64,000 bases of DNA. It comes from Setoptus koraiensis. Taxonomy: Eukaryota; Animalia; Arthropoda. The DNA is taken from contig CM106585.1 of the NCBI GenBank assembly GCA_048013815.1, forward strand, positions 1,178,001 through 1,242,000. The letters are read 5' to 3'. How positions within the stretch are numbered: position 1 is the stretch's first letter; the number at the start of each line of letters is the position of its first letter. A program made the position numbers and the translations under genes. The notes beneath the pieces are model-generated. The model saw only the letters and a list, made by a program, of their open reading frames with translations, was not told the origin of the DNA and searched no databases. Shown piece after piece: positions 1 to 64,000 of this stretch.

Positions 1-1022
1 CCAGCCTCGCCATAGGGTCGCATTAGTCGCGAGTTGCGACAGCACGACAACAAACTCACAGTTGGACCACACTCAAAACTCTAAACTCGGCTCCCTCTGG
101 CTCATCTCGCGAGCTTGCCGCGTAAGAACAAGTGTAAGTGAATAACGTAGATGGTGCAGTGCGATTATCCACAAATGCCGAGACGATGCCGCGCTTGCCA
201 GCGAGAGACCAACCGGCAAATCAATAATACAAATGCGGCCGGCATGCAAATAGTGCCACAACTAGCGACACACTGCGCCGTTTATCGGCGACACACTGCG
301 CCGCTTACGGGCGACACAACTGGCGAGCCCCCGACAAGTATTATACCAACAAGTAAAACTAACACACTGTGTTATTAACAATATCAAGATGATTGTTTTG
401 CCAGGTGAATTTGCCAGCCGACTGTGAGTTGTTTGCCAGTGTGGCTGGCTGCTGTAGACGCCACAACGTCATCATTACAACGAATGCTAAATGCTAAATA
501 CTAACTGCTAAATGCTAAACTGTCAATGCCAACCAGCCAGCCAGCCAGCCAGCCAACTCGTAATTGCTAGTTTTGTCCTCTTAGTGGCGCTGTCAACCAT
601 TTCAAGCGCAACAAACAAACACACAGGTGATGTGCACTTGCGCAACTGCTCTTGGTCTCGTTTCATTTCATTTCGACTTCTCTCGTCTAACGTCGCAACA
701 CGCTCCCCTCTCCCCTCGCCCTCTCCCATGTCCCCTCTCCCATGACAGGCCAATGCTGCCTGGCAATATTGTATTAGTGCAATGTATTGCCAAACACTGC
801 AATATATCCCAGATATATCTGCAATGAGACACAAAGACGACGATGAGCGACATTGCAACAACAAGCAGCATTGTTTGTCTCGCCAGTGGCCCATTTCAAC
901 AATCTGTTTGTGAGAGCTCTTTTCAATTACTTACCCGCTTCACCTTACAATTGTCATCAATATGCTATTATGGATTTATGAGCCGAGCTGGCCCTCTCTC
1001 ACTTCCATACCCACTCCAGCAA

Positions 1023-1111
1023 CCATTATAATACCCATTATAATACCCATTACGATGCCCATTATAATACCCATTACGGTGCCCATTATAATACCCATTA
1101 TGATACCCATT
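1023..1111. repeat. 12-bp minisatellite (CCCATTATAATA-like), about 7 copies
   Basis: Directly visible tandem ccattataatac/ccattacgatgc units; it produces the IIIP-repeat ORF 962..1150. Confidence 0.9.
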
Positions 1112-2758
1112 GTGTGGCCCGGTGCCAAATACACACACCTAGTTACCTAAATGACTCAAATCGCTTACGAATGACAAGCACCACCTGTTCAAGGTATAAC
1201 GGTACGTGAGTGTGTGCAAACCAACTGTAACAATGTGACAGCTAAGAGTGCCATTTGTGGGCCAGTCAGTGAACAGTTGAATTTCATCAGACAATCTGTA
1301 AATCACATCTATGCGATCGCGCACAGAAGTAGGAATGAGGCACAGGAATGAGCTCGCAAGCGGTACGGCACAGTGGACACACCAAAGTAACGGCAATAGG
1401 TATATAGCGACAATGTGTTCGCGAGTAAACGCAGCTAGGTGCCGCGCAATTGTTTTAACCAAACTTGTGTGTGGCCAACAAAAGTGAGGCCAGTTCCTGT
1501 TTTCGTTTGGTGGCCAACGCGCACTCGCACACCAATCAATGTGGTTACGCAACTCACTCTTCAGTGACACTGAACTCTGGTAACTAGAGTCCAGTTTTTT
1601 TGTTTATCCGCCTGTCTGTCTGTCTGTTTGTCTGTCTATGTGTTGGACCTTAAGGTGACTTTGGACCATTCAACGCTTGTGCGCGACCAATCTAATTCAA
1701 TTAGAGGTCACGCAATGTGCAATTGTTACAATTTGCATTGTGGGCTGCCCCAATTGGCGCTACACGCACATCGCTGTTTGTATTAATTGAATAGTAAAAA
1801 TAGCTACTCGTCGAGCTGGGCACCAGCTGACTTTTGTCTAGCGGGCGTTAAAAACAATGGCATTGAGTTGAGGCGCTCACAAGCCGCGGCTCTGAGCGGC
1901 CAAGTCACCTTTTCGATGCTAACACGTACAATCGCATAAAATTGGCGACAGGGGGCCTTTCCGGCAGGACAGTGCCTGTGGTGCTTGTACGTTTCGGTGG
2001 GGGGCCGGCACTGCGGCCTCTCGGGCCAGAGATTGTGGGCGCAAAATTTATGAGCTGGCCAGATCATAAATTGATTGCGCGTCCAATAAATGCAATCCTT
2101 TGGTTTGTGTGAATGTGAATGTCGGATTTGCATCGATCAAGCGGCAGCCACTTTGCCGTGTCGTCGCCAGCAGCATACGAGCTCATTCGTACTTGAAAAC
2201 TCGTCGGCCCGTCATGATGACACGCCCATTGTGAGAGGCACGAACACACAATAGAAACAAGAATGGGAGCGGGAGGCGGGAGGGAGCCGGGGAGACTGAC
2301 ACACTATTTCTAAACAATTTGCGGCTTTCATATGCGCATCTCCGTGCAGCATCATCATCTAGCATGGGCATGGCTGGGCAATAGAGGGAGCCCATGTCGA
2401 GCATATCAATAATGAGTGGCACCCAGTGCGAAATGTGTCAGCAGAAGGAAATTCTGTCAGTGGGCCAGCGGCGAGCTAACTGGCAAAACTGTGCCAGTAT
2501 GTGATGTAATGTATATAGTTATAGTGTGCGGTTAGTTGTGTGCATGGATGCGAGAGGTTGCACACAAATTGATTTTGTGGCACAGTTAGAGAGTGGTCAG
2601 TAAATTGACCAGGATCGAATGTTCGTTAGCAGCGCCGATTGGCGTCTCGTCTAATGGTGATCGATTTATCCATTCCAATTTACTCTCCCCTCTCCCATGT
2701 TATGCAATGCGCAGCGGGCTGGCGGGGCCAACCGACTGCACAACTTCTTCTCGCAGCT

Positions 2759-2905
2759 TGTTGTTGTTGCTGTTGTTGCTGTCGTTGTTGTTGCTGTTGT
2801 CGTTGTTGTTGCTGTTGTTGTTGCTGTTGTTGCTGTTGTCGGCGCTGTTGTCGGTGTTGTTGCTGTTGTTGCTGCTGTTGTCGGCGCTGTTGTCGGTGTT
2901 GCTGT
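2759..2905. repeat. Imperfect (TGT/TGC/CGT)n trinucleotide microsatellite
   Basis: Directly visible; it produces the overlapping poly-L, poly-C, poly-V, poly-T and poly-N ORFs. Confidence 0.9.
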
Positions 2906-4089
2906 TGGGCAACATCGGAGCCTGCACAGCAGACAGCAACTACTACATAATAAAATCACTACTTTACGTTGAGCTCCAAAATAGTGATCTGACATACAAT
3001 CAATCATCGTTATTTGCTGGCTCTCTCTCTTCCTCTCCCTCTTGCGTTGCCTCATTTGGCCTCGTTGCCCATTCGCTCTCCTCCTATCCGCTTGCCCCTC
3101 CCGTGTTTCCACCCACGCAACGTAGCGCACACACCCACATGGGGCTGGTTATCGGCACAAAGTTGGCGCATGATAGTTTGATTTGTTTGTCGTCCCGACG
3201 ATAGGGCTTATTGGGGCCGCGGCTAGATGGGGGGCGCTTGCTAAACCGCACAAAGAGATAGTATTCATCGCTGCGGCCATGTAACTTTTACTGTCTGATA
3301 CAAGTCGCTGTGGGCAGCGAAAAGCGGCGGCCATCGGGCCGACCGACCGGCCAACCGACCGACCGCCAAAAACAATACCCGCCAAAAGTGGACACACGCC
3401 GATGCTGAAAATAAACACGCAGTGCGTGCGTATTTCGTGCGCACATTGTTATGTAACACGCTATGTGTTTGTTAATGTTATGTAAGGCCCACTAACTATG
3501 TTATGTAATGTTGTGTTATGTTGCGTTGGATTGTGTTCGGCTGCGTCTGTTGTGTTATTTTGCGTTTGTGTGCGAGCTTTTGGCAACGTGACCAAGCGGC
3601 GCCAGCAGACAATCGACCGCTATCGACTGTTTGCGACAGGACAAGCGAGCGGCCTTAGAAACAGGGAGTCTCCCCACTTTTCTAGAGACAACAAAACACA
3701 GCGAGGGAGCGAGCTAGCGAGCGGGCGAGTTTTGGTGGGGCCAAGGCCAAGGAAGTGGCACGAATGCGCTAATAATAATAGACACCGCTAACAACTGGTT
3801 GTTGTAACTGGCACAAACAAGCTGCAAAACAAACCCTCTGGTCTGTGTGTCTCTGGCGTGTTGTTTGTTGTTGGCCGTTGTTGATAATGACCGAGCAACT
3901 CGTCGCCTGATGGCGAGCAACTCGTCGACAACGGACGAGTCGCTCGCCATCGAGCGAACAATACTGACCAGTGATATGCATAGATGCAATAGTGGGGCCA
4001 GTCAAAGGATATGCGCGATACGTGAGAGTTGGCATGTATGCAGAAGCAAATGGCTCGCTTAGTGACAGAACTCAGTGAGCCGTACGCAA

Positions 4090-4137
4090 CGACAACAACA
4101 AAGACAACAACAACGACAACAACAACAACAACAGCAA

Positions 4138-4169
<32 letters not shown>

Positions 4170-4198
4170 ACAACAATAACAACAGCAACAACAACAAT
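4090..4198. repeat. Imperfect (ACA/GCA)n microsatellite
   Basis: Directly visible. Confidence 0.9.
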
Positions 4199-5872
4199 AT
4201 CTATATGTGGCCAGCGTCATGTTTGGCCAGACGCACACGCACACACCGATACCCGGAATCAGTGGTGACAGCAGCGAATTGAGATGGAATGGGAGATCCA
4301 TCTGGGCGCCCATTGTTGTCTCTGGGGCTGGTGGGTGCGATTTGCAATCACTTTGGTCGCAGTTGTTGCCTCCTGGTGACTAATCTAGAAATGAGTTTCT
4401 ATCTAGACACAAGTGACGACACTATGTGATTCATTATTGTCATTCATTATTGTGAGTCATCGTTGTGATTCATCATTGTTGCTTTTTAATATAATAATAA
4501 TCGTATGTTGCGTAAATATTGCGCCCGTTTAAAATATCCACACAGCAGCGCCTCTAGAGGTAGAGAGACGCAACGAGCATCTGTGGTTATCATTGCAACA
4601 CATTCAATCGAATATGATAACAGTCAAGTCGTCAGATAAGACAAACACTGGCGATATAAAGCAACTCACGATCAAGTGTGGTGACAGTTGCAGCGAGCAG
4701 TACGTGCAAACAACGTGTTGGACTTGTCGCCAGCCGATAAACTATCAGTTGAATCAGTTGTGCGGCTATTGTTTTGCTCGAGACGCCACGCTGCACCTGT
4801 AATGTTGTTCATGTTGACTATTCTCGTGACTGTGCACGTGCCACACATTTGGCACTAGAAACACAGGTCAGGTATTTGAGGTGTCACGCGTGTCGAACGG
4901 CTGCCATTATCAACTAGCTGACAATTGATTATCTGTTTGCATCTCAAACTTGTCTCGCTGGCTGGCTGACTGGCTCAATGGCTCAATGGCTGGCTGGCTC
5001 GATGGCTGGCTGGCTCGATGGCTCGATGGCCAATGGTCGACGGGCCAGGGGATTGGGTCGGCCGACTGACTGGCGACACACAATTTCACAAGCATGGCGA
5101 GATTGTTCTCGATGCGAGCAGTCTTACGCTATTATTGCGTCACATAAGCACTTGCCATAGGGCGACCTGGCAGATAATATATATATTGGTAAACTCTACT
5201 GCTCGGTGTATATATATACAGCGAGCAAACTGAGGGCAGAGTTTGTATAATGTGCATAATGTTTCAGAATACAACTGGCTGCTTCATCGGTCTGGTTGGC
5301 CCCATCGACTGCATTTGCCGGCGGAGATATCTGGTGGTGTCGACTCACTTGAGGCGGCCGGAACAAGCGGCTGTATAAAATAACAATGATGATGCATAAT
5401 GCATAAAGTATCACATACGAGACTGGCTCGGCTAGCGGCGGTTGATTCGAGCGCGTGCACAAAAGAACACCACAAGCTAGCGAACCCGGCCAGAGAGACG
5501 GCCAACAACTAGCGATAGAATGATCTCGGCGAGCAGCCAATGATCTGGCAACGAATGAGGCAAGAGACGACAAAAGTGATGGAACGAGCAAGTGAGCAAG
5601 CGCCACCCAAAGAGGAAGGCAAGCGAGACGAGACTAGACGAGATGAGAAGGAGACGCCAAGAGAAGAGACGAGAAGAGAAGAGACGAGAAGGATAAAACG
5701 AAATGAAACGAATTGAAATGAGATGAGATGGGAAGAGAAGGGATGAGATGAAATGAAATGAGACGACACAAACACACACACACACAAACCAGAGATAAGA
5801 CCATGGGAGACTGTGGGAGATGATTATAAGACACACGATAGAATCGATTCACTTGTTCAGATGGCAACTCAA

Positions 5873-6105
5873 TAGAGCTGTAGCCGGCTACCCGAAACGG
5901 GTATTTTTACCCGGTTGAGCAAGAGTCTGAGCAAGAACCGAACCCGCTCCGGTTGCGGATTACCCGTATTTGGACCCGTTTGGACCCGTTTGGACCCGTT
6001 TTGCCCGGTTAAAGCCGGTTGAAGCAGGTTCTAAAACGGATCGCCAAATACCCGCTGAAAACCCGTTTTTGACGGGTATTTGAAAATACCCGGTTGAACC
6101 GAACT
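5873..6105. mobile_element. Possible non-autonomous DNA-transposon (hAT/MITE-like) remnant rich in ACCCG/CGGGT
   Basis: Begins TAGAGCTG, carries many ACCCG/CGGGT motifs in both orientations (tacccgaaacgggta hairpin, ttggacccgt x3) and differs from its flanks. No matching right terminal inverted repeat was found. Confidence 0.3.
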
Positions 6106-8339
6106 GTGGTGCTGGGTGCTATCATTATAACGGTATTACGCTTTCATCTTGATCTGCTGGCCTCTTCTCTTTATATTTCTATTTCTGGCGGCTCCCTTCG
6201 GAGGCTAGTTACGCTGCTGCTGCTACTAGCAGCAAGCATAATGGCAAGCTCCTTCGCAAGCTCACTTGCCTCGGCTGGCCATAAAAACAAATATAAATAT
6301 AAATATAAAATAACAATAAATATAAATATATAAAAAGGCAAACATACGCAGCAAGGGTTGGCATGTGTGCGTGTGTATCGTAATATTATTATTGCGATAG
6401 GCAAACAAGTGGCTCGATTTGGCCAGCGATGACAGCACTGTGAGTGATTGAAAAGCAGCACCAGCAACAACAACAACAACAACAACAATGCAACTACCAA
6501 TTGAACTGCACAGTGGCACAAATCAACTGCTATTCGATTCATTCAATTTGGGGCCCCCAGTTGGTTCAATCCGCTCAATTGATTCGATTCGTTACAACTG
6601 GTGCAATTGATTTGCGCAATTGGCAATTGGCATTAGGCAATTGTTGTTGCTGTTGCACGCAAGATGTTTGGCACAAGAAGTTTGGCACTAGAAGTTTGGC
6701 ACAAGTGGGGCGCCCCCTAGCAAACATAAAGCAGCAAAGCAGCAAATCAGCAAATCGAGCACGCGACTGGCGGTCAGTTGTCGAATTGAATGGTGCGAGC
6801 CAGTGTCAATAATTGTAAAGGCACTTAGGAATAAAAAGAAGCAACGTGTAAATGGTGCCAATGTATCTTTTTATTTTTTATTTAATGTCTAGACGGCGCT
6901 CGTCGGCAGCGGGCCCGTTGCTTATTGTAAGAGGCTTTTTTGTGAGCTATCTATGCCACTCTCGGTGCGCTACCAAGATTGCTCGTGGCACCGGGCTTGC
7001 ACCTGATTTTGTTGCCGTGTTGTCTTTTCAGTGTTGCGTCTGTCGCTTAACGCCAATCACAGTTTGGCCTGGCAGTTGGTGAGGCCTCTGTTGTGTTCGG
7101 ATCAAAAGTATAAGTAATCCGGCCCGCGCGAGTAACGGATAGCCTGGCAAATTGGCCCAACAAGCAGTCAATCTCTTGCCAGTCTCGTGTCCAAGCTACA
7201 CAGTGTGGCCTGTAGGTGGCCAATGATGTTACTTAAATTGCACTCACCGCTCAACCTTTTACACGCCCGTCTGGCTGGTCACACAAACACAAAAAAAAAG
7301 GGGACCAGGCAAGCGACTGACAGGGGCAATATTTCAGGCGCACAAGCTTACTATCTGGCCATTGCCAGCCACCAATTGGCAAACGACTCGCTGGCCGGCT
7401 GGCTGGCCGGCTGGCTGGTGGGCGAGAACGGGGGCCCGAGAAGATTGCGGAAAAGATAAAATGATGATATTAGTTTAAAGAGACACACAGCGAGAGACGT
7501 TTGAGCGCGCTTAATGCGTCTTGGCTGGCGACAAGTTGGCCCCCAATTGCAATTGCACCGGCACACCCGAATGAAACGGAAACCAAGTGGCCAGCGGACA
7601 ATCAATTGGCGCCCGTGGCCGTTGTTTGCAGTTTCTAAAGGAGGGCGCCTTTGTACGCGTGATCAATGTCATTTTGTTCTCGTTCTTTCTGCACCATTCC
7701 GGCCATTCGTTGCCAATGGGCCGAAGCACTCGGCGGCCCAATCGCTATTGATGGGGCACAATTATGTTTTGAACAGCAGCGAGGGCCGTTGCAGGCGCAC
7801 TGACAACGACCAAGCGACTGAGAGTCTGGGCGAAAGTTGACAAAAACAGTTTGCTATTATTTATCTCGCTTGCGCTCTCGTCAATGTCGCCAGCATCGCT
7901 CGCTCGGGGGCCCCGAGCGAGCGGTCGCATGTTTGTCGGGCCCCACAGCAGTGCAACAATGCAAGCCGCCAACGAGTGGCGCCGCTCACGAGCAGTGATA
8001 AAATAATTTCAAAAATAATACTAATGTCTCTGCGAAATAGATCCAATGAAGTGTCTGCTGGCTAACCGCTGCTCACGGTTACACACGCCAGCCCGTGCCC
8101 ATACAACCATAGATATATATGGCGGATATATGAGGCGGCGGCGGCGGCGGGGGGCAGAGGGGGGGCGCCCAAGCGAAATAAATATACACTGTGCGGAGGC
8201 GCACACAATGCATTGTCAGCAGGCAGATATATTATCGAGTTGAGTGGCTACGCGCTGGCCCCTCGGCCCCCGCGAGTTATTATATAATCTGATAGTTGGT
8301 ATTTGCAGGGATTTACACACAGCACACTGAGTTACTCAC

Positions 8340-8772
8340 CTTCTTTGCGGCTTTTCATTGCCAGACGGCGCTCTGGCCTGTCGTTCAGTGTCAATTTGTC
8401 GCGCTGGCCCCTGGCGCATAAATCAGGCCCCACTGTGCAGTCTTGCTGTGGCCCTGATGTTGCACTTGGCCGTGTGTCGCGCTCGCTGTGCCCGTTACTT
8501 GAACTACTCAGGCGCTGCGACAATGCTCTTGAATTGCCAATCGATGGTGCGCCAGCAGCGATCGTATCGTGAAAAGCGGCGGTGTCACGTTGCAAATTGT
8601 TGCCACCATTATTTGGTTGCTGGTAATTCAATTGCGGGCGCCCCACTGGATGTTGCTGTCGTTGGCCGACTCGCCTAGGTGATGGCTGGTCCATTGTTGA
8701 TTTTATCAGCCTCAACAACAACAACAAATTGTCTGGCGAGTGGGCGCCGCTGCTGCCGTTGTAGTTGTTGTC

Positions 8773-8803
<31 letters not shown>

Positions 8804-11800
8804 TTGTTGTTGTTGGCGTTGGCGTTGGCGTTGGCGTTGCTTGCTTGTTGTTGGCGTCGCTGCCTCTCAGTGTCATCGTTGTACGTCAATTTTGTCATGT
8901 ACGTCGCTGGCTCGTATTGATCATCGACGATCAGCTGCTCTTTGTTGTCATTAGCGGTCATTGTTGTGTGCGTGGCGGCCACATTGTGCGCTGTCGTGGG
9001 CCCCCCCAACTGAGCCGATTTTGTTGGCCCCTCATTGGGGCTGTCGCTGCTTGTGTCGTTGGCCACGTCAGCGCCATTAACGCTGCCCGTGCTGTCGCCA
9101 GCGTGTCGGCCCCACGCACCTGATGCGGCGGCCGCCAACTGGAGCCTGTTTTGCTCCCCCGCTTCCGGTTTCAGCTGAATGACGCGTGCGTAATGCGACC
9201 AAACAAACTCGGCCCCGTCTGACCGACGCTCGCCGCCGCCGCCGCCCAAATAATCGCTGTCTAAATAATAATTGTCAACTGGTCGTTGCTTGTTGTTGGC
9301 ACTAACCACAAAATGCTCCTCAGCGTCATCCCAAACTGAGCTCACCTGTCCGCCGATGCTGGCATGTGCCACGTCTACCGGGCTGCCATGTGAGCGTCCT
9401 ATAGTGGCGCCATCTGCTTCCACTTGGCGCTTCAAGCGACTGGGCGCCAGTGGCATGCCATTAGTGGGTTGCCTCAGCTCGCTGGTGCTCATAATCACGC
9501 CATGCGGCCGCTGATCACGGGCAGCGATAAAACTACTGTCATAATTGAGTTTCGCTTGAGAAGATAATTGCTTAGCTGATGACCGCTCATTTCTGGCTAT
9601 TGTGGGCCCCGTCATGGGCAAACTGTGGGCCCGTGGTTGTTGCTTGTGGGCCCGTCGCGAGCTCGCTTGGACGCCCACACCAAAACGCCGTTTATCGATC
9701 ATCATCATGTGTGAATGGCGGACAGGAATGGGCATGTGGCCGCCGTTGAGTGGCCCATTCACAACACCAGTGATGTCGCTAATTTTAAATAAGCCATTAT
9801 CGTATGTCATCGTAAGCGTGTCAGCACCGTCGCCAGACTGTTGGTTAATGTCTGGCATTAGCCGCCTCGTCGTTTTAGTAACATTGTCGCTAGTTAGTGA
9901 ACGCCACTTATTTGCGACCCCGTGGGCGCTCAGTGAGGGGGCGCCATCAGCCATGAGTAGTATGCCGTGCACTTGTGCAAGTGTTTGAGCAACAGGAAGT
10001 TGTCGCTGCAATTGAGTTGCAGCGGCAAGCGGAAGTGTCAGTGGCCAGCACCAATTGGTGAGTGCTGAGTGTAGTAGGGCCGCCAAGGTGCTCGCTTGTG
10101 TCGACAGCCAAACAGTGCCGAGAGAAATAGTGCCGAGAGAAACAGTGCAAGAAGTGCCCAACGATTGCTGCTCATAATCACGCTGCGAATCTAGTGCTGG
10201 AAATGAGTGATAGGGGGTGCGATGTCGCTGCAATTGTTTCTTTGTTTCAAGCTCATTGTTGTCTTGCCCGAAAACGGCCGACAACAACAACGGGACGATT
10301 CTTTTCTCCTTCTCGGTTGCTGTTGTTGTTGCTGCTGCTGCTGGTGTCGTCGTTGCTGTCGTTGCTGTTGTTGTTGTTGTTGCTGTTGGTGCACCGACGA
10401 GCGATTGTCTTTGTTGGCGACGCGATAGTGGCGACACGGCCTGCCACGACGAGCGCCACGCAAAACAGTTGAGCTGGCCCCTGCAATTGGGCCCGTCACC
10501 AGCGATGCGCGTCGGGTTTCCCGTTTGGCGGTGTGCGGTTCCAGTGGCGACGCCATGACTTTTGTCGTGCAGCCAGAGTGACGCCACTGGATCAATGCAG
10601 CAATGAAGCATGAAAAAACGCGCATTCTCTTCTCTGGCACAAGCACATGGGCCCATTTCAACTGTCTCGCCGCTAGAGGCGGAAACGGCAATTGCAATAG
10701 GAATAAGACGTCGTTGATTGCTGCTGTCCGTGGTTGCTGTTGTCACAAGTGTCGCTAGTGGCGCCACGCTGCTGGCGAGATGACATTGGATAACCTTGCC
10801 GCTGCACGAGCTGCCGGGCGGCCCAAAAGTGGGGCCCAGCTGTGACACAGTGCCAGTTGTTTGGGGTCGCTTGCTCGGTGGTGCTGCTGCTAGCGCTGAT
10901 GATGACGATGCCAATGGCGATGCTGATAACAACGGTGAGAATGATGACAGTGGCGCCCTTTTTGTCGTTGTGACAAACGCTAGAAACATTCCAGCAGATT
11001 GGTGGTGCACTGTCATGACTATAGTGGCGCCGGCATTAGTCGCGAAAGTCGCTATAGTGCGCCGCTGTGCGGCCACGCTAACTGCAGCCGCGGCAGCGGC
11101 GCCAGCAGCAGCACTAGCAGTGACAGTGGTTGCTGTGAGGCCGCTTTCGCGACTACTGCTGGCGGTGGCGACGGCGCTAGTTGGGGCCCACAATGGGCGA
11201 CAACAACTAGCTAAGCGGCAAAATAACAATGATCGATCATCAGCGGGCCAAATGTCATTGTTTTGTTTTCTTTCTGCTTCTGCTGGCCCCAACGTTGGCC
11301 CCTTTATTTTCATGCCTAACCTCGTGTGTGTGTGCGCCGTCATTGGCGACGCTGGGCGACTAGTGGAAATCATTGGAACCGTTGGTAGCATCATTGGTAT
11401 CACTGGTAACTGGCTTGATGGCGGTATGTGTGACACTGGTGGCGTGCTTGCGATAGTTGAGATGGCCGACGGTGTCGCGAGCGGAACAGTTGTCATCGTT
11501 GGCGGTTGTATCATGGTCATCATCAATTGCGTCTCGATAGGCCCGCTGCGTGTATGGTGGACGGCGGCGCCCCACTGCCAGTGGCTCATGTGAGCTGTTT
11601 TGTTGTCAATCATTGCCAATGATTGACCCACTACCGGTACTATCACGAGCGATGGTGGGCCGCTGCTTGGCTGGCTCGCTGGGGCCAGTAACTCCGGGTG
11701 CACGCCATTTAAAACACCCAAACCTAGAGCATAATTCAATCCGTTATTGTTGAGCGTTGCAACTGCCGGCAACTTGCGGCAGGCCGAATTGCAACAGTGG

Positions 11801-14301
11801 CACTCGAAGGCGAGGGCGTCATCGTCGAGACGCCGACCGGGCCCGCTTGAGCGCCCGATATTGAGTTTGCAGTTGTCGCCGTTGTCGCCGTTGTTGCCGC
11901 TGCCGGCGATCAACAAGCTCGCCGGCGCGCTCCTTGCCGGTTGTTTGTCGCAAAGTGAGGCCAACAGCTCGCTCATTTGTACTGGCTTGCATAGATCGCT
12001 GCTGGCCGTGGTTGGGCCATCGATATTGGACAACAATGGACGACAATGTTCGGGGCCCTGGTAATGAGAAGCATGATTGTAATTGTAATTACTACTGCCA
12101 GTGCTGCCGCCCGAGCTCGATAATAATAACAGAGGCACTGCTGGCGCGCTGCTTGCTTGGCCCAAATTTGAGATTGCAACAGCAACAACGACAACCAACA
12201 GCGAGCAGCATTTGCATCCACTAAGCTGGCTTTTGGCGCCGCCGCCATTGATATTAATCATCACATCATTGTAATTAGTTTCACTTTGTTGTACACAGGC
12301 CATTCGCAACTCAACATTCCTCCGCTTCTTCTCCTTCTTCGCTTGTGTTCCATCTAATAATAATTTCATCTTATTATACATGCACTGCGAGCGGCTCTGC
12401 TCGTGTCCGTGTGGCCGCTGCGGGCCCCACCAGATCGCGTGGCCGTCGGAATTGCCGCTGTTGCTTATTATTGGCCTCACTGGCCTGGCTGCCAGTGGGC
12501 CCGCGCTGCCAGACGCAATTGATATAAGCCAGCGCTTTGGGGCCTCGCTGTTGAGCATGAGTCGCTGTTTGAGATTGGTGTCGCTGCTGGCGATGCACTC
12601 AATTTTGCTCTCGGTGTGCTCGTGATTCGTGAGCCCCGAACTGCAGCCGCTACCCGCTGCTACCCGTGACAAAGGCGATTGGCCGCTCACAGCAACGTGA
12701 CGGGACTGGCGGGCGCGCGGATTTAGCTTGGCGGGCGCAGTAGCGGGCCCGACGGGGTTAAGCTGTTTGTCAGCGGGCCCAAAGATAATAGTGTCATAGA
12801 TGAGTGATTGAGCATTCAATTCTGTATGTAAATGTATGCAGCGGCAACAGTGGCGGTTGCCGCCGCCGCCGCTGCGGTCTTGGCGCGGCGCCGGCACGCT
12901 TGCCGCTACCGGCTGGCCATGTTGTGCACTTGTCCGCCGGTCACTTATAGGATGGCAGCGGTGCCGGTTCGATTCGCTTGGGCCCGCGATCGGCGGCCGT
13001 CGGTCAGTGGGGCCGCTTCGATGTAAACGATGTAAACAATGTAAACTATGTGAGCGATATAAACGATATGAATGTAAATGATGGCACTTGTTTCCATTGG
13101 CGCGCCAGCCATGACAGTTGGCCCCGTTGTCTCTAGTTGCGTCACTCGATTCGGTTGTTGTGGGGCCCATCGGTGGCCGATATGATACAAGTGAACAATC
13201 GGTGCAGCCGGCTGCACGGTGGCGCATTAAATTGGCAACTTCTTGTGTTTCTTTTTCATACTTCATCCCGTTATCATGGCCAACAACAATGGCACCGACA
13301 CCGTGCTCATATTCACTTAGGCCATTTTTACTTTTGGCGCCATTAAATGGGGCCCCTGAGAAGCACAAGAAAGAAATATTATCCTTATTATTGTTATTGC
13401 TTTTATCTATTATATAACAATAACAGTAATAATAATAATAATAGTTATAGCAATAATAATGATGATAATAATACTTTTGGGCCAGCCAATGCGGGGCCAG
13501 GCTGGCAAGGTTGAAGTGGTGTTGATGTTGGCAATTTAAACAAGCGACACAAGAGCGCATCAAATGCCAATAGCGGCCAACAGCGCCAACAAGGATATCG
13601 TTGCCGCTAAACGGATTTGGCGCCAAAAGTAAATATATTACACTTGAATAATTCATGGCCATTATCGCATTAGTTTTGCAATCGTTATACGGCCAACCAG
13701 CAGTGGCAATGGTCAAGTTGTTGTTAGCTAACTTGACGACCTCTGGCTCGGCGCAATTTGGCAATGCAGTTTTGCGGTACAAGCTTGCACAACAACAGTA
13801 CAAGTGGCACAATATATATCTAGACGATATATAGATGATGATGGCATCATTAGGGCAAACGAGGGGCGCCCTCTCTTGGCGAGACACCAAAAGCGTGTTA
13901 TTAAAATTATAATGCTCTATGGCTAATGGCCTCCGTGGGGCAAGTGGCCATGATTGTTTGTTTAGCGATTGTTTTTTCAATTTTGGCCACTCCGACATAA
14001 ATGATGATGATGATGATGAAAATGTCGATGATGGCTGCAACCGATTGGCAAGACAACCATAAACAAACAGTTGAAAATCACAGTTATAAACTATTATCAA
14101 TAGTGCTGCTGGTTCATTTAATTCGGCCGCTGAAGCTGCATATAGCCAGTCTAGACAATCGTTTTCTCTAGACAATTTCCTTCTGAGGTTTCGCTGATGC
14201 TGTTGTTTTCCCAATGAACAACTCGAACAGGCACCAACAGCGACAACATCATCGATTAGATTGCACCAACGAGACCGGCTGTCGGCTGTTGAATTCAGCA
14301 T
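8340..14301 (-). CDS. Very large coding exon of a low-complexity protein with no recognised domain (possibly secreted or membrane-bound); gene continues downstream
   Basis: 2043-codon open frame (8332..14463) with first ATG at 14301. It ends in a canonical donor, GAA G|GTGAGT (intron starts at 8339, phase 1). It contains Q/N/A/T runs, a hydrophobic segment LLVVVVAVAISNLGQASS (about 12.2 kb) and a dibasic RLKR site (about 9.43 kb). The 5' boundary is uncertain. Confidence 0.7.
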
Positions 14302-16401
14302 TGAATCATTTGTTGTTGTTGTTGTTGTTGTTTGTGGGTCCTCACAGTAATACAATCGGTGAGCGGTGGCGCTGGTGCTGGTGAAAATTGTCCAATAATC
14401 GTTATGATCTTTGCGCGTCTTTCTGTGTCCGTCTGTGGGTCTGGTTATCCTGATGATGAACAAATATCACGGTTAAGGTCACGCGATAGTGAACATTATC
14501 GTTATTTTGACCGGATCGGATATTGTTACCCACATACAGTATGTTGGCACACATATGAGGGCAGTTGTTAAGAGAGTAGATATAAGTAAAGTTAGAGATT
14601 ATGATATTATCGAGACATTGCGCAATATATGTGATATATGATTAGATTTATTAGGCGGTGAGGTGACGAGGCGCCGGCAAAATGATGATATTTCACTCAT
14701 GATATCGCACGAGAAAGCTGTTGCGGTCACGGCCATGATACCATTATTATTATTAAGATTGGCCCCTGAATGTGAGCACAATAGATGAAATGGCTTCGTT
14801 TTTTGCTCGCTAAGCTAGCTGGATAAATGACGAGCTGCAGTTGCAGCGGGTTTCAGTTCGTTTGGGCCGCTTCAGGCAAGTTTTAAAAATTAATACACAC
14901 GCCAATGCTCGTCCCAGGGGTTAGCAGCGTGTCCGCCGCTATAAAATTGGTGTGTTGCAGAGCGGTTTTCTGTGAAAATTCTCTCTACATCTAACCACAT
15001 CAAGATCATTATTAAATCAAAGCGCCATCATCACACAGTTTGAGCAAATGATTTAATGTGCTGGCCCAGCTCAATGTTCAACTAGTACAAATAGAAATAT
15101 CACTTATCTCCCCCAAACTTCTATTGGGCGACAGTAATGATACGTGCTCCTCGAATTGCAATGGTTTGTTTTCAGCGAGGCACACACGCGATTCGGGCAC
15201 CGATGAGTTCCGTTTAGCCAAGCATCTTGGTGATCGCATGATCTGGCCATGAAACATGAAACACGAATTTGAAAGGGTAAATCTCACAGGGATCAGTGAT
15301 GAACAACAGCTTTGGCTGCTATTTTTTTCTGCTGTCGATGTCGGATTTCTGGCAATTTGTTGTGGCAAAACAGAATGAATTATCGACTCTTTCTGACACG
15401 ATGCGCCACAAATCCGGTGAAAAGAATTTATCTGTTTGCGCCATTCTATCATCAGTGCACACTAACAGGATATCAGACGGACGATGGAGCAATTTAGATT
15501 GAGTGATTGCTTATGGCTTTGATGTGGCTGCTTTGATTTGGGTCCGTACAGTCATAGCGTATAGTTGGTATAGCGGCAGTTATACCATATATCACAGTTG
15601 ATAAAAGCGTTGATCTAGCAGACGGATAACGGTTGTGAGTTGTTTTGTGAAAAGTGGCCAGCAGCAGCCGAAACAGTTTGCTGGTTGGCTACAATTGCAT
15701 TAACAAGACGATCACGACCAAACTAGAGTATGGCGAGAAATCAATAGAGCACTTATTTCTCCCATAGACATACGGACGACATTCGGACAGAATAGTGGAG
15801 TCGCGACTTCAGACATTCAATTTGGCCCCTAAGCCAGGGGGCGCCGCTAAGCTAGTTGCGGTTAGACACACTTGGGCGCTGTCGGTGGGTATTGTATTAC
15901 ATAGTGCATCTATCTATTCTGGTAAATCTGTTGTTGCAGTTGATGTCATCATATAACGTGCACATATGTTATGCTGGCTGTATAGCCGTCATCACTTATA
16001 CAGCGGCCAGTTTATCAGTTGTATGGCCAGCCGATAACGGTTGCCTGCTGACCGTCATTGGCTGGCCATACACACATACACACACCAAATAGAGATAGTG
16101 TTTCCTGTTATGTAATTATTACTGTGCCATTCACAACACTGCACAATCACAACACTGCACAATCACAACAGTGTATACATATTAAAAGCACTTACACCTA
16201 CTCGTACACGGGCCAACAATTGCAATTGTGTGTTTATCATTGCTCGAATGTCGCCCACTGTCTCTCATTACCATGCTAATAATACAACTAACTGTTAGTA
16301 ATTCGCCAACCGATCATCAGCTGTCTATTATCATATGCTGAATAATTCCACCAATCAGCTGTAATATCACGGTAGTTGGTGGCACATCGATGACATCGCG
16401 A

Positions 16402-16468
16402 TTGACCAGTGACTCATACCACGGCCAGTGTTGACCAGTGACTCATACCACGGCCAGTGTTGACCAGT
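16402..16468. repeat. 29-bp perfect tandem duplication (about 2.3 copies)
   Basis: ttgaccagtgactcataccacggccagtg at 16402 and 16431, with a partial copy at 16460. Confidence 0.95.
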
Positions 16469-19400
16469 AACCAGGGACCAGCGAACAGCTGACCACTCGA
16501 ACCAATAATATCAACGCTCGATATAGAGCCACTATAATGGTATATATTGGGTGTATGAGTGCTTGCGAGTGATTGCGGGCACAAGTCGTGATAATGTAGC
16601 CAACATCATTGTGTATCATTATGCTAATGTGTACCTGTTCAAATCATGACATTACCACCACAATGGCATGACATTGACGCTAATCTAATAACCTGACTAC
16701 GCAATCTGCACAGTTGATCCCGTGGTGTCACTGCTCTCTTCGCCAGCTGATTGGGCCCCATCGAGCTCTCGCTCCAACCGTTGCAGTCCAATGGGACCTA
16801 TATACGCGTGCAGTATATGTATACAGTGTATATGTGCAAAGTATATATATGCGATTGTGCAAACTGTGATGATTGCGCCGCCAGAATTAGTCGTCTGGGG
16901 GCGCACCAAGACGCAGCTCGCGTCGGTCGGGCCAGTCAGCGGGCCAGTAGGTGGCAAGTTATTGGCGGCCCACTCGACAACAATATATCCGTTGTTTGTA
17001 TTTGTCATCTATGAGCACAATTGACCGACATCAATATTTACATAATGTCCTCTCCCCACTTTGTTGCCGCGTGCGTTCTCCAGTTGACAGACTCACAACA
17101 CTAGCTTTTCACACCTGGCGGTTACTTCCAATAATAAATAGTGGGCCACTATTTATTATTATTATTACTATTTTTGGTTGCGCCAGTCACACGTGAAAGC
17201 CTTGCGTTGCAACTGGCGGAGTGGCCTGAGAAATAAACAATTTCGCTCACGCATTTGCTCGAGCACTTCTTACAATTTCTCACCGCCAGACGGTTGCTGT
17301 TGGTTCCGGTTTGGTGTGTCCTGATGAGATGCCACCTGAGAGACTCGCCAGCAGGAGGCGCATTGTTAATTCTCAAGGGTCGGCATGCCCGTAACTGCTG
17401 TCGCTACTGCTGCTGCTCTTTCGTTACATAACTCTCAATATTATTACCTGGGGCAGCTGTTGTTGTTGTTGTGATGACAAACGCAGTGGCCTGACGAGCC
17501 GACACGACACACACGCACACGCACACGCACTGGCGCAAAACAAGCCAGACAAATCTAGCGCCACAACAACATCAACAACCCACTGGCAAGCTATGCTAAT
17601 CACTCTGTTTAATACATAATGTGCGGCCACTGGTGATGATCGGAGCACCACGTGTGCCACGTGTGAGTTCATTGTGGTTGTTGTAGTTGTGTTGACAACA
17701 ACCACCGCCAGACGTCAACCACAACAACTGGCCACCGCGAGACCGACAACGACAACAGCACCGACGGCGTCGCATTGGTCAGTGAGCACACGCATTACGT
17801 AATAGTAATAATAATAATAATAATAGTCATCATCAAAAAAGTGCCACAGGAACGTGATTGGGTATTGCTTGTTGCGACGTCCGGTGACCGGTGTGCACGC
17901 TCACGTTTCTCCGACGACCCATAACGAGTCCGTTCAATAGCGGCGACATTGACCAATCAATGTACGTGCTGGTCGAGGCGCCAGAGCAGCGGCAAATCGC
18001 CTAATGATCACAATGAATATAGAAATTCTATAGAAATTCTGGCTCTCTCGCAATCTTTGTCAGTTGTCGCGCTCACGTAAACATAACGTGAATATACGCA
18101 ATATATGTGGTCGCCAATATACACCGATGACACAGGCAAACAAAAATATAAATATAACATACATCTCATTTGAGTCCATCGACTCATTTCGGGCAACTCA
18201 CTTTGGCCAACTCGCCCGACAGCCAAAATGACCAACGAGATCCGCACCAACAAACCAACGCACTATGAATATTGATAACTCAGCTCGCTGATTGTGTCGG
18301 CGCCACTGAGTGGGCGTTGGTCGTCACCTCTGGCGTTGCTGTTGCTGTTAATGTAGCTGTATAAATATAAGCGATGATGCAACAACTGGCGCTAACCGTT
18401 GAACAGTTAGCAGCAGATATGCAAGATGGTTTCAGTTATGTAATGACTCGTCATGGCCCTGCGATAGGTCAATTGTCGGTGTTGGCCAATGGCACAATGC
18501 GCAAAAACTGGAACATGCACAAAAACTTGCACAGATTCTTTGCTTCGTTGCGTCTCGGCTTCTTTGCTTCTTTGCCTCTTCGCTCTTGAGTTACATAACT
18601 CGCTTAACGGGGCCCATCTGACTTTTGCCGGTTGGTTGGTCAGTTGGTTGGCTGGTTGATTGGCTGGCCTATGGGCCGGTCGTTGGTTAGCTGGTTAGCT
18701 GGTTGGCATTAGCAACAACCGAGTAGCGGTCTCTCTAACGACATCACATACGCACGCGTTGGTGGCACGTGTGCATGGATGATCGCCTCGAGCTATTTTA
18801 GCCACCGGCCCGACAAACATGCCAGATGAGAGCCAAGAATCACACCAGATGATAATTATAATGATGACCACTGTTGTTGTCTGGACACAACACCGTTACT
18901 CATGTACGCGCATCGCGACACTTAATTAGGCCAGCTAAAGTCACTGCACGTTTAGTGCTGCAACCAGATGATACCGACCAAGATGATGATTACGTAACGA
19001 GCAGTTGTGCTCGCTAACGCAGCAAACACACACTGTGAGAAATACACACAAAAGAGCAACCATCTCGTCTATTTACATAGATGATTGCGCCACGCACCAT
19101 GATTTTGCTGACCAGTATGGTCATCGTCATCGCGACCACCACAACCATCATCACCGGATAGATGAGGCATGGATACGTCTATAGAGGCTGTTGGCTGTTG
19201 TGGTTAGTCGCTGGCGGATAAAGACGCACAAGGATAATGAGATGAAGGCGCATCATTTATGCAAACTTATGCAACTCTCTCACTAATTCTAATCTGCACA
19301 TCGCTCATCATCTGGTCGGCTGGCCAACGGGGCAACCAATGAGCCAATCACAGTTTGCCAACGACAGCCAACCAAATGGCCAATCACACAACAAGCTGAC

Positions 19401-19844
19401 CAGCAAAACAGACAGACCCATCGGATGTTAGCAGCCAATCAGTGTTAGCTCAATAGTGTCGACAGTGGCCCCAATGTCGACCTTGAGACATGAGGCCCTC
19501 AACGGTCACAACTAATAAGCTTAGCGAGAGGCCCACTGATGTGGATGTGGTGTAGGTGGCGCTTAGGGCGCCTAGAGGCAGTAAGACGCACTGACACAAG
19601 ATTATAACTGAGCCAACTGAACCCTGTTTGCTCAGCGACCGCTACCCACTGCACCCAAGCTGCAAGCACCCAAAGGATCCCGAAGGACCCAGGAGGACCC
19701 AGAAAGACCCCAAAAGACACCGAAGGACACCGAAATACCCCAAGGGAGCCCAAAAGTGGAACACTAGATGGACGAATGCTAGATAGACGAATGCTAGATG
19801 GGCCAACATTGAGCAAGAGTGATAGAATAACGTAAAATACTTAC

Positions 19845-20503
19845 ATGTTGTTTGGCCGGATTAATTGGCTGCCCACTGGTGAGCAGGTGCTAATTATGCA
19901 AAATAGCTGGTGCTGCAATAGTTGCGTCACTGGCAGCAGCAACAGTGGCAATTTCGACGATAATAATAGTAATAATGATAATAATACTGGCAATAACGGA
20001 GTGTACAGAAGCAGCTTATGAGGCCGATGAAGGAGACGACAACAACAATTAGGCAGGCAATTGTAGTGGCTGGCTGATTTTGAACAATGATGATGATGAT
20101 GATGCAATTTCGATTGTCCGACAATTGATTTTAGAGAGGCGCATTCAAGTGTTTCAAGTGGCATTGCATCATCATTATCATCATCATGGTCACCGTAATC
20201 ATAGTGACCATTGTGATTGTTTGTGCAGGCAACAGTGCTGTCCATCGTGACGACAAAACCGTTGCCCTGGCGAGAAGCCTCATGGTGGCCGCCGTGATCA
20301 GCGTCAGCGTTGCCATAGGTCGCTAGCTGGTGTCGCGGTTGTAAAGAGGCCGAGATTGTTGTTTGCGTAATATGTTTGAGCGTGGGTGTATTTCGTGCGG
20401 CTGTCGCTGTTGTTGTGGTGGCTGTTGTTGTCGTTGTCGTTGTCGGATATGAGGCTGGCAGCAAGTGGAGCAGGTCTACTACTTGAATCAATTGGGCAAA
20501 CAT
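19845..20503 (-). CDS. Probable coding exon (His/Thr/Asp-rich region followed by a Leu-rich hydrophobic segment)
   Basis: 222-codon ORF with ATG at 20503 and protein-like composition, ending exactly at a strong donor AAC AT|GTAAGT. It lies on the same strand as the large exon; no domain recognised. Confidence 0.45.
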
Positions 20504-23500
20504 TAACAATACGTACGATAGACGGAGCTGCTGCTGCTGACAGGCTAATAGGTATTGATGCTGTCGATGTCGTCAGGTGTGCTCTTGTTTGTGTGGCGCT
20601 CTCGGCGTGTCAAGTTGCCAACAGCGACACAATGACAGCGACAATGAAATAATAAGCCAATGACACAATGACACAAACCGACTTGACTTTTCCTCTCTTA
20701 TCCGCGCATACAATTTCATTAATGCCCACTCAGCTTATCTCATCTGGCGTTGGCTGGCTGGCCCACACTTGAAATGCCCTTTTTCTATCTATTTATTTGT
20801 CTATCTATCTGTTTGCTGTCTGCCCGTCTGCCCGTCTGCTGTTTGCCTGTTTGCCCGTCTATGTGTCCGCGTGCTGCGTATATGTAGATTTTGTTCGTAG
20901 ATTATTCAATCGATTGAATGCTCGCGCTTGCTCTGGACTGTTCATCGGCTCGATGCGTCTATCGCTTGTTTTGTTTTATCTGTCGCGATTGTCACCAATT
21001 TATGCTCTCGTTCGAAGCCGCTGTTATCTGTTGTTCTCGTTGCCACCATTCCACCTCTTATCTGATACATCTGTCACTGTTACTGTGACTGTTACTGTTG
21101 CCGTTGCCGTTGCCGTTGCCGTTACCGTTGCTGTTGCCGTTGCTGGATAGATAGTCGACAAAGGTGAATAATAATCGCTTTTTGTGTTTGTCTGTTTGTT
21201 TGTTTGTCTGCTTGTCGTGGCCTCACTACCATTTACGATGTTTGTCGGAACACTTCAGTTGGCCAATAACCAATAACACAACACACTAGCTAGTTTGTTC
21301 AACAATAACAGTTTAAACTTAACGCTGACCTCTTTTCGCACTAAATTCACATTTGACAATTAACAAAACGACATCGATTGACACTTGCTACGACACACCA
21401 ATTCACTCAAACCAATTAACGACAGCTACAATCACTGACCGGCAGATGTCGCGATGCTCCAAACTGTTCTAATTTGAGCAGATTTTAATCATTGACAACT
21501 TTTCGACTTTGCAACTCCAAGCTGCTCTCGGTTACTTGTTTGATTGTATTTGTCCATCAATGTCCATCGAGCATCCTCTGTAATCTTCATCTGTCATGTG
21601 TGCCTATATGTCATGTTGTCGCAATAACGGTCGTCCATATTGCACCATACAATGTGTCCAATGTGTATGCATATAAAGTGACAAATTAACGGGCCAAGTA
21701 GATGTGATTTGCGATACAAAGGGGATACACGAAGATAAAATGATATGTTTGTTACTAAATAGCTTGTTACAAGATGCTTGCATAACACATGACGATGACG
21801 ATGATGACGATAATGATGATGGTTATGGGAACTCATTTGGAATAACAGTATACACATTTAATCTGATATAATGAGTGACGTTGGTGCGAAATTTGTATAT
21901 TGACTAAATTATATCATATATTATGATTAGATAGTAGATAAGTGCCTATAAGTGACGTTGTAATCCAACGGTAAGAGCCTCATTGTCGTCATTATGACAG
22001 CACCATTTGCTGTCACTTGAGCACTTTGTAGCCTAATCTACGCCTCATAGATATAAGATTTAAGATACAATATGCATGCTGCTAATGAATTATGTAAATT
22101 AACGCCTGAGCTCGCCTAGTTGTTGGTCGCATCCCATACCGACGTGATTGTGTAACCACACACTTGGCTTGTTTGAGCGTAAAATTAACAGACTCAACAT
22201 CTGAGCATTAACTTTGTGGTTGCTAACATTATATACATTCATGCGCCAGCGTGTAGCCAGTGATTTCGATGTCTCTATGCAAAAATTGTCCCCGATACTG
22301 TCCGACTCGCAGGCTGAAGCCAATGCTGATGAAAATAACGGGCCCCAATTGAATTTGCCGCGTGGCTCCCTCTGTCGGCTGATACACATTTTGCTGACGG
22401 TTGTTACAATTGTTCAACCGTCTTGACTTGACAATAGAAATGCAATCATTCTATCAAATCTCTATCATGTCTCGCTGTGAGTCGGCCAGCGAGCAATTAA
22501 TAGTTGTTACAGGTGTAACGACATGGGCCGCTTCATTGGGTTTACTTTTGGGGCCAAAAAAAACCAAGCGAGCAATTGTAACATCGCAAAGCAAATGATG
22601 TGGCGAGTATCATTAATCAGATATGAATATGTCTACACGGAAAGGAGAGATAGATATATATAAATTGATCAATATGGCCACAAGCTGAAGACTTGAAATG
22701 CAAGCAGTAATGTTCTAACAGCTGTTGTTGCGTCACTAAAAACCATTATTCGCTTTGTTGTTAGTGTTTGCTCAACGATCATCATCCCTAATGTCACTAT
22801 ATTTATTCATGCAATCTACATCATTATATAATCGGTGCGATATTGGCCCACATTTGGCAACTTATGTCCACTTATTGCATGTTGTTGGTGTACATTAAAT
22901 ATGCATATTAGACAGCAAGTGCACAGCGGCGAGCGAAATGGAAACTTAATGGACGCTTCCTCTTCTCTCGCTTGAATATAAACATATCGATCGTTATATA
23001 TATTGATATATATATATATATTTATATATGTCTGATCGATGGCTCATTCTCAAGCTTGCATTCTAGCGACACCTATAATATGCGTTTGTATATTAATCAT
23101 TTTTGTTTGTATTTTCACCTCAAGATGAAAAATTTGCAAGATTTTCGTACGCGGGCCTCTTAAACGCAACTGCGCTCATCGACGCATTGATATTCACGTT
23201 TGAGCGACCATCATTCATTCTATTACATAATAGTATTTATCATTAGTAAATTAATCATTCGCCAAGCTTGCTCTCAATGCATCTCAGATGTGGGTTTTCC
23301 GCATCAAGTTGGCCCCCTGCACTACCAATATCCAGCAGTATTTTGGTGAACGCAAAACGCATAACAGTGCCAAGTATTGTATTGCACTGGCAGCAACGAC
23401 ACAAAGGCTGTCTAGACACAAATAATTGTCTTCTCAACGCTCGCTTTATGGATTATTAAATAATCACTCGGACATTATTATCAAGCTAAACACTGATGAG

Positions 23501-26500
23501 AGAAGCCAGATCATTAATAATGACAGATATAAAGGCGAGCAGTGGTAGTAAATGGTGACAAACAAAATCAAATATCGCACTTGTAGACTACAGTTGCGAT
23601 TAATCAAGGTCTCGTTGCTGACCAGTGACAAGTGGCTCCATCTGACAGTAGCCCCTGAAACAAAGTTTTTCGTCGCTACCATGGTGCCATCTGTAGTGGA
23701 AATATGTCAACAACAAACTTACAAACTAGCCGATAGGGTCAAACTGATTAAAAACCGGAAATGTGAGGCCAAAATGAAAGCACAGAACACACACACACAC
23801 GTACACGCAGATAATAACTGTGTATTTAGGTGTGTGCGTGTGTGTGTATTTCTTTTGCACTCAGACAGACAAACAATCGGACGGATAACAGACATGGTAG
23901 TGGTATAATAGAGGGGCAAATGTAAACATAAGAGCGAGAAAGAGTTTGCATATAATCACGTCGTCGCTTGGCGAGATCGCACAACCCAACAGCATTATCC
24001 AATATGGCTATTGGTGGGTGTGGAGGAGGTGATAAATGATGGAAAGACTTACATTATCTCTCTAGGGCTCTCATTTTGTCTATATAAACAACTTATCTGA
24101 GAGAGTCCATTAGCACGACAACGAGGCGCACTTCGGGCAGCGGCTTTGAGCAAGCGCACTTACTTCGATCAATTGTGGGGCCCGACAATTATCAATATGA
24201 TATCAAATAATATTCCCATATAACACATACAAACAACACAATGCAGCAACAGCGGCAACAGCGGCAGTTGTAGAAGTAGTTGTAGTCGCAGAGCGACACA
24301 TAATGAGGACAGTCTCGATGTGTTGTTGCGCACATTGGGTGTCGAAATAGATATCTATTGTGGAGTGTTGGAGTTGAAAGACGATCAATCAGTGTTCTGT
24401 CTATATCTCACTGTTAGTCGGAAAAATATTGTTCGAGACACACAGAAATTCAATAGAACACAAACTCATTGCGTTGTAATGGTGCGTGGTTAGAGGTGCC
24501 AAACTCGCTTCGATGGTGCCTCAAATAGTGAGAGCAACAGCAAGAGCCCTTAATGATAATAATTGATGCTGACCATGCCAATGAATATGATTATGTTTAT
24601 CATTACTATCATAATTTCATAATCAAGACGAAAGGATAACAACAACATCAACAACAACCATAATAATCATAATCATATAAACAAATCACAGCGCAAGCTA
24701 GTAATAGTGGTTGAGCACGCATAATTAGGCCACCATTATCGCGCTTTATTCTTTACAGCAATTTGGTTACCTTGTCTGACAATTGTGAGCCCAATAGGCC
24801 AGATATAGAAAACAGCGCCGCCTACCTAACAAACAATTAATTGAGATGAACAACAAATCGGCTGAAAGCATGTGTTTATCTATTTGTATTGGCCCCTACA
24901 AACGTAACCATTGCCTTGCTCGAGTGCACTAATTATTAATACAGCCCAAAGGTAATATGTAATATTTCATTTACAGAGGTTAGTTCAGAGGTGATGATGA
25001 TTTGTACAGCATATTATATTACGGATTTAGATATGCTGGCTTGATACCCAGGAAAAACGCAAACTAGCTTGCAAACTTCATTCAGAGATGGCGCTCCGGT
25101 TCACACTCAATGACTCGTATCCACCAGTACACCTTTCAGTCAACGTAATTAGCTGGAGCGGAAGTGAAGCGAAAGAGCACTATGGCTGGAAAGGAATCAG
25201 TTATAACTTTCGATATATATTGTGTCTTCTATGGCGAGTGCAAGGTGCTACAACGAAAACTTGTTTAGTTGCTTCTCCTTTCTTTACCCCAGTGAAGCTG
25301 ATCTGGCCTCGAGTGTCAAGTCAAACATTAGATAGCATCACTTGCAGTTGCACTTGTGTTATCATTATCTGATTGAATCAGCGAAATGAAGTAAAGTAAA
25401 ATTATAAAAGAAAATAAATAAATTGATTGGGTCGCCATCGTGCAACCAAACAGCACACGGGCTCTAGGCAATATTTGGCTATGGTTAAAGCCAATGATGA
25501 TCACTGATGATTGACACTGTACGCACCATTATGTATTATGTAATGTCATTATAATAAGCATACGTTTAATAGTATAAAAAAGCAAAAATAAAAAAGCAGC
25601 CAGAAGAGACACCGCGTCCGAGAGTGTTAGTGAGGGCGAAATCGAAACCTCTCATTGCATAGTGTGACACACAAGAAAGAAACAAACTTTTGGGTTATTT
25701 TTGCGACGACGCAACCATTCATGTCACCAAACAACCAACAGCAAGCTTTATACACAAAGAGTAGATGCAAAAACATGGAGCAATCATGGCGCGAATACAA
25801 ATACGATAGCTGGTCGCCGTTGTTGGCTGTCTAGGCTTGTCATTCACTTTGCGTCACTTTCATTATCATGTTGTCGTAGTGGTGGCGTTTGTTGTTGTTG
25901 TTGCTGTTGTTGTTGCTGTTGTTGTTATATTGTTGTGGGCGTCAGGCATTATTCCAGTGGTTCCATTATTGTTGATTCCCTTCTACTTATATTGTTGCGC
26001 AACTGCGCCACGCAACAATATATCACACAACAATTGCACTGACCACTGAAAGACAAACTCTTTCTCTCTCACCCTCTCCCTGCCTCTACGCGCCAAATAG
26101 AGGCTCTGAATAGAGGTAGCGCTCTATTGGGCTAGCTTGTTCGCAGGTTGCCCCAAAGATACTGCCACTCACCTGATCGTGCAACCTAGGCAACACTTAC
26201 ACAACCAACCAGCTGATTGTAGCCGGTAGCGGCAAACAACACCAATGATGAATAACTTGGACACTTGATATCGACTATTCAATAGAGACGCTATGCCAAT
26301 GCCAGGTCCCAGATGGACGATAAATCAATCTCAACCACTGAGCACAAATTGGCTACGTGCAGATTGCATCAGTAATCAGTTGGCCAGTTGCTTACACCAT
26401 AGGCTGGACAACACACAACCATCTAGGGCTAGCAAAATATGCGACAAGAATAATTTCTATGGCTTTTGTGTGCCTATATTTGTTGCAATAACAACGACAA

Positions 26501-29500
26501 CAACAATGTCACCTTTCATTTGTTTGACCAAGTAGGCAAATTGTGTGACCCGATGGTGACACATGATTCATGCTGATAATGTTGCCGAGCCCATCAGAAA
26601 GAATTGGCCAAAAGGAAGTTAGCTCGTAACGACACTGTGTTGCTGCAATAGAACGGAAGTGCCCAGAAAACCAGTTCAATTGTAACAATGGACACAGCAC
26701 AAGATAACAAGCATTATGTAGTACATTACATAATAGTGATTCAATTATCATAATTGAATCGGCAACAGCACACACACACACATATCGGTGGTCTCATTTA
26801 AATACATTGTAATAACCTACGTAGGAATCAGCTACATGTAACTGGCTCATTACGTCATGTATATGTGCCTCTAAGATGGCAAGCGAATATCTGAATCGTT
26901 TCCTGCAATGTCGCTCAAGATTTGTAACTCACTTAAGACAGACTTGAAGTAATCAGTGCGCAACTGCTTATCTGATTGAACCACCCCTAGGCGCATTATA
27001 TTGTGCAAATTCAAAGTACACATTGGCTGGATGACCTGGTTCTGAATTTTCAACTTTCAGTTTAGCCTTTTTCGTCTGTAATTCACTCTACATAAATATG
27101 ATTTAAAAATATCCCGAGTGCATCAAATTGAATCAACCAAATCAGTTCATTTTTAACTCTATTGCAACTTTTCTCCGGTTGGTGCATTCTTTTTTTCGGT
27201 GTTGAACGACACAGATTAAGTCATTGTCAGTGATTTTCGCCTTTCAATTCAATTGTTATGCATGAATCTTATCAACGCTTCAGATGTTGCTAAGCTCTCG
27301 AAAGCGTGACTAGCACAACTATTATACTAATACAATCAAGGGCGCCCAACCAACCAACTGTCTGATAAATGAGATGAGAGCTTATTGTGACACCAGCCAT
27401 TTTTGGGGATGTACCTGTGCGTATCAAGTGTATCTGTTACAATTGTACGGTTGACTGTGCCTAACTCGTTATTCCATTTAGTCGCTTCATCAATTTTGTT
27501 TTATCAGTAAATCGCCATCTGTGTGTCACAAGCCGAAAGCTTTTGTCATGTCTGCAAGTTGTGGGGCCAATCTTTTCGGGGCCTCGCAATCTCTATAAAC
27601 CAACTCACTACAATTGCGTACCGTATGGCTGAGCAAGGTTAGCTAGTGTTTCCACGATGACACAAGGGCGATTGTTTTGTATATTTTTTTTTTCTTTCGC
27701 CATTTCTGGTGGAAGGAAAGATGTGGCCCCATACGGCCTAAACGAAACTTCACAGCAATTTACAACAGTGAAAATATTAATCTGTCACATTGCGATCTTT
27801 ATCTGTGCTGCGAGCCTGACATAACTGAATGATCTGCAGAAATAATAGTGCGACAGAGGCGACAGTTTTGGAAATAATCAGTGGAAATTCCGCGTGATTA
27901 TCGGATACACGGGACTCTCGAGTCGAGTGTCGCGCGATATAAATTGTCACAGCGTAAGAATGAGGATTTATATTTCCGTTGTTTGGCCGCGCGCTTATTT
28001 GTGGCGTCAAATCCAAGTTATAACTTTAACTCAATTTATGTTGAAGTTATAGCTGAAAATTGACCGTCTTTCGGCCGCGAGAAACAAGTATTGCTAGTTT
28101 AGTTTAGAAACTTATCATTAGAATCATTTCAATCGGGAATTCGCACCATGTTTGGTGCCTATTTGTGGCACTGTGACACTGTGATGTATGCCACGGATTT
28201 TGTATTGTAAACAATACAAAATCAAAAACAATCAGTGTATTGAGCTCGAATCATCAATGGAAGTTTGATGGTTGTTTTGGAGAGCTTTGGATGGCAGGCA
28301 AACAAGCGACTGGGCAAACAAATGATCAGATGACTAATTGAATAACCTGTGTACATTGTATCAGGAGTGAGCTCGCGCTTGATTGATGATTGAAGGTTTC
28401 AATTGCGTCCAGCTATTGTCGTTGCGCAACAATAACATCCGACGTGTTAAACGATGTCGTGCAATGTTGCGCCTCGGATACCGTGTATTGTTGCTCAATA
28501 GCAGTGGCGTGTTTATATGCAAATGATGGCCTGGTTAATATGAAAATGCGTGTGATTTGAATTTGTGGGCCCCAAATCAGCCATGTCTAACGCAAACAAG
28601 TTAGTCGACAAATATTTGGAGTGACGCGGACAATTGTGCCATACGCTGCTGGCTAGGCGAGGCGAGGCTAAACGAGTGAGCTCACCTGAACAACAATCAT
28701 ATAGGATCATATACGAGAGATGTTTTCTTTTCTTTTTGTTTGCATAAGATTCTCAATAATCAATAACATGCTTTTTGTCGATAATATTTGGTCGATATTA
28801 CTTATCTGTGCCGAACCATGTAAACATCGGCAGCTCTCAGATGTATCACATGTTCCGGTGGAGGAATGTGTTTGATTTGCGCATCACCACACTACCTATT
28901 GGTTGCATACTTATTTGCATAGTCAATCTGTATCTATGTGTTGATAGCGAAGGTGTGTTTACCAGTGTTGTGTCCAGTCAATGCTTTCATTAATTTCATG
29001 CCCAAATTTATCTCTTGGCTGTGCAATGACAACAATGGTCACGTATCGCTGGTGAGTTTGTTTACATCAGGTGACGGGCAGTGTGTCAGTGTTTTTAGGT
29101 CGATCTGGAGTTTATTTTAAATCACCGATATAGACAGACGGTGTGCGTGTGTGTGTGCGTAAGTTTTTAAGAGAGAGCCGAGACACAGCCGAAACATAGG
29201 CAATAATAGTTTGTTTGCCTATTGTTTTGGCATTGATGCTTTCGATAAAGTAACTACCGAGACACAATCTCTGGCTGAAGTGAGCTCTCTCTCTGTCTTT
29301 ATCTACCCGTCAATCGCAATGAAATGATGATACAAAAGAAGCACCAGGCTGGTGTCTCGTGTCGTCGCAGGCGTGACAGAGAACACACATTCTTGGATTC
29401 TTTGCACTAGTCAAGTGTTAGCCAGTGAGGCACAAAAAGAAGCGAACACCCCCCCTCTCGCCCCCGTCGCCCCAAAAAGAAGCTCCCCTTTTGTTTTTGT

Positions 29501-32039
29501 TCCTTTTCTTTTTGCCCACTCCATCTCGCACTCTCTTGTTACCTTGCTGTTTCTTTCTACACACTGCACACTACACACTACACGCCAGCCACTGTGTGTT
29601 GTTTGGTTGTGGGAAAAGGGGCCCCAGGCGTAATACGCACACACACACTTACACGCACCCACACATGGCAAGCTTACAATGTGACACCACTACTTTGTAT
29701 TCAACTCGTAACGCTGTCCAACATATGGAATATAAACACCATATCGCACAATGGGCGCTGATATATCTGAATAGTGGCACCGCTGGCTGTAGTGTCATTG
29801 TTTTAGCTACTTAGCTCATATATTTTTCGGCGTGGTGGCGCTACTTGTCAGTGATACTACCAGTCACGAGTGTGTCCAACTAAACCAGTCAACAGCCATT
29901 AAATGTGATCTAGTTTTATTTTGATTTCACTCGTCTCATCCGTTGATCTCATTTTAGCTCATTTGATCTCTTTCTTTGCCTGGCTCTCATCGTTTGGCTG
30001 TCTCGTTGCTGCACTCTCTACTATCGCTTCTGAGTCTCTGGCTAGACTCACGAGACTCACCCTACCCAGAGCACAGGAGTGTTACATAATATGTAAGTGA
30101 GTGAAAAATAACCAGTAAATAGTTTGAATTTTCTAGTCTCATTGTACACATACAAAATGTAAAATTCAGTCGTTTTCTTTCAGTTGTCGCCGGGCCTTCC
30201 CCGCTGGGTGACAGACACATGAATCTGTGCCTTGGTTGCGTTGCTTATGCAACTGCTGGCCAACGAGGAGCCCGATCTAAATGGGGATATACTGTCTGTT
30301 CATGACACCCAGATTTGAATATTTTCTTTTGGTGCTACACGCAGAGAGGCCAAAGAAGCGGAAGAAGAATGGCATCGTTTCGGTATTTGGCGCTTGTCGC
30401 CGTGGTCGTTGTTACCGTGCCCGTTACCGGCTAATACCGACCAGCTACAACAACACAACTGGCACCACTGGCGATGTCCTTTAGACAAAACTGATGCTCT
30501 TAATCGACACAAATGTGTATTTATGTTCAATACTATGCGCACCTATCCATTTATCCTTTGTGTTGCGCCCCAAACATTGTGCACTAAACATTGAAAACGT
30601 TTGTTTGTGTCCGCTGTTAGTTAAAATTGTGTCTTTGCATAAAAATAACCAAGCCAGTAGAATGTACTGACAGCCAGTAGAGACAAAGTGAAACTTAAAT
30701 CTACCAATAGTGTCGCCATATTGACAATGGCGGGCACCTAAGCGAACCGAGTCTCTCATTTATAATAAATTACTATTACAAACAAACAAAATGCTACACT
30801 ACGATAATCGCTTGATCAGCTTTCGTTTTTTTTTGGTGCATGAGGCCCCGGTCGCGTGGGCGAGCGAGGCGCGAAACAATGGCTCTGTTTGTGGCAGCGC
30901 ATAACAAGCTGGCCAGCAGGCTGCGTTGCAAGCCAGATAGAGACAGATAATCTATTAAAATTAAAATGAAAAATACATCATATACGCTGCATGTGATCAG
31001 CATTACGATGTTTATACATTAACTCAGAGTCGCTACATAAAAACAACACACAGCTTATTTCATCCAGTGTATGTGTTGTCGCTAAAAAGATAGTCAGCCT
31101 CGCCAGTGGCTGGCCCCAACAAAACAGCTCGCCACCATGTGATGTCATTGTTTTGTCCGATACTTGATACCAGACACTAGCCTCTATCAGATACTATCTA
31201 ACATCTGGTGCCATACATACATAAAGTTGCTAGATATAGTGGACGCGACGGCGACTAGGTATCGCACGAGCGGAAACTAGCGCGGGCCAGAGGCGAAACG
31301 ATTGAAACATACAAAGTAATTAAGATATCAAGATGCTACAGATATCGCTTGCTTGTAAATTGATTTCAGCCAGTGATGTATCAATCTAGTCACCTCAAGA
31401 TATTGAATTGTTTTTGGGGCCCGCAAACAAGCAAAGCGACCACTGCAACTTTGTATAGCAGCGCACCAATTAACCGACCGAGCCCGATCCAGATAACATA
31501 TCCATCATTATGTAATCATTATTTGATCATCACACTGCACGCGACTCAAGACACTCGCTCATCGTCTGTCTAGCAAATAACTGGCCCCAAAGCAATAAAG
31601 AACAAGCTCGATGGATTGCAATTTCGATTCGAAGCGGCTCCAACGTTTATCTAGTGGGAAAATTTGTCAATTTATTAAGAACGATGCAATGTAGCCATTA
31701 CAGTTCACATTATCTCAGAAGGTTGTTGTTGCCGTTGCAGGCAAATTATGGCAGCAATCAATCATTCGGACTTGTTGTATGTCACTCAGCTACATGGCGC
31801 AATACACATGACAGTGTACAGCAGTTTCGGCTGACAAACAATTTCGAGCCACGGGTAAAACAATTTCAAGTTCAGAGCCACTTGTCGCTATCATTTATGA
31901 AGCATAAAAGCAGAGACAGTTTATATACAGTCTCGTAACTGTTGTTAGCGAGTGTAGCCAAAGGTGGACAGAGATCATCGGCGCGAATAAGTGACATGCG
32001 CTGGCCAGACGTAGATGGATTATTGCTGCAATTACGAGC

Positions 32040-32160
32040 CGTTGTGGTTGTTGGTGCGGTTGTTGGTGCGGTTGTTGGTGTGGTTGTTGGTGTGGTTGAT
32101 GGTGTTGTTGTTGTTGTCGTTGTTGTTGTCGTTGTGGCTGCTGTTGTGGCTGTTGTTGCG
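32040..32160. repeat. Imperfect (GTT/GGT)n microsatellite with 12-bp higher-order units
   Basis: Directly visible gttgttggtgcg/gttgttggtgtg units. Confidence 0.85.
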
Positions 32161-35100
32161 GAGATCGCGAACAAGCGTTATTAATGGTTTTTGTTCTTGT
32201 CGTTCGATGCTTTGTTACAAACAACAAGATCATTCAGTCATATTGGGGCCCACACAAAAGGCACGAGAGAGGCAGAGAACAAAGAATCAGTTGCAATTTG
32301 GCAATGCACAAAATAATGGACACCAAACAACAGCGAAGGTCACTATTAACTACTGTCCAGACGAAAATCCAAAAGACATTAAGATGGATCATAGCGGAAC
32401 GTTATACATACTGAAATAGACAGAGCGAGCGAGAGTAACTTGTATTATAACTTTATTCAGTGGCCACAATCTAATAGATTTTTCCAACTCATGTGAGGCC
32501 CGCTTGTGCCCATAAATATGTGTATATAACAGACAAACAAACAAACAAATAAATGAATGAATTACTCGCATGCTATGACATGTATACCGATACAGGCCAC
32601 GCTCATCATGTCCTAATATAATAAGTTTGTCCTTTAAATGGCTCAACTGCGTCAAAAGGGGACCGAGGGGGCCTTTGGGGCTTTAATTTGTCAATCCTGT
32701 CATTGCCTGGGTCACTCTCTCTCTCTCTCTCTTGCTGGCAGAAAATCTCTGGATCTCTGTCCCTTACATTTCTGTCTGTTTTCGCTCTGCTCTTGCTGGC
32801 TATCATTATAACTATATCTTAACATAATCCTTGTATGTTATATTATAGTTGCTGGCCTTATATTGCCCGCTGCGTGATATATGATCAATCAGAAACAAAT
32901 TGCCTAGCCACAAACTCATTTGTCTATCCATGTTCATTCTATCTATTTGCTTTTGGCCTCTTTCTATCACTTTCTCCTTCCTCTCTCTCCCCGTCTCCCT
33001 GTCTCCCTTTCTCTCCGCCCCCTGTCTCCCTGTCTCCCTTTCTCTCTGTCCCCCTGTCTCGCTGTCTTTCTTTGACAGAAATTCTGTTTCTCCCTTTCTC
33101 TCACTATCCTCATAGTTGATTCACACTCAATATTAGTGACAGTTTCACTTAAGCGCAAACCCCAATTGATATATACAGGATAACGGTCTTTGTGCTGTAT
33201 GTCTAGTATACTGTCTGCCAGAGGGAGCCTTTTGCCTTCTTTTCTTTTCTTTTTCACTTTATCCCTCTTCTGACCATTTAAACCGACCGACGACTTGCAC
33301 AAACTTGTTCCTCTCACAATAACCGTTTCTCAACGAATTGTTCTCTTTCACATAGAACAATTCTCTGTTTCTCAGTTGCAAAGAAAAATCTTTTCAATGA
33401 CCCGGATAAGCCGATATCTACCGAAAAAAGCAAGCAAAACAGTGGTCAGCTTATACTTGCCTCACCACTGATTCATTATGTAAGTCGCACTTAATGACAC
33501 ACTATTAACTTTGCCGTTCTGTCTGTTGCTACAAAATAAAATTGAATGACTACATCTTTGTCTGGCTTGTCAATGTAATGATGATTATTATTGTCAATTT
33601 ATAATAACACCACAGCTAACTGTAAAGATATTGTGTTACTATTTGGACCAGTTGAACAATGGCTTTAAAGCGGGCCAACGGACAAAAACGGGCGATATCC
33701 GCAGAGAAAAACTGCCACTCGAAATCTAGACCAGACTGAGATTATTATTGGCGATAAAGAATGATAAAGAGACTAGCTTGTTTTACTTATTGGACACTCA
33801 GTGTCCAGCACCAAAAGTAACGCGTCTGCGACAGCCAATCATTCGACTGGCCATTCTTGGTGCAGCTCGAAATCGAGCTCACCATATCGGGTCATAATGT
33901 AACTGGAACTCAGATTATCTGAGTAACTGGACAGACTGAAGAAAACAAAGACTTTTCAAGATTATGACACACGCCAGAGGAAAAAATATTCTTTCATTTG
34001 TAACTATTCTCCCTGCTCAACGCTGCTATGTGTTGAGGCTCATTTTAGCCCATCGGGCCGATACAAAAAAGTGTCCGATTGATCGCGCTGCAAGTGTAGA
34101 GGCAAACACCAGATTTTTGGTTGTTTGGGGCCGGGCAATCTGACCGAAACGAGTGCCTCACGACTCACGGGCACGATCCAATCGATTGCTGGTGAAAAAG
34201 GGTACGGCACGTAAAGATCGTATCGTGTATCTCTAGATGAGTGGATGGTCGTAGCTGCGATTAGCGCAAGAGTGTACCCAAGCGCCTCTGAAAACTTGTG
34301 GTGTTTTGGTTGTCGTTGCTGGAAAGCTTGTTTCAAAATGGAATTGTCTAAATGTAGCTGGGGCTCGTTGGCAGCAGCAGCAGAAGAAGATTATCTGTTT
34401 TGTGGAGTGAAAATGCGATCGATTTAGAGCTGAACCAATTTTATACGATATGGGCCTCAATTTCACCATTATTACTGCTAATATTGCCTGCGCTGTTCAG
34501 CTCAACTAATTTCGCTCAATTATCTTATCCACTGGATATTGAGAATTGGCCCGACTGAATTTTCTATCTCGCTGGCTGTATGTGTTCGGTTATAACACAA
34601 CAATTGATATTTATAGCTGATATGTAACGCTGTTGTCGGCGTCACCACGACCACTGATCTATCTGCTGGCAAGATCTAAATTTGTCAACAAAATTCGGCC
34701 ACATACATTGGGCTCGCGTGTCGGGCTGCCCGTATAACGGTTTGTGTGTCGCGTCGCGGATAAAATTGCCACCGACAAGATGGGCCGTGCATTGGTTAAA
34801 AGCAGGGAGCGCGACAAGAGACGAGAGACAAGGGACGAGAGACGAGAGACAAGAGAAATCAATTTGGATCAATCGCAGAGGCGATCAAGCGCGCCGCTAC
34901 ATTAATAGTGTATCTCTCTCAAATTTATCACCACTGGCCCAACTGGCGAGTCGCAACTGGCAACAGAATTAGGCGCACTTGCGATGGAATCGGCCCAACT
35001 TTTGGCCAGTTGCAAACTTGTTGTGACTGGGCCAATTCTTCGGGGCCGAGCCGGCTCGATATGCGAGATCTGGCCGATCTGGTGAGCACAACAACAATCA

Positions 35101-37652
35101 CTGACATACTTCACATGAAAAATGTTTACGTAATGCGGCCCGTTGTCGTTGTCGCTGTGCCGGTCACAACAATAACTGGCCATTGCGATTGTGGTGGCTC
35201 ATTCAAGGATATTCGCTAGTTGTGTGCTTGACTCGCACAAATATATCATATCAGATGTATGCAGACTTATGCATGAATAGTTGATAAAGTGCACATTAGT
35301 GGCTACACAAATTGACAGATTGGCCGGACACAAACAAGCCCGAGACAGCCGGCCAAAACAAATGTGGCTGCACACAAATAGTGAAAAGTGAAAGACTTGT
35401 CGATAGAGACGTCGCCGGCAACAAACCGAGCGCCTTCATTTGTCTGCTCAGTCGCTGCTCAGTGGTCAATGTGAGTGACTCGCCCGGGGCCCCATCAGGC
35501 AAAGTCAGTGGGCAATGTGAGGCGAGCTCGAGGGCCAAAACTTGATGATGACGCTTTCGAGTGCCTTAATTGTGCGACAGCCAGCTAGCGGGTCGGTCAA
35601 TTTTTGCCATTTTCAGCAACGTTCGCAGCGGATAAGTGAATGAGCCACAGGGACCCAGATTTGCTGCCCACAATAGCTGGCACAATGCTGAGGGCCTGCT
35701 CATTGGGCGCCCCATTCGGCCACCCGACCCGAACAACCGAGCACAAGCCGATACATTGCACAGTGCTCTTTTTGCTGGCCAATGTACAGCGAGCAAACAT
35801 TGGTGGAGTGTGGCTCAATTGGCCAATTGTTTTGCCTTCACAATATGGGAACGAGGGCCACTTGAGCTTGAAATAAGAGCACGCCGCCGACAGAGCAACA
35901 TAGGCCTAGACGGATAAAAGTGACGGATCCGCGAGCGAGCGGCAAAAGTGCGCCTCGGAATCAATGTTGAGCGTTTTATCAATCAATTGAGTATCTTGCA
36001 TTTCGCCTGAGTCAACTTAACAACGGAGCCACTTACATCTGAGCCAACTGTTTGTTCGTCTGGCTGTCTTATCTTATTGGTTTGTGTATTTGTTTTTGTT
36101 TACCGTTCTCATGTCGATGATTGAGCGTCAGGCGTTTGTTGGGCTTGTTGCAATCACTTGAGCCGAGTGCGGGCACTTTTGCGGTGGCCTCATTGATTCA
36201 ATTCGCCTTTTGCCGTTCGCCAAGTGGCCGCCTGTACACAACCGCACGTACAGTTTGGACAGATAAAATAAATGAATGAACAACAGTGATAATTGGCCAG
36301 CTAGTTGGCCACTGGCTGCACGAGCCCTAGCTGCGAGCATTTTAAATTGGCCACTAACACAACCGGTTGAAATAAATTGATTGAAATATGGCGTATCGTT
36401 TGATTGTATAAGCCGGGCGTCGTGTCGTGGCGCCAGCTCCAAAGCGAGCGTTCAGTTGGCACGAGCAAGGTATGGTAAGACATTGATATTACACAACAAT
36501 TCAATTATCTTGCTCTTACACAGTTTAGTCAATATACAACGGGCAGGCCCATTGTTTATCGTGATGCAAACATGCGAGAGGCGCGACGCAAGACGCGCGA
36601 TGCTGTTTGAGTTCGCCAGCAGAGGCGCGAGAGGCGCGAAAGTGCGAAATGCTAAATGCGAACCACGAAATGCTAAATGCAAAACGCCAAGTGCGAAACG
36701 AACGCGCCACATCTCAGCGTGAGAGAGCCAGAGAGAGAGGGAGAGAGAGAGTGAGAAATCGAGTAACGGTGGCGCGAACAAGTAAATGGCTGGTAAATTG
36801 TGAGTCGCGAGCGAAAGAGTGAACGGTGAATCAATCAAGTGCGCGCCTCTCGCCCGAATTCTAATCACCCAATTAGCTGGCTGCCAGCGGCTGGCGACTC
36901 GCCGGCCCGGCATGCATACATGCACAGACAGAGCTCGCTTGTTTGCTCTAAGTGCTGCCTGTCTAGCCTGACTAGTCTAGCCAGAGTGGCGAGCCACGCC
37001 GAGTGTCGTATGATCCGTGTTAAATCAGAGCATCTGTTTGGGACAGAGAACGAGTGCGCAGCACTTTTGCTCGGTTTGCTTGCGCTAGGGGGCCCCTCAA
37101 AAGTGGGCCACACAACCGCATGCAAACAGAGCGACGCGCAAACAGCAAACCACCGGGCCACATCGAGGGGCCATTTCCTCTGGTGATTAATTCTAAATTC
37201 GAATCAAGCGTCGACGGGGCCCCAGTGAGCCTGAGTGTATGTGAGTTGGCTGTGTGCGGCGGGGCTAATTTGCGCGTACCACCAGTGGCAAACATTTGCC
37301 CATTTGTCGGTTTGTCGAGCAGCACAACAAATGGGCACAACCAATGGGCATGGGCTTACAGAATGAATGGCGGCGCCCCCGAGTTGGCCCTCAAGTTCAC
37401 CGGCTGAACTTTTCAAGTTTGCTCTCTCAAGTGCCCGATTGTCGGATGGATTTTGAGCGTGCCGCGCCGTTAATGTTTATACTGCCGGCATGGCCAATAT
37501 TTGATAATATTTGATAATATTTGATCATTCTAGCAGTGCCATCCATTGTTATGCGCAACACACAAAAACGAGGCTAGACAAGTGCATGAATTTTGGGTTT
37601 GGGGCGCCGCGTTGGCCGTTGCTGGTGGTGCCGCCACCAGCGCGCAGTTACA

Positions 37653-37706
37653 GCCGACGCCATAACCGACGCAGTGCTGACGCCATAACCGACGCAGTGC
37701 CGACGC
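37653..37706. repeat. 23-bp tandem duplication (about 2.3 copies)
   Basis: gc(c/t)gacgccataaccgacgcagt at 37653 and 37676, with a partial copy at 37699. Confidence 0.9.
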
Positions 37707-39217
37707 GCCCGAAATAACGGTGCGCGACGGCAATAAGGCAAAAAATTCAAATTTTGCCATTTGGCCATTCATAGACAGAGCAAGAATTCATTTATCGCCA
37801 ATTCATTCGATTCAATGCACTCTCGATGTAGTGCCAACACACGACACACGGTAATTGCTATCAATGGTTCGCGTCTCAATTCTCAAGTGTTCGCTGGGGC
37901 GCGCACACGAGTTCGCCGAGGTGCCCCCTCAACTGGCAATTCTTTTTCGCGATAGCGCGAGCACGTTGAAACTTTCAACTTGAAAGCGAAAGCGAAAGCG
38001 AAAGAATTCAAAAAGGAAGTTGGCAGGCGAAATTCTAAATTCGAAAAGGAAATTCGCAAGCGAATTCCGAAAGGGAAATTCGAATTGCGAACGCGCCAAA
38101 ATGATGACGACCGCGCGCAGGGGGCACCATCCTTTTCTTGGCCTCGTCGCAGCCGGGCCAACAGTGGGACACACACGCAATTGCGACACAGACAATTGTT
38201 GGCCATCAACGGCTTGCGGGCCCGCCATAATGCCACAAACAGTTGTTACGCACAACTCGCCCCGTTCCATGAATTATGGCGTCAATTATTGACTAGTGCA
38301 ATCATGTATTGTATTGGCGCGCAGACTTACGTTTGCTGCTTGCCATTACTGGGGCCCGGTCATATAATGCTCAGTTATGCGCGTTCTTACGCTCGCTTGA
38401 TCGTTCGTTTACCTGGAAAAGAAATAAATAACGCAGCGCAGCGCAACCAGACAAAGCGAAACGCAACAACACAACGGAACACAGGTGAATTTTATCGCTC
38501 TCACAAGCGGCCTACGCTAGCGTGTACATGTCATGTCATCCAAACCGCCCCTCACAAACTTAACCCGTGATAACTGCCGAGCCAGCCATGCAAAGACACC
38601 AAATGGGCAGCCACAATTTTGTATCAATTTTGTGCAATGTTGTTGTTGTCGCCCGCCTATTCATTTGTTGTGCATGCCATCCAATCCAATAGATAGCAAC
38701 AAATAATATTTATCCGGCTCACTCGTAACTGTGAGTGCACTGTCACAAACGGCGCTCTGCCATCACTGGCCACAGTCAGAGAATCGCTTGCGAAAAATTC
38801 CTTGCAAGTTCAAAAATGGGGCCCAACTGCGCCCAGCGACCAGCGTTGTGTGCTACTGACGTTTCCCGCACTTCAATTGCATCACACCTCGGCCTCATCG
38901 GGCCCCAACGAAGCTCCCGCAAACTCGGCCAGCTGAATCGAAACACTTAGCCACGTTGAGCTGGCAAGTGTCACGGTGTTCCGTTTCGCTACCTGAAATG
39001 AAAATTTTCAGCGCCTGTTCGTGGCGAGCAACATGCCCAAATGTTGTGGTATCATCACAGCAGCAATATTGTGTGTTGCATGTTTGGTATAAATCAATTA
39101 CGTCGCTCTTATCGGGACCATTTATAAATGGACTGGTTATTGCTTCTTTTTATACTCCCTACACAAGCACCCAGCGATTAATGTGAGCTGTATCTGAACG
39201 CTCACACTGGCTCAAAC

Positions 39218-39474
39218 TGGCGACCAGATCTCGGCGGCAAATATCTGGAGAGGTGAAAATACTCGCAAGAAACAACATCCGGTGGATGCGAACTGGCGCT
39301 AGATTCGCGCTAAATCTGTTTCGCTTGCAACACAAGAAGCGAGTTATCTTGATAGCTGAGCTCCCAAACGAATCACCCTTATCTCTCTCAAGCGAGCTAA
39401 TTCTGTTTAATTCCTCTGCCATTAGATTTGTGAAAGAGATAAAGCTAGCTCTGCACTGGATATCGCAAAGATAG
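39218..39474 (+). mobile_element. Possible degenerate Ty3/Gypsy gag N-terminal remnant
   Basis: WMRTGARFALNLFRLQHKKRVILIAELPNE...VKEIKLAL resembles, from memory, the WFxQxEAxFxLxxI...VxAxLPxE...YxxLKxAL pattern of arthropod Gypsy gag. It is preceded by a PBS-like TGGCGACC at 39218. No LTR or pol was seen. Confidence 0.3.
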
Positions 39475-42400
39475 CCCAGCCATCTCAAGCGACTCCTACT
39501 GGCATTCCGATCACCAGAGTCGGCTGACCAAAAGCACCGCATTGCATGCACTAAACTCTTCATGAGCCCTTCTCTTTTTCATTTTTATGTGGCCCATTTC
39601 TCCGACAAATGCACCAACAAATCTGCGAAATCGTTCAATAGCCTGCGTGTTAGGTGGCCTGTAGTTCATGCACGACTGGTTGAAGCAATTCGCGGTTTTT
39701 ATCGTGAAAATCTGAGCAAACAAATAAATAAATGACCAACCAGAACTGCGGAATTCAATTAAAACATCTCACATCTTCTCTTGCGAGAAGTTTTCAACTT
39801 GTGGTCATATTATCGCCCATTATCACAGCTACGTGTCAAGATTCATTTTGAGGCGCAAATTTGTCTTGTGCACAGTTGCTAGTGATCAAAAACTTGTTAC
39901 AAAGTATATTGAATTTCGCCAATCGACTTGGCTGGCGACACTCAATGCGATGGTTGCGTCAATCTTTGTTTATTGTTTCGTGCACGAGCTCAGTTGCTCT
40001 CACAATGGGACAGTTACAGATCTCATAGTTTATGAGACGGGACACTTTGTCTTCGCTCGTATTCGAGCACTTTCCCTCGTCTGATCTAACGAGGCCCCAT
40101 TTTGGCCCCCAAAACAATGTCTGAAACAGCTGATCGTGTTGTGTCAGCTTGTCATTTGGACTAGCATAAAGGACTGTTGCAATTGGACAATTGCATTAGC
40201 CACTAAAGGCAGCGACCAGCATTGAGACAAGTGGGCCGTCTTAGTTGATTTCGTTTGCTAAACTATTATTGGCCACTGACATTTCATGATGCTAACTCAC
40301 AATGAGCGTCACAACATGATTGTTGGCCATTGTTATCTAACAGGCCGTCTAGACAGCGAGCAACAAACTACAGGCAACAACCATTGCAAAGCACCAACAT
40401 ATACAACAGGCAAGCAAATTGTCTTTGTAATTCTCGTGTTGCCAATCTCTATTTTGCTGGCAACGTTGGGCGAGTTTTGCACGCAAATAAATGCCATTCG
40501 CCAAACAACACGGACATTCAACGGTCATCAGCAAGACACACAAATAAATAGATGAAAGCAACTACTCTCATCTATTTATTATTTCATTTATTGTTTATTG
40601 CTGCCGGCTTGTTTGCATTGCTGGTGGCATCGCTAAGAATATTGCATCGTCAGAATGTGCGGCCAGTGATCGTTGGCTCCTCAACAAGCCAACCGGCCTT
40701 ATGTGGCCCGCTGACCACTGACCAGTTGACATTTGGCTCTGCTATCATGCTGTCATATTTCTATTATTAGTTATCGCTTGCAAGCACTTGGACACCTCAC
40801 AGTGTTTGGTCCGTGAAACAAGAGTCAGAGGAAAAGGGATCATTGATGGTGGCGGCCACAAATGTGTTACACAGTATCTTCCTGGTTGGCAAGCTCGCGA
40901 ACAAGTTCAATTTATGAATTTGGCTAATACTTTGTTAGATTCCTCATCTGTAGCGTGAACTAACGCGACACTTATTTCTCGGAAAATCGCCCGACACCAA
41001 GCAGCGTAAGCATTGAATGGACACAAATTAAATTGCAAACACGCACAAGATGACCACCACCGCCAGCAGAGGCGCTGTCGCTGCTGGGATGTGGTTCGCA
41101 ATTAATAATACGAATGACTAATATTGATAATTGTCAATCTAGTCATGAACATGCTAGAGAGCGAGAGAGAGAGAGAGAGAGGGGGAGCGACTTAAGCAAA
41201 TAATACATCGTCTATCATTACTGAGAGGTTGTGATATATGGAACGAACGAGCGCATTGGATGAGGCCGAAATTAAATCGAGTTAGAGATGATTTAATGAG
41301 ATTTGATGAGATTTTGTCCATTCCATTACGTTCGCGTTCGTTCCAGTTCGTTTCGATGTCGCCTTTTGCTCACACTAACGCCAAACACTGAGCACGTTGC
41401 GGCGGCCTATCGATAATAAAACAGCCACGCGGGCTAAAGACAGAAGAATCCATTTATATTATTATTTTATATATATATAAATGTGGTGTATATATATGTG
41501 TGGCTCTGACTTTGCCAGCCACCATGAATACAAAACAAGTTGTTGTTTTGCGCTTACGCAATTCTCCGTGATATTGCTCGCAACCCACAAAAGTCCTGCA
41601 AACAAAACTGGTCAACTATCAATATTTAGCTCACACACATTCGCTCCAATTATTCCAATTGTTCTCATTGTCCCAGCTGGGCTGTGTCGCCGAACTTTTT
41701 ATTCGGGGGCCCCATTGGCTGGCTCTGCATCGAATGGATAAATTGAAATTGAAAACGAAATGAGAGTGGGCCACGTTTGGGGCCCCAAAACTGATTGTTT
41801 GAGCGATAGCGCTAAGCTTGTGCGGCCGCTAAATGTTGTAAGCGAGATTCAGTAGCAATTGGTAGCGATAACATGATTCAGTGGCCAGCGCAAAACTGAA
41901 TGCTTGCTCACCAAATTGTTGCTGTTGCTCACTGAGCTTATCGGCGAAACAAACATTATTGAATTGTTACTGTTATACAACCATATATCCAGTGCTATAT
42001 GAGTCTGTATGCAGCAATGCAGCCATCAGGCGATAGTTTATTTGGAACTGCTTGAGTGCGAGTTCAAGTTCAAATACAAAACTACATAGTAAAACAATAA
42101 TGATTTTTATAATAGTCTGTAAAATTGCCGTTAGATAAGCCGCTCATCTGCACTTCCTTGCTTACATATGAACCCAGACAACCGACTACCTGACAACCGA
42201 CGTTGCGATGATGTAACTAGATGGCTAGGCCGAGAGTGAGTCAAGAGAGAACTGGCAAGATATTACGGCAAGGTAACAGAGTGTGTACGTGTGCGATTGT
42301 GTCTCACATAAATTGGTCTGTCACTATCAATTCCGTGGGAACGAGCGAAATTCCTGAAAAATCTGGCACAAACTGAATGAGCGAGCGAGATAAAGTGTTT

Positions 42401-42779
42401 TCCTTTCTCATATCGCTTCATTTGGCTTCCCCGGAGAAGCATTCTCGTGTCTGATGCCCGTATGTTGAGCCGGCCGAGAACGTTTCTCGACCAGCTGTAT
42501 GTTGGCAAAAGGCCAGTCGAGAAAATACTCAGACAGGTGATATGAATCTATTTTATTTGGACTATTTTTCACATGCAACCCCTTTCTCAGGGAGATAGCC
42601 CCTTAGAGATAGATATCTCAGGAAGTTTCCCAGGGCCGTCTGGTGCTGTACATCCCTATGGTGCTCGCGATTCAACTCGGCCAGTCGTGCTGATGATAAT
42701 AATTTCACCGGACTCTGGTTACATGGATGAGCAGCTTCTGTAGAGATATCGTTGAGCAACAATGTGCACCATTTGAGAT

Positions 42780-43160
42780 TTGAGGCACCCTCAAAGTTTT
42801 AGGAGATAAAGAAAAACTGTGCTGAGAGACACAGTCGAGTATCTGATTAAGTCGTTTGACGTATTAATCAATTACTGCGAGCAAAATGACCTTAACCTTG
42901 CCACTTAGTGCACACTAACTGATTTCTAAATGTCGGTAATCGATGCAGTCAGAGCGAAGTTGCACAACTGCAACTGCAAAGCAACGGAAGTAACATCGCC
43001 GATTGCACGACGATGCTACTTCCGGTCTCAGTGCGCAACTGCATCAATTAGTAGCTCTAGCTTTCTTGGCGGAAGAAGAGATCCGAGCAGTGAATCACTC
43101 AGACAAATTGTCGATATAAGAGCACAAGGTTTTATTGAATGGTCAAGCAAATAGTATTTG
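42780..43160 (+). mobile_element. Degenerate Mutator-like (MULE) transposase fragment
   Basis: TLTDF*MSVIDAVRAK and LAFL..EEI...ESLRQIVDIRAQG align at nucleotide and protein level with the better-preserved MULE copy at 55.4-56.1 kb (TDFEMSIINAVGVK; DSLIQIIDVRAQG). Confidence 0.75.
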
Positions 43161-44799
43161 CCAAATACACGCCAGCGGATATTGTTTGTATTTATCGGTA
43201 GACGGCCAATTGGACAGCCATCGCAGAGCCCAACAGATTGGATTTATATTTATCGATTGATACTTGATTGAATAGTAATCACCAGCCGGTGACCATTTTT
43301 CGACACAAAAATGGTTTCATATCACTGATATGATATCAGTTGACAACGGCGAGAGGCAATTCGGAGGCCGGGCATTTCGTTGCAGCAGAGTTGGTTGTGG
43401 GTGATTGTTTATTAAAGAGGACCCAAGTGCAGCAGATCAATTAAGAATTGAAGCCAACAAGATCCTGTAAATACCGAAGGCAGGGGAGGCCTCTGATCTA
43501 ATTGCAAGTCTATTCTGGCTGCGAGAAGCGAGTGTAGCAAAGTGCCAACAAACTCGCCAGCTTGTCGGTCAATGTGCCATCGTTGAGCCATCGGTGGTTA
43601 GGCGTGGGTGGTGGCCCCAATATCGTGCATAATAAATAATATTCACATTCAACTCTGGGTTGCGCATTGGATATCGAGCAGCCATGGCAGCATTATTTTG
43701 TGTTGAACAGTCGCTGTGTGTCGTTGGCGCCCATCATAATCGTTGTGCCGGTCATTATGGTTTGTATAAAGTAGAGCAGTTGTTTACAGTAGTTTGTTTG
43801 TGTGATGCAACAACTACAAACAAAACGCACACACACACACACATGTAAAACTTGCATAGTTGTTAGCTCTCTATCAGTGAAATGAGAGAATGAGAGCGCG
43901 CTCTTGGTGAGTTGTGATGCAAACCGACAAAAAGCCCAAAGGCGAAAGCGTGACTGGCCAGTGGCCAGCCAGCAGCGCTTGTCATCCGGTCACGTACAAT
44001 TTCTATCAGCACACAACAACAACAACAGCAACAACGCCAACAGTTACCTATCATCTGAAATTCACAACGGTCAGTCTGACAAAGAATTGCGCGAGGGGGA
44101 GAGAGGCCAAGAACAGTTGCAGTGTGTGTGTTATCATGATTATCACGAGTCATTTATTACCCACTGCGCAATACGATACTATTTGATACCATTCTATCTG
44201 TTACTGAACCATACCGTAATAGTACGATACTTCACGATAAACACTCCGTTTGGTCAACGCCATTCTAGAGGCGCCGCCAACCAACTGCAGCTACACCGTG
44301 TCTAGACCCTCACGAGCTGTGTGTCAACGGCATCATCAACCGCTAGCTTGCCAGCAAGCATGTTGGGGCCAAAATGGGTTTGTTCTAAATTCAAAAACAC
44401 ACATTGATAAGATAAGATGATAATAATGTTGAAAGGTGTGTTTTTGTTTGTTTGGGTATGGACCCACGGGCCCGTGGTGTATCATCCATGTGTGTATACA
44501 TTCATTTTCTGGCTGTATCATGTCGTGCAATCTATCTGGCGGCGTCGCTTAGTTGCATGCAGTGGCATTAGATCATCTCGTCTTGTATCAGCCACACATC
44601 GCATAATATCCTATTAGAACTTATCAAATCAAATCATACCATTTCGTGTCACATCACATCATCACATCCACCAGTGCGTGTATGTATGCGCGTGCCAGCG
44701 ACCTGTCAGATTATCTCACAATTGTCAGGTGATCAGTTTGTTGTTGCCAACAGCTGACTCACTGTGTCGTTCATCGAGCTAGATTTTTTGCCCCCTTCA

Positions 44800-44878
44800 G
44801 ACCGTTAGCAGACCGTTAGCAGACTGTCCGCTGACCGTTCGCCGACCGTGCGCTGACCGTTAGCTGACCGTTAGCTGG
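44800..44878. repeat. 11-bp degenerate minisatellite (GACCGTTAGC[A/T])
   Basis: Directly visible tandem units. Confidence 0.8.
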
Positions 44879-46792
44879 CCGTCAGCCGCGGCTCGAGTGC
44901 ACCGACTAAAAAAACAGCGTGCACTGTGTTGTTTTTTATTTTTCCAGATTTCCGACGTGTCGTCACAAAGCTGACCAAACAAGTCTGGCCAGTGGTCACT
45001 CGGGGGCCCACGTACCACCTGGCCACATGTCCGGCCTCGCAGACAAACAAACGGACCGACAAACGAACGGACGGACAAACGGACGGACGGACGGACAGAC
45101 GGACTGACTGACTAACCGCTGACGTTATTTCGAAATCCACTCTGCATGCCAGCGTGTGTGTGTGTATGTGTGCGCGTGTGCCAGCCATTATCCGGGGAGC
45201 GCAAACAGCGAGCTTGCACTGATAATTGTTCGTCTGGCAATGTGAGGCCCGAGGCAATTGGGGGCCCATTGAATCTGTGCCAGCGGTTTGATGGGCGCTA
45301 AATCACGTGCTGGCGCTGGCATTGTTGTTTGACGTTGCTTGTTATCGTTTTAAGAATGCAACGCTCAACCAATAGACACTGTGGCTTGTGGTTTGCGCCA
45401 TTTATCCAATGCAACGCGACCGCTTAATTTTGCATCATCATCATCATTGCAGCAAACGCGTTATTATTATATACAATTGAGAAGTACTCTTGAGATAAAG
45501 AAATAATGCCAGCTCTTAGCATGCAATAGCATGCAAAGAGCTGGCACAGTCACTGCGCGCCACACATATGAAGCTTCCGAAGTGGGGCCCCATATGTTTG
45601 CTTATTCTATAAAATTGGCAATGTGAGAGCTTGTGGCCATTCTATTTTGGGCAGCAGTCAATTTTTGTTTTCGTATGCAACCACAACATCGTCACACATA
45701 CCGTTACACCGACAACTGCTCACAGTGTATGCTTGCGATGTTGTGGGGCCCGCTTGGTAATTGTAAACTAGTGTGTGTCGGTGTGAAGTGATTTACCGAG
45801 TTATTGCGCATATACGCACGGCTAGCAAGAGCGGGGGGGGGACAAAAAACGATTATGGGGCGCATAAGCTGTAAAATATGCCCCCTTGGCCGGCGATATT
45901 ACAATTGCTGGCGGCAGTGCTCGTTGCCGGCAGCCGTTACAGTTAGTTGTGCCCATCGGTGGGCACAACAACCTGGGTTTGTTTTGCGCCTCGATAGTTA
46001 TAACGCTAGTAACAATGATACTTCTGGTGATAGTCGATAGACAGTAGTGATAGTAATGATGCCGGTATCGAGACGAATCACCAAATAATGGAGATTGGCC
46101 CCCGAGATAAAATACGGAGTTGTATCAGTGTCTCCAGGCTGCAATTATCCAATATTAACGAATGACAGGTGAGTGACGCTCTCATTTCGACTGGTATTTT
46201 TGCTATATTTGAATTGATTCCCATTCTCTGCTCATCGATGGCAATTCTTTCTTTTTTGGCCCGCTCAAGCTGCTTCGTCTTGAGCTTTCATCAATAACTG
46301 ATGATCGGCGTCAGTTATTGCTTTTGCAACTGTTGTGCCCGGCCGAGTTGCAATTCATCGCAACGCGCACCACTAATTGTGCCCATCTGCTGGTAGTTAA
46401 CAAAGTTACGCATTATGATAGGTAGCCGACGAGACAACAATGACAACAACGGCACACACACACACGTAACATAACTGCATAGGATAAGTCAACAATGGCC
46501 ACTGGTGACAAGTTGATGATATGATTTTCGTTGTCGAGCCGCCAGGGATTGCGACAAAGAGAGTGTGTCATCTCAGATTGAGTCTTGTCAGTGACTGAGA
46601 TTGGCATCCCCAGAAACGATCTTTGGACACACAACACAAGAGCCTCTTTGGGCCACTTTCTCTCTCGGCAGTCTCTCGTCTCTGGCCAGTGCCGGTTGCG
46701 CAATGTCCGCACTGAATTGGCCGAAATTGTGCACTGTTGCATTGACTGCCAACCATTGTTTGTAATAATTCGACTGCAAAAACTAATGGCTT

Positions 46793-46868
46793 GCCCACTA
46801 GCAACGTGCCCACTAGCAACGTGCCTACTAGCAACGTGTCTACTAGCAACGTGCCGCTTGCAACGTGC
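46793..46868. repeat. 15-bp minisatellite (ACTAGCAACGTGCCC-like), about 5 copies
   Basis: Directly visible; it produces the HVASR and TLLVG repeats in overlapping ORFs. Confidence 0.9.
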
Positions 46869-47317
46869 TGCAGGTAGCGCCGGCTTACAATCAAGTGTAG
46901 GCTGGCTTTGGGCCACTTGAGCCACTTTGTCACACCACCTGTCTTGGCATACTTGCCTATGTGCGTGTATCATCTAATGACAAGAGTGGCCATAAGAGGC
47001 GCTCACACTAAATGACAAACAAACAAACGAACAAACAAGTATCTTGGCAGCCTCTCGTCGGCAAATCATAACACAACAAAACAAACAAGCATTAGCGAGC
47101 ACACTTACCTTTGCTGAATGAATTGCGTAAGACAGATAGGCCATCACGATCAACGTCAGCTGACTGGCTGGCCCACCGTGCTCAGCTGACATTGTGACGC
47201 TGTCCAGGTAGGCGACAATAATATGTTTGGACACGTTGCTATCGAGAATTAAAGCCGTAGCTTATTGTCTGGCCAATCGTCACTTGAAGCCTTTGAGTGT
47301 CATAATAAGATAGGCAC

Positions 47318-47379
47318 GCTGCAAAAGTTTGAGCTCACCTTGTTGCTGCAAAAGTTTGAGCTCACCTTGTTGCTGCAAA
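47318..47379. repeat. 27-bp perfect tandem duplication containing splice-site-like motifs on the - strand
   Basis: gctgcaaaagtttgagctcaccttgtt at 47318 and 47345, with a partial copy at 47372. Confidence 0.95.
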
Positions 47380-50300
47380 TGTTGAGACGAGCATAAGAAT
47401 ATGACTCAACTCTGACACACAATAGACGCGCCACATAAATAAGTAAGACACACACGTACTATTCTAGATATCATATCTCTAGCTGGTTCATCCGCTCAAA
47501 TCACAAACAAGTTTTTGGCTCTATTTTTAGCTTGACCATTATTGCGAGCCCTATCAAACTCAAACAGCAATCTAGTTTTATCTGTCGAGATAAACAGGCC
47601 CGTCAGCACAACGGAAATGAGCATCGAGAAGAACAATAGACAACACGCAGTTGCAGGGCCACCAGACAGGTGTGTTGCTGCGCTCTGCTTAATCCCGGCC
47701 GACAAATTAGATCAGTGTCAATGGCGAGATCGTGTCAGGTGATTTGGTTATATCTCTGAGATGCTTATCTGCATATCTCGCTATCTACATATCTACATAT
47801 CTGCATATATGTGTGCATATATGGTGTATATAGTGTCGACTATGTCCAGTCTAGTTGCCAGGCCAGCTATTGGCTGCCAGCTAGACCCTCTGCTGGTGCA
47901 GATTTAGCAGTGAGAATAAGTGTGAGTCGTCTGCCATAATGACAATGACGAACATGATCAATATAGCGACTTTGTTTGTTTGTTTGGGCCCAGCGCGAAA
48001 ATTCTGTAACGTTGATTACGATCTAGGCGACACTGGCCAGATTACAAAAGTCCCAAGGGTGCCCACTTGCGTCCACAGTCAGGTGTTGTCCGTTAACCAG
48101 GTCGCCGACAGGTCAAGCTCACAATCAAGACCATAGTTCACAACTCACACCCTACTGCAGCCCTACTATACACAGCATAAGTAGTGTGCATTTTTCAGCA
48201 ATTTCACCTTTCAAACGATGACTATCTTGTGACGCACAAAAGACAATGATAAACAACCAACGATCCACATGGATAAAATCAAAATCAGCACTATTATGGG
48301 GGGGGGGGGCAAGGGCGTCTAATCTCGGCTGGCTCCATATTGTGCAGTACATAGTGGCTGACCTGACCCCCGTTGCAATGGGCCCTGGATGACCAATTTC
48401 AATCAATCATGCTAGCACGCGAACGATTATGCACGAGCTTTCAGTCGTGCAATATATGCTGCAATATATATAAATATTATTACATCAACTATGTGTTTAT
48501 ACACTATATCACAATACACAATAGATATATATATACATATAAGTAAGCAATATATATATACATATTGCGTATAACCACATTTATATTATAAATAGACCTG
48601 CATGTAGATTAAATAGGCTGCAAGCAACAGCATGCCAGCGAGCAAGTCAACTTGTGATCATTATCGCAGATATCTTTGTAATGTATTATCTAGCTCATTG
48701 GCTTGCTTAGGCATGCCTCTTAATCATGACCAGGCCACCAGGTTACGCTTATCTCACGTGCTATCATTCTATTCTGGGATGCAAGTGGCACCATTCTCAA
48801 GTTTAGTTACGTAACTAGCTAGTGATTCATCATCTATCATTGGCCACTGATTAAGCGACCGAACTGACTCTCAGCTTTGCTTGGTCAGCTTTCTATGCGA
48901 CCGCTAGTAGAGGCAAACACCAAAGTCATTACGATATACACTTGCTATATAATTCAACAGTGTCTCTGTCATATTGCTTGTCATCGTCTTCATCATCGGG
49001 CAAAACAAAGTTACACAACAATGTTACAATAGCATCCATAGGTCGATTGACAATGTTTCAATTGGCAGTTGTTGTCGGTTCATCATTTGCTGATATAATC
49101 TGTGGATAAAGTTGCTGTCACTTGGTCAGCTGAACTGTCCAAAAATAAAGTATGATTGTCCAATAATTTGTTGAACAGTTTGCTGATGATCCAATGTGAA
49201 TCAAGGTCGCCCATCACAAGCATATTAACACAAATTGTTTGCCAAAATCTCCTATTGCACGCACGACATGACGTTAAATCCCAAATAAATTGCCTAATAG
49301 CAATATCTCAGTTCGTTGGCTGCTAATTAAGCTACTCAAGCTGCAATAAGTGCTCTGTTGTTCCGCTACTGCCGATAAAGCTTCAAATAATGTCATCAGA
49401 CAATACACATATATAACTAGATAAGGCGATTTGTCATTGTTGAAGCATAAACGCATCATGACGTAAATAATACACACATAGTAAATGCGACGACAATAAT
49501 GCGCTCCGATGCGCAGACAGTTATAGCATCATTGCATGATTATTACCATCCACAAACTTATTATTCAGTTCATTGATCTATCTTTTTGCTACGGTCAACA
49601 ACAAATCAGCACAATCACAGCGAATATATGATACTTGTATCGAGGCCATTGCCATGCTAAAGCAATTATCAACAATTACAACTGTTCACAGATAAGAGGC
49701 CATCAATAGGAATAGATTATTTGTGTAATTTGCATAGACATTATTAGGCTAACTGTTAATGTAAATGTATTGTTAATCTTGACTACTATGTGCCCCCAGC
49801 AGTATACTTCTGATGAGCCGAGCTAAAGCGGCCAATTAGCTGTGATTGTTGACATGGCCAAACAATCAGCGCCCTTGTTTATAGCGTGATTATCAGCAGA
49901 ATGGTGAGCATCACTCTAATGATGACGACAATTCTCTCAAGTTGTCTTTGGCCACTACTGCTTGTTTGCATTGGTATCTTTATCAATTGTTTAATTGTTG
50001 GTTGCTACTGTGCCACTTATATTATATTGTTGCTGACGTTTATCGTAGCGGCGATGCCAGTTAAGCCGTCCAGATTAATTGTAAATACCGTTGGTCTAAT
50101 GGCCGTATATGGTTGATCTTTGTCGTTTGACAAGCATAAACCCTCTACTTAGCCAACAACTTGTTTGTAATGTCATTACGTTACATATTATTTTGGGATA
50201 GTTGAGGTTCGGGCTGGATGAGTTATAATTTGACGGTAGTTGGCATGGGAATGCTGTTATGTGCTCGTTTTGGTTTGTGATGCTCGCTCGCTCAAACAAG

Positions 50301-51864
50301 CAAACAAACAAATGAGCCGCTATAGTTGTATAATCAAATAACTGTAAACTATTGTTACTGGTCACAACGACAACAAGAGCAGCAACAGCAGATGGGCAGG
50401 CTGCTATTATCATGCCATTGCTATCAAACGTTATGTAATGCTGAATGCGCTAGTAATAAAGTAAAAGTGATAGCTGCTGTAAGAGTTGTTGTAGGCCAGA
50501 AAGGGCAAGTGGCCTGCCATGTATTTATGCTCTATTGAATTGAGCACCAGTGAAAGTGTGACTGTGGCGCTCTTGACGAATGGGGCCACGCAGTTCACAA
50601 CAAGAAACAACAACAAATCGATGTCTGGGCGTTAGATGGACCATCAATTTAAATATAGTTATATGCACGTGTTTACATGAAACACAAATAGATATATCTG
50701 ACCATCTAAGCGGCTCAACAAGCAACCAGCCAACCAGACAACACCGAATATACGAACATCTAAACAGATAGCTGTGTGAAGATGGTACCAGTCAGTGGAT
50801 ATTGTCTCTGTTGTCGTTTGTTGGTCTTTGGCTGTTGGTTGTGCGCTGTTGATGCCCTCGCTGGCCATTCACTGGCTATCTAGATGGATAGCATAGCACT
50901 CAACAGCGCCTATTTGTCTGGATATAAATATCAAATTGCCAGCCAGCCGGTTGGCCAATAGACAACATCATGTCATCGAGGCACCATAAATATTGCATGC
51001 ATCACTAGGTATAATCTAGGTACAATCTAAATATAGTGATATCATATATATATATTTATATTTATATATATATAGTGTAGGAAGTACAGAGAGGCAGAAG
51101 CCACAAGGATACTGTTACCGAATTATTATTTATCACACAAACACACTTGAATCACTTTAATGCAGCACACACACACACAATTGAGCAACATGGGTGTCTA
51201 AGCAAAGTTTCGAGGGTTAGATAGCGAGCCAAGATCAAGAGCCGTCGAGCAATTGAGCTGATGCAAGCGCTGGTGTGCCGATGTCCAATCATCAATGCGA
51301 TCATATGATGATATAAATTGATACGAGGCCCACAGAGAGAGAGAGAGAGAGAGAGTATTGCTGAGTTGAGATGGTCGCACACGACTTGAGATATACTATC
51401 TATCTAGACATGGATGATGTTACGTCATGATGATATGATATGGTCTGATCCGAACCCAGCCGAACCGAACCGATCCAAGCCCAACCAAACTGAGCCAAGC
51501 CAAGCCGATCTGATCCGATCTGATCTGATATGACGTTGGACAGGCAAAAGAACGGGGGAGTCCGTTGGCATATTATATAACGCGGTTATGCGTTATGTAA
51601 TATATGTGTGTGTGTGTGTGTGTGCCATTGTAATATTGATGCGTCATATATTATAGGCAGACACTATGCATTGATATTGATGGAGCATGTCAGCGTGAAT
51701 CTCATGCATCTCTCATCATCATTGTCCGTGACGTGGCATCCGATCAAATGATGTGCTGATACACACCCAAACCGAGCCAATCATCGGACAAAGAACGCGG
51801 AACTTGCGCGTGGATTCGCTTCATGATCACCAGCTTCCACAACACAAACAACAGCAATTGAAAC

Positions 51865-51930
51865 TGCAACAACAACGACAACTACGATAACAACAACAAC
51901 AACAACAACAACAGCAACAACAACAACACC
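51865..51930. repeat. (CAA)n microsatellite
   Basis: Directly visible. Confidence 0.9.
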
Positions 51931-53260
51931 GACCCATCAATCTTGGTGATAGATAGAGTGAATAGTTTTTAATAGAGACAAGATAGACCATGTTCATGTT
52001 GTGCACCTGTACAAGTGGCGCGCATTAGCTTAGCGGGTCCCAGTGAAAGCATTTTATGCTCCAAACACCAGACAGACAATCCATTCAATTGACGGCGATG
52101 AACGTATGTCGATTGAACGTATGTCGACCAACATTTGGTACACACGATGAGCGACAATCCTAGTCTCTCATCTGTCCTCCCTCACCTGGCCAACTCAGCT
52201 AAGAGCTTAGGTAATTGAAGAGATGGAGAAGAGATTGGCCGAGGAATAGTTGCCTCAACAAGCTAAATTGTCACTTGTTTGATGACAAATTATAATCATA
52301 CCTCATGCTACCTACCTTTTGGTTGCTGCTTTGGCGCCACAATTGTCACCGGATAAGCCACTGATGTGAGCTATTATCGAGATGACACCGTTTAAGTATC
52401 AGAGAAAGATGTTGAGCATCTTATAATGCGAGATGAATAACTTAAGCTGATTTTTGTTCTTCTATTCGTGTGATTCTTTGTTTGTTTGCAAGTAGTTGTT
52501 GCACGCTATAGATAGCTGAACTTATACACAATACTTTTGCTACTTATATCCAGTTGAGCTCTATCGAAGATGACGACTGCATTCATTGTGACTTTAAATC
52601 AATTGCAATTATTACTATATTTTATGTTTGTGACACTTTTCTTACGTAACTTTTTCTATGTCGATATTGTGTGTATATTTAAATCTATTTGTGTGTGCAA
52701 TCAAGCAAAAGTTTTGTTTTGAATAGAGGACAGAAAAAAGCCATCTGACAATTGTTTTTTTTTGCATCTAGTTTGTGTTTATATCACTGTTGGGTCTCAT
52801 GAGTTACGTAACAAGAGTTTCGCAAGTTGACGAGACGACACAAGAGGCGAGCGAGACAAGACACATCACTTTAACTATTAACTACAACTGTCTTGTTTGA
52901 CATAATAACATTGACACTTTTTACCGAGACACTTTCTCTTGATTTTCTATTTCTTTTATCTTGTGTTGTGCACTTTTTGATGTTGTCATGTCTGCTAATG
53001 CTGTGACATTTTATTTTATTTTATCATTTAGCAATGCGATTCTATTGTTGATTGTTGATAATAGATTGTGCTCCCCACCAGATGTTGCCTCTTTCATGTT
53101 AAAGGCTCAAATGATGTTGATACAGTAACTTCACAACAACAATTATACTCACCATCTAAAGCACCTAGGGTAATACGCACGCGCGACACCTAGGCTCACG
53201 CCGCAAACCAAAACTGGTTCCTCATTGCAGCTTCAGCCAGTTTAGGGTGCATGGTCCCTT

Positions 53261-53275
53261 GTCGCCATCTAGTGG
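53261..53275 (-). promoter_or_regulatory. CTCF-consensus-like motif CCACTAGATGGCGAC
   Basis: The reverse complement of gtcgccatctagtgg matches the bilaterian CTCF core CCASYAGRKGGCR. Motif match only. Confidence 0.35.
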
Positions 53276-53468
53276 TGGGTGTCTAGAGTACACTACGGAG
53301 AAACTGCCCAAACGAATATAGAAAACAGTGGCGGCAATCACAGATTCAATGAGGATCTAGTTACTCCCAGCTCGCTAGCACATATTCCTTTCGAAGTATT
53401 GATCAAATGAAATTAAGCACAACAAATCACATGGACTGTTTTGAAGTCGAGAAAAGTCCCATTCGCTT

Positions 53469-53702
53469 GTGTCAAGGGGTTGTCTCATTTCGGGGTATTT
53501 TTATTTTTGGTCTTCGATTCTTGAAAATAGGGTATGGTTGGAAAGATCTCTCTCCGGTGGAGCCAGAAATCTGGTTTATTTCTGTTTCTGGTTTTTCGAG
53601 AAATCTCGACCTGTTACACTGGACGAGCTGTTGTCAATGGATGAAAATATCTCAGTTTGTGTAGGCTCATTGGTCAGGGATATAATAAATTTAATAGAAT
53701 AA
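53469..53702 (+). pseudogene. 3'-terminal remnant of an F-box/LRR-UPF1-like helicase paralogue (cassette unit 1)
   Basis: 53597-53695 aligns closely with 61013-61110 (EKSRPVTLDELLSMDENISVCVGSLVRDIIN vs EKSRPVTLDDLLSENENILVCVGLLVRDLIN), in the same position relative to the ankyrin gene. Confidence 0.8.
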
Positions 53703-53743
53703 TAATAACTCAGATTGACCAGTGAATGCAAGCTATACGGCAT

Positions 53744-54607
53744 CTACGATGGAACATGGTGTCCTTCAGATTCGAACAATGTTCTCATAAAGTCACTCTC
53801 TTCATCACGATGCGATAATCTCGAGAACTCAATAGAACGGTGAGGTTTTCTACCCGCCCTATCCCTTATATGTGGGTCGGCACCACATTGCAGCAGTAGC
53901 TTCACCGCATCATAGCTTTCATGGAGGCAAGCTTGATGCAACACAGTATAACCCCTAGAATTATCATTGTTATCTATATAGTCAATCATTCCCTGTCTTC
54001 CTTCCTTCTCCTCCACATGCCTAAGTAGTAGCTCGAGACATCTCATGCCTTCTCTTTCATAGGCAGTGTAAAGTCCAAGATGAACAGGTAAAAACCCATA
54101 ATTCGTTCCGAGGATGTCCGAGGAAGTCTTCTTATAGTCTGCGCCAATCTCTAACAAAAACTTAATGCTTTCATAACGTGCCTTGTTCATGGCATGTGCC
54201 AAGGGAGTCATGCCCTTATGATCGTTTTGGTTTATGTCGAAACCCTTAGACATAACAAAACTAATCATTCCAGGGCTATTAGATTCTATAGCTAGATTCA
54301 GAGGTGCTCTACCGCTTTCTGTAAGATCAGCCCCATTTTGAATGAGAATTTCTGCAATCTCAACAGATCCACCCCTGATTGCTTTTTCTAGCGAACGAAC
54401 ATTAACATTAGCCCCTTTTGATATCAAATAGATGACAGTGTCAACTTGACCACCGAGTGAAGCGCCGTCCAGTGCTGTGTCGCCATGATAATCGGTATAA
54501 TCCACATCAATATTTTCTTCTTCAAGGTAGAACTTAACCTTCTCCATTCGGCCAGCCATCGCTTCTTGTACAAGTTGATCTCCATTTTTGTCGTTGGTTT
54601 GTTTCAT
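53744..54607 (-). CDS. Ankyrin-repeat protein (287 aa, about 7 repeats), paralogue 1, intronless
   Basis: Intact ATG-to-stop ORF with G-x-T-[AP]-L...L-L-x-x-G-A-D/N repeats (GDTALDGA...LISKGANVN; GMTPLAHA...LLEIGADY; GYTVLHQAC...LLQCGADPHIRD). Confidence 0.92.
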   Translation of the reverse strand: MKQTNDKNGDQLVQEAMAGRMEKVKFYLEEENIDVDYTDYHGDTALDGASLGGQVDTVIYLISKGANVNVRSLEKAIRGGSVEIAEILIQNGADLTESGRAPLNLAIESNSPGMISFVMSKGFDINQNDHKGMTPLAHAMNKARYESIKFLLEIGADYKKTSSDILGTNYGFLPVHLGLYTAYEREGMRCLELLLRHVEEKEGRQGMIDYIDNNDNSRGYTVLHQACLHESYDAVKLLLQCGADPHIRDRAGRKPHRSIEFSRLSHRDEESDFMRTLFESEGHHVPS

Positions 54608-54846
54608 AGCGTTGTTATCTCCAATTATTATTCGTCATGGAGAGGTTGATATTCCTGGATGAATATGTACCTTTGTATCACTCTACCTGTGCTGGTAGGT
54701 GCAAGATAGCTCACAATAATGACACGGATTTCAAAGGAAATATTTACAATGACTATGATAATACTGAATGTGAGCCAAGTTGAAAGTTACTATGGTCTCC
54801 GCTACTTTTGATATAATGCAACGTTATGAGTGAGATGATTGACAAA

Positions 54847-54943
54847 GGTATACTCGATAACAATCTCATTAGTCGGGTGTTACAAATGCTAGCACACGCT
54901 GTTGTTTCAATGTAAGTCAATTTGACACAAGAATGGCCCCCAT
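54847..54943. repeat. Duplicated segment 5' of ankyrin paralogue 1 (partner at 57780-57898)
   Basis: ggtatactcgataacaatct...cacgctgttgtttcaatgt...gaatggc(cg)ccccat is shared at equivalent positions upstream of ankyrin genes 1 and 2. Confidence 0.85.
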
Positions 54944-55261
54944 GCATTTTCAAATCGTAAATACCTTGCATCCAGCCGACAGATGTCGCCCTGGATTTTT
55001 TAGTGTTTCCAGAGGTTACCTGTCGTACATGAAAGATTTCACAATCTGTTGCAATGCGTCTAGCCTTATGTTTCGTCAACCTGGCTCACAACCGGCCGGG
55101 CCGAGGTTCTGGCTGGTTCGCGTCAAGACGCCAAATTCTATTGAATATCCGAATAGTCAATGTGGAGTATGGAATGTTTCGTTGCTCTGCTTCGCAATGA
55201 AATCTCATCAAAACAGGGTTTTCAATTCAAACGCCGAGAGCCTTCAATCCAAAACTATTAC

Positions 55262-55326
55262 GTAGAGGACTGTTGTACTCTGAATTCAGAAAAATCTCGA
55301 CTTATTACACTGGACGAGCTGTTGTC
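55262..55326 (+). pseudogene. Second 3'-tail remnant of the helicase gene (cassette unit 2)
   Basis: gtagaggactgttgtactctgaatt-cagaaaaatctcgacttattacactggacgagctgttgtc matches 60981-61050 with a small deletion; it is truncated next to the MULE remnant. Confidence 0.85.
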
Positions 55327-55447
55327 AAAGTTCCAGCCAAGAAAGGCCGGCAAACATCATTCAGCAGGCTGTTGGAGAGATGCCAATCGATGCTGCCTTT
55401 GATTTGCCTACTAGAATGGCTACCCGGAAAACAATCTATCGTCAAAG

Positions 55448-56094
55448 ATGATGATAATGGACGGGACATTTAAGTTTTGCCCTATTATCCATGGACAAAT
55501 TCATACCAAACATGGTCTTGTCGGGATTGGCGATAAGAAGAGATGCATGACCATGGTTCATGTTCTGATGTCGAACAAAAAAGAGCAGTCATATCTCAAG
55601 TTAATGGATGTTCCAATTGATCGATGTTCTAATTGATTAATGTGAGCAAAATGGCCTCAATCTTCCGCCACAGTACATACTGACAGATTTTGAGATGTCA
55701 ATTATCAATGCTGTCGGAGTCAAGTTTCCGAATGCACAAAGCACATTCGCACCGCGGATGCCTATTTCACCTAGGCCAGATAGTGTATCGAACCGTGCTA
55801 GGCAGAGGGCTTGTTAGATTGTACGGTGATACAGCTTCCGGTCTGAGTATGCAGGTGCGACAATTAGCACCTCTAGCTTTCTTACCGGAAGTCGAGATTC
55901 AAGCTGCTTCTGATTCACTTATACAGATTATTGATGTCAGAGCCCAAGGTTTGCTTGAATTGTTCGACAAGTACTATGTAGGAGGATATATCAAGAGTCA
56001 CGGTGTGCGTAAAGATGCCCAGTTTCCACCCGGAATGTGGTCAATTCATGACCTGGTGGTCGCGAAATTGCCGAGGACAACGGAAATAAATTGA
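55448..56094 (+). mobile_element. Mutator-like (MULE) DDE transposase remnant, frameshifted
   Basis: MDGTFKFCP (first catalytic D), TDFEMSIINAV (second D), HRGCLFHLGQ (CxxH motif) and FPPGMWSIHD...LPRT, spread over frames with stops. The catalytic E region is lost. Confidence 0.85.
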
Positions 56095-56538
56095 TGTGCT
56101 ATATATCAACCATTCTGCTATATTATCTATGGTGTCTACCTGGTTCAATACTGCCTCATGACGGGATACATCTGACCAACGGCATACATTTTTTTTGTAC
56201 ACTTGCTGCGGTATTTTGAAAGGACATTTCGTATAAGGAGTACTCCATGGTCGTACAGTTGTTTATACATGCGCAATCAAATGCTAGAGGTACAATTATT
56301 CATCACTATGAGAGATGAAAATTGTCAGATCTTCTCTTCAGTGTCGCCGATAATGTATGCACTGAGAGATGCAGTGAAACAACAGCGAGAAAGAGTGTCA
56401 TTCACAAGGTTTGAAAGATTGAGGCAAGCTTTCGAAAGAATGTCAGTAAACCAGAAGTAGACACTTGCCCCCTTGCCTCCTTCCCCCTGGACCATCGGAA
56501 ATTTTCTATGGGGCCCTTCCGGCGCTACAACTAAAGTT

Positions 56539-57414
56539 TCACGAAAATCTGGCTCGGTCGGCGAATAATTTTCCGAACAATTTCTGTATATGCTTGCGAT
56601 TGTCTATACGTGTTTCATTAATATGACACCAACTTACGATGCAATGGTAAGCTTTGCGACCCTTCTTATCTCTTATATTTGGGTCAGCGCCACATTCTAG
56701 CAACAGCTTGACCACATCATAGCATCCGATTGCACAGGCAGTATGCAAAGCAGTAGTCCCCCAATGATTGTCATTGTTATTTATATAGTCAATCATTCCT
56801 CGTCTTCCTTCCTTTGCCTCCACATGCTTTAGTAGTAGCTCTAGACATCTCAAGCTTTCTCTTCCTAAGTAATAACGAGGGTGATTAAAAGGTAAAAACC
56901 CATAATGCCTGCGCTATATGTCCGAGGAAGTCTTCTAATAGTCGGTGCCGTTCTCTAGCAAAAACTTAACGCTCTCATAACATCTAAACATCATGGCATG
57001 TGACAGAGGTGTTTCACCAAGATCGTTGTATTGGTCAATGTCCAAACCAACAGACATGACAAAACTAATCATTTCAGGGTCATTAGAGTATGTAGCTAGA
57101 TTCAGGAGATTGACACGTCTTACTTCTTTACAATCTGTTTTAGCTCCTTTTTGGATGAGGATTTTTGCAATCTCCACATGTCCTTTTTCAACCGCTCTTG
57201 CTAGCGGACAAAAATCAATATTAGCTCCCTTTGATATCAAGTAGTTAACAATATCAACATGTCCGCGAGAAGAAGCAATGGACAGTGCTGTGAGGCTACC
57301 ATCCTCAACATAATTCACATCAATGCTTGCTTCTTCAATATAAAACTTAACCTTTCTTAGTGGGCCACGAACTGCAGCCGACAATAGCTGACTGCGTAAC
57401 TCACCACTGGACAT
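56539..57414 (-). pseudogene. Ankyrin-repeat paralogue 2 (291 codons) with two in-frame TAG stops
   Basis: ORFs 56935..57414 and 56539..56853 share a frame. The bridge reads GTDY*KTSSDI*RRHYGFLPF...SLRCLELL, with TAG at 56935-37 and 56914-16, collinear with paralogues 1 and 3. Confidence 0.88.
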
Positions 57415-57779
57415 CGTGAGCTTGTATCACTTCATCTATGCTTGTACCGGAATTTACAGCTGAACATCCAAGTCCAGACATCTGCCGCAAAATTGCTTCT
57501 GTGCTCCCCCAAATCTTATATCTAATGTATATATTGATGTAATATTTAGTGGTTATAGTAGATTCGACGAATTATATAACAGGCACTGGCTAGTGTAATG
57601 GTGCCAGATATTGTCTTCTGATGATAGCTATACGGGATAACACAATAATAATTCAGATGCCAATAAGAATATTTATTTTCGCTAAATGATAGCGAAAATA
57701 AAAGTAGGAATTGTCTCCGTTATCGTTGTTATTGTACCCTATTGTTTGGTGTTACATGTATGAGTTAATGCCTGACCAA

Positions 57780-57898
57780 GGTATACTCGATAACAATCTT
57801 ATCAGTCCGGTGTGTTTTGAAGGCTAGAACACGCTGTTGTTTCAATGTCGACAGGAGAATGACGTCAACCATTTCGACACTAGAATGGCCGCCCCCAT
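57780..57898. repeat. Duplicated segment 5' of ankyrin paralogue 2 (partner at 54847-54943)
   Basis: Direct nucleotide similarity to 54847-54943. Confidence 0.85.
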
Positions 57899-58346
57899 TA
57901 GTGTTGGGACAAATTGCATATTGCACAGCTATTTCCGCAGATTTCCAAATCCGCAAAAATTTTTGCGCACATTTGCGTCCTGACAGTTTCGATGTCAACT
58001 GCCATTATGGATTTTGCCAATGAGACACCGAAAGACTCACGCGTAGCTAATACTGTTGTCAACAGTCATTCTTACAGCTGTTTTTCATCGGATACAGTCT
58101 ATTCATAGACTGTATCCTGTTCGAGCTTTAGTATATGGAACTTTACCCACATAATGACGGCACAAACAAAATCTGATAAAATCCAAATCATCCTCATCAG
58201 TATTCTATCGCAGAACGATTGTTATTTTCAGTATTTGCATTGTTGCTCACAACAACACAATTTTGCCATAGCTTCAATACTCAAATTTTGTATGAATCAT
58301 TGTTGACCTTCTTCCTCTGGCTCACAAATACTTGTCAGCAAACACT

Positions 58347-60209
58347 ATGGCGTTAGAGGAACCGACGTGCTGGCTTGACCTGTTGCCCGTCGAAGTTTTG
58401 CTCATAATACTCGACCATCTTAGAGATCACAACGATCGCTACCATTTGTGCCTGCTGTCGGACCGACTAGCGAGTGTGGTATTGGTATCATATCAATTAC
58501 ATCGGACAATTGAGAGTTTATCACTCGATTATTGCATGGCAAACTCTATCTCCCTTGAAACGCTGGAGCCAATCCTTACTAGTGCCTTAAAACTCAAGTC
58601 ACTCAAATTTACGAATAACAGAAGTGAGAATGCGCTCAGAGGGATAGGGCCCGACGCTCATTTCATAATAACTGACAATTGTCCACAATTGGAAAGCTTG
58701 GACGTGTCTGGAGTGTCAATAGCTCCGTCTGAGCTCACATCAATATTGGAAAAATGTGATAGAATGACAACTTTAATAATTACCAGTAATCGATTAGATG
58801 ATGACAAGGAGCTGGAGATCATCAAGAGTCGCTGGCCTAATTTATCAATTTTTGATAGGAGATACACTATTGATCCCAAGAGTCGCTGGCCAAATTTATT
58901 AATTCTCGATAATTACTCCTTTAAAAGACTTGATACTCCTTATCGTGCATCTCGAATAGGTGGAAAACTTTCGATTCTCAGTTTGACGGCGAGCGGAGAT
59001 TTATTCAGGAAAGAAGAAACTCTATTGGTTAATGAGATCCCGTTTAATGCTCACTCGTCAGAAGAAGACCTCAGATACTCCGAGCAAGATTTCACAGAAA
59101 TACAATGGAGTCGGCACTGCACTGGTGATGAATACTGGATTGCGAAAATAGAATTAGATGCATTCGATCGATCGTTTCTTCGAAATATCGACTTCCATAC
59201 CAATCTGGAGCTGTCTGAATTTAATGCACTCGGTGTGAGGATATGGTCAGCAAGAGGATGGCTTCATCATGTTAATATCATCTCTTCCCCTAACCGCCAT
59301 CTGCTTGTTGCACCTCGTCGCTCCGGCTCTCTTTCTGGGGGGTATATCAATTTCACACTGACTCATTTCTTTAGTCTTGATAAGAACTGGTGGTATTTTG
59401 ATGTATGCAAATATTTGCCAACTAAAGGCTTGTTCAGATTGATTAATCTCACGCTTATAGAAAAGCACAGAAAGAAGAGGACATTCATTGGGCTCCAACG
59501 AATCTTATCTGACAACTTGCTTCGTTCTGTCTTTCTTCCCCAAAGAAATGTACATGTAAACTGGTCAAGAAAAAATCTATTGAAATCTGTAACAATAGAC
59601 ATGAAGACCTTAGCTGATGATTTCAATCGGCTTGATGAATGTCAAATGGATGCAATCAAAAATTCATTGTCTAATAGAATCAGTTTGATCATGGGACCAA
59701 CGGGCACGGGAAAGACAGTGACTGCTACCTTATTGGCCTTGAAACTATTCCAGACGAGATTCTCTAGCAGATCCAAGATACTTTTTTGTGCTGCAGACAA
59801 CAAGACCATCGATAATATAGCAGAAAAGATTCACGAATCTGGCGAACTCAGAGTTGTTAGAATTGGTCCTGAGTATTTCATGAAAGAACAGGATGCAAAA
59901 TATAAGCCATATTACTTGAACAGGCTCTTGCACGAAAGAGGCCTTGATTCAATAGATCCTTTCGATATAAATGAACTAACGTTATTACTGTGGAGTTACT
60001 GTGATCCAGGAAGTTTAAGTCTTGAAAGTGACGAGAGAAAAAAAAATCGGAATGAGAGGAGTCGTTGCAAGCGAGAAATTCTTGACAAATCAGATGTTAT
60101 TTGTTGTACTTGCGAAGACATTCTTTCATTGTCAATATACAGTATGCCTTGTCTTATCGATTCTATAATTGTTGATGACTGCAGCCAAGTCAGAGTTCCA
60201 GACGGCTGA
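58347..60209 (+). CDS. F-box + LRR + UPF1-like SF1 RNA helicase fusion, 5' part (F-box, LRRs, 1B-like region, RecA1 to motif II)
   Basis: First ATG at 58347. F-box LDLLPVEVLLIILDHL. FBXL-type LRRs (NCPQLESLDVSG; EKCDRMTTLII). Q motif LDECQ. Walker A GPTGTGKTVT. ILFCAADNKTIDNIAEKIH (UPF1 VLVCAPSNIAVDQLTEKIH). DVICCTC. Motif II VDDCSQ. No introns. Confidence 0.88.
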   Translation: MALEEPTCWLDLLPVEVLLIILDHLRDHNDRYHLCLLSDRLASVVLVSYQLHRTIESLSLDYCMANSISLETLEPILTSALKLKSLKFTNNRSENALRGIGPDAHFIITDNCPQLESLDVSGVSIAPSELTSILEKCDRMTTLIITSNRLDDDKELEIIKSRWPNLSIFDRRYTIDPKSRWPNLLILDNYSFKRLDTPYRASRIGGKLSILSLTASGDLFRKEETLLVNEIPFNAHSSEEDLRYSEQDFTEIQWSRHCTGDEYWIAKIELDAFDRSFLRNIDFHTNLELSEFNALGVRIWSARGWLHHVNIISSPNRHLLVAPRRSGSLSGGYINFTLTHFFSLDKNWWYFDVCKYLPTKGLFRLINLTLIEKHRKKRTFIGLQRILSDNLLRSVFLPQRNVHVNWSRKNLLKSVTIDMKTLADDFNRLDECQMDAIKNSLSNRISLIMGPTGTGKTVTATLLALKLFQTRFSSRSKILFCAADNKTIDNIAEKIHESGELRVVRIGPEYFMKEQDAKYKPYYLNRLLHERGLDSIDPFDINELTLLLWSYCDPGSLSLESDERKKNRNERSRCKREILDKSDVICCTCEDILSLSIYSMPCLIDSIIVDDCSQVRVPDG

Positions 60210-61117
60210 ACCTGCTGCGATATCGGCCCAGAAGGTTTGTACTTGTAGGCGACGATAATCAATTCCAACCATTCATGAAGGAATGTTTATATAACAAACT
60301 CAAAGGTATCGGTTTCGAATCGATCTCGCTGAATGTTCAGTACCGCATGCACCCGGAGATAGCGAAATTTCCCAACGAACACTTCAATGGAGGAAAGATT
60401 AGGAATGGTATTCAAGCGAGCGATAGAAAGTGGATAGGTAACCAGGATATGTGCCCGTTCCCCAATCCCGACAGGCCCATCTATTTTCATTGCCACACTT
60501 CAGATGAGAGCTCGAGATCCCAATCGACATCGTGGATCAACGAGGGCGAAGTCGAAATCGTTATTGCCACGATTGATATTCTGCTTTCGCGGGGTCTTCA
60601 TAAGAACGACATTGGAGTGATAACACCTTACAAAGATCAGAGTAATCTTATCAGAGACCGATTAAAGCCCAGACCAAACCACCAACCAGCCGACGAAACG
60701 GACCATGCAGATTACATACACCTCCGATATATTTTGGGACAATATTATGATGGAGATGTTTGTGTCGAAGTAGATACAGTTGATACCACATACCAAGGTC
60801 GTGAAAAAAACTACATTATTGTTTCATTGGTTAGATCAAGAGACTGTTGTGGTTGTATTTTCGATTGGAGGATGTTGAATATAGCGCTTACTCGAGCTAA
60901 ATACGGTCTCATCATAATTGGAAACGGATTGGCTTTAGTGAACAATCCATTGCTTAATTTATTGCTTAAGGATTGTTCTGGTAGAGGACTGTTGTACTCT
61001 GAATTGTTGTCAGAGAAATCTCGACCTGTTACACTGGACGACCTGTTGTCGGAGAACGAAAATATCTTAGTTTGTGTAGGTTTATTGGTCAGGGATTTGA
61101 TAAATAAATTGACTTAG
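60203..61117 (+). CDS. UPF1-like helicase fusion, 3' part (motifs III-VI), in the -1 frame relative to the 5' part
   Basis: The frame of ORF 60275..61117 is open upstream as LNLLRYRPRRFVLVGDDNQFQP (motif III), then QYRMHPEI (IV), IGVITPY, YQGREKNYIIVSLVRS (V) and LNIALTRAKYG (VI). PFPNPDRPIYF and STSWINEGE match UPF1 WPQPDKPMFF and GTSYLNRTE. Confidence 0.88.
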   Translation, partial: RLNLLRYRPRRFVLVGDDNQFQPFMKECLYNKLKGIGFESISLNVQYRMHPEIAKFPNEHFNGGKIRNGIQASDRKWIGNQDMCPFPNPDRPIYFHCHTSDESSRSQSTSWINEGEVEIVIATIDILLSRGLHKNDIGVITPYKDQSNLIRDRLKPRPNHQPADETDHADYIHLRYILGQYYDGDVCVEVDTVDTTYQGREKNYIIVSLVRSRDCCGCIFDWRMLNIALTRAKYGLIIIGNGLALVNNPLLNLLLKDCSGRGLLYSELLSEKSRPVTLDDLLSENENILVCVGLLVRDLINKLT

Positions 61118-61162
61118 ATTGATGTGCCTCATATTAACTATACGGCTATGAGGCACCCACAA

Positions 61163-62050
61163 TCAACTATAGTATTCATCTGCTTCAAACAATATCCTTA
61201 TATAGTCGACTTCTCTTTCTTCTTCGACATTTTCGTCAGAACAAGTAAATCTTGACCACCGAATATGATCGAAAGGTTTTCTACCTTCATTATCTCTAAT
61301 AGTTGGGTCCGCGCCACAATCTAGCAACAGCCTGACCATATCATACCTTTCTGAGTGGCAAGCTACATGCAAAGCAGTAACGCCGTCAGAATTATCATTG
61401 TTATTTATATAGTCGATCAATCCTCGTCTTCGTTCCTTTTCCTCCACATGCTTGAGTAGTAGCTCTAAACATCTTATGCTCTCTCTCACAATAAAAGGTT
61501 CACCCTGGTAGTGGACAGGTAAGAAGCCATAACCTCCCTTCCCAAATTCGCTAGCAGAAGTCTTCTTATAATCTGCGTTGTTCTCTAGCAAAAACCTAGC
61601 GCTTTCATAACTCGCTGTCGAAATGGCAAATGCCAGGGGTGTTATACCCTGGTCGTTGTACTCGTTAATGTCAAAAAAACCTTGAGACATAACATAGCTG
61701 ATCATTTCAGGATGATTGGACCTTACAGCCCAATGTAGAAGATGACTACCGCTTTCTGTAGGATCAGCCCCGTTTCGAATGAGGATTGTTGCAATCTCAA
61801 CAGATCCGGCCTCAACAGCATCTATTAATGATCTAACATTAACACTAGCTCCCTTTGATATCAAGTAATTGACAGTGTCAACCTGCCTGGACCCAGAAGC
61901 GAGGGACAGTGCTGTATCGCCATGTTTATCGGTATAATCCACATCAATATTTTCCTCTTCAAGGTAGAACTTAATCTTCTCTATTCGCCCCAATCTGGCA
62001 TCGCTTAAAAGTTCCCATTTTCGTCCATTTTCGTTGTTGCTATGTTCCAT
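61163..62050 (-). CDS. Ankyrin-repeat protein (295 aa, about 7 repeats), paralogue 3, intronless
   Basis: Intact ORF collinear with paralogue 1 (GDTALSLA; GITPLAFA; GVTALHVAC...LLDCGADPTIRD). Confidence 0.92.
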   Translation of the reverse strand: MEHSNNENGRKWELLSDARLGRIEKIKFYLEEENIDVDYTDKHGDTALSLASGSRQVDTVNYLISKGASVNVRSLIDAVEAGSVEIATILIRNGADPTESGSHLLHWAVRSNHPEMISYVMSQGFFDINEYNDQGITPLAFAISTASYESARFLLENNADYKKTSASEFGKGGYGFLPVHYQGEPFIVRESIRCLELLLKHVEEKERRRGLIDYINNNDNSDGVTALHVACHSERYDMVRLLLDCGADPTIRDNEGRKPFDHIRWSRFTCSDENVEEEREVDYIRILFEADEYYS

Positions 62051-62303
62051 AGCTAAAGAAATAATAGCGCTTTTGTTAAAATTTTGTACTGATCAAATAT
62101 TTTACAAAAAATACCACTCTCTAACGTTAAGTAAAATTGTTTTGTTTACTTTAACCTATTTTGAGGAGAAACGGAGAGTGTTGTTAGTAACTTATGTAAA
62201 AATATTTATCAAGTTCTTATAGCGAAGAATTCTGGGTAAAACACCGTTAGGCTAATCTTTAGTCGAATTTTTTGTTCTAGATTTTATCCAAAAGCTCTAA
62301 ATT

Positions 62304-62366
62304 GAGTGGGCGGTGACAGGTTCGAACTGCCGACCCCCTCGGTGTGATCGAGATGCTCTACCAACT
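62304..62366 (-). pseudogene. Degenerate bacterial-type tRNA-Val (anticodon CAC), 5' acceptor and D-stem strand lost
   Basis: Minus strand AGTTGGTAGAGC-A-TCTCG-ATCACAC-CGAGG-GGGTC-GGCAG-TTCGAAC-CTGTC-ACCGCCC-A-CTC. Anticodon and T stems pair. It resembles bacterial tRNA-Val(UAC) (GAGC..GAGGGGGTCGGCxGTTCGAxCCxGTCAxCxCCCACCA) and not eukaryotic cytosolic tRNA-Val. Confidence 0.75.
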
Positions 62367-62703
62367 CTAAAATATACTATGACAAGATTAAGATGGCTTG
62401 CAAGTTGCAACTTGCAGATCATATGGTTCACAATAATAAATCGGTCGCAAATAGTTTTTCATCTGACAGCGCTCACTGTGCGGACATTGTGTCGCCTTGT
62501 GTTCGGTTGTCCTCGGCAAGAAAGTCGAAATCCGCCGCACGGAAAATACACTGTGGAAGTTAGCGTAGCTTTTCTAGTTAAAAAAAATTGTTATTGCGAC
62601 TACCCTCCACAATAACTTGTAATAATAATAATACATGTATATCAGAGAGCTATCAATAATTATTTATCACTTGAACCGTTGTTGGACCGTAACAGTTAGC
62701 TTT

Positions 62704-63774
62704 ATGATGTATTCAGGAGGAGGTAGCAGCAGATTTAACAATTTTCAAAATCATAACCGTACTCATGGAACCCAAGAACCAGATTCTTCAATGAATAGAA
62801 ACTGTACCGACCTGGTTCTTCTAGATAGAACAAGCTCAACTATACCCCCAATTGGTAATTCCGTCCTTGATTCAACAGAAAACTCAATATTCACTGCCAA
62901 CCTTAGTGATGTCGCTATAATGAGCCAAGTTCTCAAAGAGATCAATCATGTCAACGACAAGTCTGTCTTTGTGATAAACAAGCAAGGAGTTAGGATAGTT
63001 ACGTCGGGTGAACCTTCGTTCCAAGTGTCCGTGCTGTTTGAGAAAGAAATGTTTGAAACTTATGTATATAATTCAAATCAGGACACAGAATTTGGATTTC
63101 TATTGAAACACTATATCCAGTGTCTTAATTTACTCTGTGATGATTTGGCCAACGACGATGATAGTCAAGTACATACCAATAACACTTCACGGTTTCCAAC
63201 ATCTTTGTATATGCAGTATAGAAGTAGGGGGGACCAAAAGAAGCTCAAGTTGGAGTTGGGATCGTACACGGCAAGAATTGATTTGAAATCTTTTGAAGCC
63301 GAAGTTCTGCCTCTAGGATACGGAGAAGGTGATGATGGAAACATTGGAAGCATCACCTTTAATTCAAGTAAATTCTACGAATTGATAAGTAGTCTGGATT
63401 TTTCCAGCAACTTCATAGAGATATCTTTGGAGAATTCGGGTACCCCTTTGAAATTGACAACAAATTCAGAGTTAGGTCAAGTTGAAGTAGTAGTCGTTGA
63501 CAGCCCACAGGAAAACATCATCATTGGTGGAACCAACAAATGTCCCTTATCTTCCACGTTCAATTTTAGATATAGAACAAGTTTTATGAAACCTGCTATA
63601 CAAGCATTAACAACTTCGTCAAGAGTAACTCTCAAATGCGATAGTTACGGACTACTATGCCTAGAGCACATAAAGAGTTACAACACTGCAACGTCATCAC
63701 AAGAAAACGTTCAGAGGAAATGCTCCGTAGAATATTATATGATGTCTGAAGCAAGTGAGGCAGAACTATACTGA
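62704..63774 (+). CDS. RAD1: Cell-cycle checkpoint clamp subunit RAD1 (9-1-1 complex), intronless
   Basis: FTANLSDVAIMSQVLKEI...INKQGVRI...FQVSVLFEKEMF; YIQCLNLL; FRYRTSFMKPAIQALTTSSRVTLKCDSYGLLCLEH; CSVEYY match Rad1-family motifs (LKPSTKALVLSCKVSIRTDNRGFLSLQ; CFVEYY). Likely start is the ATG at 62704 or 62707 within ORF 62635..63774. Confidence 0.88.
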   Translation: MMYSGGGSSRFNNFQNHNRTHGTQEPDSSMNRNCTDLVLLDRTSSTIPPIGNSVLDSTENSIFTANLSDVAIMSQVLKEINHVNDKSVFVINKQGVRIVTSGEPSFQVSVLFEKEMFETYVYNSNQDTEFGFLLKHYIQCLNLLCDDLANDDDSQVHTNNTSRFPTSLYMQYRSRGDQKKLKLELGSYTARIDLKSFEAEVLPLGYGEGDDGNIGSITFNSSKFYELISSLDFSSNFIEISLENSGTPLKLTTNSELGQVEVVVVDSPQENIIIGGTNKCPLSSTFNFRYRTSFMKPAIQALTTSSRVTLKCDSYGLLCLEHIKSYNTATSSQENVQRKCSVEYYMMSEASEAELY

Positions 63775-63783
63775 AGATTATGA

Positions 63784-63989
63784 TTATTCATCAGTGACAT
63801 CATCTACATCTTTCAGCCAAGGATGAGCCAGACAATCCGCAGCAGAGGCTCTTTTCTTGGGATCATAGGCTAACATAGGAAGAAGAAACGCCGCAAAATC
63901 TGTGGCATCTTTCTGAGACCATTCGTATTTTTCGTTGAGCACGGAGATCAAGTCCCAAGGCTTAAGGGATCCGATATTCTTGAGTTCGC
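63784..63989 (-). CDS. SRPK: Last exon of an SR-protein kinase (SRPK family); gene runs off the window
   Basis: Acceptor TTTTAG| at 63990, then (G)ELKNIGSLKPWDLISVLNEKYEWSQKDATDFAAFLLPMLAYDPKKRASAADCLAHPWLKDVDDVTDE*, matching the SRPK C-lobe (LKPWxLxxVLxEKYEW...FLLPML...KRAxAxxCLxHPWL). It is not in the ORF track. Confidence 0.92.
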
Positions 63990-64000
63990 CTAAAAGGGAT

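What the first reader, a model, noticed from the sequence alone, without database searches (positions are those of the whole stretch)
53469..62050. Three-unit tandem array of a convergent helicase + ankyrin cassette under birth-and-death turnover
Seen: the same arrangement, helicase 3' end -> <- ankyrin gene, recurs three times. Unit 1 has a helicase tail and an intact ANK gene. Unit 2 has a helicase tail, a MULE remnant and an ANK pseudogene. Unit 3 has the full fusion gene and an intact ANK gene. A shared upstream segment precedes ANK1 and ANK2. Inference: a two-gene module (variable ANK binder plus F-box/helicase effector) duplicated as a unit next to housekeeping genes. This pattern is typical of defence or immune loci and could be an undescribed anti-viral or anti-symbiont system. 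Passive co-duplication of neighbours is the null explanation.
Basis: partly seen in the sequence, partly recalled or inferred. Interest (0 to 1): 0.85.

Follow-up and report, generated by a model that had tools for sequence, protein, structure and literature searches.

The report
Tandem Wolbachia-type ankyrin genes beside helicase
Three diverged tandem copies of an intronless ankyrin gene, whose only close relatives are Wolbachia proteins, sit in an animal chromosome next to one F-box/LRR-helicase gene and two tiny leftovers of its 3' end; this looks like a horizontally acquired gene duplicating and decaying locally, not a two-gene defence system.

Summary
There are three ankyrin (ANK) paralogues on the minus strand, 71-73% identical in DNA: ANK1 and ANK3 are intact, and ANK2 has two in-frame stops next to a MULE transposase remnant. 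Only one helicase exists. The two "helicase tails" are remnants of about 130 and 70 nt. The "full fusion gene" changes reading frame at about 60,206-60,212 inside conserved helicase sequence; the supposed intron there is coding sequence.

The two-gene defence-module reading is not supported. None of the five nearest helicase homologue loci carries an ANK gene. None of the ANK homologue loci carries a helicase. ANK1 is kept intact without a helicase.

The new result is that the ANK genes form a 100/100-supported clade with Wolbachia ANK proteins (38-42% identity end to end). One of these lies in an ANK-rich island beside a large serine recombinase. The window's copies have host-like GC3. This points to Wolbachia-host gene transfer followed by tandem triplication, as with the chalcid-wasp CLANK genes.

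The repeat framework is under purifying selection (omega about 0.3). The canonical contact positions evolve at or above the neutral rate.

One puzzle remains: the helicase remnants are 5-14% diverged, against about 45% at ANK synonymous sites.

Other notes of this scan (s1-321303, s1-321349) read this same stretch.

The parts
53562..53702 (+). Helicase 3' remnant 1. It covers only the last ~43 codons of the helicase. The conserved island is 53598-53690; the part to its left is gappy and diverged.
   Evidence: tblastn aligns helC residues 236-277 here at 65% identity. The island is 71/80 identical to unit 3 while the flanks are at random level. Local alignment.
53744..54607 (-). ANK1: an intact, intronless ankyrin-repeat gene of 287 aa.
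   Evidence: Single ORF. Pfam Ank_2 E=2e-31. dN/dS against ANK3 is 0.41.
54712..54960 (.). Shared non-coding segment, copy 1 (core 54836-54960). It lies between the ANK1 start and helicase remnant 2.
   Evidence: Matches 57641-57890: 67% over 214 nt, with a core about 85% identical and a 17-nt indel. No Rfam match.
55262..55330 (+). Helicase 3' remnant 2, about 65-70 nt. Its left edge is sharp, and it abuts the MULE-derived insertion on the right.
   Evidence: 87% identical to 60981-61050. 61 of 65 aligned bases are identical, with one 5-nt gap.
55331..56400 (+). MULE transposase remnant. It separates remnant 2 from ANK2.
   Evidence: Pfam MULE matches 55448-55633 at E=0.0038. The Atlas neighbours of ORF 55690-56091 are MULE fragments from Rotifera and Arthropoda. 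A paralogous copy lies at 42.8-43.2 kb.
56539..57414 (-). ANK2 pseudogene. It keeps the same frame throughout but has two in-frame stops, at 56935-56937 and 56914-56916.
   Evidence: Translation. tblastn gives a single-frame match of 252 aa at 58% identity to ANK1.
57641..57890 (.). Shared non-coding segment, copy 2. It lies between the ANK2 start and the helicase start.
58347..61117 (+). F-box/LRR + UPF1-like (AAA_11/AAA_12) helicase gene. It is full length, but the reading frame changes at about 60206-60212, between helicase motifs II and III.
   Evidence: Pfam AAA_11 E=6e-23, AAA_12 E=2e-47, weak F-box-like E=0.004. Three-frame translation. P0003 residues 533|534 meet at the break.
61163..62050 (-). 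ANK3: an intact, intronless ankyrin-repeat gene of 295 aa. It is convergent with the helicase, with 45 nt between the two stop codons.
   Evidence: ORF. Pfam Ank_2 E=9e-35. Its closest relatives are Wolbachia-type ANK proteins.
62635..63774 (+). RAD1 checkpoint clamp gene, the right-hand neighbour. It is not part of the repeat.
   Evidence: Pfam Rad1 E=5e-24. Atlas RAD1 clusters.

Best explanation
An intronless ankyrin gene of Wolbachia (prophage-WO-island) type became resident in this animal chromosome. It lies tail-to-tail with one member of the host's lineage-specific F-box/LRR-UPF1-like helicase family.

A segment holding the ANK gene and at least the 3' end of the helicase was then duplicated locally, giving three units.

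The units have since decayed independently. Two carry only 70-130 nt of helicase. Unit 2 took a MULE insertion, and its ANK acquired stop codons. The single full-length helicase has a broken frame in this assembly.

ANK1 and ANK3 remain functional protein-binding modules. Their repeat framework is under purifying selection, and their target-contact positions are diversifying.

The ANK-helicase adjacency is positional, not a functional two-gene system.

Shown: the anatomy, the Wolbachia affinity, the host-like composition, the selection pattern, and the lack of linkage at the accessible homologue loci.

Inferred: the direction of transfer (Wolbachia to host), the order of events, and that ANK1 and ANK3 are expressed.
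For: Anatomy.

Wolbachia affinity:
- A search with ANK3 alone found only P0001 and P0002 at E<=1e-20.
- The profile search added P0153, named 'ankyrin repeat domain-containing protein [Wolbachia]' by NCBI. Scores then drop from E=1e-81 to 1e-51 for generic ANK proteins.
- Pairwise identity is 38-42% over nearly the full length, including the non-repeat stretch LELLLKHVEEKE.
- In the maximum-likelihood tree, the window's ANKs and the Wolbachia-type ANKs form one clade with 100/100 support on a stem of 1.49.
- P0153 sits beside a large serine recombinase, a DUF2924 gene and a cluster of ANK genes that includes one of 2494 aa. That is the layout described for prophage WO and WO-like islands (PMC9203015).
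- L001 is a 32% GC contig with an IS4-type transposase fragment.

Residence in the host:
- ANK GC3 is 0.37-0.38. RAD1 is 0.375 and the helicase 0.40-0.44. The Wolbachia-type homologues are 0.18-0.28.
- No other Wolbachia-like sequence occurs in the window.
- RAD1 and the helicase are eukaryotic genes.

Selection:
- Overall dN/dS is 0.41-0.54.
- Framework omega is about 0.3. Contact positions differ at 17/25 against 33/124 for framework positions (Fisher p=1.3e-4). Surface dN is 0.76-1.8, against framework dS of 0.46-0.65.

No linkage:
- Helicase homologues P0003-P0007 (33-37% identity) have no ANK neighbour, and L002 shows a helicase followed by a helicase.

Precedent: chalcid-wasp CLANK genes (PMC6161386).
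Against: - The helicase-derived remnants are only 5-14% diverged, while ANK synonymous sites are about 45% diverged. Simple co-duplication followed by neutral decay does not predict this. It needs gene conversion or some constraint.
- A segment shared upstream of ANK1 and ANK2 also lies upstream of the helicase. Whole helicase+ANK units may therefore have been duplicated and kept for a time.
- The direction of transfer is unresolved; the tree shows a trichotomy.
- The contigs used to test linkage are short and come from a single other sample.
- No expression data could be obtained. The library kinds of the runs are unknown.
Confidence: 0.6

Rival explanations
1. ANK (a variable binder) and the F-box/LRR-helicase (an effector) form a functional two-gene module. 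The module duplicates as a unit under birth-and-death turnover and acts as an antiviral or anti-symbiont system.
For: - The convergent pairing recurs three times, at least as remnants.
- The segment shared upstream of remnant 2 and of the helicase fits duplication of whole cassettes.
- ANK contact positions evolve at or above the neutral rate.
- The ANK is symbiont-derived, which could suit a decoy or guard role.
Against: - Two of the three helicases are reduced to 70-130 nt, and the third has a broken frame.
- ANK1 is maintained with no partner.
- No linkage is seen in any accessible homologue locus of either family.
- Other notes on helicase arrays in this genome do not mention ANK.
- There are no expression or interaction data.
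Confidence: 0.08
2. The conserved helicase-tail island, and perhaps the shared upstream segment, are functional non-coding elements of the ANK genes. The acquired bacterial gene uses the antisense of the helicase 3' end as its 3' UTR or poly(A) region, or as an antisense or small-RNA trigger against the helicase family. Every retained ANK copy therefore keeps that piece.
For: - The island is 86-93% conserved, while neighbouring neutral sequence is at random level.
- The differences within it are mostly non-synonymous in the helicase frame, so it is not conserved as coding sequence.
- On the ANK strand, AATAAA lies just beyond the island in units 1 and 3.
Against: - Conservation ends close to the helicase stop codon rather than at a landmark of the ANK gene.
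- In unit 2 the island lies 1.2 kb from ANK2, beyond the MULE remnant.
- The same motif is conserved within the helicase family itself (L002), so short gene-conversion tracts explain it equally well.
- There are no RNA data.
Confidence: 0.15
3. The array is an assembly artefact, for example haplotypes or dispersed paralogues collapsed into or stitched as a tandem array. Alternatively, the ANK genes are bacterial contamination.
For: Contigs from other runs differ by 4-5% over parts of the region. They sit at 3-5 times the depth of the exact-match contigs, and one has a joint from 61050 to 61388.
Against: - The units differ by about 28% in DNA, far too much to be collapsed alleles.
- Exact-match contigs from independent runs cover the helicase and ANK3.
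- ANK GC3 matches the host genes.
- Host-derived helicase remnants and a eukaryotic MULE lie between the ANK copies.
Confidence: 0.03

Closest known systems
CLANKs: chalcid-wasp lineage-specific ankyrin genes derived from an ancient prokaryote (Wolbachia-like) transfer (Pers & Lynch 2018, PMC6161386)
   Same: These are ankyrin-only genes in an arthropod-type genome whose nearest relatives are Wolbachia proteins. After acquisition they duplicated and diverged rapidly, with the copies retained under selection.
   Different: - CLANKs are a large dispersed family, with related ANK-PRANC genes. Here there is a three-copy local array, and Pfam finds no PRANC domain.
- The host species is unknown to me.
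- No expression or function has been shown here.
Ankyrin-repeat genes of Wolbachia prophage WO, its eukaryotic association module and WO-like islands (PMC5062602, PMC9203015)
   Same: The window's ANKs form a 100/100-supported clade with Wolbachia ANK proteins. One of these lies next to a large serine recombinase inside an ANK-rich island. Length and repeat order are the same, at about 290 aa.
   Different: - The window's copies sit in a eukaryotic chromosome with host-like GC3.
- They carry a 12-residue deletion in repeat 2.
- They are only 38-42% identical to the Wolbachia proteins.
- No orthologue was found in the deposited phage WO genomes, which give only generic 31% matches.
UPF1-like superfamily-1 helicases (Pfam AAA_11 + AAA_12) and F-box/LRR substrate adaptors of SCF ubiquitin ligases
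   Same: - AAA_11 and AAA_12 both match strongly.
- Walker A (GPTGTGKT) is present.
- The N-terminal region is homologous to relatives whose F-box scores pass the Pfam threshold.
   Different: - The fusion of an F-box/LRR part with a helicase appears lineage-specific. Only five relatives reach E<1e-30 among 1.84 billion representatives, and all come from one sample.
- Motif II reads DDCSQ rather than DExxQ.
- The frame is broken in this copy.
Tandem birth-and-death gene clusters of immune or defence loci (for example NLR or KIR-type clusters)
   Same: Tandem paralogues, one pseudogene, a transposon insertion, and variation concentrated at binding positions.
   Different: - There is no evidence of immune function.
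- Only three copies are present.
- The supposed partner gene is not co-retained.
- Overall dN/dS is below 1.

Membership tests
Ankyrin-repeat protein | Several 33-residue ANK repeats recognised by profile models | tested here: met
   Pfam Ank_2, Ank, Ank_4 and Ank_5 match at E=1e-17 to 1e-35 for ANK1 and ANK3, and both halves of ANK2 also match.
Wolbachia-derived gene laterally transferred to an animal host | The nearest relatives are Wolbachia proteins, forming a supported clade apart from other ANK proteins | tested here: met
   The tree clade has 100/100 support on a stem of 1.49.
Wolbachia-derived gene laterally transferred to an animal host | The gene is integrated in host chromosomal DNA, between eukaryotic genes and with host-like composition, and is not contamination | tested here: met
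   RAD1, the F-box helicase and a MULE remnant flank and interleave the copies. GC3 is 0.37-0.38, like the neighbouring genes, against 0.18-0.28 in the Wolbachia-type homologues. No other Wolbachia sequence occurs in the window.
Wolbachia-derived gene laterally transferred to an animal host | Direction of transfer is bacterium to host, shown by the host clade nesting inside bacterial diversity | tested here: inconclusive
   The tree gives an unresolved trichotomy of two Wolbachia-type lineages and the window clade.
Wolbachia-derived gene laterally transferred to an animal host | The gene is transcribed and functional in the host | not testable with these tools
   Purifying selection (dN/dS 0.41; framework omega about 0.3) implies function. 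No run of known RNA type was available, and the single read-laying run had been used.
UPF1-like SF1 helicase | AAA_11 and AAA_12 domains with Walker A, a DExx motif II, and an intact reading frame | tested here: not met
   Both domains and Walker A are present. Motif II reads DDCSQ, and the frame breaks between motifs II and III. This is either a pseudogene or an assembly error.
F-box/LRR SCF adaptor | An F-box that passes the Pfam threshold, followed by LRRs | tested here: inconclusive
   In the window's protein, F-box-like scores 17.4 bits (threshold 24.3) and the LRR match is below threshold. Homologues P0004-P0006 pass (26-33 bits) and align over residues 9-158.
Two-gene defence module (conserved gene pair) | The two genes stay adjacent at other loci or in other genomes | tested here: not met
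   L002, L004 and L005 have no ANK gene downstream of the helicase, and L002 shows a helicase followed by a helicase. L003 and L006 are uninformative because the contigs end. The ANK homologue loci L001 and L007-L010 have no helicase.
Two-gene defence module (conserved gene pair) | Both partners are retained together in the duplicated units | tested here: not met
   Units 1 and 2 keep only 70-130 nt of the helicase, yet ANK1 is intact.
Two-gene defence module (conserved gene pair) | Induction on infection, or physical interaction between the partners | not testable with these tools
   This needs expression and interaction experiments.

The most novel reading that the evidence does not exclude
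A host-domesticated, symbiont-derived ankyrin family works together with the neighbouring F-box/LRR-helicase. The ANK proteins would act as diversifying decoys or sensors of Wolbachia or viral factors, feeding into an SCF-type helicase adaptor. Alternatively, the ANK 3' UTRs carry an antisense copy of the most conserved helicase segment and regulate the helicase family through small RNAs. Either version would explain why each ANK copy keeps an unusually well conserved helicase-tail fragment.
Probability: 0.07. Interest if true: 0.8.

Novelty: new member of a known kind. Interest (0 to 1): 0.38.

Why it matters
If it holds, this is another case of a Wolbachia-type ankyrin gene being fixed, duplicated and diversified in an animal genome. 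Its framework is under constraint and its contact surface is changing quickly. That is the pattern expected of a gene recruited into host-symbiont or regulatory interactions, as with the wasp CLANK genes. It also shows how a tidy repeated "gene pair" can be an illusion created by small conserved leftovers of a neighbouring gene. The unexplained conservation of those leftovers is a small, testable puzzle: gene conversion against a 3' UTR or antisense function.

Tried and rejected
- An exact look-up of ANK3 in public assemblies found nothing on record.
- A word-indexed search with the helicase N-terminal part found nothing. The exhaustive search was needed.
- Rfam found no match on 52.5-63 kb.
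- The consensus fold of the shared upstream segment is weak (-7.2 kcal/mol) with no covariation. An RNA gene was rejected.
- I asked whether the shared upstream segment is a MULE terminal inverted repeat. Only a 16-nt inverted match exists (54897-54912 and 57832-57847 against 56372-56387), and the alignment does not extend. Rejected.
- I asked whether the host F-box/LRR part derives from the LRR+ANK gene next to the Wolbachia homologue. Only generic LRR similarity was found (E=0.019). Rejected.
- I looked for the P0153 orthologue in deposited phage WO genomes. Only generic 31% ANK matches were found.
- More helicase sequence in units 1 and 2 was sought with sensitive blastn and tblastn. None was found.
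- The helicase-gene upstream element was not found in the homologue loci.
- The SRPK neighbour was not found, either by kinase motifs or by Pfam on ORFs of 60 aa or more at 48-52 kb. It may lie in small exons.
- The Atlas search with ANK3 gave only generic bacterial ANK clusters.
- Expression could not be assessed. The library kinds of the runs are unknown, and the single read-laying run gave fragmentary contigs.
Full report
**What is there**

The window is eukaryotic. RAD1 lies at 62635-63774 (Pfam Rad1, E=5e-24). Other notes of this scan on the same genome speak of an animal (unverified).

A self-comparison of 52-64 kb and tblastn of the local proteins against the whole window show three ankyrin genes on the minus strand:
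- ANK1, 53744-54607, 287 aa, intact.
- ANK2, 56539-57414. It keeps one frame but has two in-frame stops, at 56935-56937 and 56914-56916.
- ANK3, 61163-62050, 295 aa, intact.

The three are 71-73% identical in DNA and 57-60% in protein.

Only one helicase gene exists, at 58347-61117 on the plus strand. Pfam finds AAA_11 (E=6e-23), AAA_12 (E=2e-47), and a weak F-box-like and LRR signal.

The two further "helicase tails" are very small. Unit 1 holds the last 43 codons (53562-53690). Unit 2 holds 65-70 nt (55262-55330). Nothing else in the 64 kb resembles the helicase at E<=1.

A MULE transposase remnant fills the gap between remnant 2 and ANK2. A second diverged copy lies at 42.8-43.2 kb.

A non-coding segment is shared upstream of ANK1 and ANK2: 54712-54960 matches 57641-57890, with a core about 85% identical. 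It is not found upstream of ANK3.

**The full-length helicase is not an intact ORF**

Frame 0 ends ...IVDDCSQVRVPDG followed by a stop at 60207-60209. A second frame continues with LNLLRYRPRRFVLVGDDNQFQPF..., which is helicase motif III.

The closest intact homologue, P0003, aligns up to its residue 533 with the first ORF and from residue 534 with the second. The frame therefore changes inside conserved coding sequence.

This is either a real inactivating change or an assembly error. One contig of another run spans the site and shows one gap somewhere between 60024 and 60229, but I could not see where.

**Is the pair a module?**

The exhaustive protein search found 863 relatives of the helicase at E<=0.001. 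Only five reach E<1e-30, and most of these also share the N-terminal region. All five come from one Logan assembly. Their contigs carry eukaryotic genes such as a septin and Rer1.

None of these contigs has an ankyrin gene beside the helicase:
- In L002 the 3' end of one helicase is followed 750 nt later by the next helicase, and then by a convergent gene that is not an ANK gene.
- L004 has 3.2 kb of downstream sequence with no ANK.
- L003 and L006 end too close to the helicase gene to be informative.

Conversely, none of the ANK homologue loci carries a helicase.

Other notes of this scan list several F-box/LRR-helicase arrays elsewhere on this chromosome, and none mentions ankyrin (unverified).

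Within the array itself, ANK1 is kept intact with no helicase partner.

**Where the ANK gene comes from**

A search with ANK3 alone found just two proteins at E<=1e-20. A profile search added P0153, which NCBI names an ankyrin repeat protein of Wolbachia. After that the scores fall from E=1e-81 to 1e-51 for generic ANK proteins of about 500 aa.

Identity between the window's ANKs and these proteins is 38-42% over almost the full length. It includes a non-repeat stretch, LELLLKHVEEKE...Y.N.N.

In a maximum-likelihood tree, the three window ANKs and the five Wolbachia-type proteins form a clade with 100/100 support on a long stem. Inside it is an unresolved trichotomy.

In four Wolbachia assemblies, P0153 lies next to a large serine recombinase, a DUF2924 gene and a run of ANK genes, one of them 2494 aa long. 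That is the layout described for prophage WO and WO-like islands (PMC9203015, PMC5062602). L001 is a 32% GC contig with an IS4-type transposase fragment.

The window's ANK genes have GC3 of 0.37-0.38. RAD1 has 0.375 and the helicase 0.40-0.44. The Wolbachia-type homologues have 0.18-0.28. No other Wolbachia-like sequence is present in the window.

The simplest reading is an old transfer between Wolbachia and the host lineage, probably bacterium to host, followed by local triplication. The chalcid-wasp CLANK genes are the closest described parallel (PMC6161386).

**Selection on the ANK genes**

- dS is 0.67-0.74 and dN/dS is 0.41-0.54.
- I defined five repeats by register and used the six positions per repeat that contact targets in designed ankyrin proteins (positions 2, 3, 5, 13, 14 and 33; this set is from my own knowledge). 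ANK1 and ANK3 differ at 17 of 25 contact positions and at 33 of 124 framework positions (Fisher p=1.3e-4).
- Framework omega is about 0.3.
- Contact-position dN is 0.76 for ANK1-ANK3 and 1.7-1.8 for pairs that include ANK2. Framework dS is 0.46-0.65.
- The scaffold is therefore constrained, while the binding surface changes at or above the neutral rate. This agrees with note s1-321349.
- Only 25 contact codons are available and they are close to saturation, so I do not claim proven positive selection.

**An unexplained feature**

The helicase-derived remnants are much less diverged than the ANK genes they flank:
- The 40-nt core has at most 3 mismatches in all three units.
- Unit 2 against unit 3 is 61/65 identical, with one 5-nt gap.
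- The unit 1 island is 71/80 identical to unit 3.
- ANK synonymous sites differ at 44-47%, and 31% of codons for the same amino acid differ.

The few differences in the remnants mostly change the amino acid in the helicase frame, so the remnants are not conserved as coding sequence. The part of unit 1 left of the island is homologous but gappy, so the pattern is a mosaic.

The same C-terminal helicase motif is about 79% conserved in DNA even in L002.

I see three candidate explanations:
- Short gene-conversion tracts copied from the intact helicase.
- Late loss of helicases that had remained functional for a long time.
- Constraint as part of the ANK 3' UTR. AATAAA on the ANK strand lies just beyond the island in units 1 and 3.

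I could not separate these. For the same reason, I cannot say whether the original duplicated unit held the whole helicase or only its end.

**Polymorphism**

Contigs from other runs match parts of the region exactly. They also include versions 4-5% diverged over ANK2, the segment upstream of it and the helicase C-terminal part. These diverged versions sit at 3-5 times the depth of the exact matches. One joint runs from 61050 to 61388.

This points to a second, commoner haplotype or to further copies elsewhere. It also means that the state of ANK2 and of the helicase may differ between strains.

**Verdict**

The repeat is real, and the birth-and-death description is fair. The "helicase + ankyrin cassette" as a functional defence module is not supported.

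What is there is a Wolbachia-type ankyrin gene, resident and triplicated in an animal chromosome beside a lineage-specific F-box/LRR-helicase gene. This is a new member of a known kind of event, and its interest is moderate.

Noticed in passing
window 60180-60280: The helicase reading frame changes between motif II (DDCSQ) and motif III (LVGDDNQF). The stretch taken for an intron is conserved coding sequence. This is either a pseudogene or an assembly error.
   Followed up: yes
window 42800-43200: A second, diverged MULE transposase remnant, about 74% identical in DNA to 55630-55963. The element is therefore a repeated family in this genome.
   Followed up: partly
window 56400-62100 (contigs of runs X1, X2, X6): Other runs hold versions 4-5% diverged over ANK2, its upstream segment and the helicase C-terminal part. 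These sit at 3-5 times the depth of the exact-match contigs, and one joint runs from 61050 to 61388. This is either a second haplotype or extra copies elsewhere.
   Followed up: partly
window 54897-54912, 57832-57847 and 56372-56387: The 16-nt motif CGCTGTTGTTTCAATG sits in both shared upstream segments. It has a 94% complementary inverted copy 150 nt downstream of ANK2. The match does not extend further, and its meaning is unknown.
   Followed up: partly
L002:3-128 and L002:892-3366: In the closest helicase homologue locus, two helicase genes lie head to tail. Both end with the same C-terminal motif, (L/F)SxxLSEK..P..L. P0003 has a different N-terminus without an F-box, and its Walker A reads GPPGTGVT.
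   Followed up: partly
L007-L010:1-20888: The Wolbachia island around P0153 holds a large serine recombinase, a DUF2924 gene, an LRR+ANK gene of 756 aa, a 2494-aa ANK gene and several smaller ANK genes. This is a WO-like, ANK-rich island.
   Followed up: partly
window 51831-51935: A CAA/CAG-rich repeat that would encode polyglutamine if it is coding. I found no kinase domain in ORFs of 60 aa or more nearby.
   Followed up: partly
window 8000-12000: GC rises to 0.54-0.56 here, against about 0.40-0.45 in the rest of the window. I did not examine it.
   Followed up: no

Follow-up and report, generated by a model that had tools for sequence, protein, structure and literature searches.

The window, that is the whole stretch of 64,000 nucleotides of Setoptus koraiensis DNA that was analysed, contains two adjacent open reading frames on the + strand (58332/58347-60209 and 60275-61117), the second frame being open from 60179. 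A single frame change links them into one gene of 620 + 302 = 922 codons, without introns. ORF A (58347-60206, +) has 620 codons from its first ATG, which coincides with the starts of its relatives in alignment A1, and it encodes an F-box, LRRs, a middle region and a first RecA domain (RecA1) through motif II. The frame of ORF B (60209-61117, +) brings 302 codons and a stop, with motifs III to VI and then a tail of 60 residues. Helicase motif III, read in frame B as LNLLRYRPRRFVLVGDDNQFQPF, directly follows motif II, read in frame A as IIVDDCSQVRVPDG. Frame A is uninterrupted from the F-box to motif II, and the order is identical in the relatives P0001 to P0004. The original prediction had proposed a single intronless unit of about 923 residues after repair of one frameshift, and this is what the 922 codons spread over the two frames amount to. 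An F-box/LRR module and a UPF1-type helicase are genuinely fused here within a single open reading frame.

A convergent ankyrin-repeat gene (61163-62050, -) lies 45 bases past the helicase stop. A relic (53591-53690, +) repeats the ~100 bases at the end of the helicase gene and adjoins an ankyrin paralogue (53744-54607), and there is a second relic at 55262-55328; the ankyrin paralogue near these relics is truncated. A tandem array of full helicase-plus-ankyrin units was considered and rejected, because no more than the final ~100 bases of the helicase gene are repeated. No transposon-like terminal or inverted repeats were found flanking the gene, and Rfam gave no match in the window. The neighbouring Rad1 gene is likewise intronless.

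The F-box occupies residues 9-55 (58371-58511, +) and includes LLPVEVLLIIL (58380-58412). With the Pfam F-box-like profile the window copy reaches 17.4 bits, below the cut-off of 24.3, and P0003 is sub-threshold as well. By contrast, the aligned N-termini of P0001 (27.7 bits), P0002 (32.6 bits) and P0004 (26.3 bits) pass the cut-off of the curated F-box profiles (PF00646 and PF12937). L13, P14 and the hydrophobic core positions of the F-box are invariant in the family alignment. The structure models, built on only 5 to 8 sequences, contain a three-helix F-box (helices 15-23, 28-37 and 39-51) at medium confidence, with a pLDDT of about 70. The N-terminal F-box of the original prediction is upheld in part, by three relatives and by the fold model, while the window copy taken singly stays under the cut-off.

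Four to five LRRs (residues 56-172; 58512-58862, +), recognised through profile matches, the model and Foldseek, directly follow the F-box, as in the FBXL subfamily. Strands and helices alternate there with a pLDDT of 70-88, and about 20 significant LRR matches, including LRR_6-type proteins, support the assignment. In the fold search the alignments of FBXL15, FBXL2, FBXL20 and SKP2A begin at query residues 1-2 or 7, SKP2 (1fs2_A) has the top TM score for the medium-confidence N-terminal model, and Foldseek matches for the LRR part comprise SKP2, TIR1, FBXL2 and FBXL17. F-box/LRR adaptors account for 23 of the best 30 Swiss-Prot fold matches, and for several of these the alignment begins at residue 1. 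Over residues 1-172 the fold, modelled at medium confidence, resembles F-box/LRR adaptors solved with SKP1, and the FBXL-type character proposed for the LRRs is borne out by these matches together with the significant LRR matches. The top Pfam LRR match is of the NXF1 type, and ANP32A and NXF1 are also found among the fold matches. At the end of the LRR part there is a 54-nt tandem duplication (58823-58911, +; KSRWPNLSIFD / KSRWPNLLILD; repeat family D10), a stretch where other copies display structural differences, with joints near 58835-59009.

The middle region (residues 236-422; 59052-59612, +) takes the position of the stalk and 1B barrel of Upf1-like helicases, an identity that is putative. 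It is collinear across family members at only about 20% identity, and its low-confidence model has a beta-rich core between helices. A resemblance to the UPF1 1B domain had been read into this segment; profile searches did not sustain it, since comparison with the PDB gave chance matches only, UPF1 not among them, and no sequence signal. The model of the whole 620-residue ORF A has a mean pLDDT of 45.6 and was kept out of the fold search.

In the helicase core Pfam AAA_11 matches at 5.6e-23 (82.5 bits) and AAA_12 at 2.3e-47 (161.5 bits), with cut-offs of 27, as against E = 0.028 for the UvrD-helicase model. The best solved relative of both halves is UPF1 (1.3e-16 for RecA1, 2e-34 for RecA2), with Sen1 at 6e-4 and 1.7e-21. 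RecA1 (AAA_11; 59613-60206, +), defined by profile and structure-database matches, carries a 1C-like insertion, and this region aligns with UPF1. At the level of sequence comparison the affinity of the core to UPF1 is shown, as had been proposed. The motifs are Walker A, or motif I (GPTGTGKT, 59694-59717, +), Ia (59781-59813, +), II (IIVDDCSQ, 60165-60188, +), III (60239-60271, +), IV (60338-60361, +), V (60611-60640 and 60779-60814, +) and VI (60878-60925, +), the last being followed by the 60-residue tail. A complete SF1B set had been claimed: motifs I, III, IV, V and VI are indeed present, but motif II has D-D where UPF1 has D-E, so that its catalytic Glu is replaced by Asp, and motif Ia reads AADN, not APSN. 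The CH zinc domain and SQ-rich tail of UPF1 were rightly said to be missing: both are absent from the translation, the tail has no SQ motif, and the Pfam scan of the window protein returned no zinc-finger family. The window gene is not a canonical UPF1.

At the frame break (60204-60209, +) ORF A ends with the stop TGA at 60207-60209 while frame B continues, and other copies or alleles are one letter longer. A one-letter deletion at 60204-60206 creates this stop. In public reads, all contigs covering the break from runs X2, X5 and X7 have the extra letter and read through; in run X1 a minority of the break-covering contigs (one) carries it. One contig that has the extra letter agrees with the window at all but 2 of 206 other letters. 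As contigs from other public runs carry the letter, the break is limited to some copies: it is copy-specific. Programmed frameshifting was rejected, a slippery site being absent and natural copies simply having the extra letter, and so was a tiny intron, because the frames overlap by only ~30 bases. Many related contigs, at 85-99% identity, are found in the reads. Of the 35 listed differences between copies, 18 fall at third codon positions, an excess (p = 0.02), and 16 are synonymous. With contigs of 25-56 kb, the runs that the RNA query gave look like DNA.

Among 1.84 billion representative proteins only four fused relatives (P0001-P0004) were found, all from one sequencing run. The family is seen in only one other run, which possibly comes from the same species or from a sister of it. 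At least four other genes, on independent contigs, show the fused architecture, and the neighbours of these relatives are ordinary eukaryotic genes (septin, Rer1, ThrRS). In P0001-P0004 alike Walker A is dead and the second RecA domain missing; among the members examined only the window copy has a complete helicase. P0007 is a stand-alone F-box/LRR homologue, and its existence fits what is expected of a fusion. No relative emerged when the family alignment was run against 2.9 million viral contigs or against metagenome contigs, and the protein atlas yielded only generic AAA_11 clusters with low scores. A word-indexed protein search with ORF A, the helicase part and the family alignment gave no match and missed even UPF1, which makes it unfit as an architecture search. 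The family appears restricted to one lineage. F-box fusions specific to single lineages are common. No description of the F-box/LRR-UPF1-type helicase architecture was found among 8.4 million papers and preprints, in line with the original prediction, to which it was unfamiliar from any described family; the combination is apparently undescribed.

We lean towards the view that the gene is a genuine member of a lineage-restricted family, in which an F-box and a short FBXL-type LRR solenoid became joined, inside a single exon, to a helicase of UPF1-like SF1B descent, with predicted roles in an SCF ligase and on RNA. The F-box would dock on SKP1-CUL1-RBX1, target recognition would fall to the LRRs together with the helicase-derived module, and ubiquitination would be brought to a protein that sits on RNA or is recognised together with RNA. 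Binding of SKP1, binding of RNA and ubiquitination of RNP proteins are what we infer for this gene. Walker A and motifs III-VI being kept, with Asp for the Glu of motif II, the protein is likelier to be a clamp or switch on RNA that binds ATP and hydrolyses it slowly than a processive unwinder. In the relatives Walker A and the entire second RecA domain are gone, which suggests binding, not unwinding, as the conserved role; that the relatives found are catalytically dead half-helicases argues against unwinding as a conserved activity of the family. Of all the members, the window gene seems to have degenerated least and to be of the ancestral type. A broader proposal, which we regard as tentative and rather doubtful, would make of the family a new class of SCF adaptors with a UPF1-derived helicase as the target-recognition end: the full-length, ATP-binding form would clamp RNA and direct ubiquitination of RNA-bound proteins, as an F-box counterpart of ZNFX1 of independent origin, and the many dead half-helicase paralogues would have diversified as binders, or would act as decoys, in a conflict between host and parasite or over RNA surveillance.

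The window copy might instead be a decaying pseudogene, one dead copy within a segmentally duplicated region, with the frameshift and the DD as steps of decay and no functional protein. The deletion that makes the stop at 60207, the altered motif II, the truncated relics of the helicase gene and truncated ankyrin paralogue nearby, and the degeneracy of the other known family members all speak for it. We find it unlikely: there is a single lesion in 2.77 kb, in-frame stops are absent, near-identical contigs in other runs keep the frame intact, and differences between copies are biased to synonymous and third positions. Moreover, the whole family shows DD or an equivalent change that removes the Glu, so that this feature is old and tolerated, not a sign of recent decay. 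Less probable still is a diverged UPF1-like helicase in which the LRR region merely serves as a protein or RNA interaction domain and F-box-like helices no longer bind SKP1, without any ubiquitin ligase. The sub-threshold F-box of the window copy and P0003, and the NXF1-type top LRR match with ANP32A and NXF1 among the fold matches, would fit; against it stand three relatives above the curated F-box thresholds at the aligned position, the invariant L-P and hydrophobic core positions, and the predominance of F-box/LRR adaptors (23/30) in the best Swiss-Prot fold matches, several from residue 1.

If a transposon or an integrated virus had spread the helicase gene in intronless form and in many copies, the lack of introns and the many contigs of 85-99% identity would be accounted for; moreover, large DNA viruses commonly carry ankyrin and F-box genes. 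Terminal or inverted repeats are absent, however, the 2.9 million viral contigs hold no relative, the relatives sit among septin, Rer1 and ThrRS genes, and the adjacent Rad1 gene has no introns either, so that we consider such an origin very improbable. On the favoured reading of a genuine lineage-restricted family, the window copy, as the sole member seen with both RecA domains and Walker A, shows where the dead half-helicase F-box genes came from. It is also the natural choice for a study of ATP and RNA binding.

Pairings of a helicase with a ubiquitin ligase (FBH1, ZNFX1, the CH domain of UPF1, Rad5/HLTF) tie nucleic-acid recognition to protein fate. An F-box joined to a UPF1-type motor would, if true, be a further independent case, and a tractable system for understanding how an RNA-bound motor aims an SCF ligase. 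UPF1/Nam7 is the nearest solved relative of both RecA halves, sharing the 1C insertion and motifs III to VI; the window gene differs in having an F-box/LRR N-terminus, no CH zinc domain or SQ tail and a DD motif II, and it scores far under the expectation for an orthologue. The FBXL proteins (SKP2, FBXL2, FBXL15, FBXL20), its best fold matches, share cysteine-containing LRRs straight after the F-box, but their LRR solenoid is the entire substrate receptor, whereas here some 4-5 repeats precede a 700-residue helicase. The closest concepts are FBH1 and ZNFX1. FBH1 (FBXO18), a well-known F-box-helicase precedent absent from the original prediction, works as an SCF ligase that its own helicase brings into position (bioRxiv 10.1101/2025.09.30.679681). 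It likewise has an N-terminal F-box and an SF1 helicase in one polypeptide, but its helicase is a UvrD-type SF1A DNA helicase and it has no LRRs, whereas the window gene combines an Upf1-like SF1B helicase with LRRs after the F-box. ZNFX1 was correctly put forward as coupling RNA binding to ubiquitin-ligase activity: it unites an Upf1-like SF1 RNA helicase and an E3 ubiquitin ligase in one protein (bioRxiv 10.1101/2025.10.14.682297, PMC13710534). In the window gene the link to a ligase is predicted; in ZNFX1 the activity resides in its own zinc-finger region, an F-box being absent, and its sequence match to the window helicase is weak (E = 1.4e-3 and 1.2e-4).

Between 58347 and 61117 on the forward strand, an F-box, FBXL-type LRRs and a UPF1-type helicase are encoded, in this order, in a single reading frame; the same arrangement recurs in other genes, and its broken state is limited to some copies. 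The first frame is open from 58332, with a first ATG at 58347 and a TGA at 60207-60209 (620 codons counted from the ATG), and its end reads ...IIVDDCSQVRVPDG, helicase motif II. The second, open from 60179 to a stop at 61115-61117, carries on with LNLLRYRPRRFVLVGDDNQFQPF..., motif III. Comparison with solved relatives shows that the spacing between these motifs across the break is that required by a Upf1-like helicase, and the two pieces sum to 922 codons, in line with the length of about 923 residues proposed after repair of one frameshift. The two frames share just about 30 bases, which excludes an intron and marks the break as the loss of one letter. Programmed frameshifting is also ruled out, there being no slippery sequence.

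Contigs of four public sequencing runs (X1, X2, X5 and X7) were aligned onto 57900-61400. All contigs of X2, X5 and X7 that span the position carry one extra letter at 60204/60205; in X1, possibly the sample that was assembled, it is found in one contig (depth 9.6 of 36.4). One X5 contig carrying it (60024-60229) differs from the window at just two other letters, and the X2 contig carrying it has a depth of 96, matching that of the X2 contigs identical to the window over 58425-59720 (91-110). Several versions thus exist, of which the broken form is one, and read-through forms lie at or very near this locus. Many related contigs, 85-99% identical to the gene and differing in length in the LRR part, mean that close paralogues or divergent alleles exist. 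Among the differences listed, 18 of the 35 best supported affect the third position of a codon (p = 0.02) and 16 leave the amino acid unchanged, which points modestly to constraint. None of the runs is demonstrably RNA; those retrieved by querying for RNA contain contigs of 25-56 kb. The last LRR contains a 54-base tandem duplication (58823-58911, forward strand); skips and replacements over 58835-59009 in the public contigs suggest that repeat number varies between copies.

Taken alone, the window protein scores 17.4 bits for an F-box-like domain in Pfam, below the cut-off of 24.3. When residues 1-420 were searched exhaustively with HMMER against a set of 1.84 billion representative proteins, 26 matches emerged; the four best (P0001-P0004; 670-723 residues, 34-41% identity over residues 9-158) are fused relatives, collinear with the window protein along their own entire length. 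At the aligned position, three of them pass the curated F-box thresholds, with P0003 slightly under. P0007 (298 residues; contig L004, 1354-2250, forward strand) is a stand-alone F-box/LRR protein homologous to the fusion's N-terminal module; apart from these five, the matches examined with Pfam proved to be ordinary LRR proteins, aligned to residues about 57-180. An AlphaFold model of residues 1-250, built from eight input sequences and of medium confidence, places three helices followed by strand/helix repeats in residues 4-172 (pLDDT about 70-88). Its top TM score in the PDB is with SKP2 of the SKP1-SKP2 complex; TIR1, FBXL2-SKP1, FBXL17, Dia2, COI1 and MAX2 are also within the 14 matches at E < 1e-3. 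Among Swiss-Prot models, 23 of the 30 best fold matches are F-box proteins, and FBXL15, FBXL2, FBXL20 and SKP2A align from the first residues. The F-box and FBXL-type LRRs of the original prediction are thus supported at family and modelled fold level, but not by the F-box score of the window copy itself. Contig L004 is compact and intron-poor, P0007 lying amid housekeeping genes (ThrRS, Yju2, a WD40 protein).

The helicase is recognized by Pfam at the end of the first piece (AAA_11, 5.6e-23) and on the second (AAA_12, 2.3e-47). Among solved relatives, human UPF1 ranks highest for both halves (1.3e-16 for the first, 2e-34 for the second), followed by yeast Nam7 (1.3e-13 and 1.6e-29). Next, for the second half, come Sen1 (1.7e-21; first half 6e-4), DNA2 (1.5e-18), Aquarius (6.4e-9), SMUBP2 (1.6e-8; first half 6e-5) and ZNFX1 (1.2e-4; first half 1.4e-3), DNA2 and Aquarius being absent from the listing for the first half. 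The family profile matches UPF1 at 3e-23, starting slightly ahead of the Q motif and extending across 1A and the 1C insertion to motif III. This ranking supports derivation from a UPF1-like helicase, as had been proposed. The protein is not a canonical UPF1, since the CH zinc domain and the SQ-rich tail are both absent. The claim that all SF1B motifs are present holds for Walker A (GPTGTGKT) and motifs III (GDDNQ), IV (QYRMHP), V (TPY...QGREK) and VI (ALTRAK), but motif II reads D-D where UPF1 has D-E, and motif Ia reads AADN instead of APSN. In SF1 and SF2 enzymes the catalytic base is the glutamate of motif II; a protein that has lost it is predicted to bind ATP but to hydrolyze it slowly or not at all. 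Residues 236-422 occupy the place of the stalk and 1B barrel of Upf1-like helicases, and their family consensus (PGD-I-L ... GIVLSK ... YDES-Y-V) is reminiscent of 1B barrels. A 1B domain is plausible by position, but the resemblance to UPF1 itself was not recovered: neither the whole-family profile nor one of the region alone found a UPF1 match there, and the sole model covering the region is of low confidence.

P0001-P0004 come from separate contigs of a single Logan assembly (SRR33593474), where septin, Rer1, an alpha/beta hydrolase and other ordinary eukaryotic genes surround them. P0001, P0003 and P0004 pass the AAA_11 cut-off, P0002 falling below it. In all four, Walker A is destroyed and motif II degenerate, and the proteins end shortly after motif III, with no second RecA remnant found downstream. 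No other member seen has kept Walker A intact together with the two RecA domains, and the window gene therefore looks like the ancestral type. The pattern suggests that what is conserved in the helicase-derived part is a role in binding rather than in unwinding.

In the mechanism that we propose, the F-box would bind SKP1 and recruit CUL1-RBX1, while the LRRs and the helicase-derived module would recognize the target. With Walker A kept and the catalytic glutamate lost, this module would clamp onto RNA, or switch on it, in an ATP-dependent way instead of working as a motor, and the ligase would then act on proteins associated with the bound RNA. The fast turnover of the family, with its tandem copies and degenerate paralogues, would be in keeping with an F-box family driven by conflict. 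Closest in concept is FBH1, in which an F-box is combined with a DNA helicase of the UvrD type (SF1A) and which works as an SCF ligase (bioRxiv 10.1101/2025.09.30.679681), whereas the motor here is UPF1-type; it is no architectural relative. ZNFX1, a Upf1-like helicase having its own E3 activity (bioRxiv 10.1101/2025.10.14.682297, PMC13710534), likewise shares the concept but not the architecture. Full-text literature searches yielded no paper describing the fusion of an F-box with a UPF1-like helicase, in agreement with the view that the architecture is not known from any described family, and in the exhaustive protein search a single unannotated assembly contained it. This putative helicase-bearing F-box adaptor is of interest, though lineage-restricted.

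An ankyrin-repeat gene (61163-62050, reverse strand) faces the fusion gene in convergent orientation; it has two paralogues on the same strand, at 53744-54607 and, truncated, in the middle at 56935-57414. The three are about 71-75% identical in DNA and have conserved upstream sequence (54825-54913 and 57759-57848). Beside each of the two paralogues, the helicase gene is represented by no more than its final 40-100 bases (53591-53690 and 55262-55328), so that the three-unit array is one of ankyrin genes and not of helicase-plus-ankyrin pairs. No terminal or inverted repeats bounding the gene were found, nor any viral relatives of the family among 2.9 million viral contigs. Downstream lies a Rad1 checkpoint-clamp gene (62635-63774, forward strand; Pfam Rad1 5e-24), likewise intronless, whose product carries about 85 extra N-terminal residues ahead of the Rad1 domain. 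Intronless genes are packed in 53-64 kb, in contrast with 1-53000, where long ORFs are very few and the ten that were tested gave no Pfam match. An open frame of 2043 codons at 8332-14463 (reverse strand) lies where the window is richest in GC (0.54-0.56); runs of A, S, T, N and Q abound in it, it has no Pfam match, and it has the look of a large disordered protein or a single giant exon.
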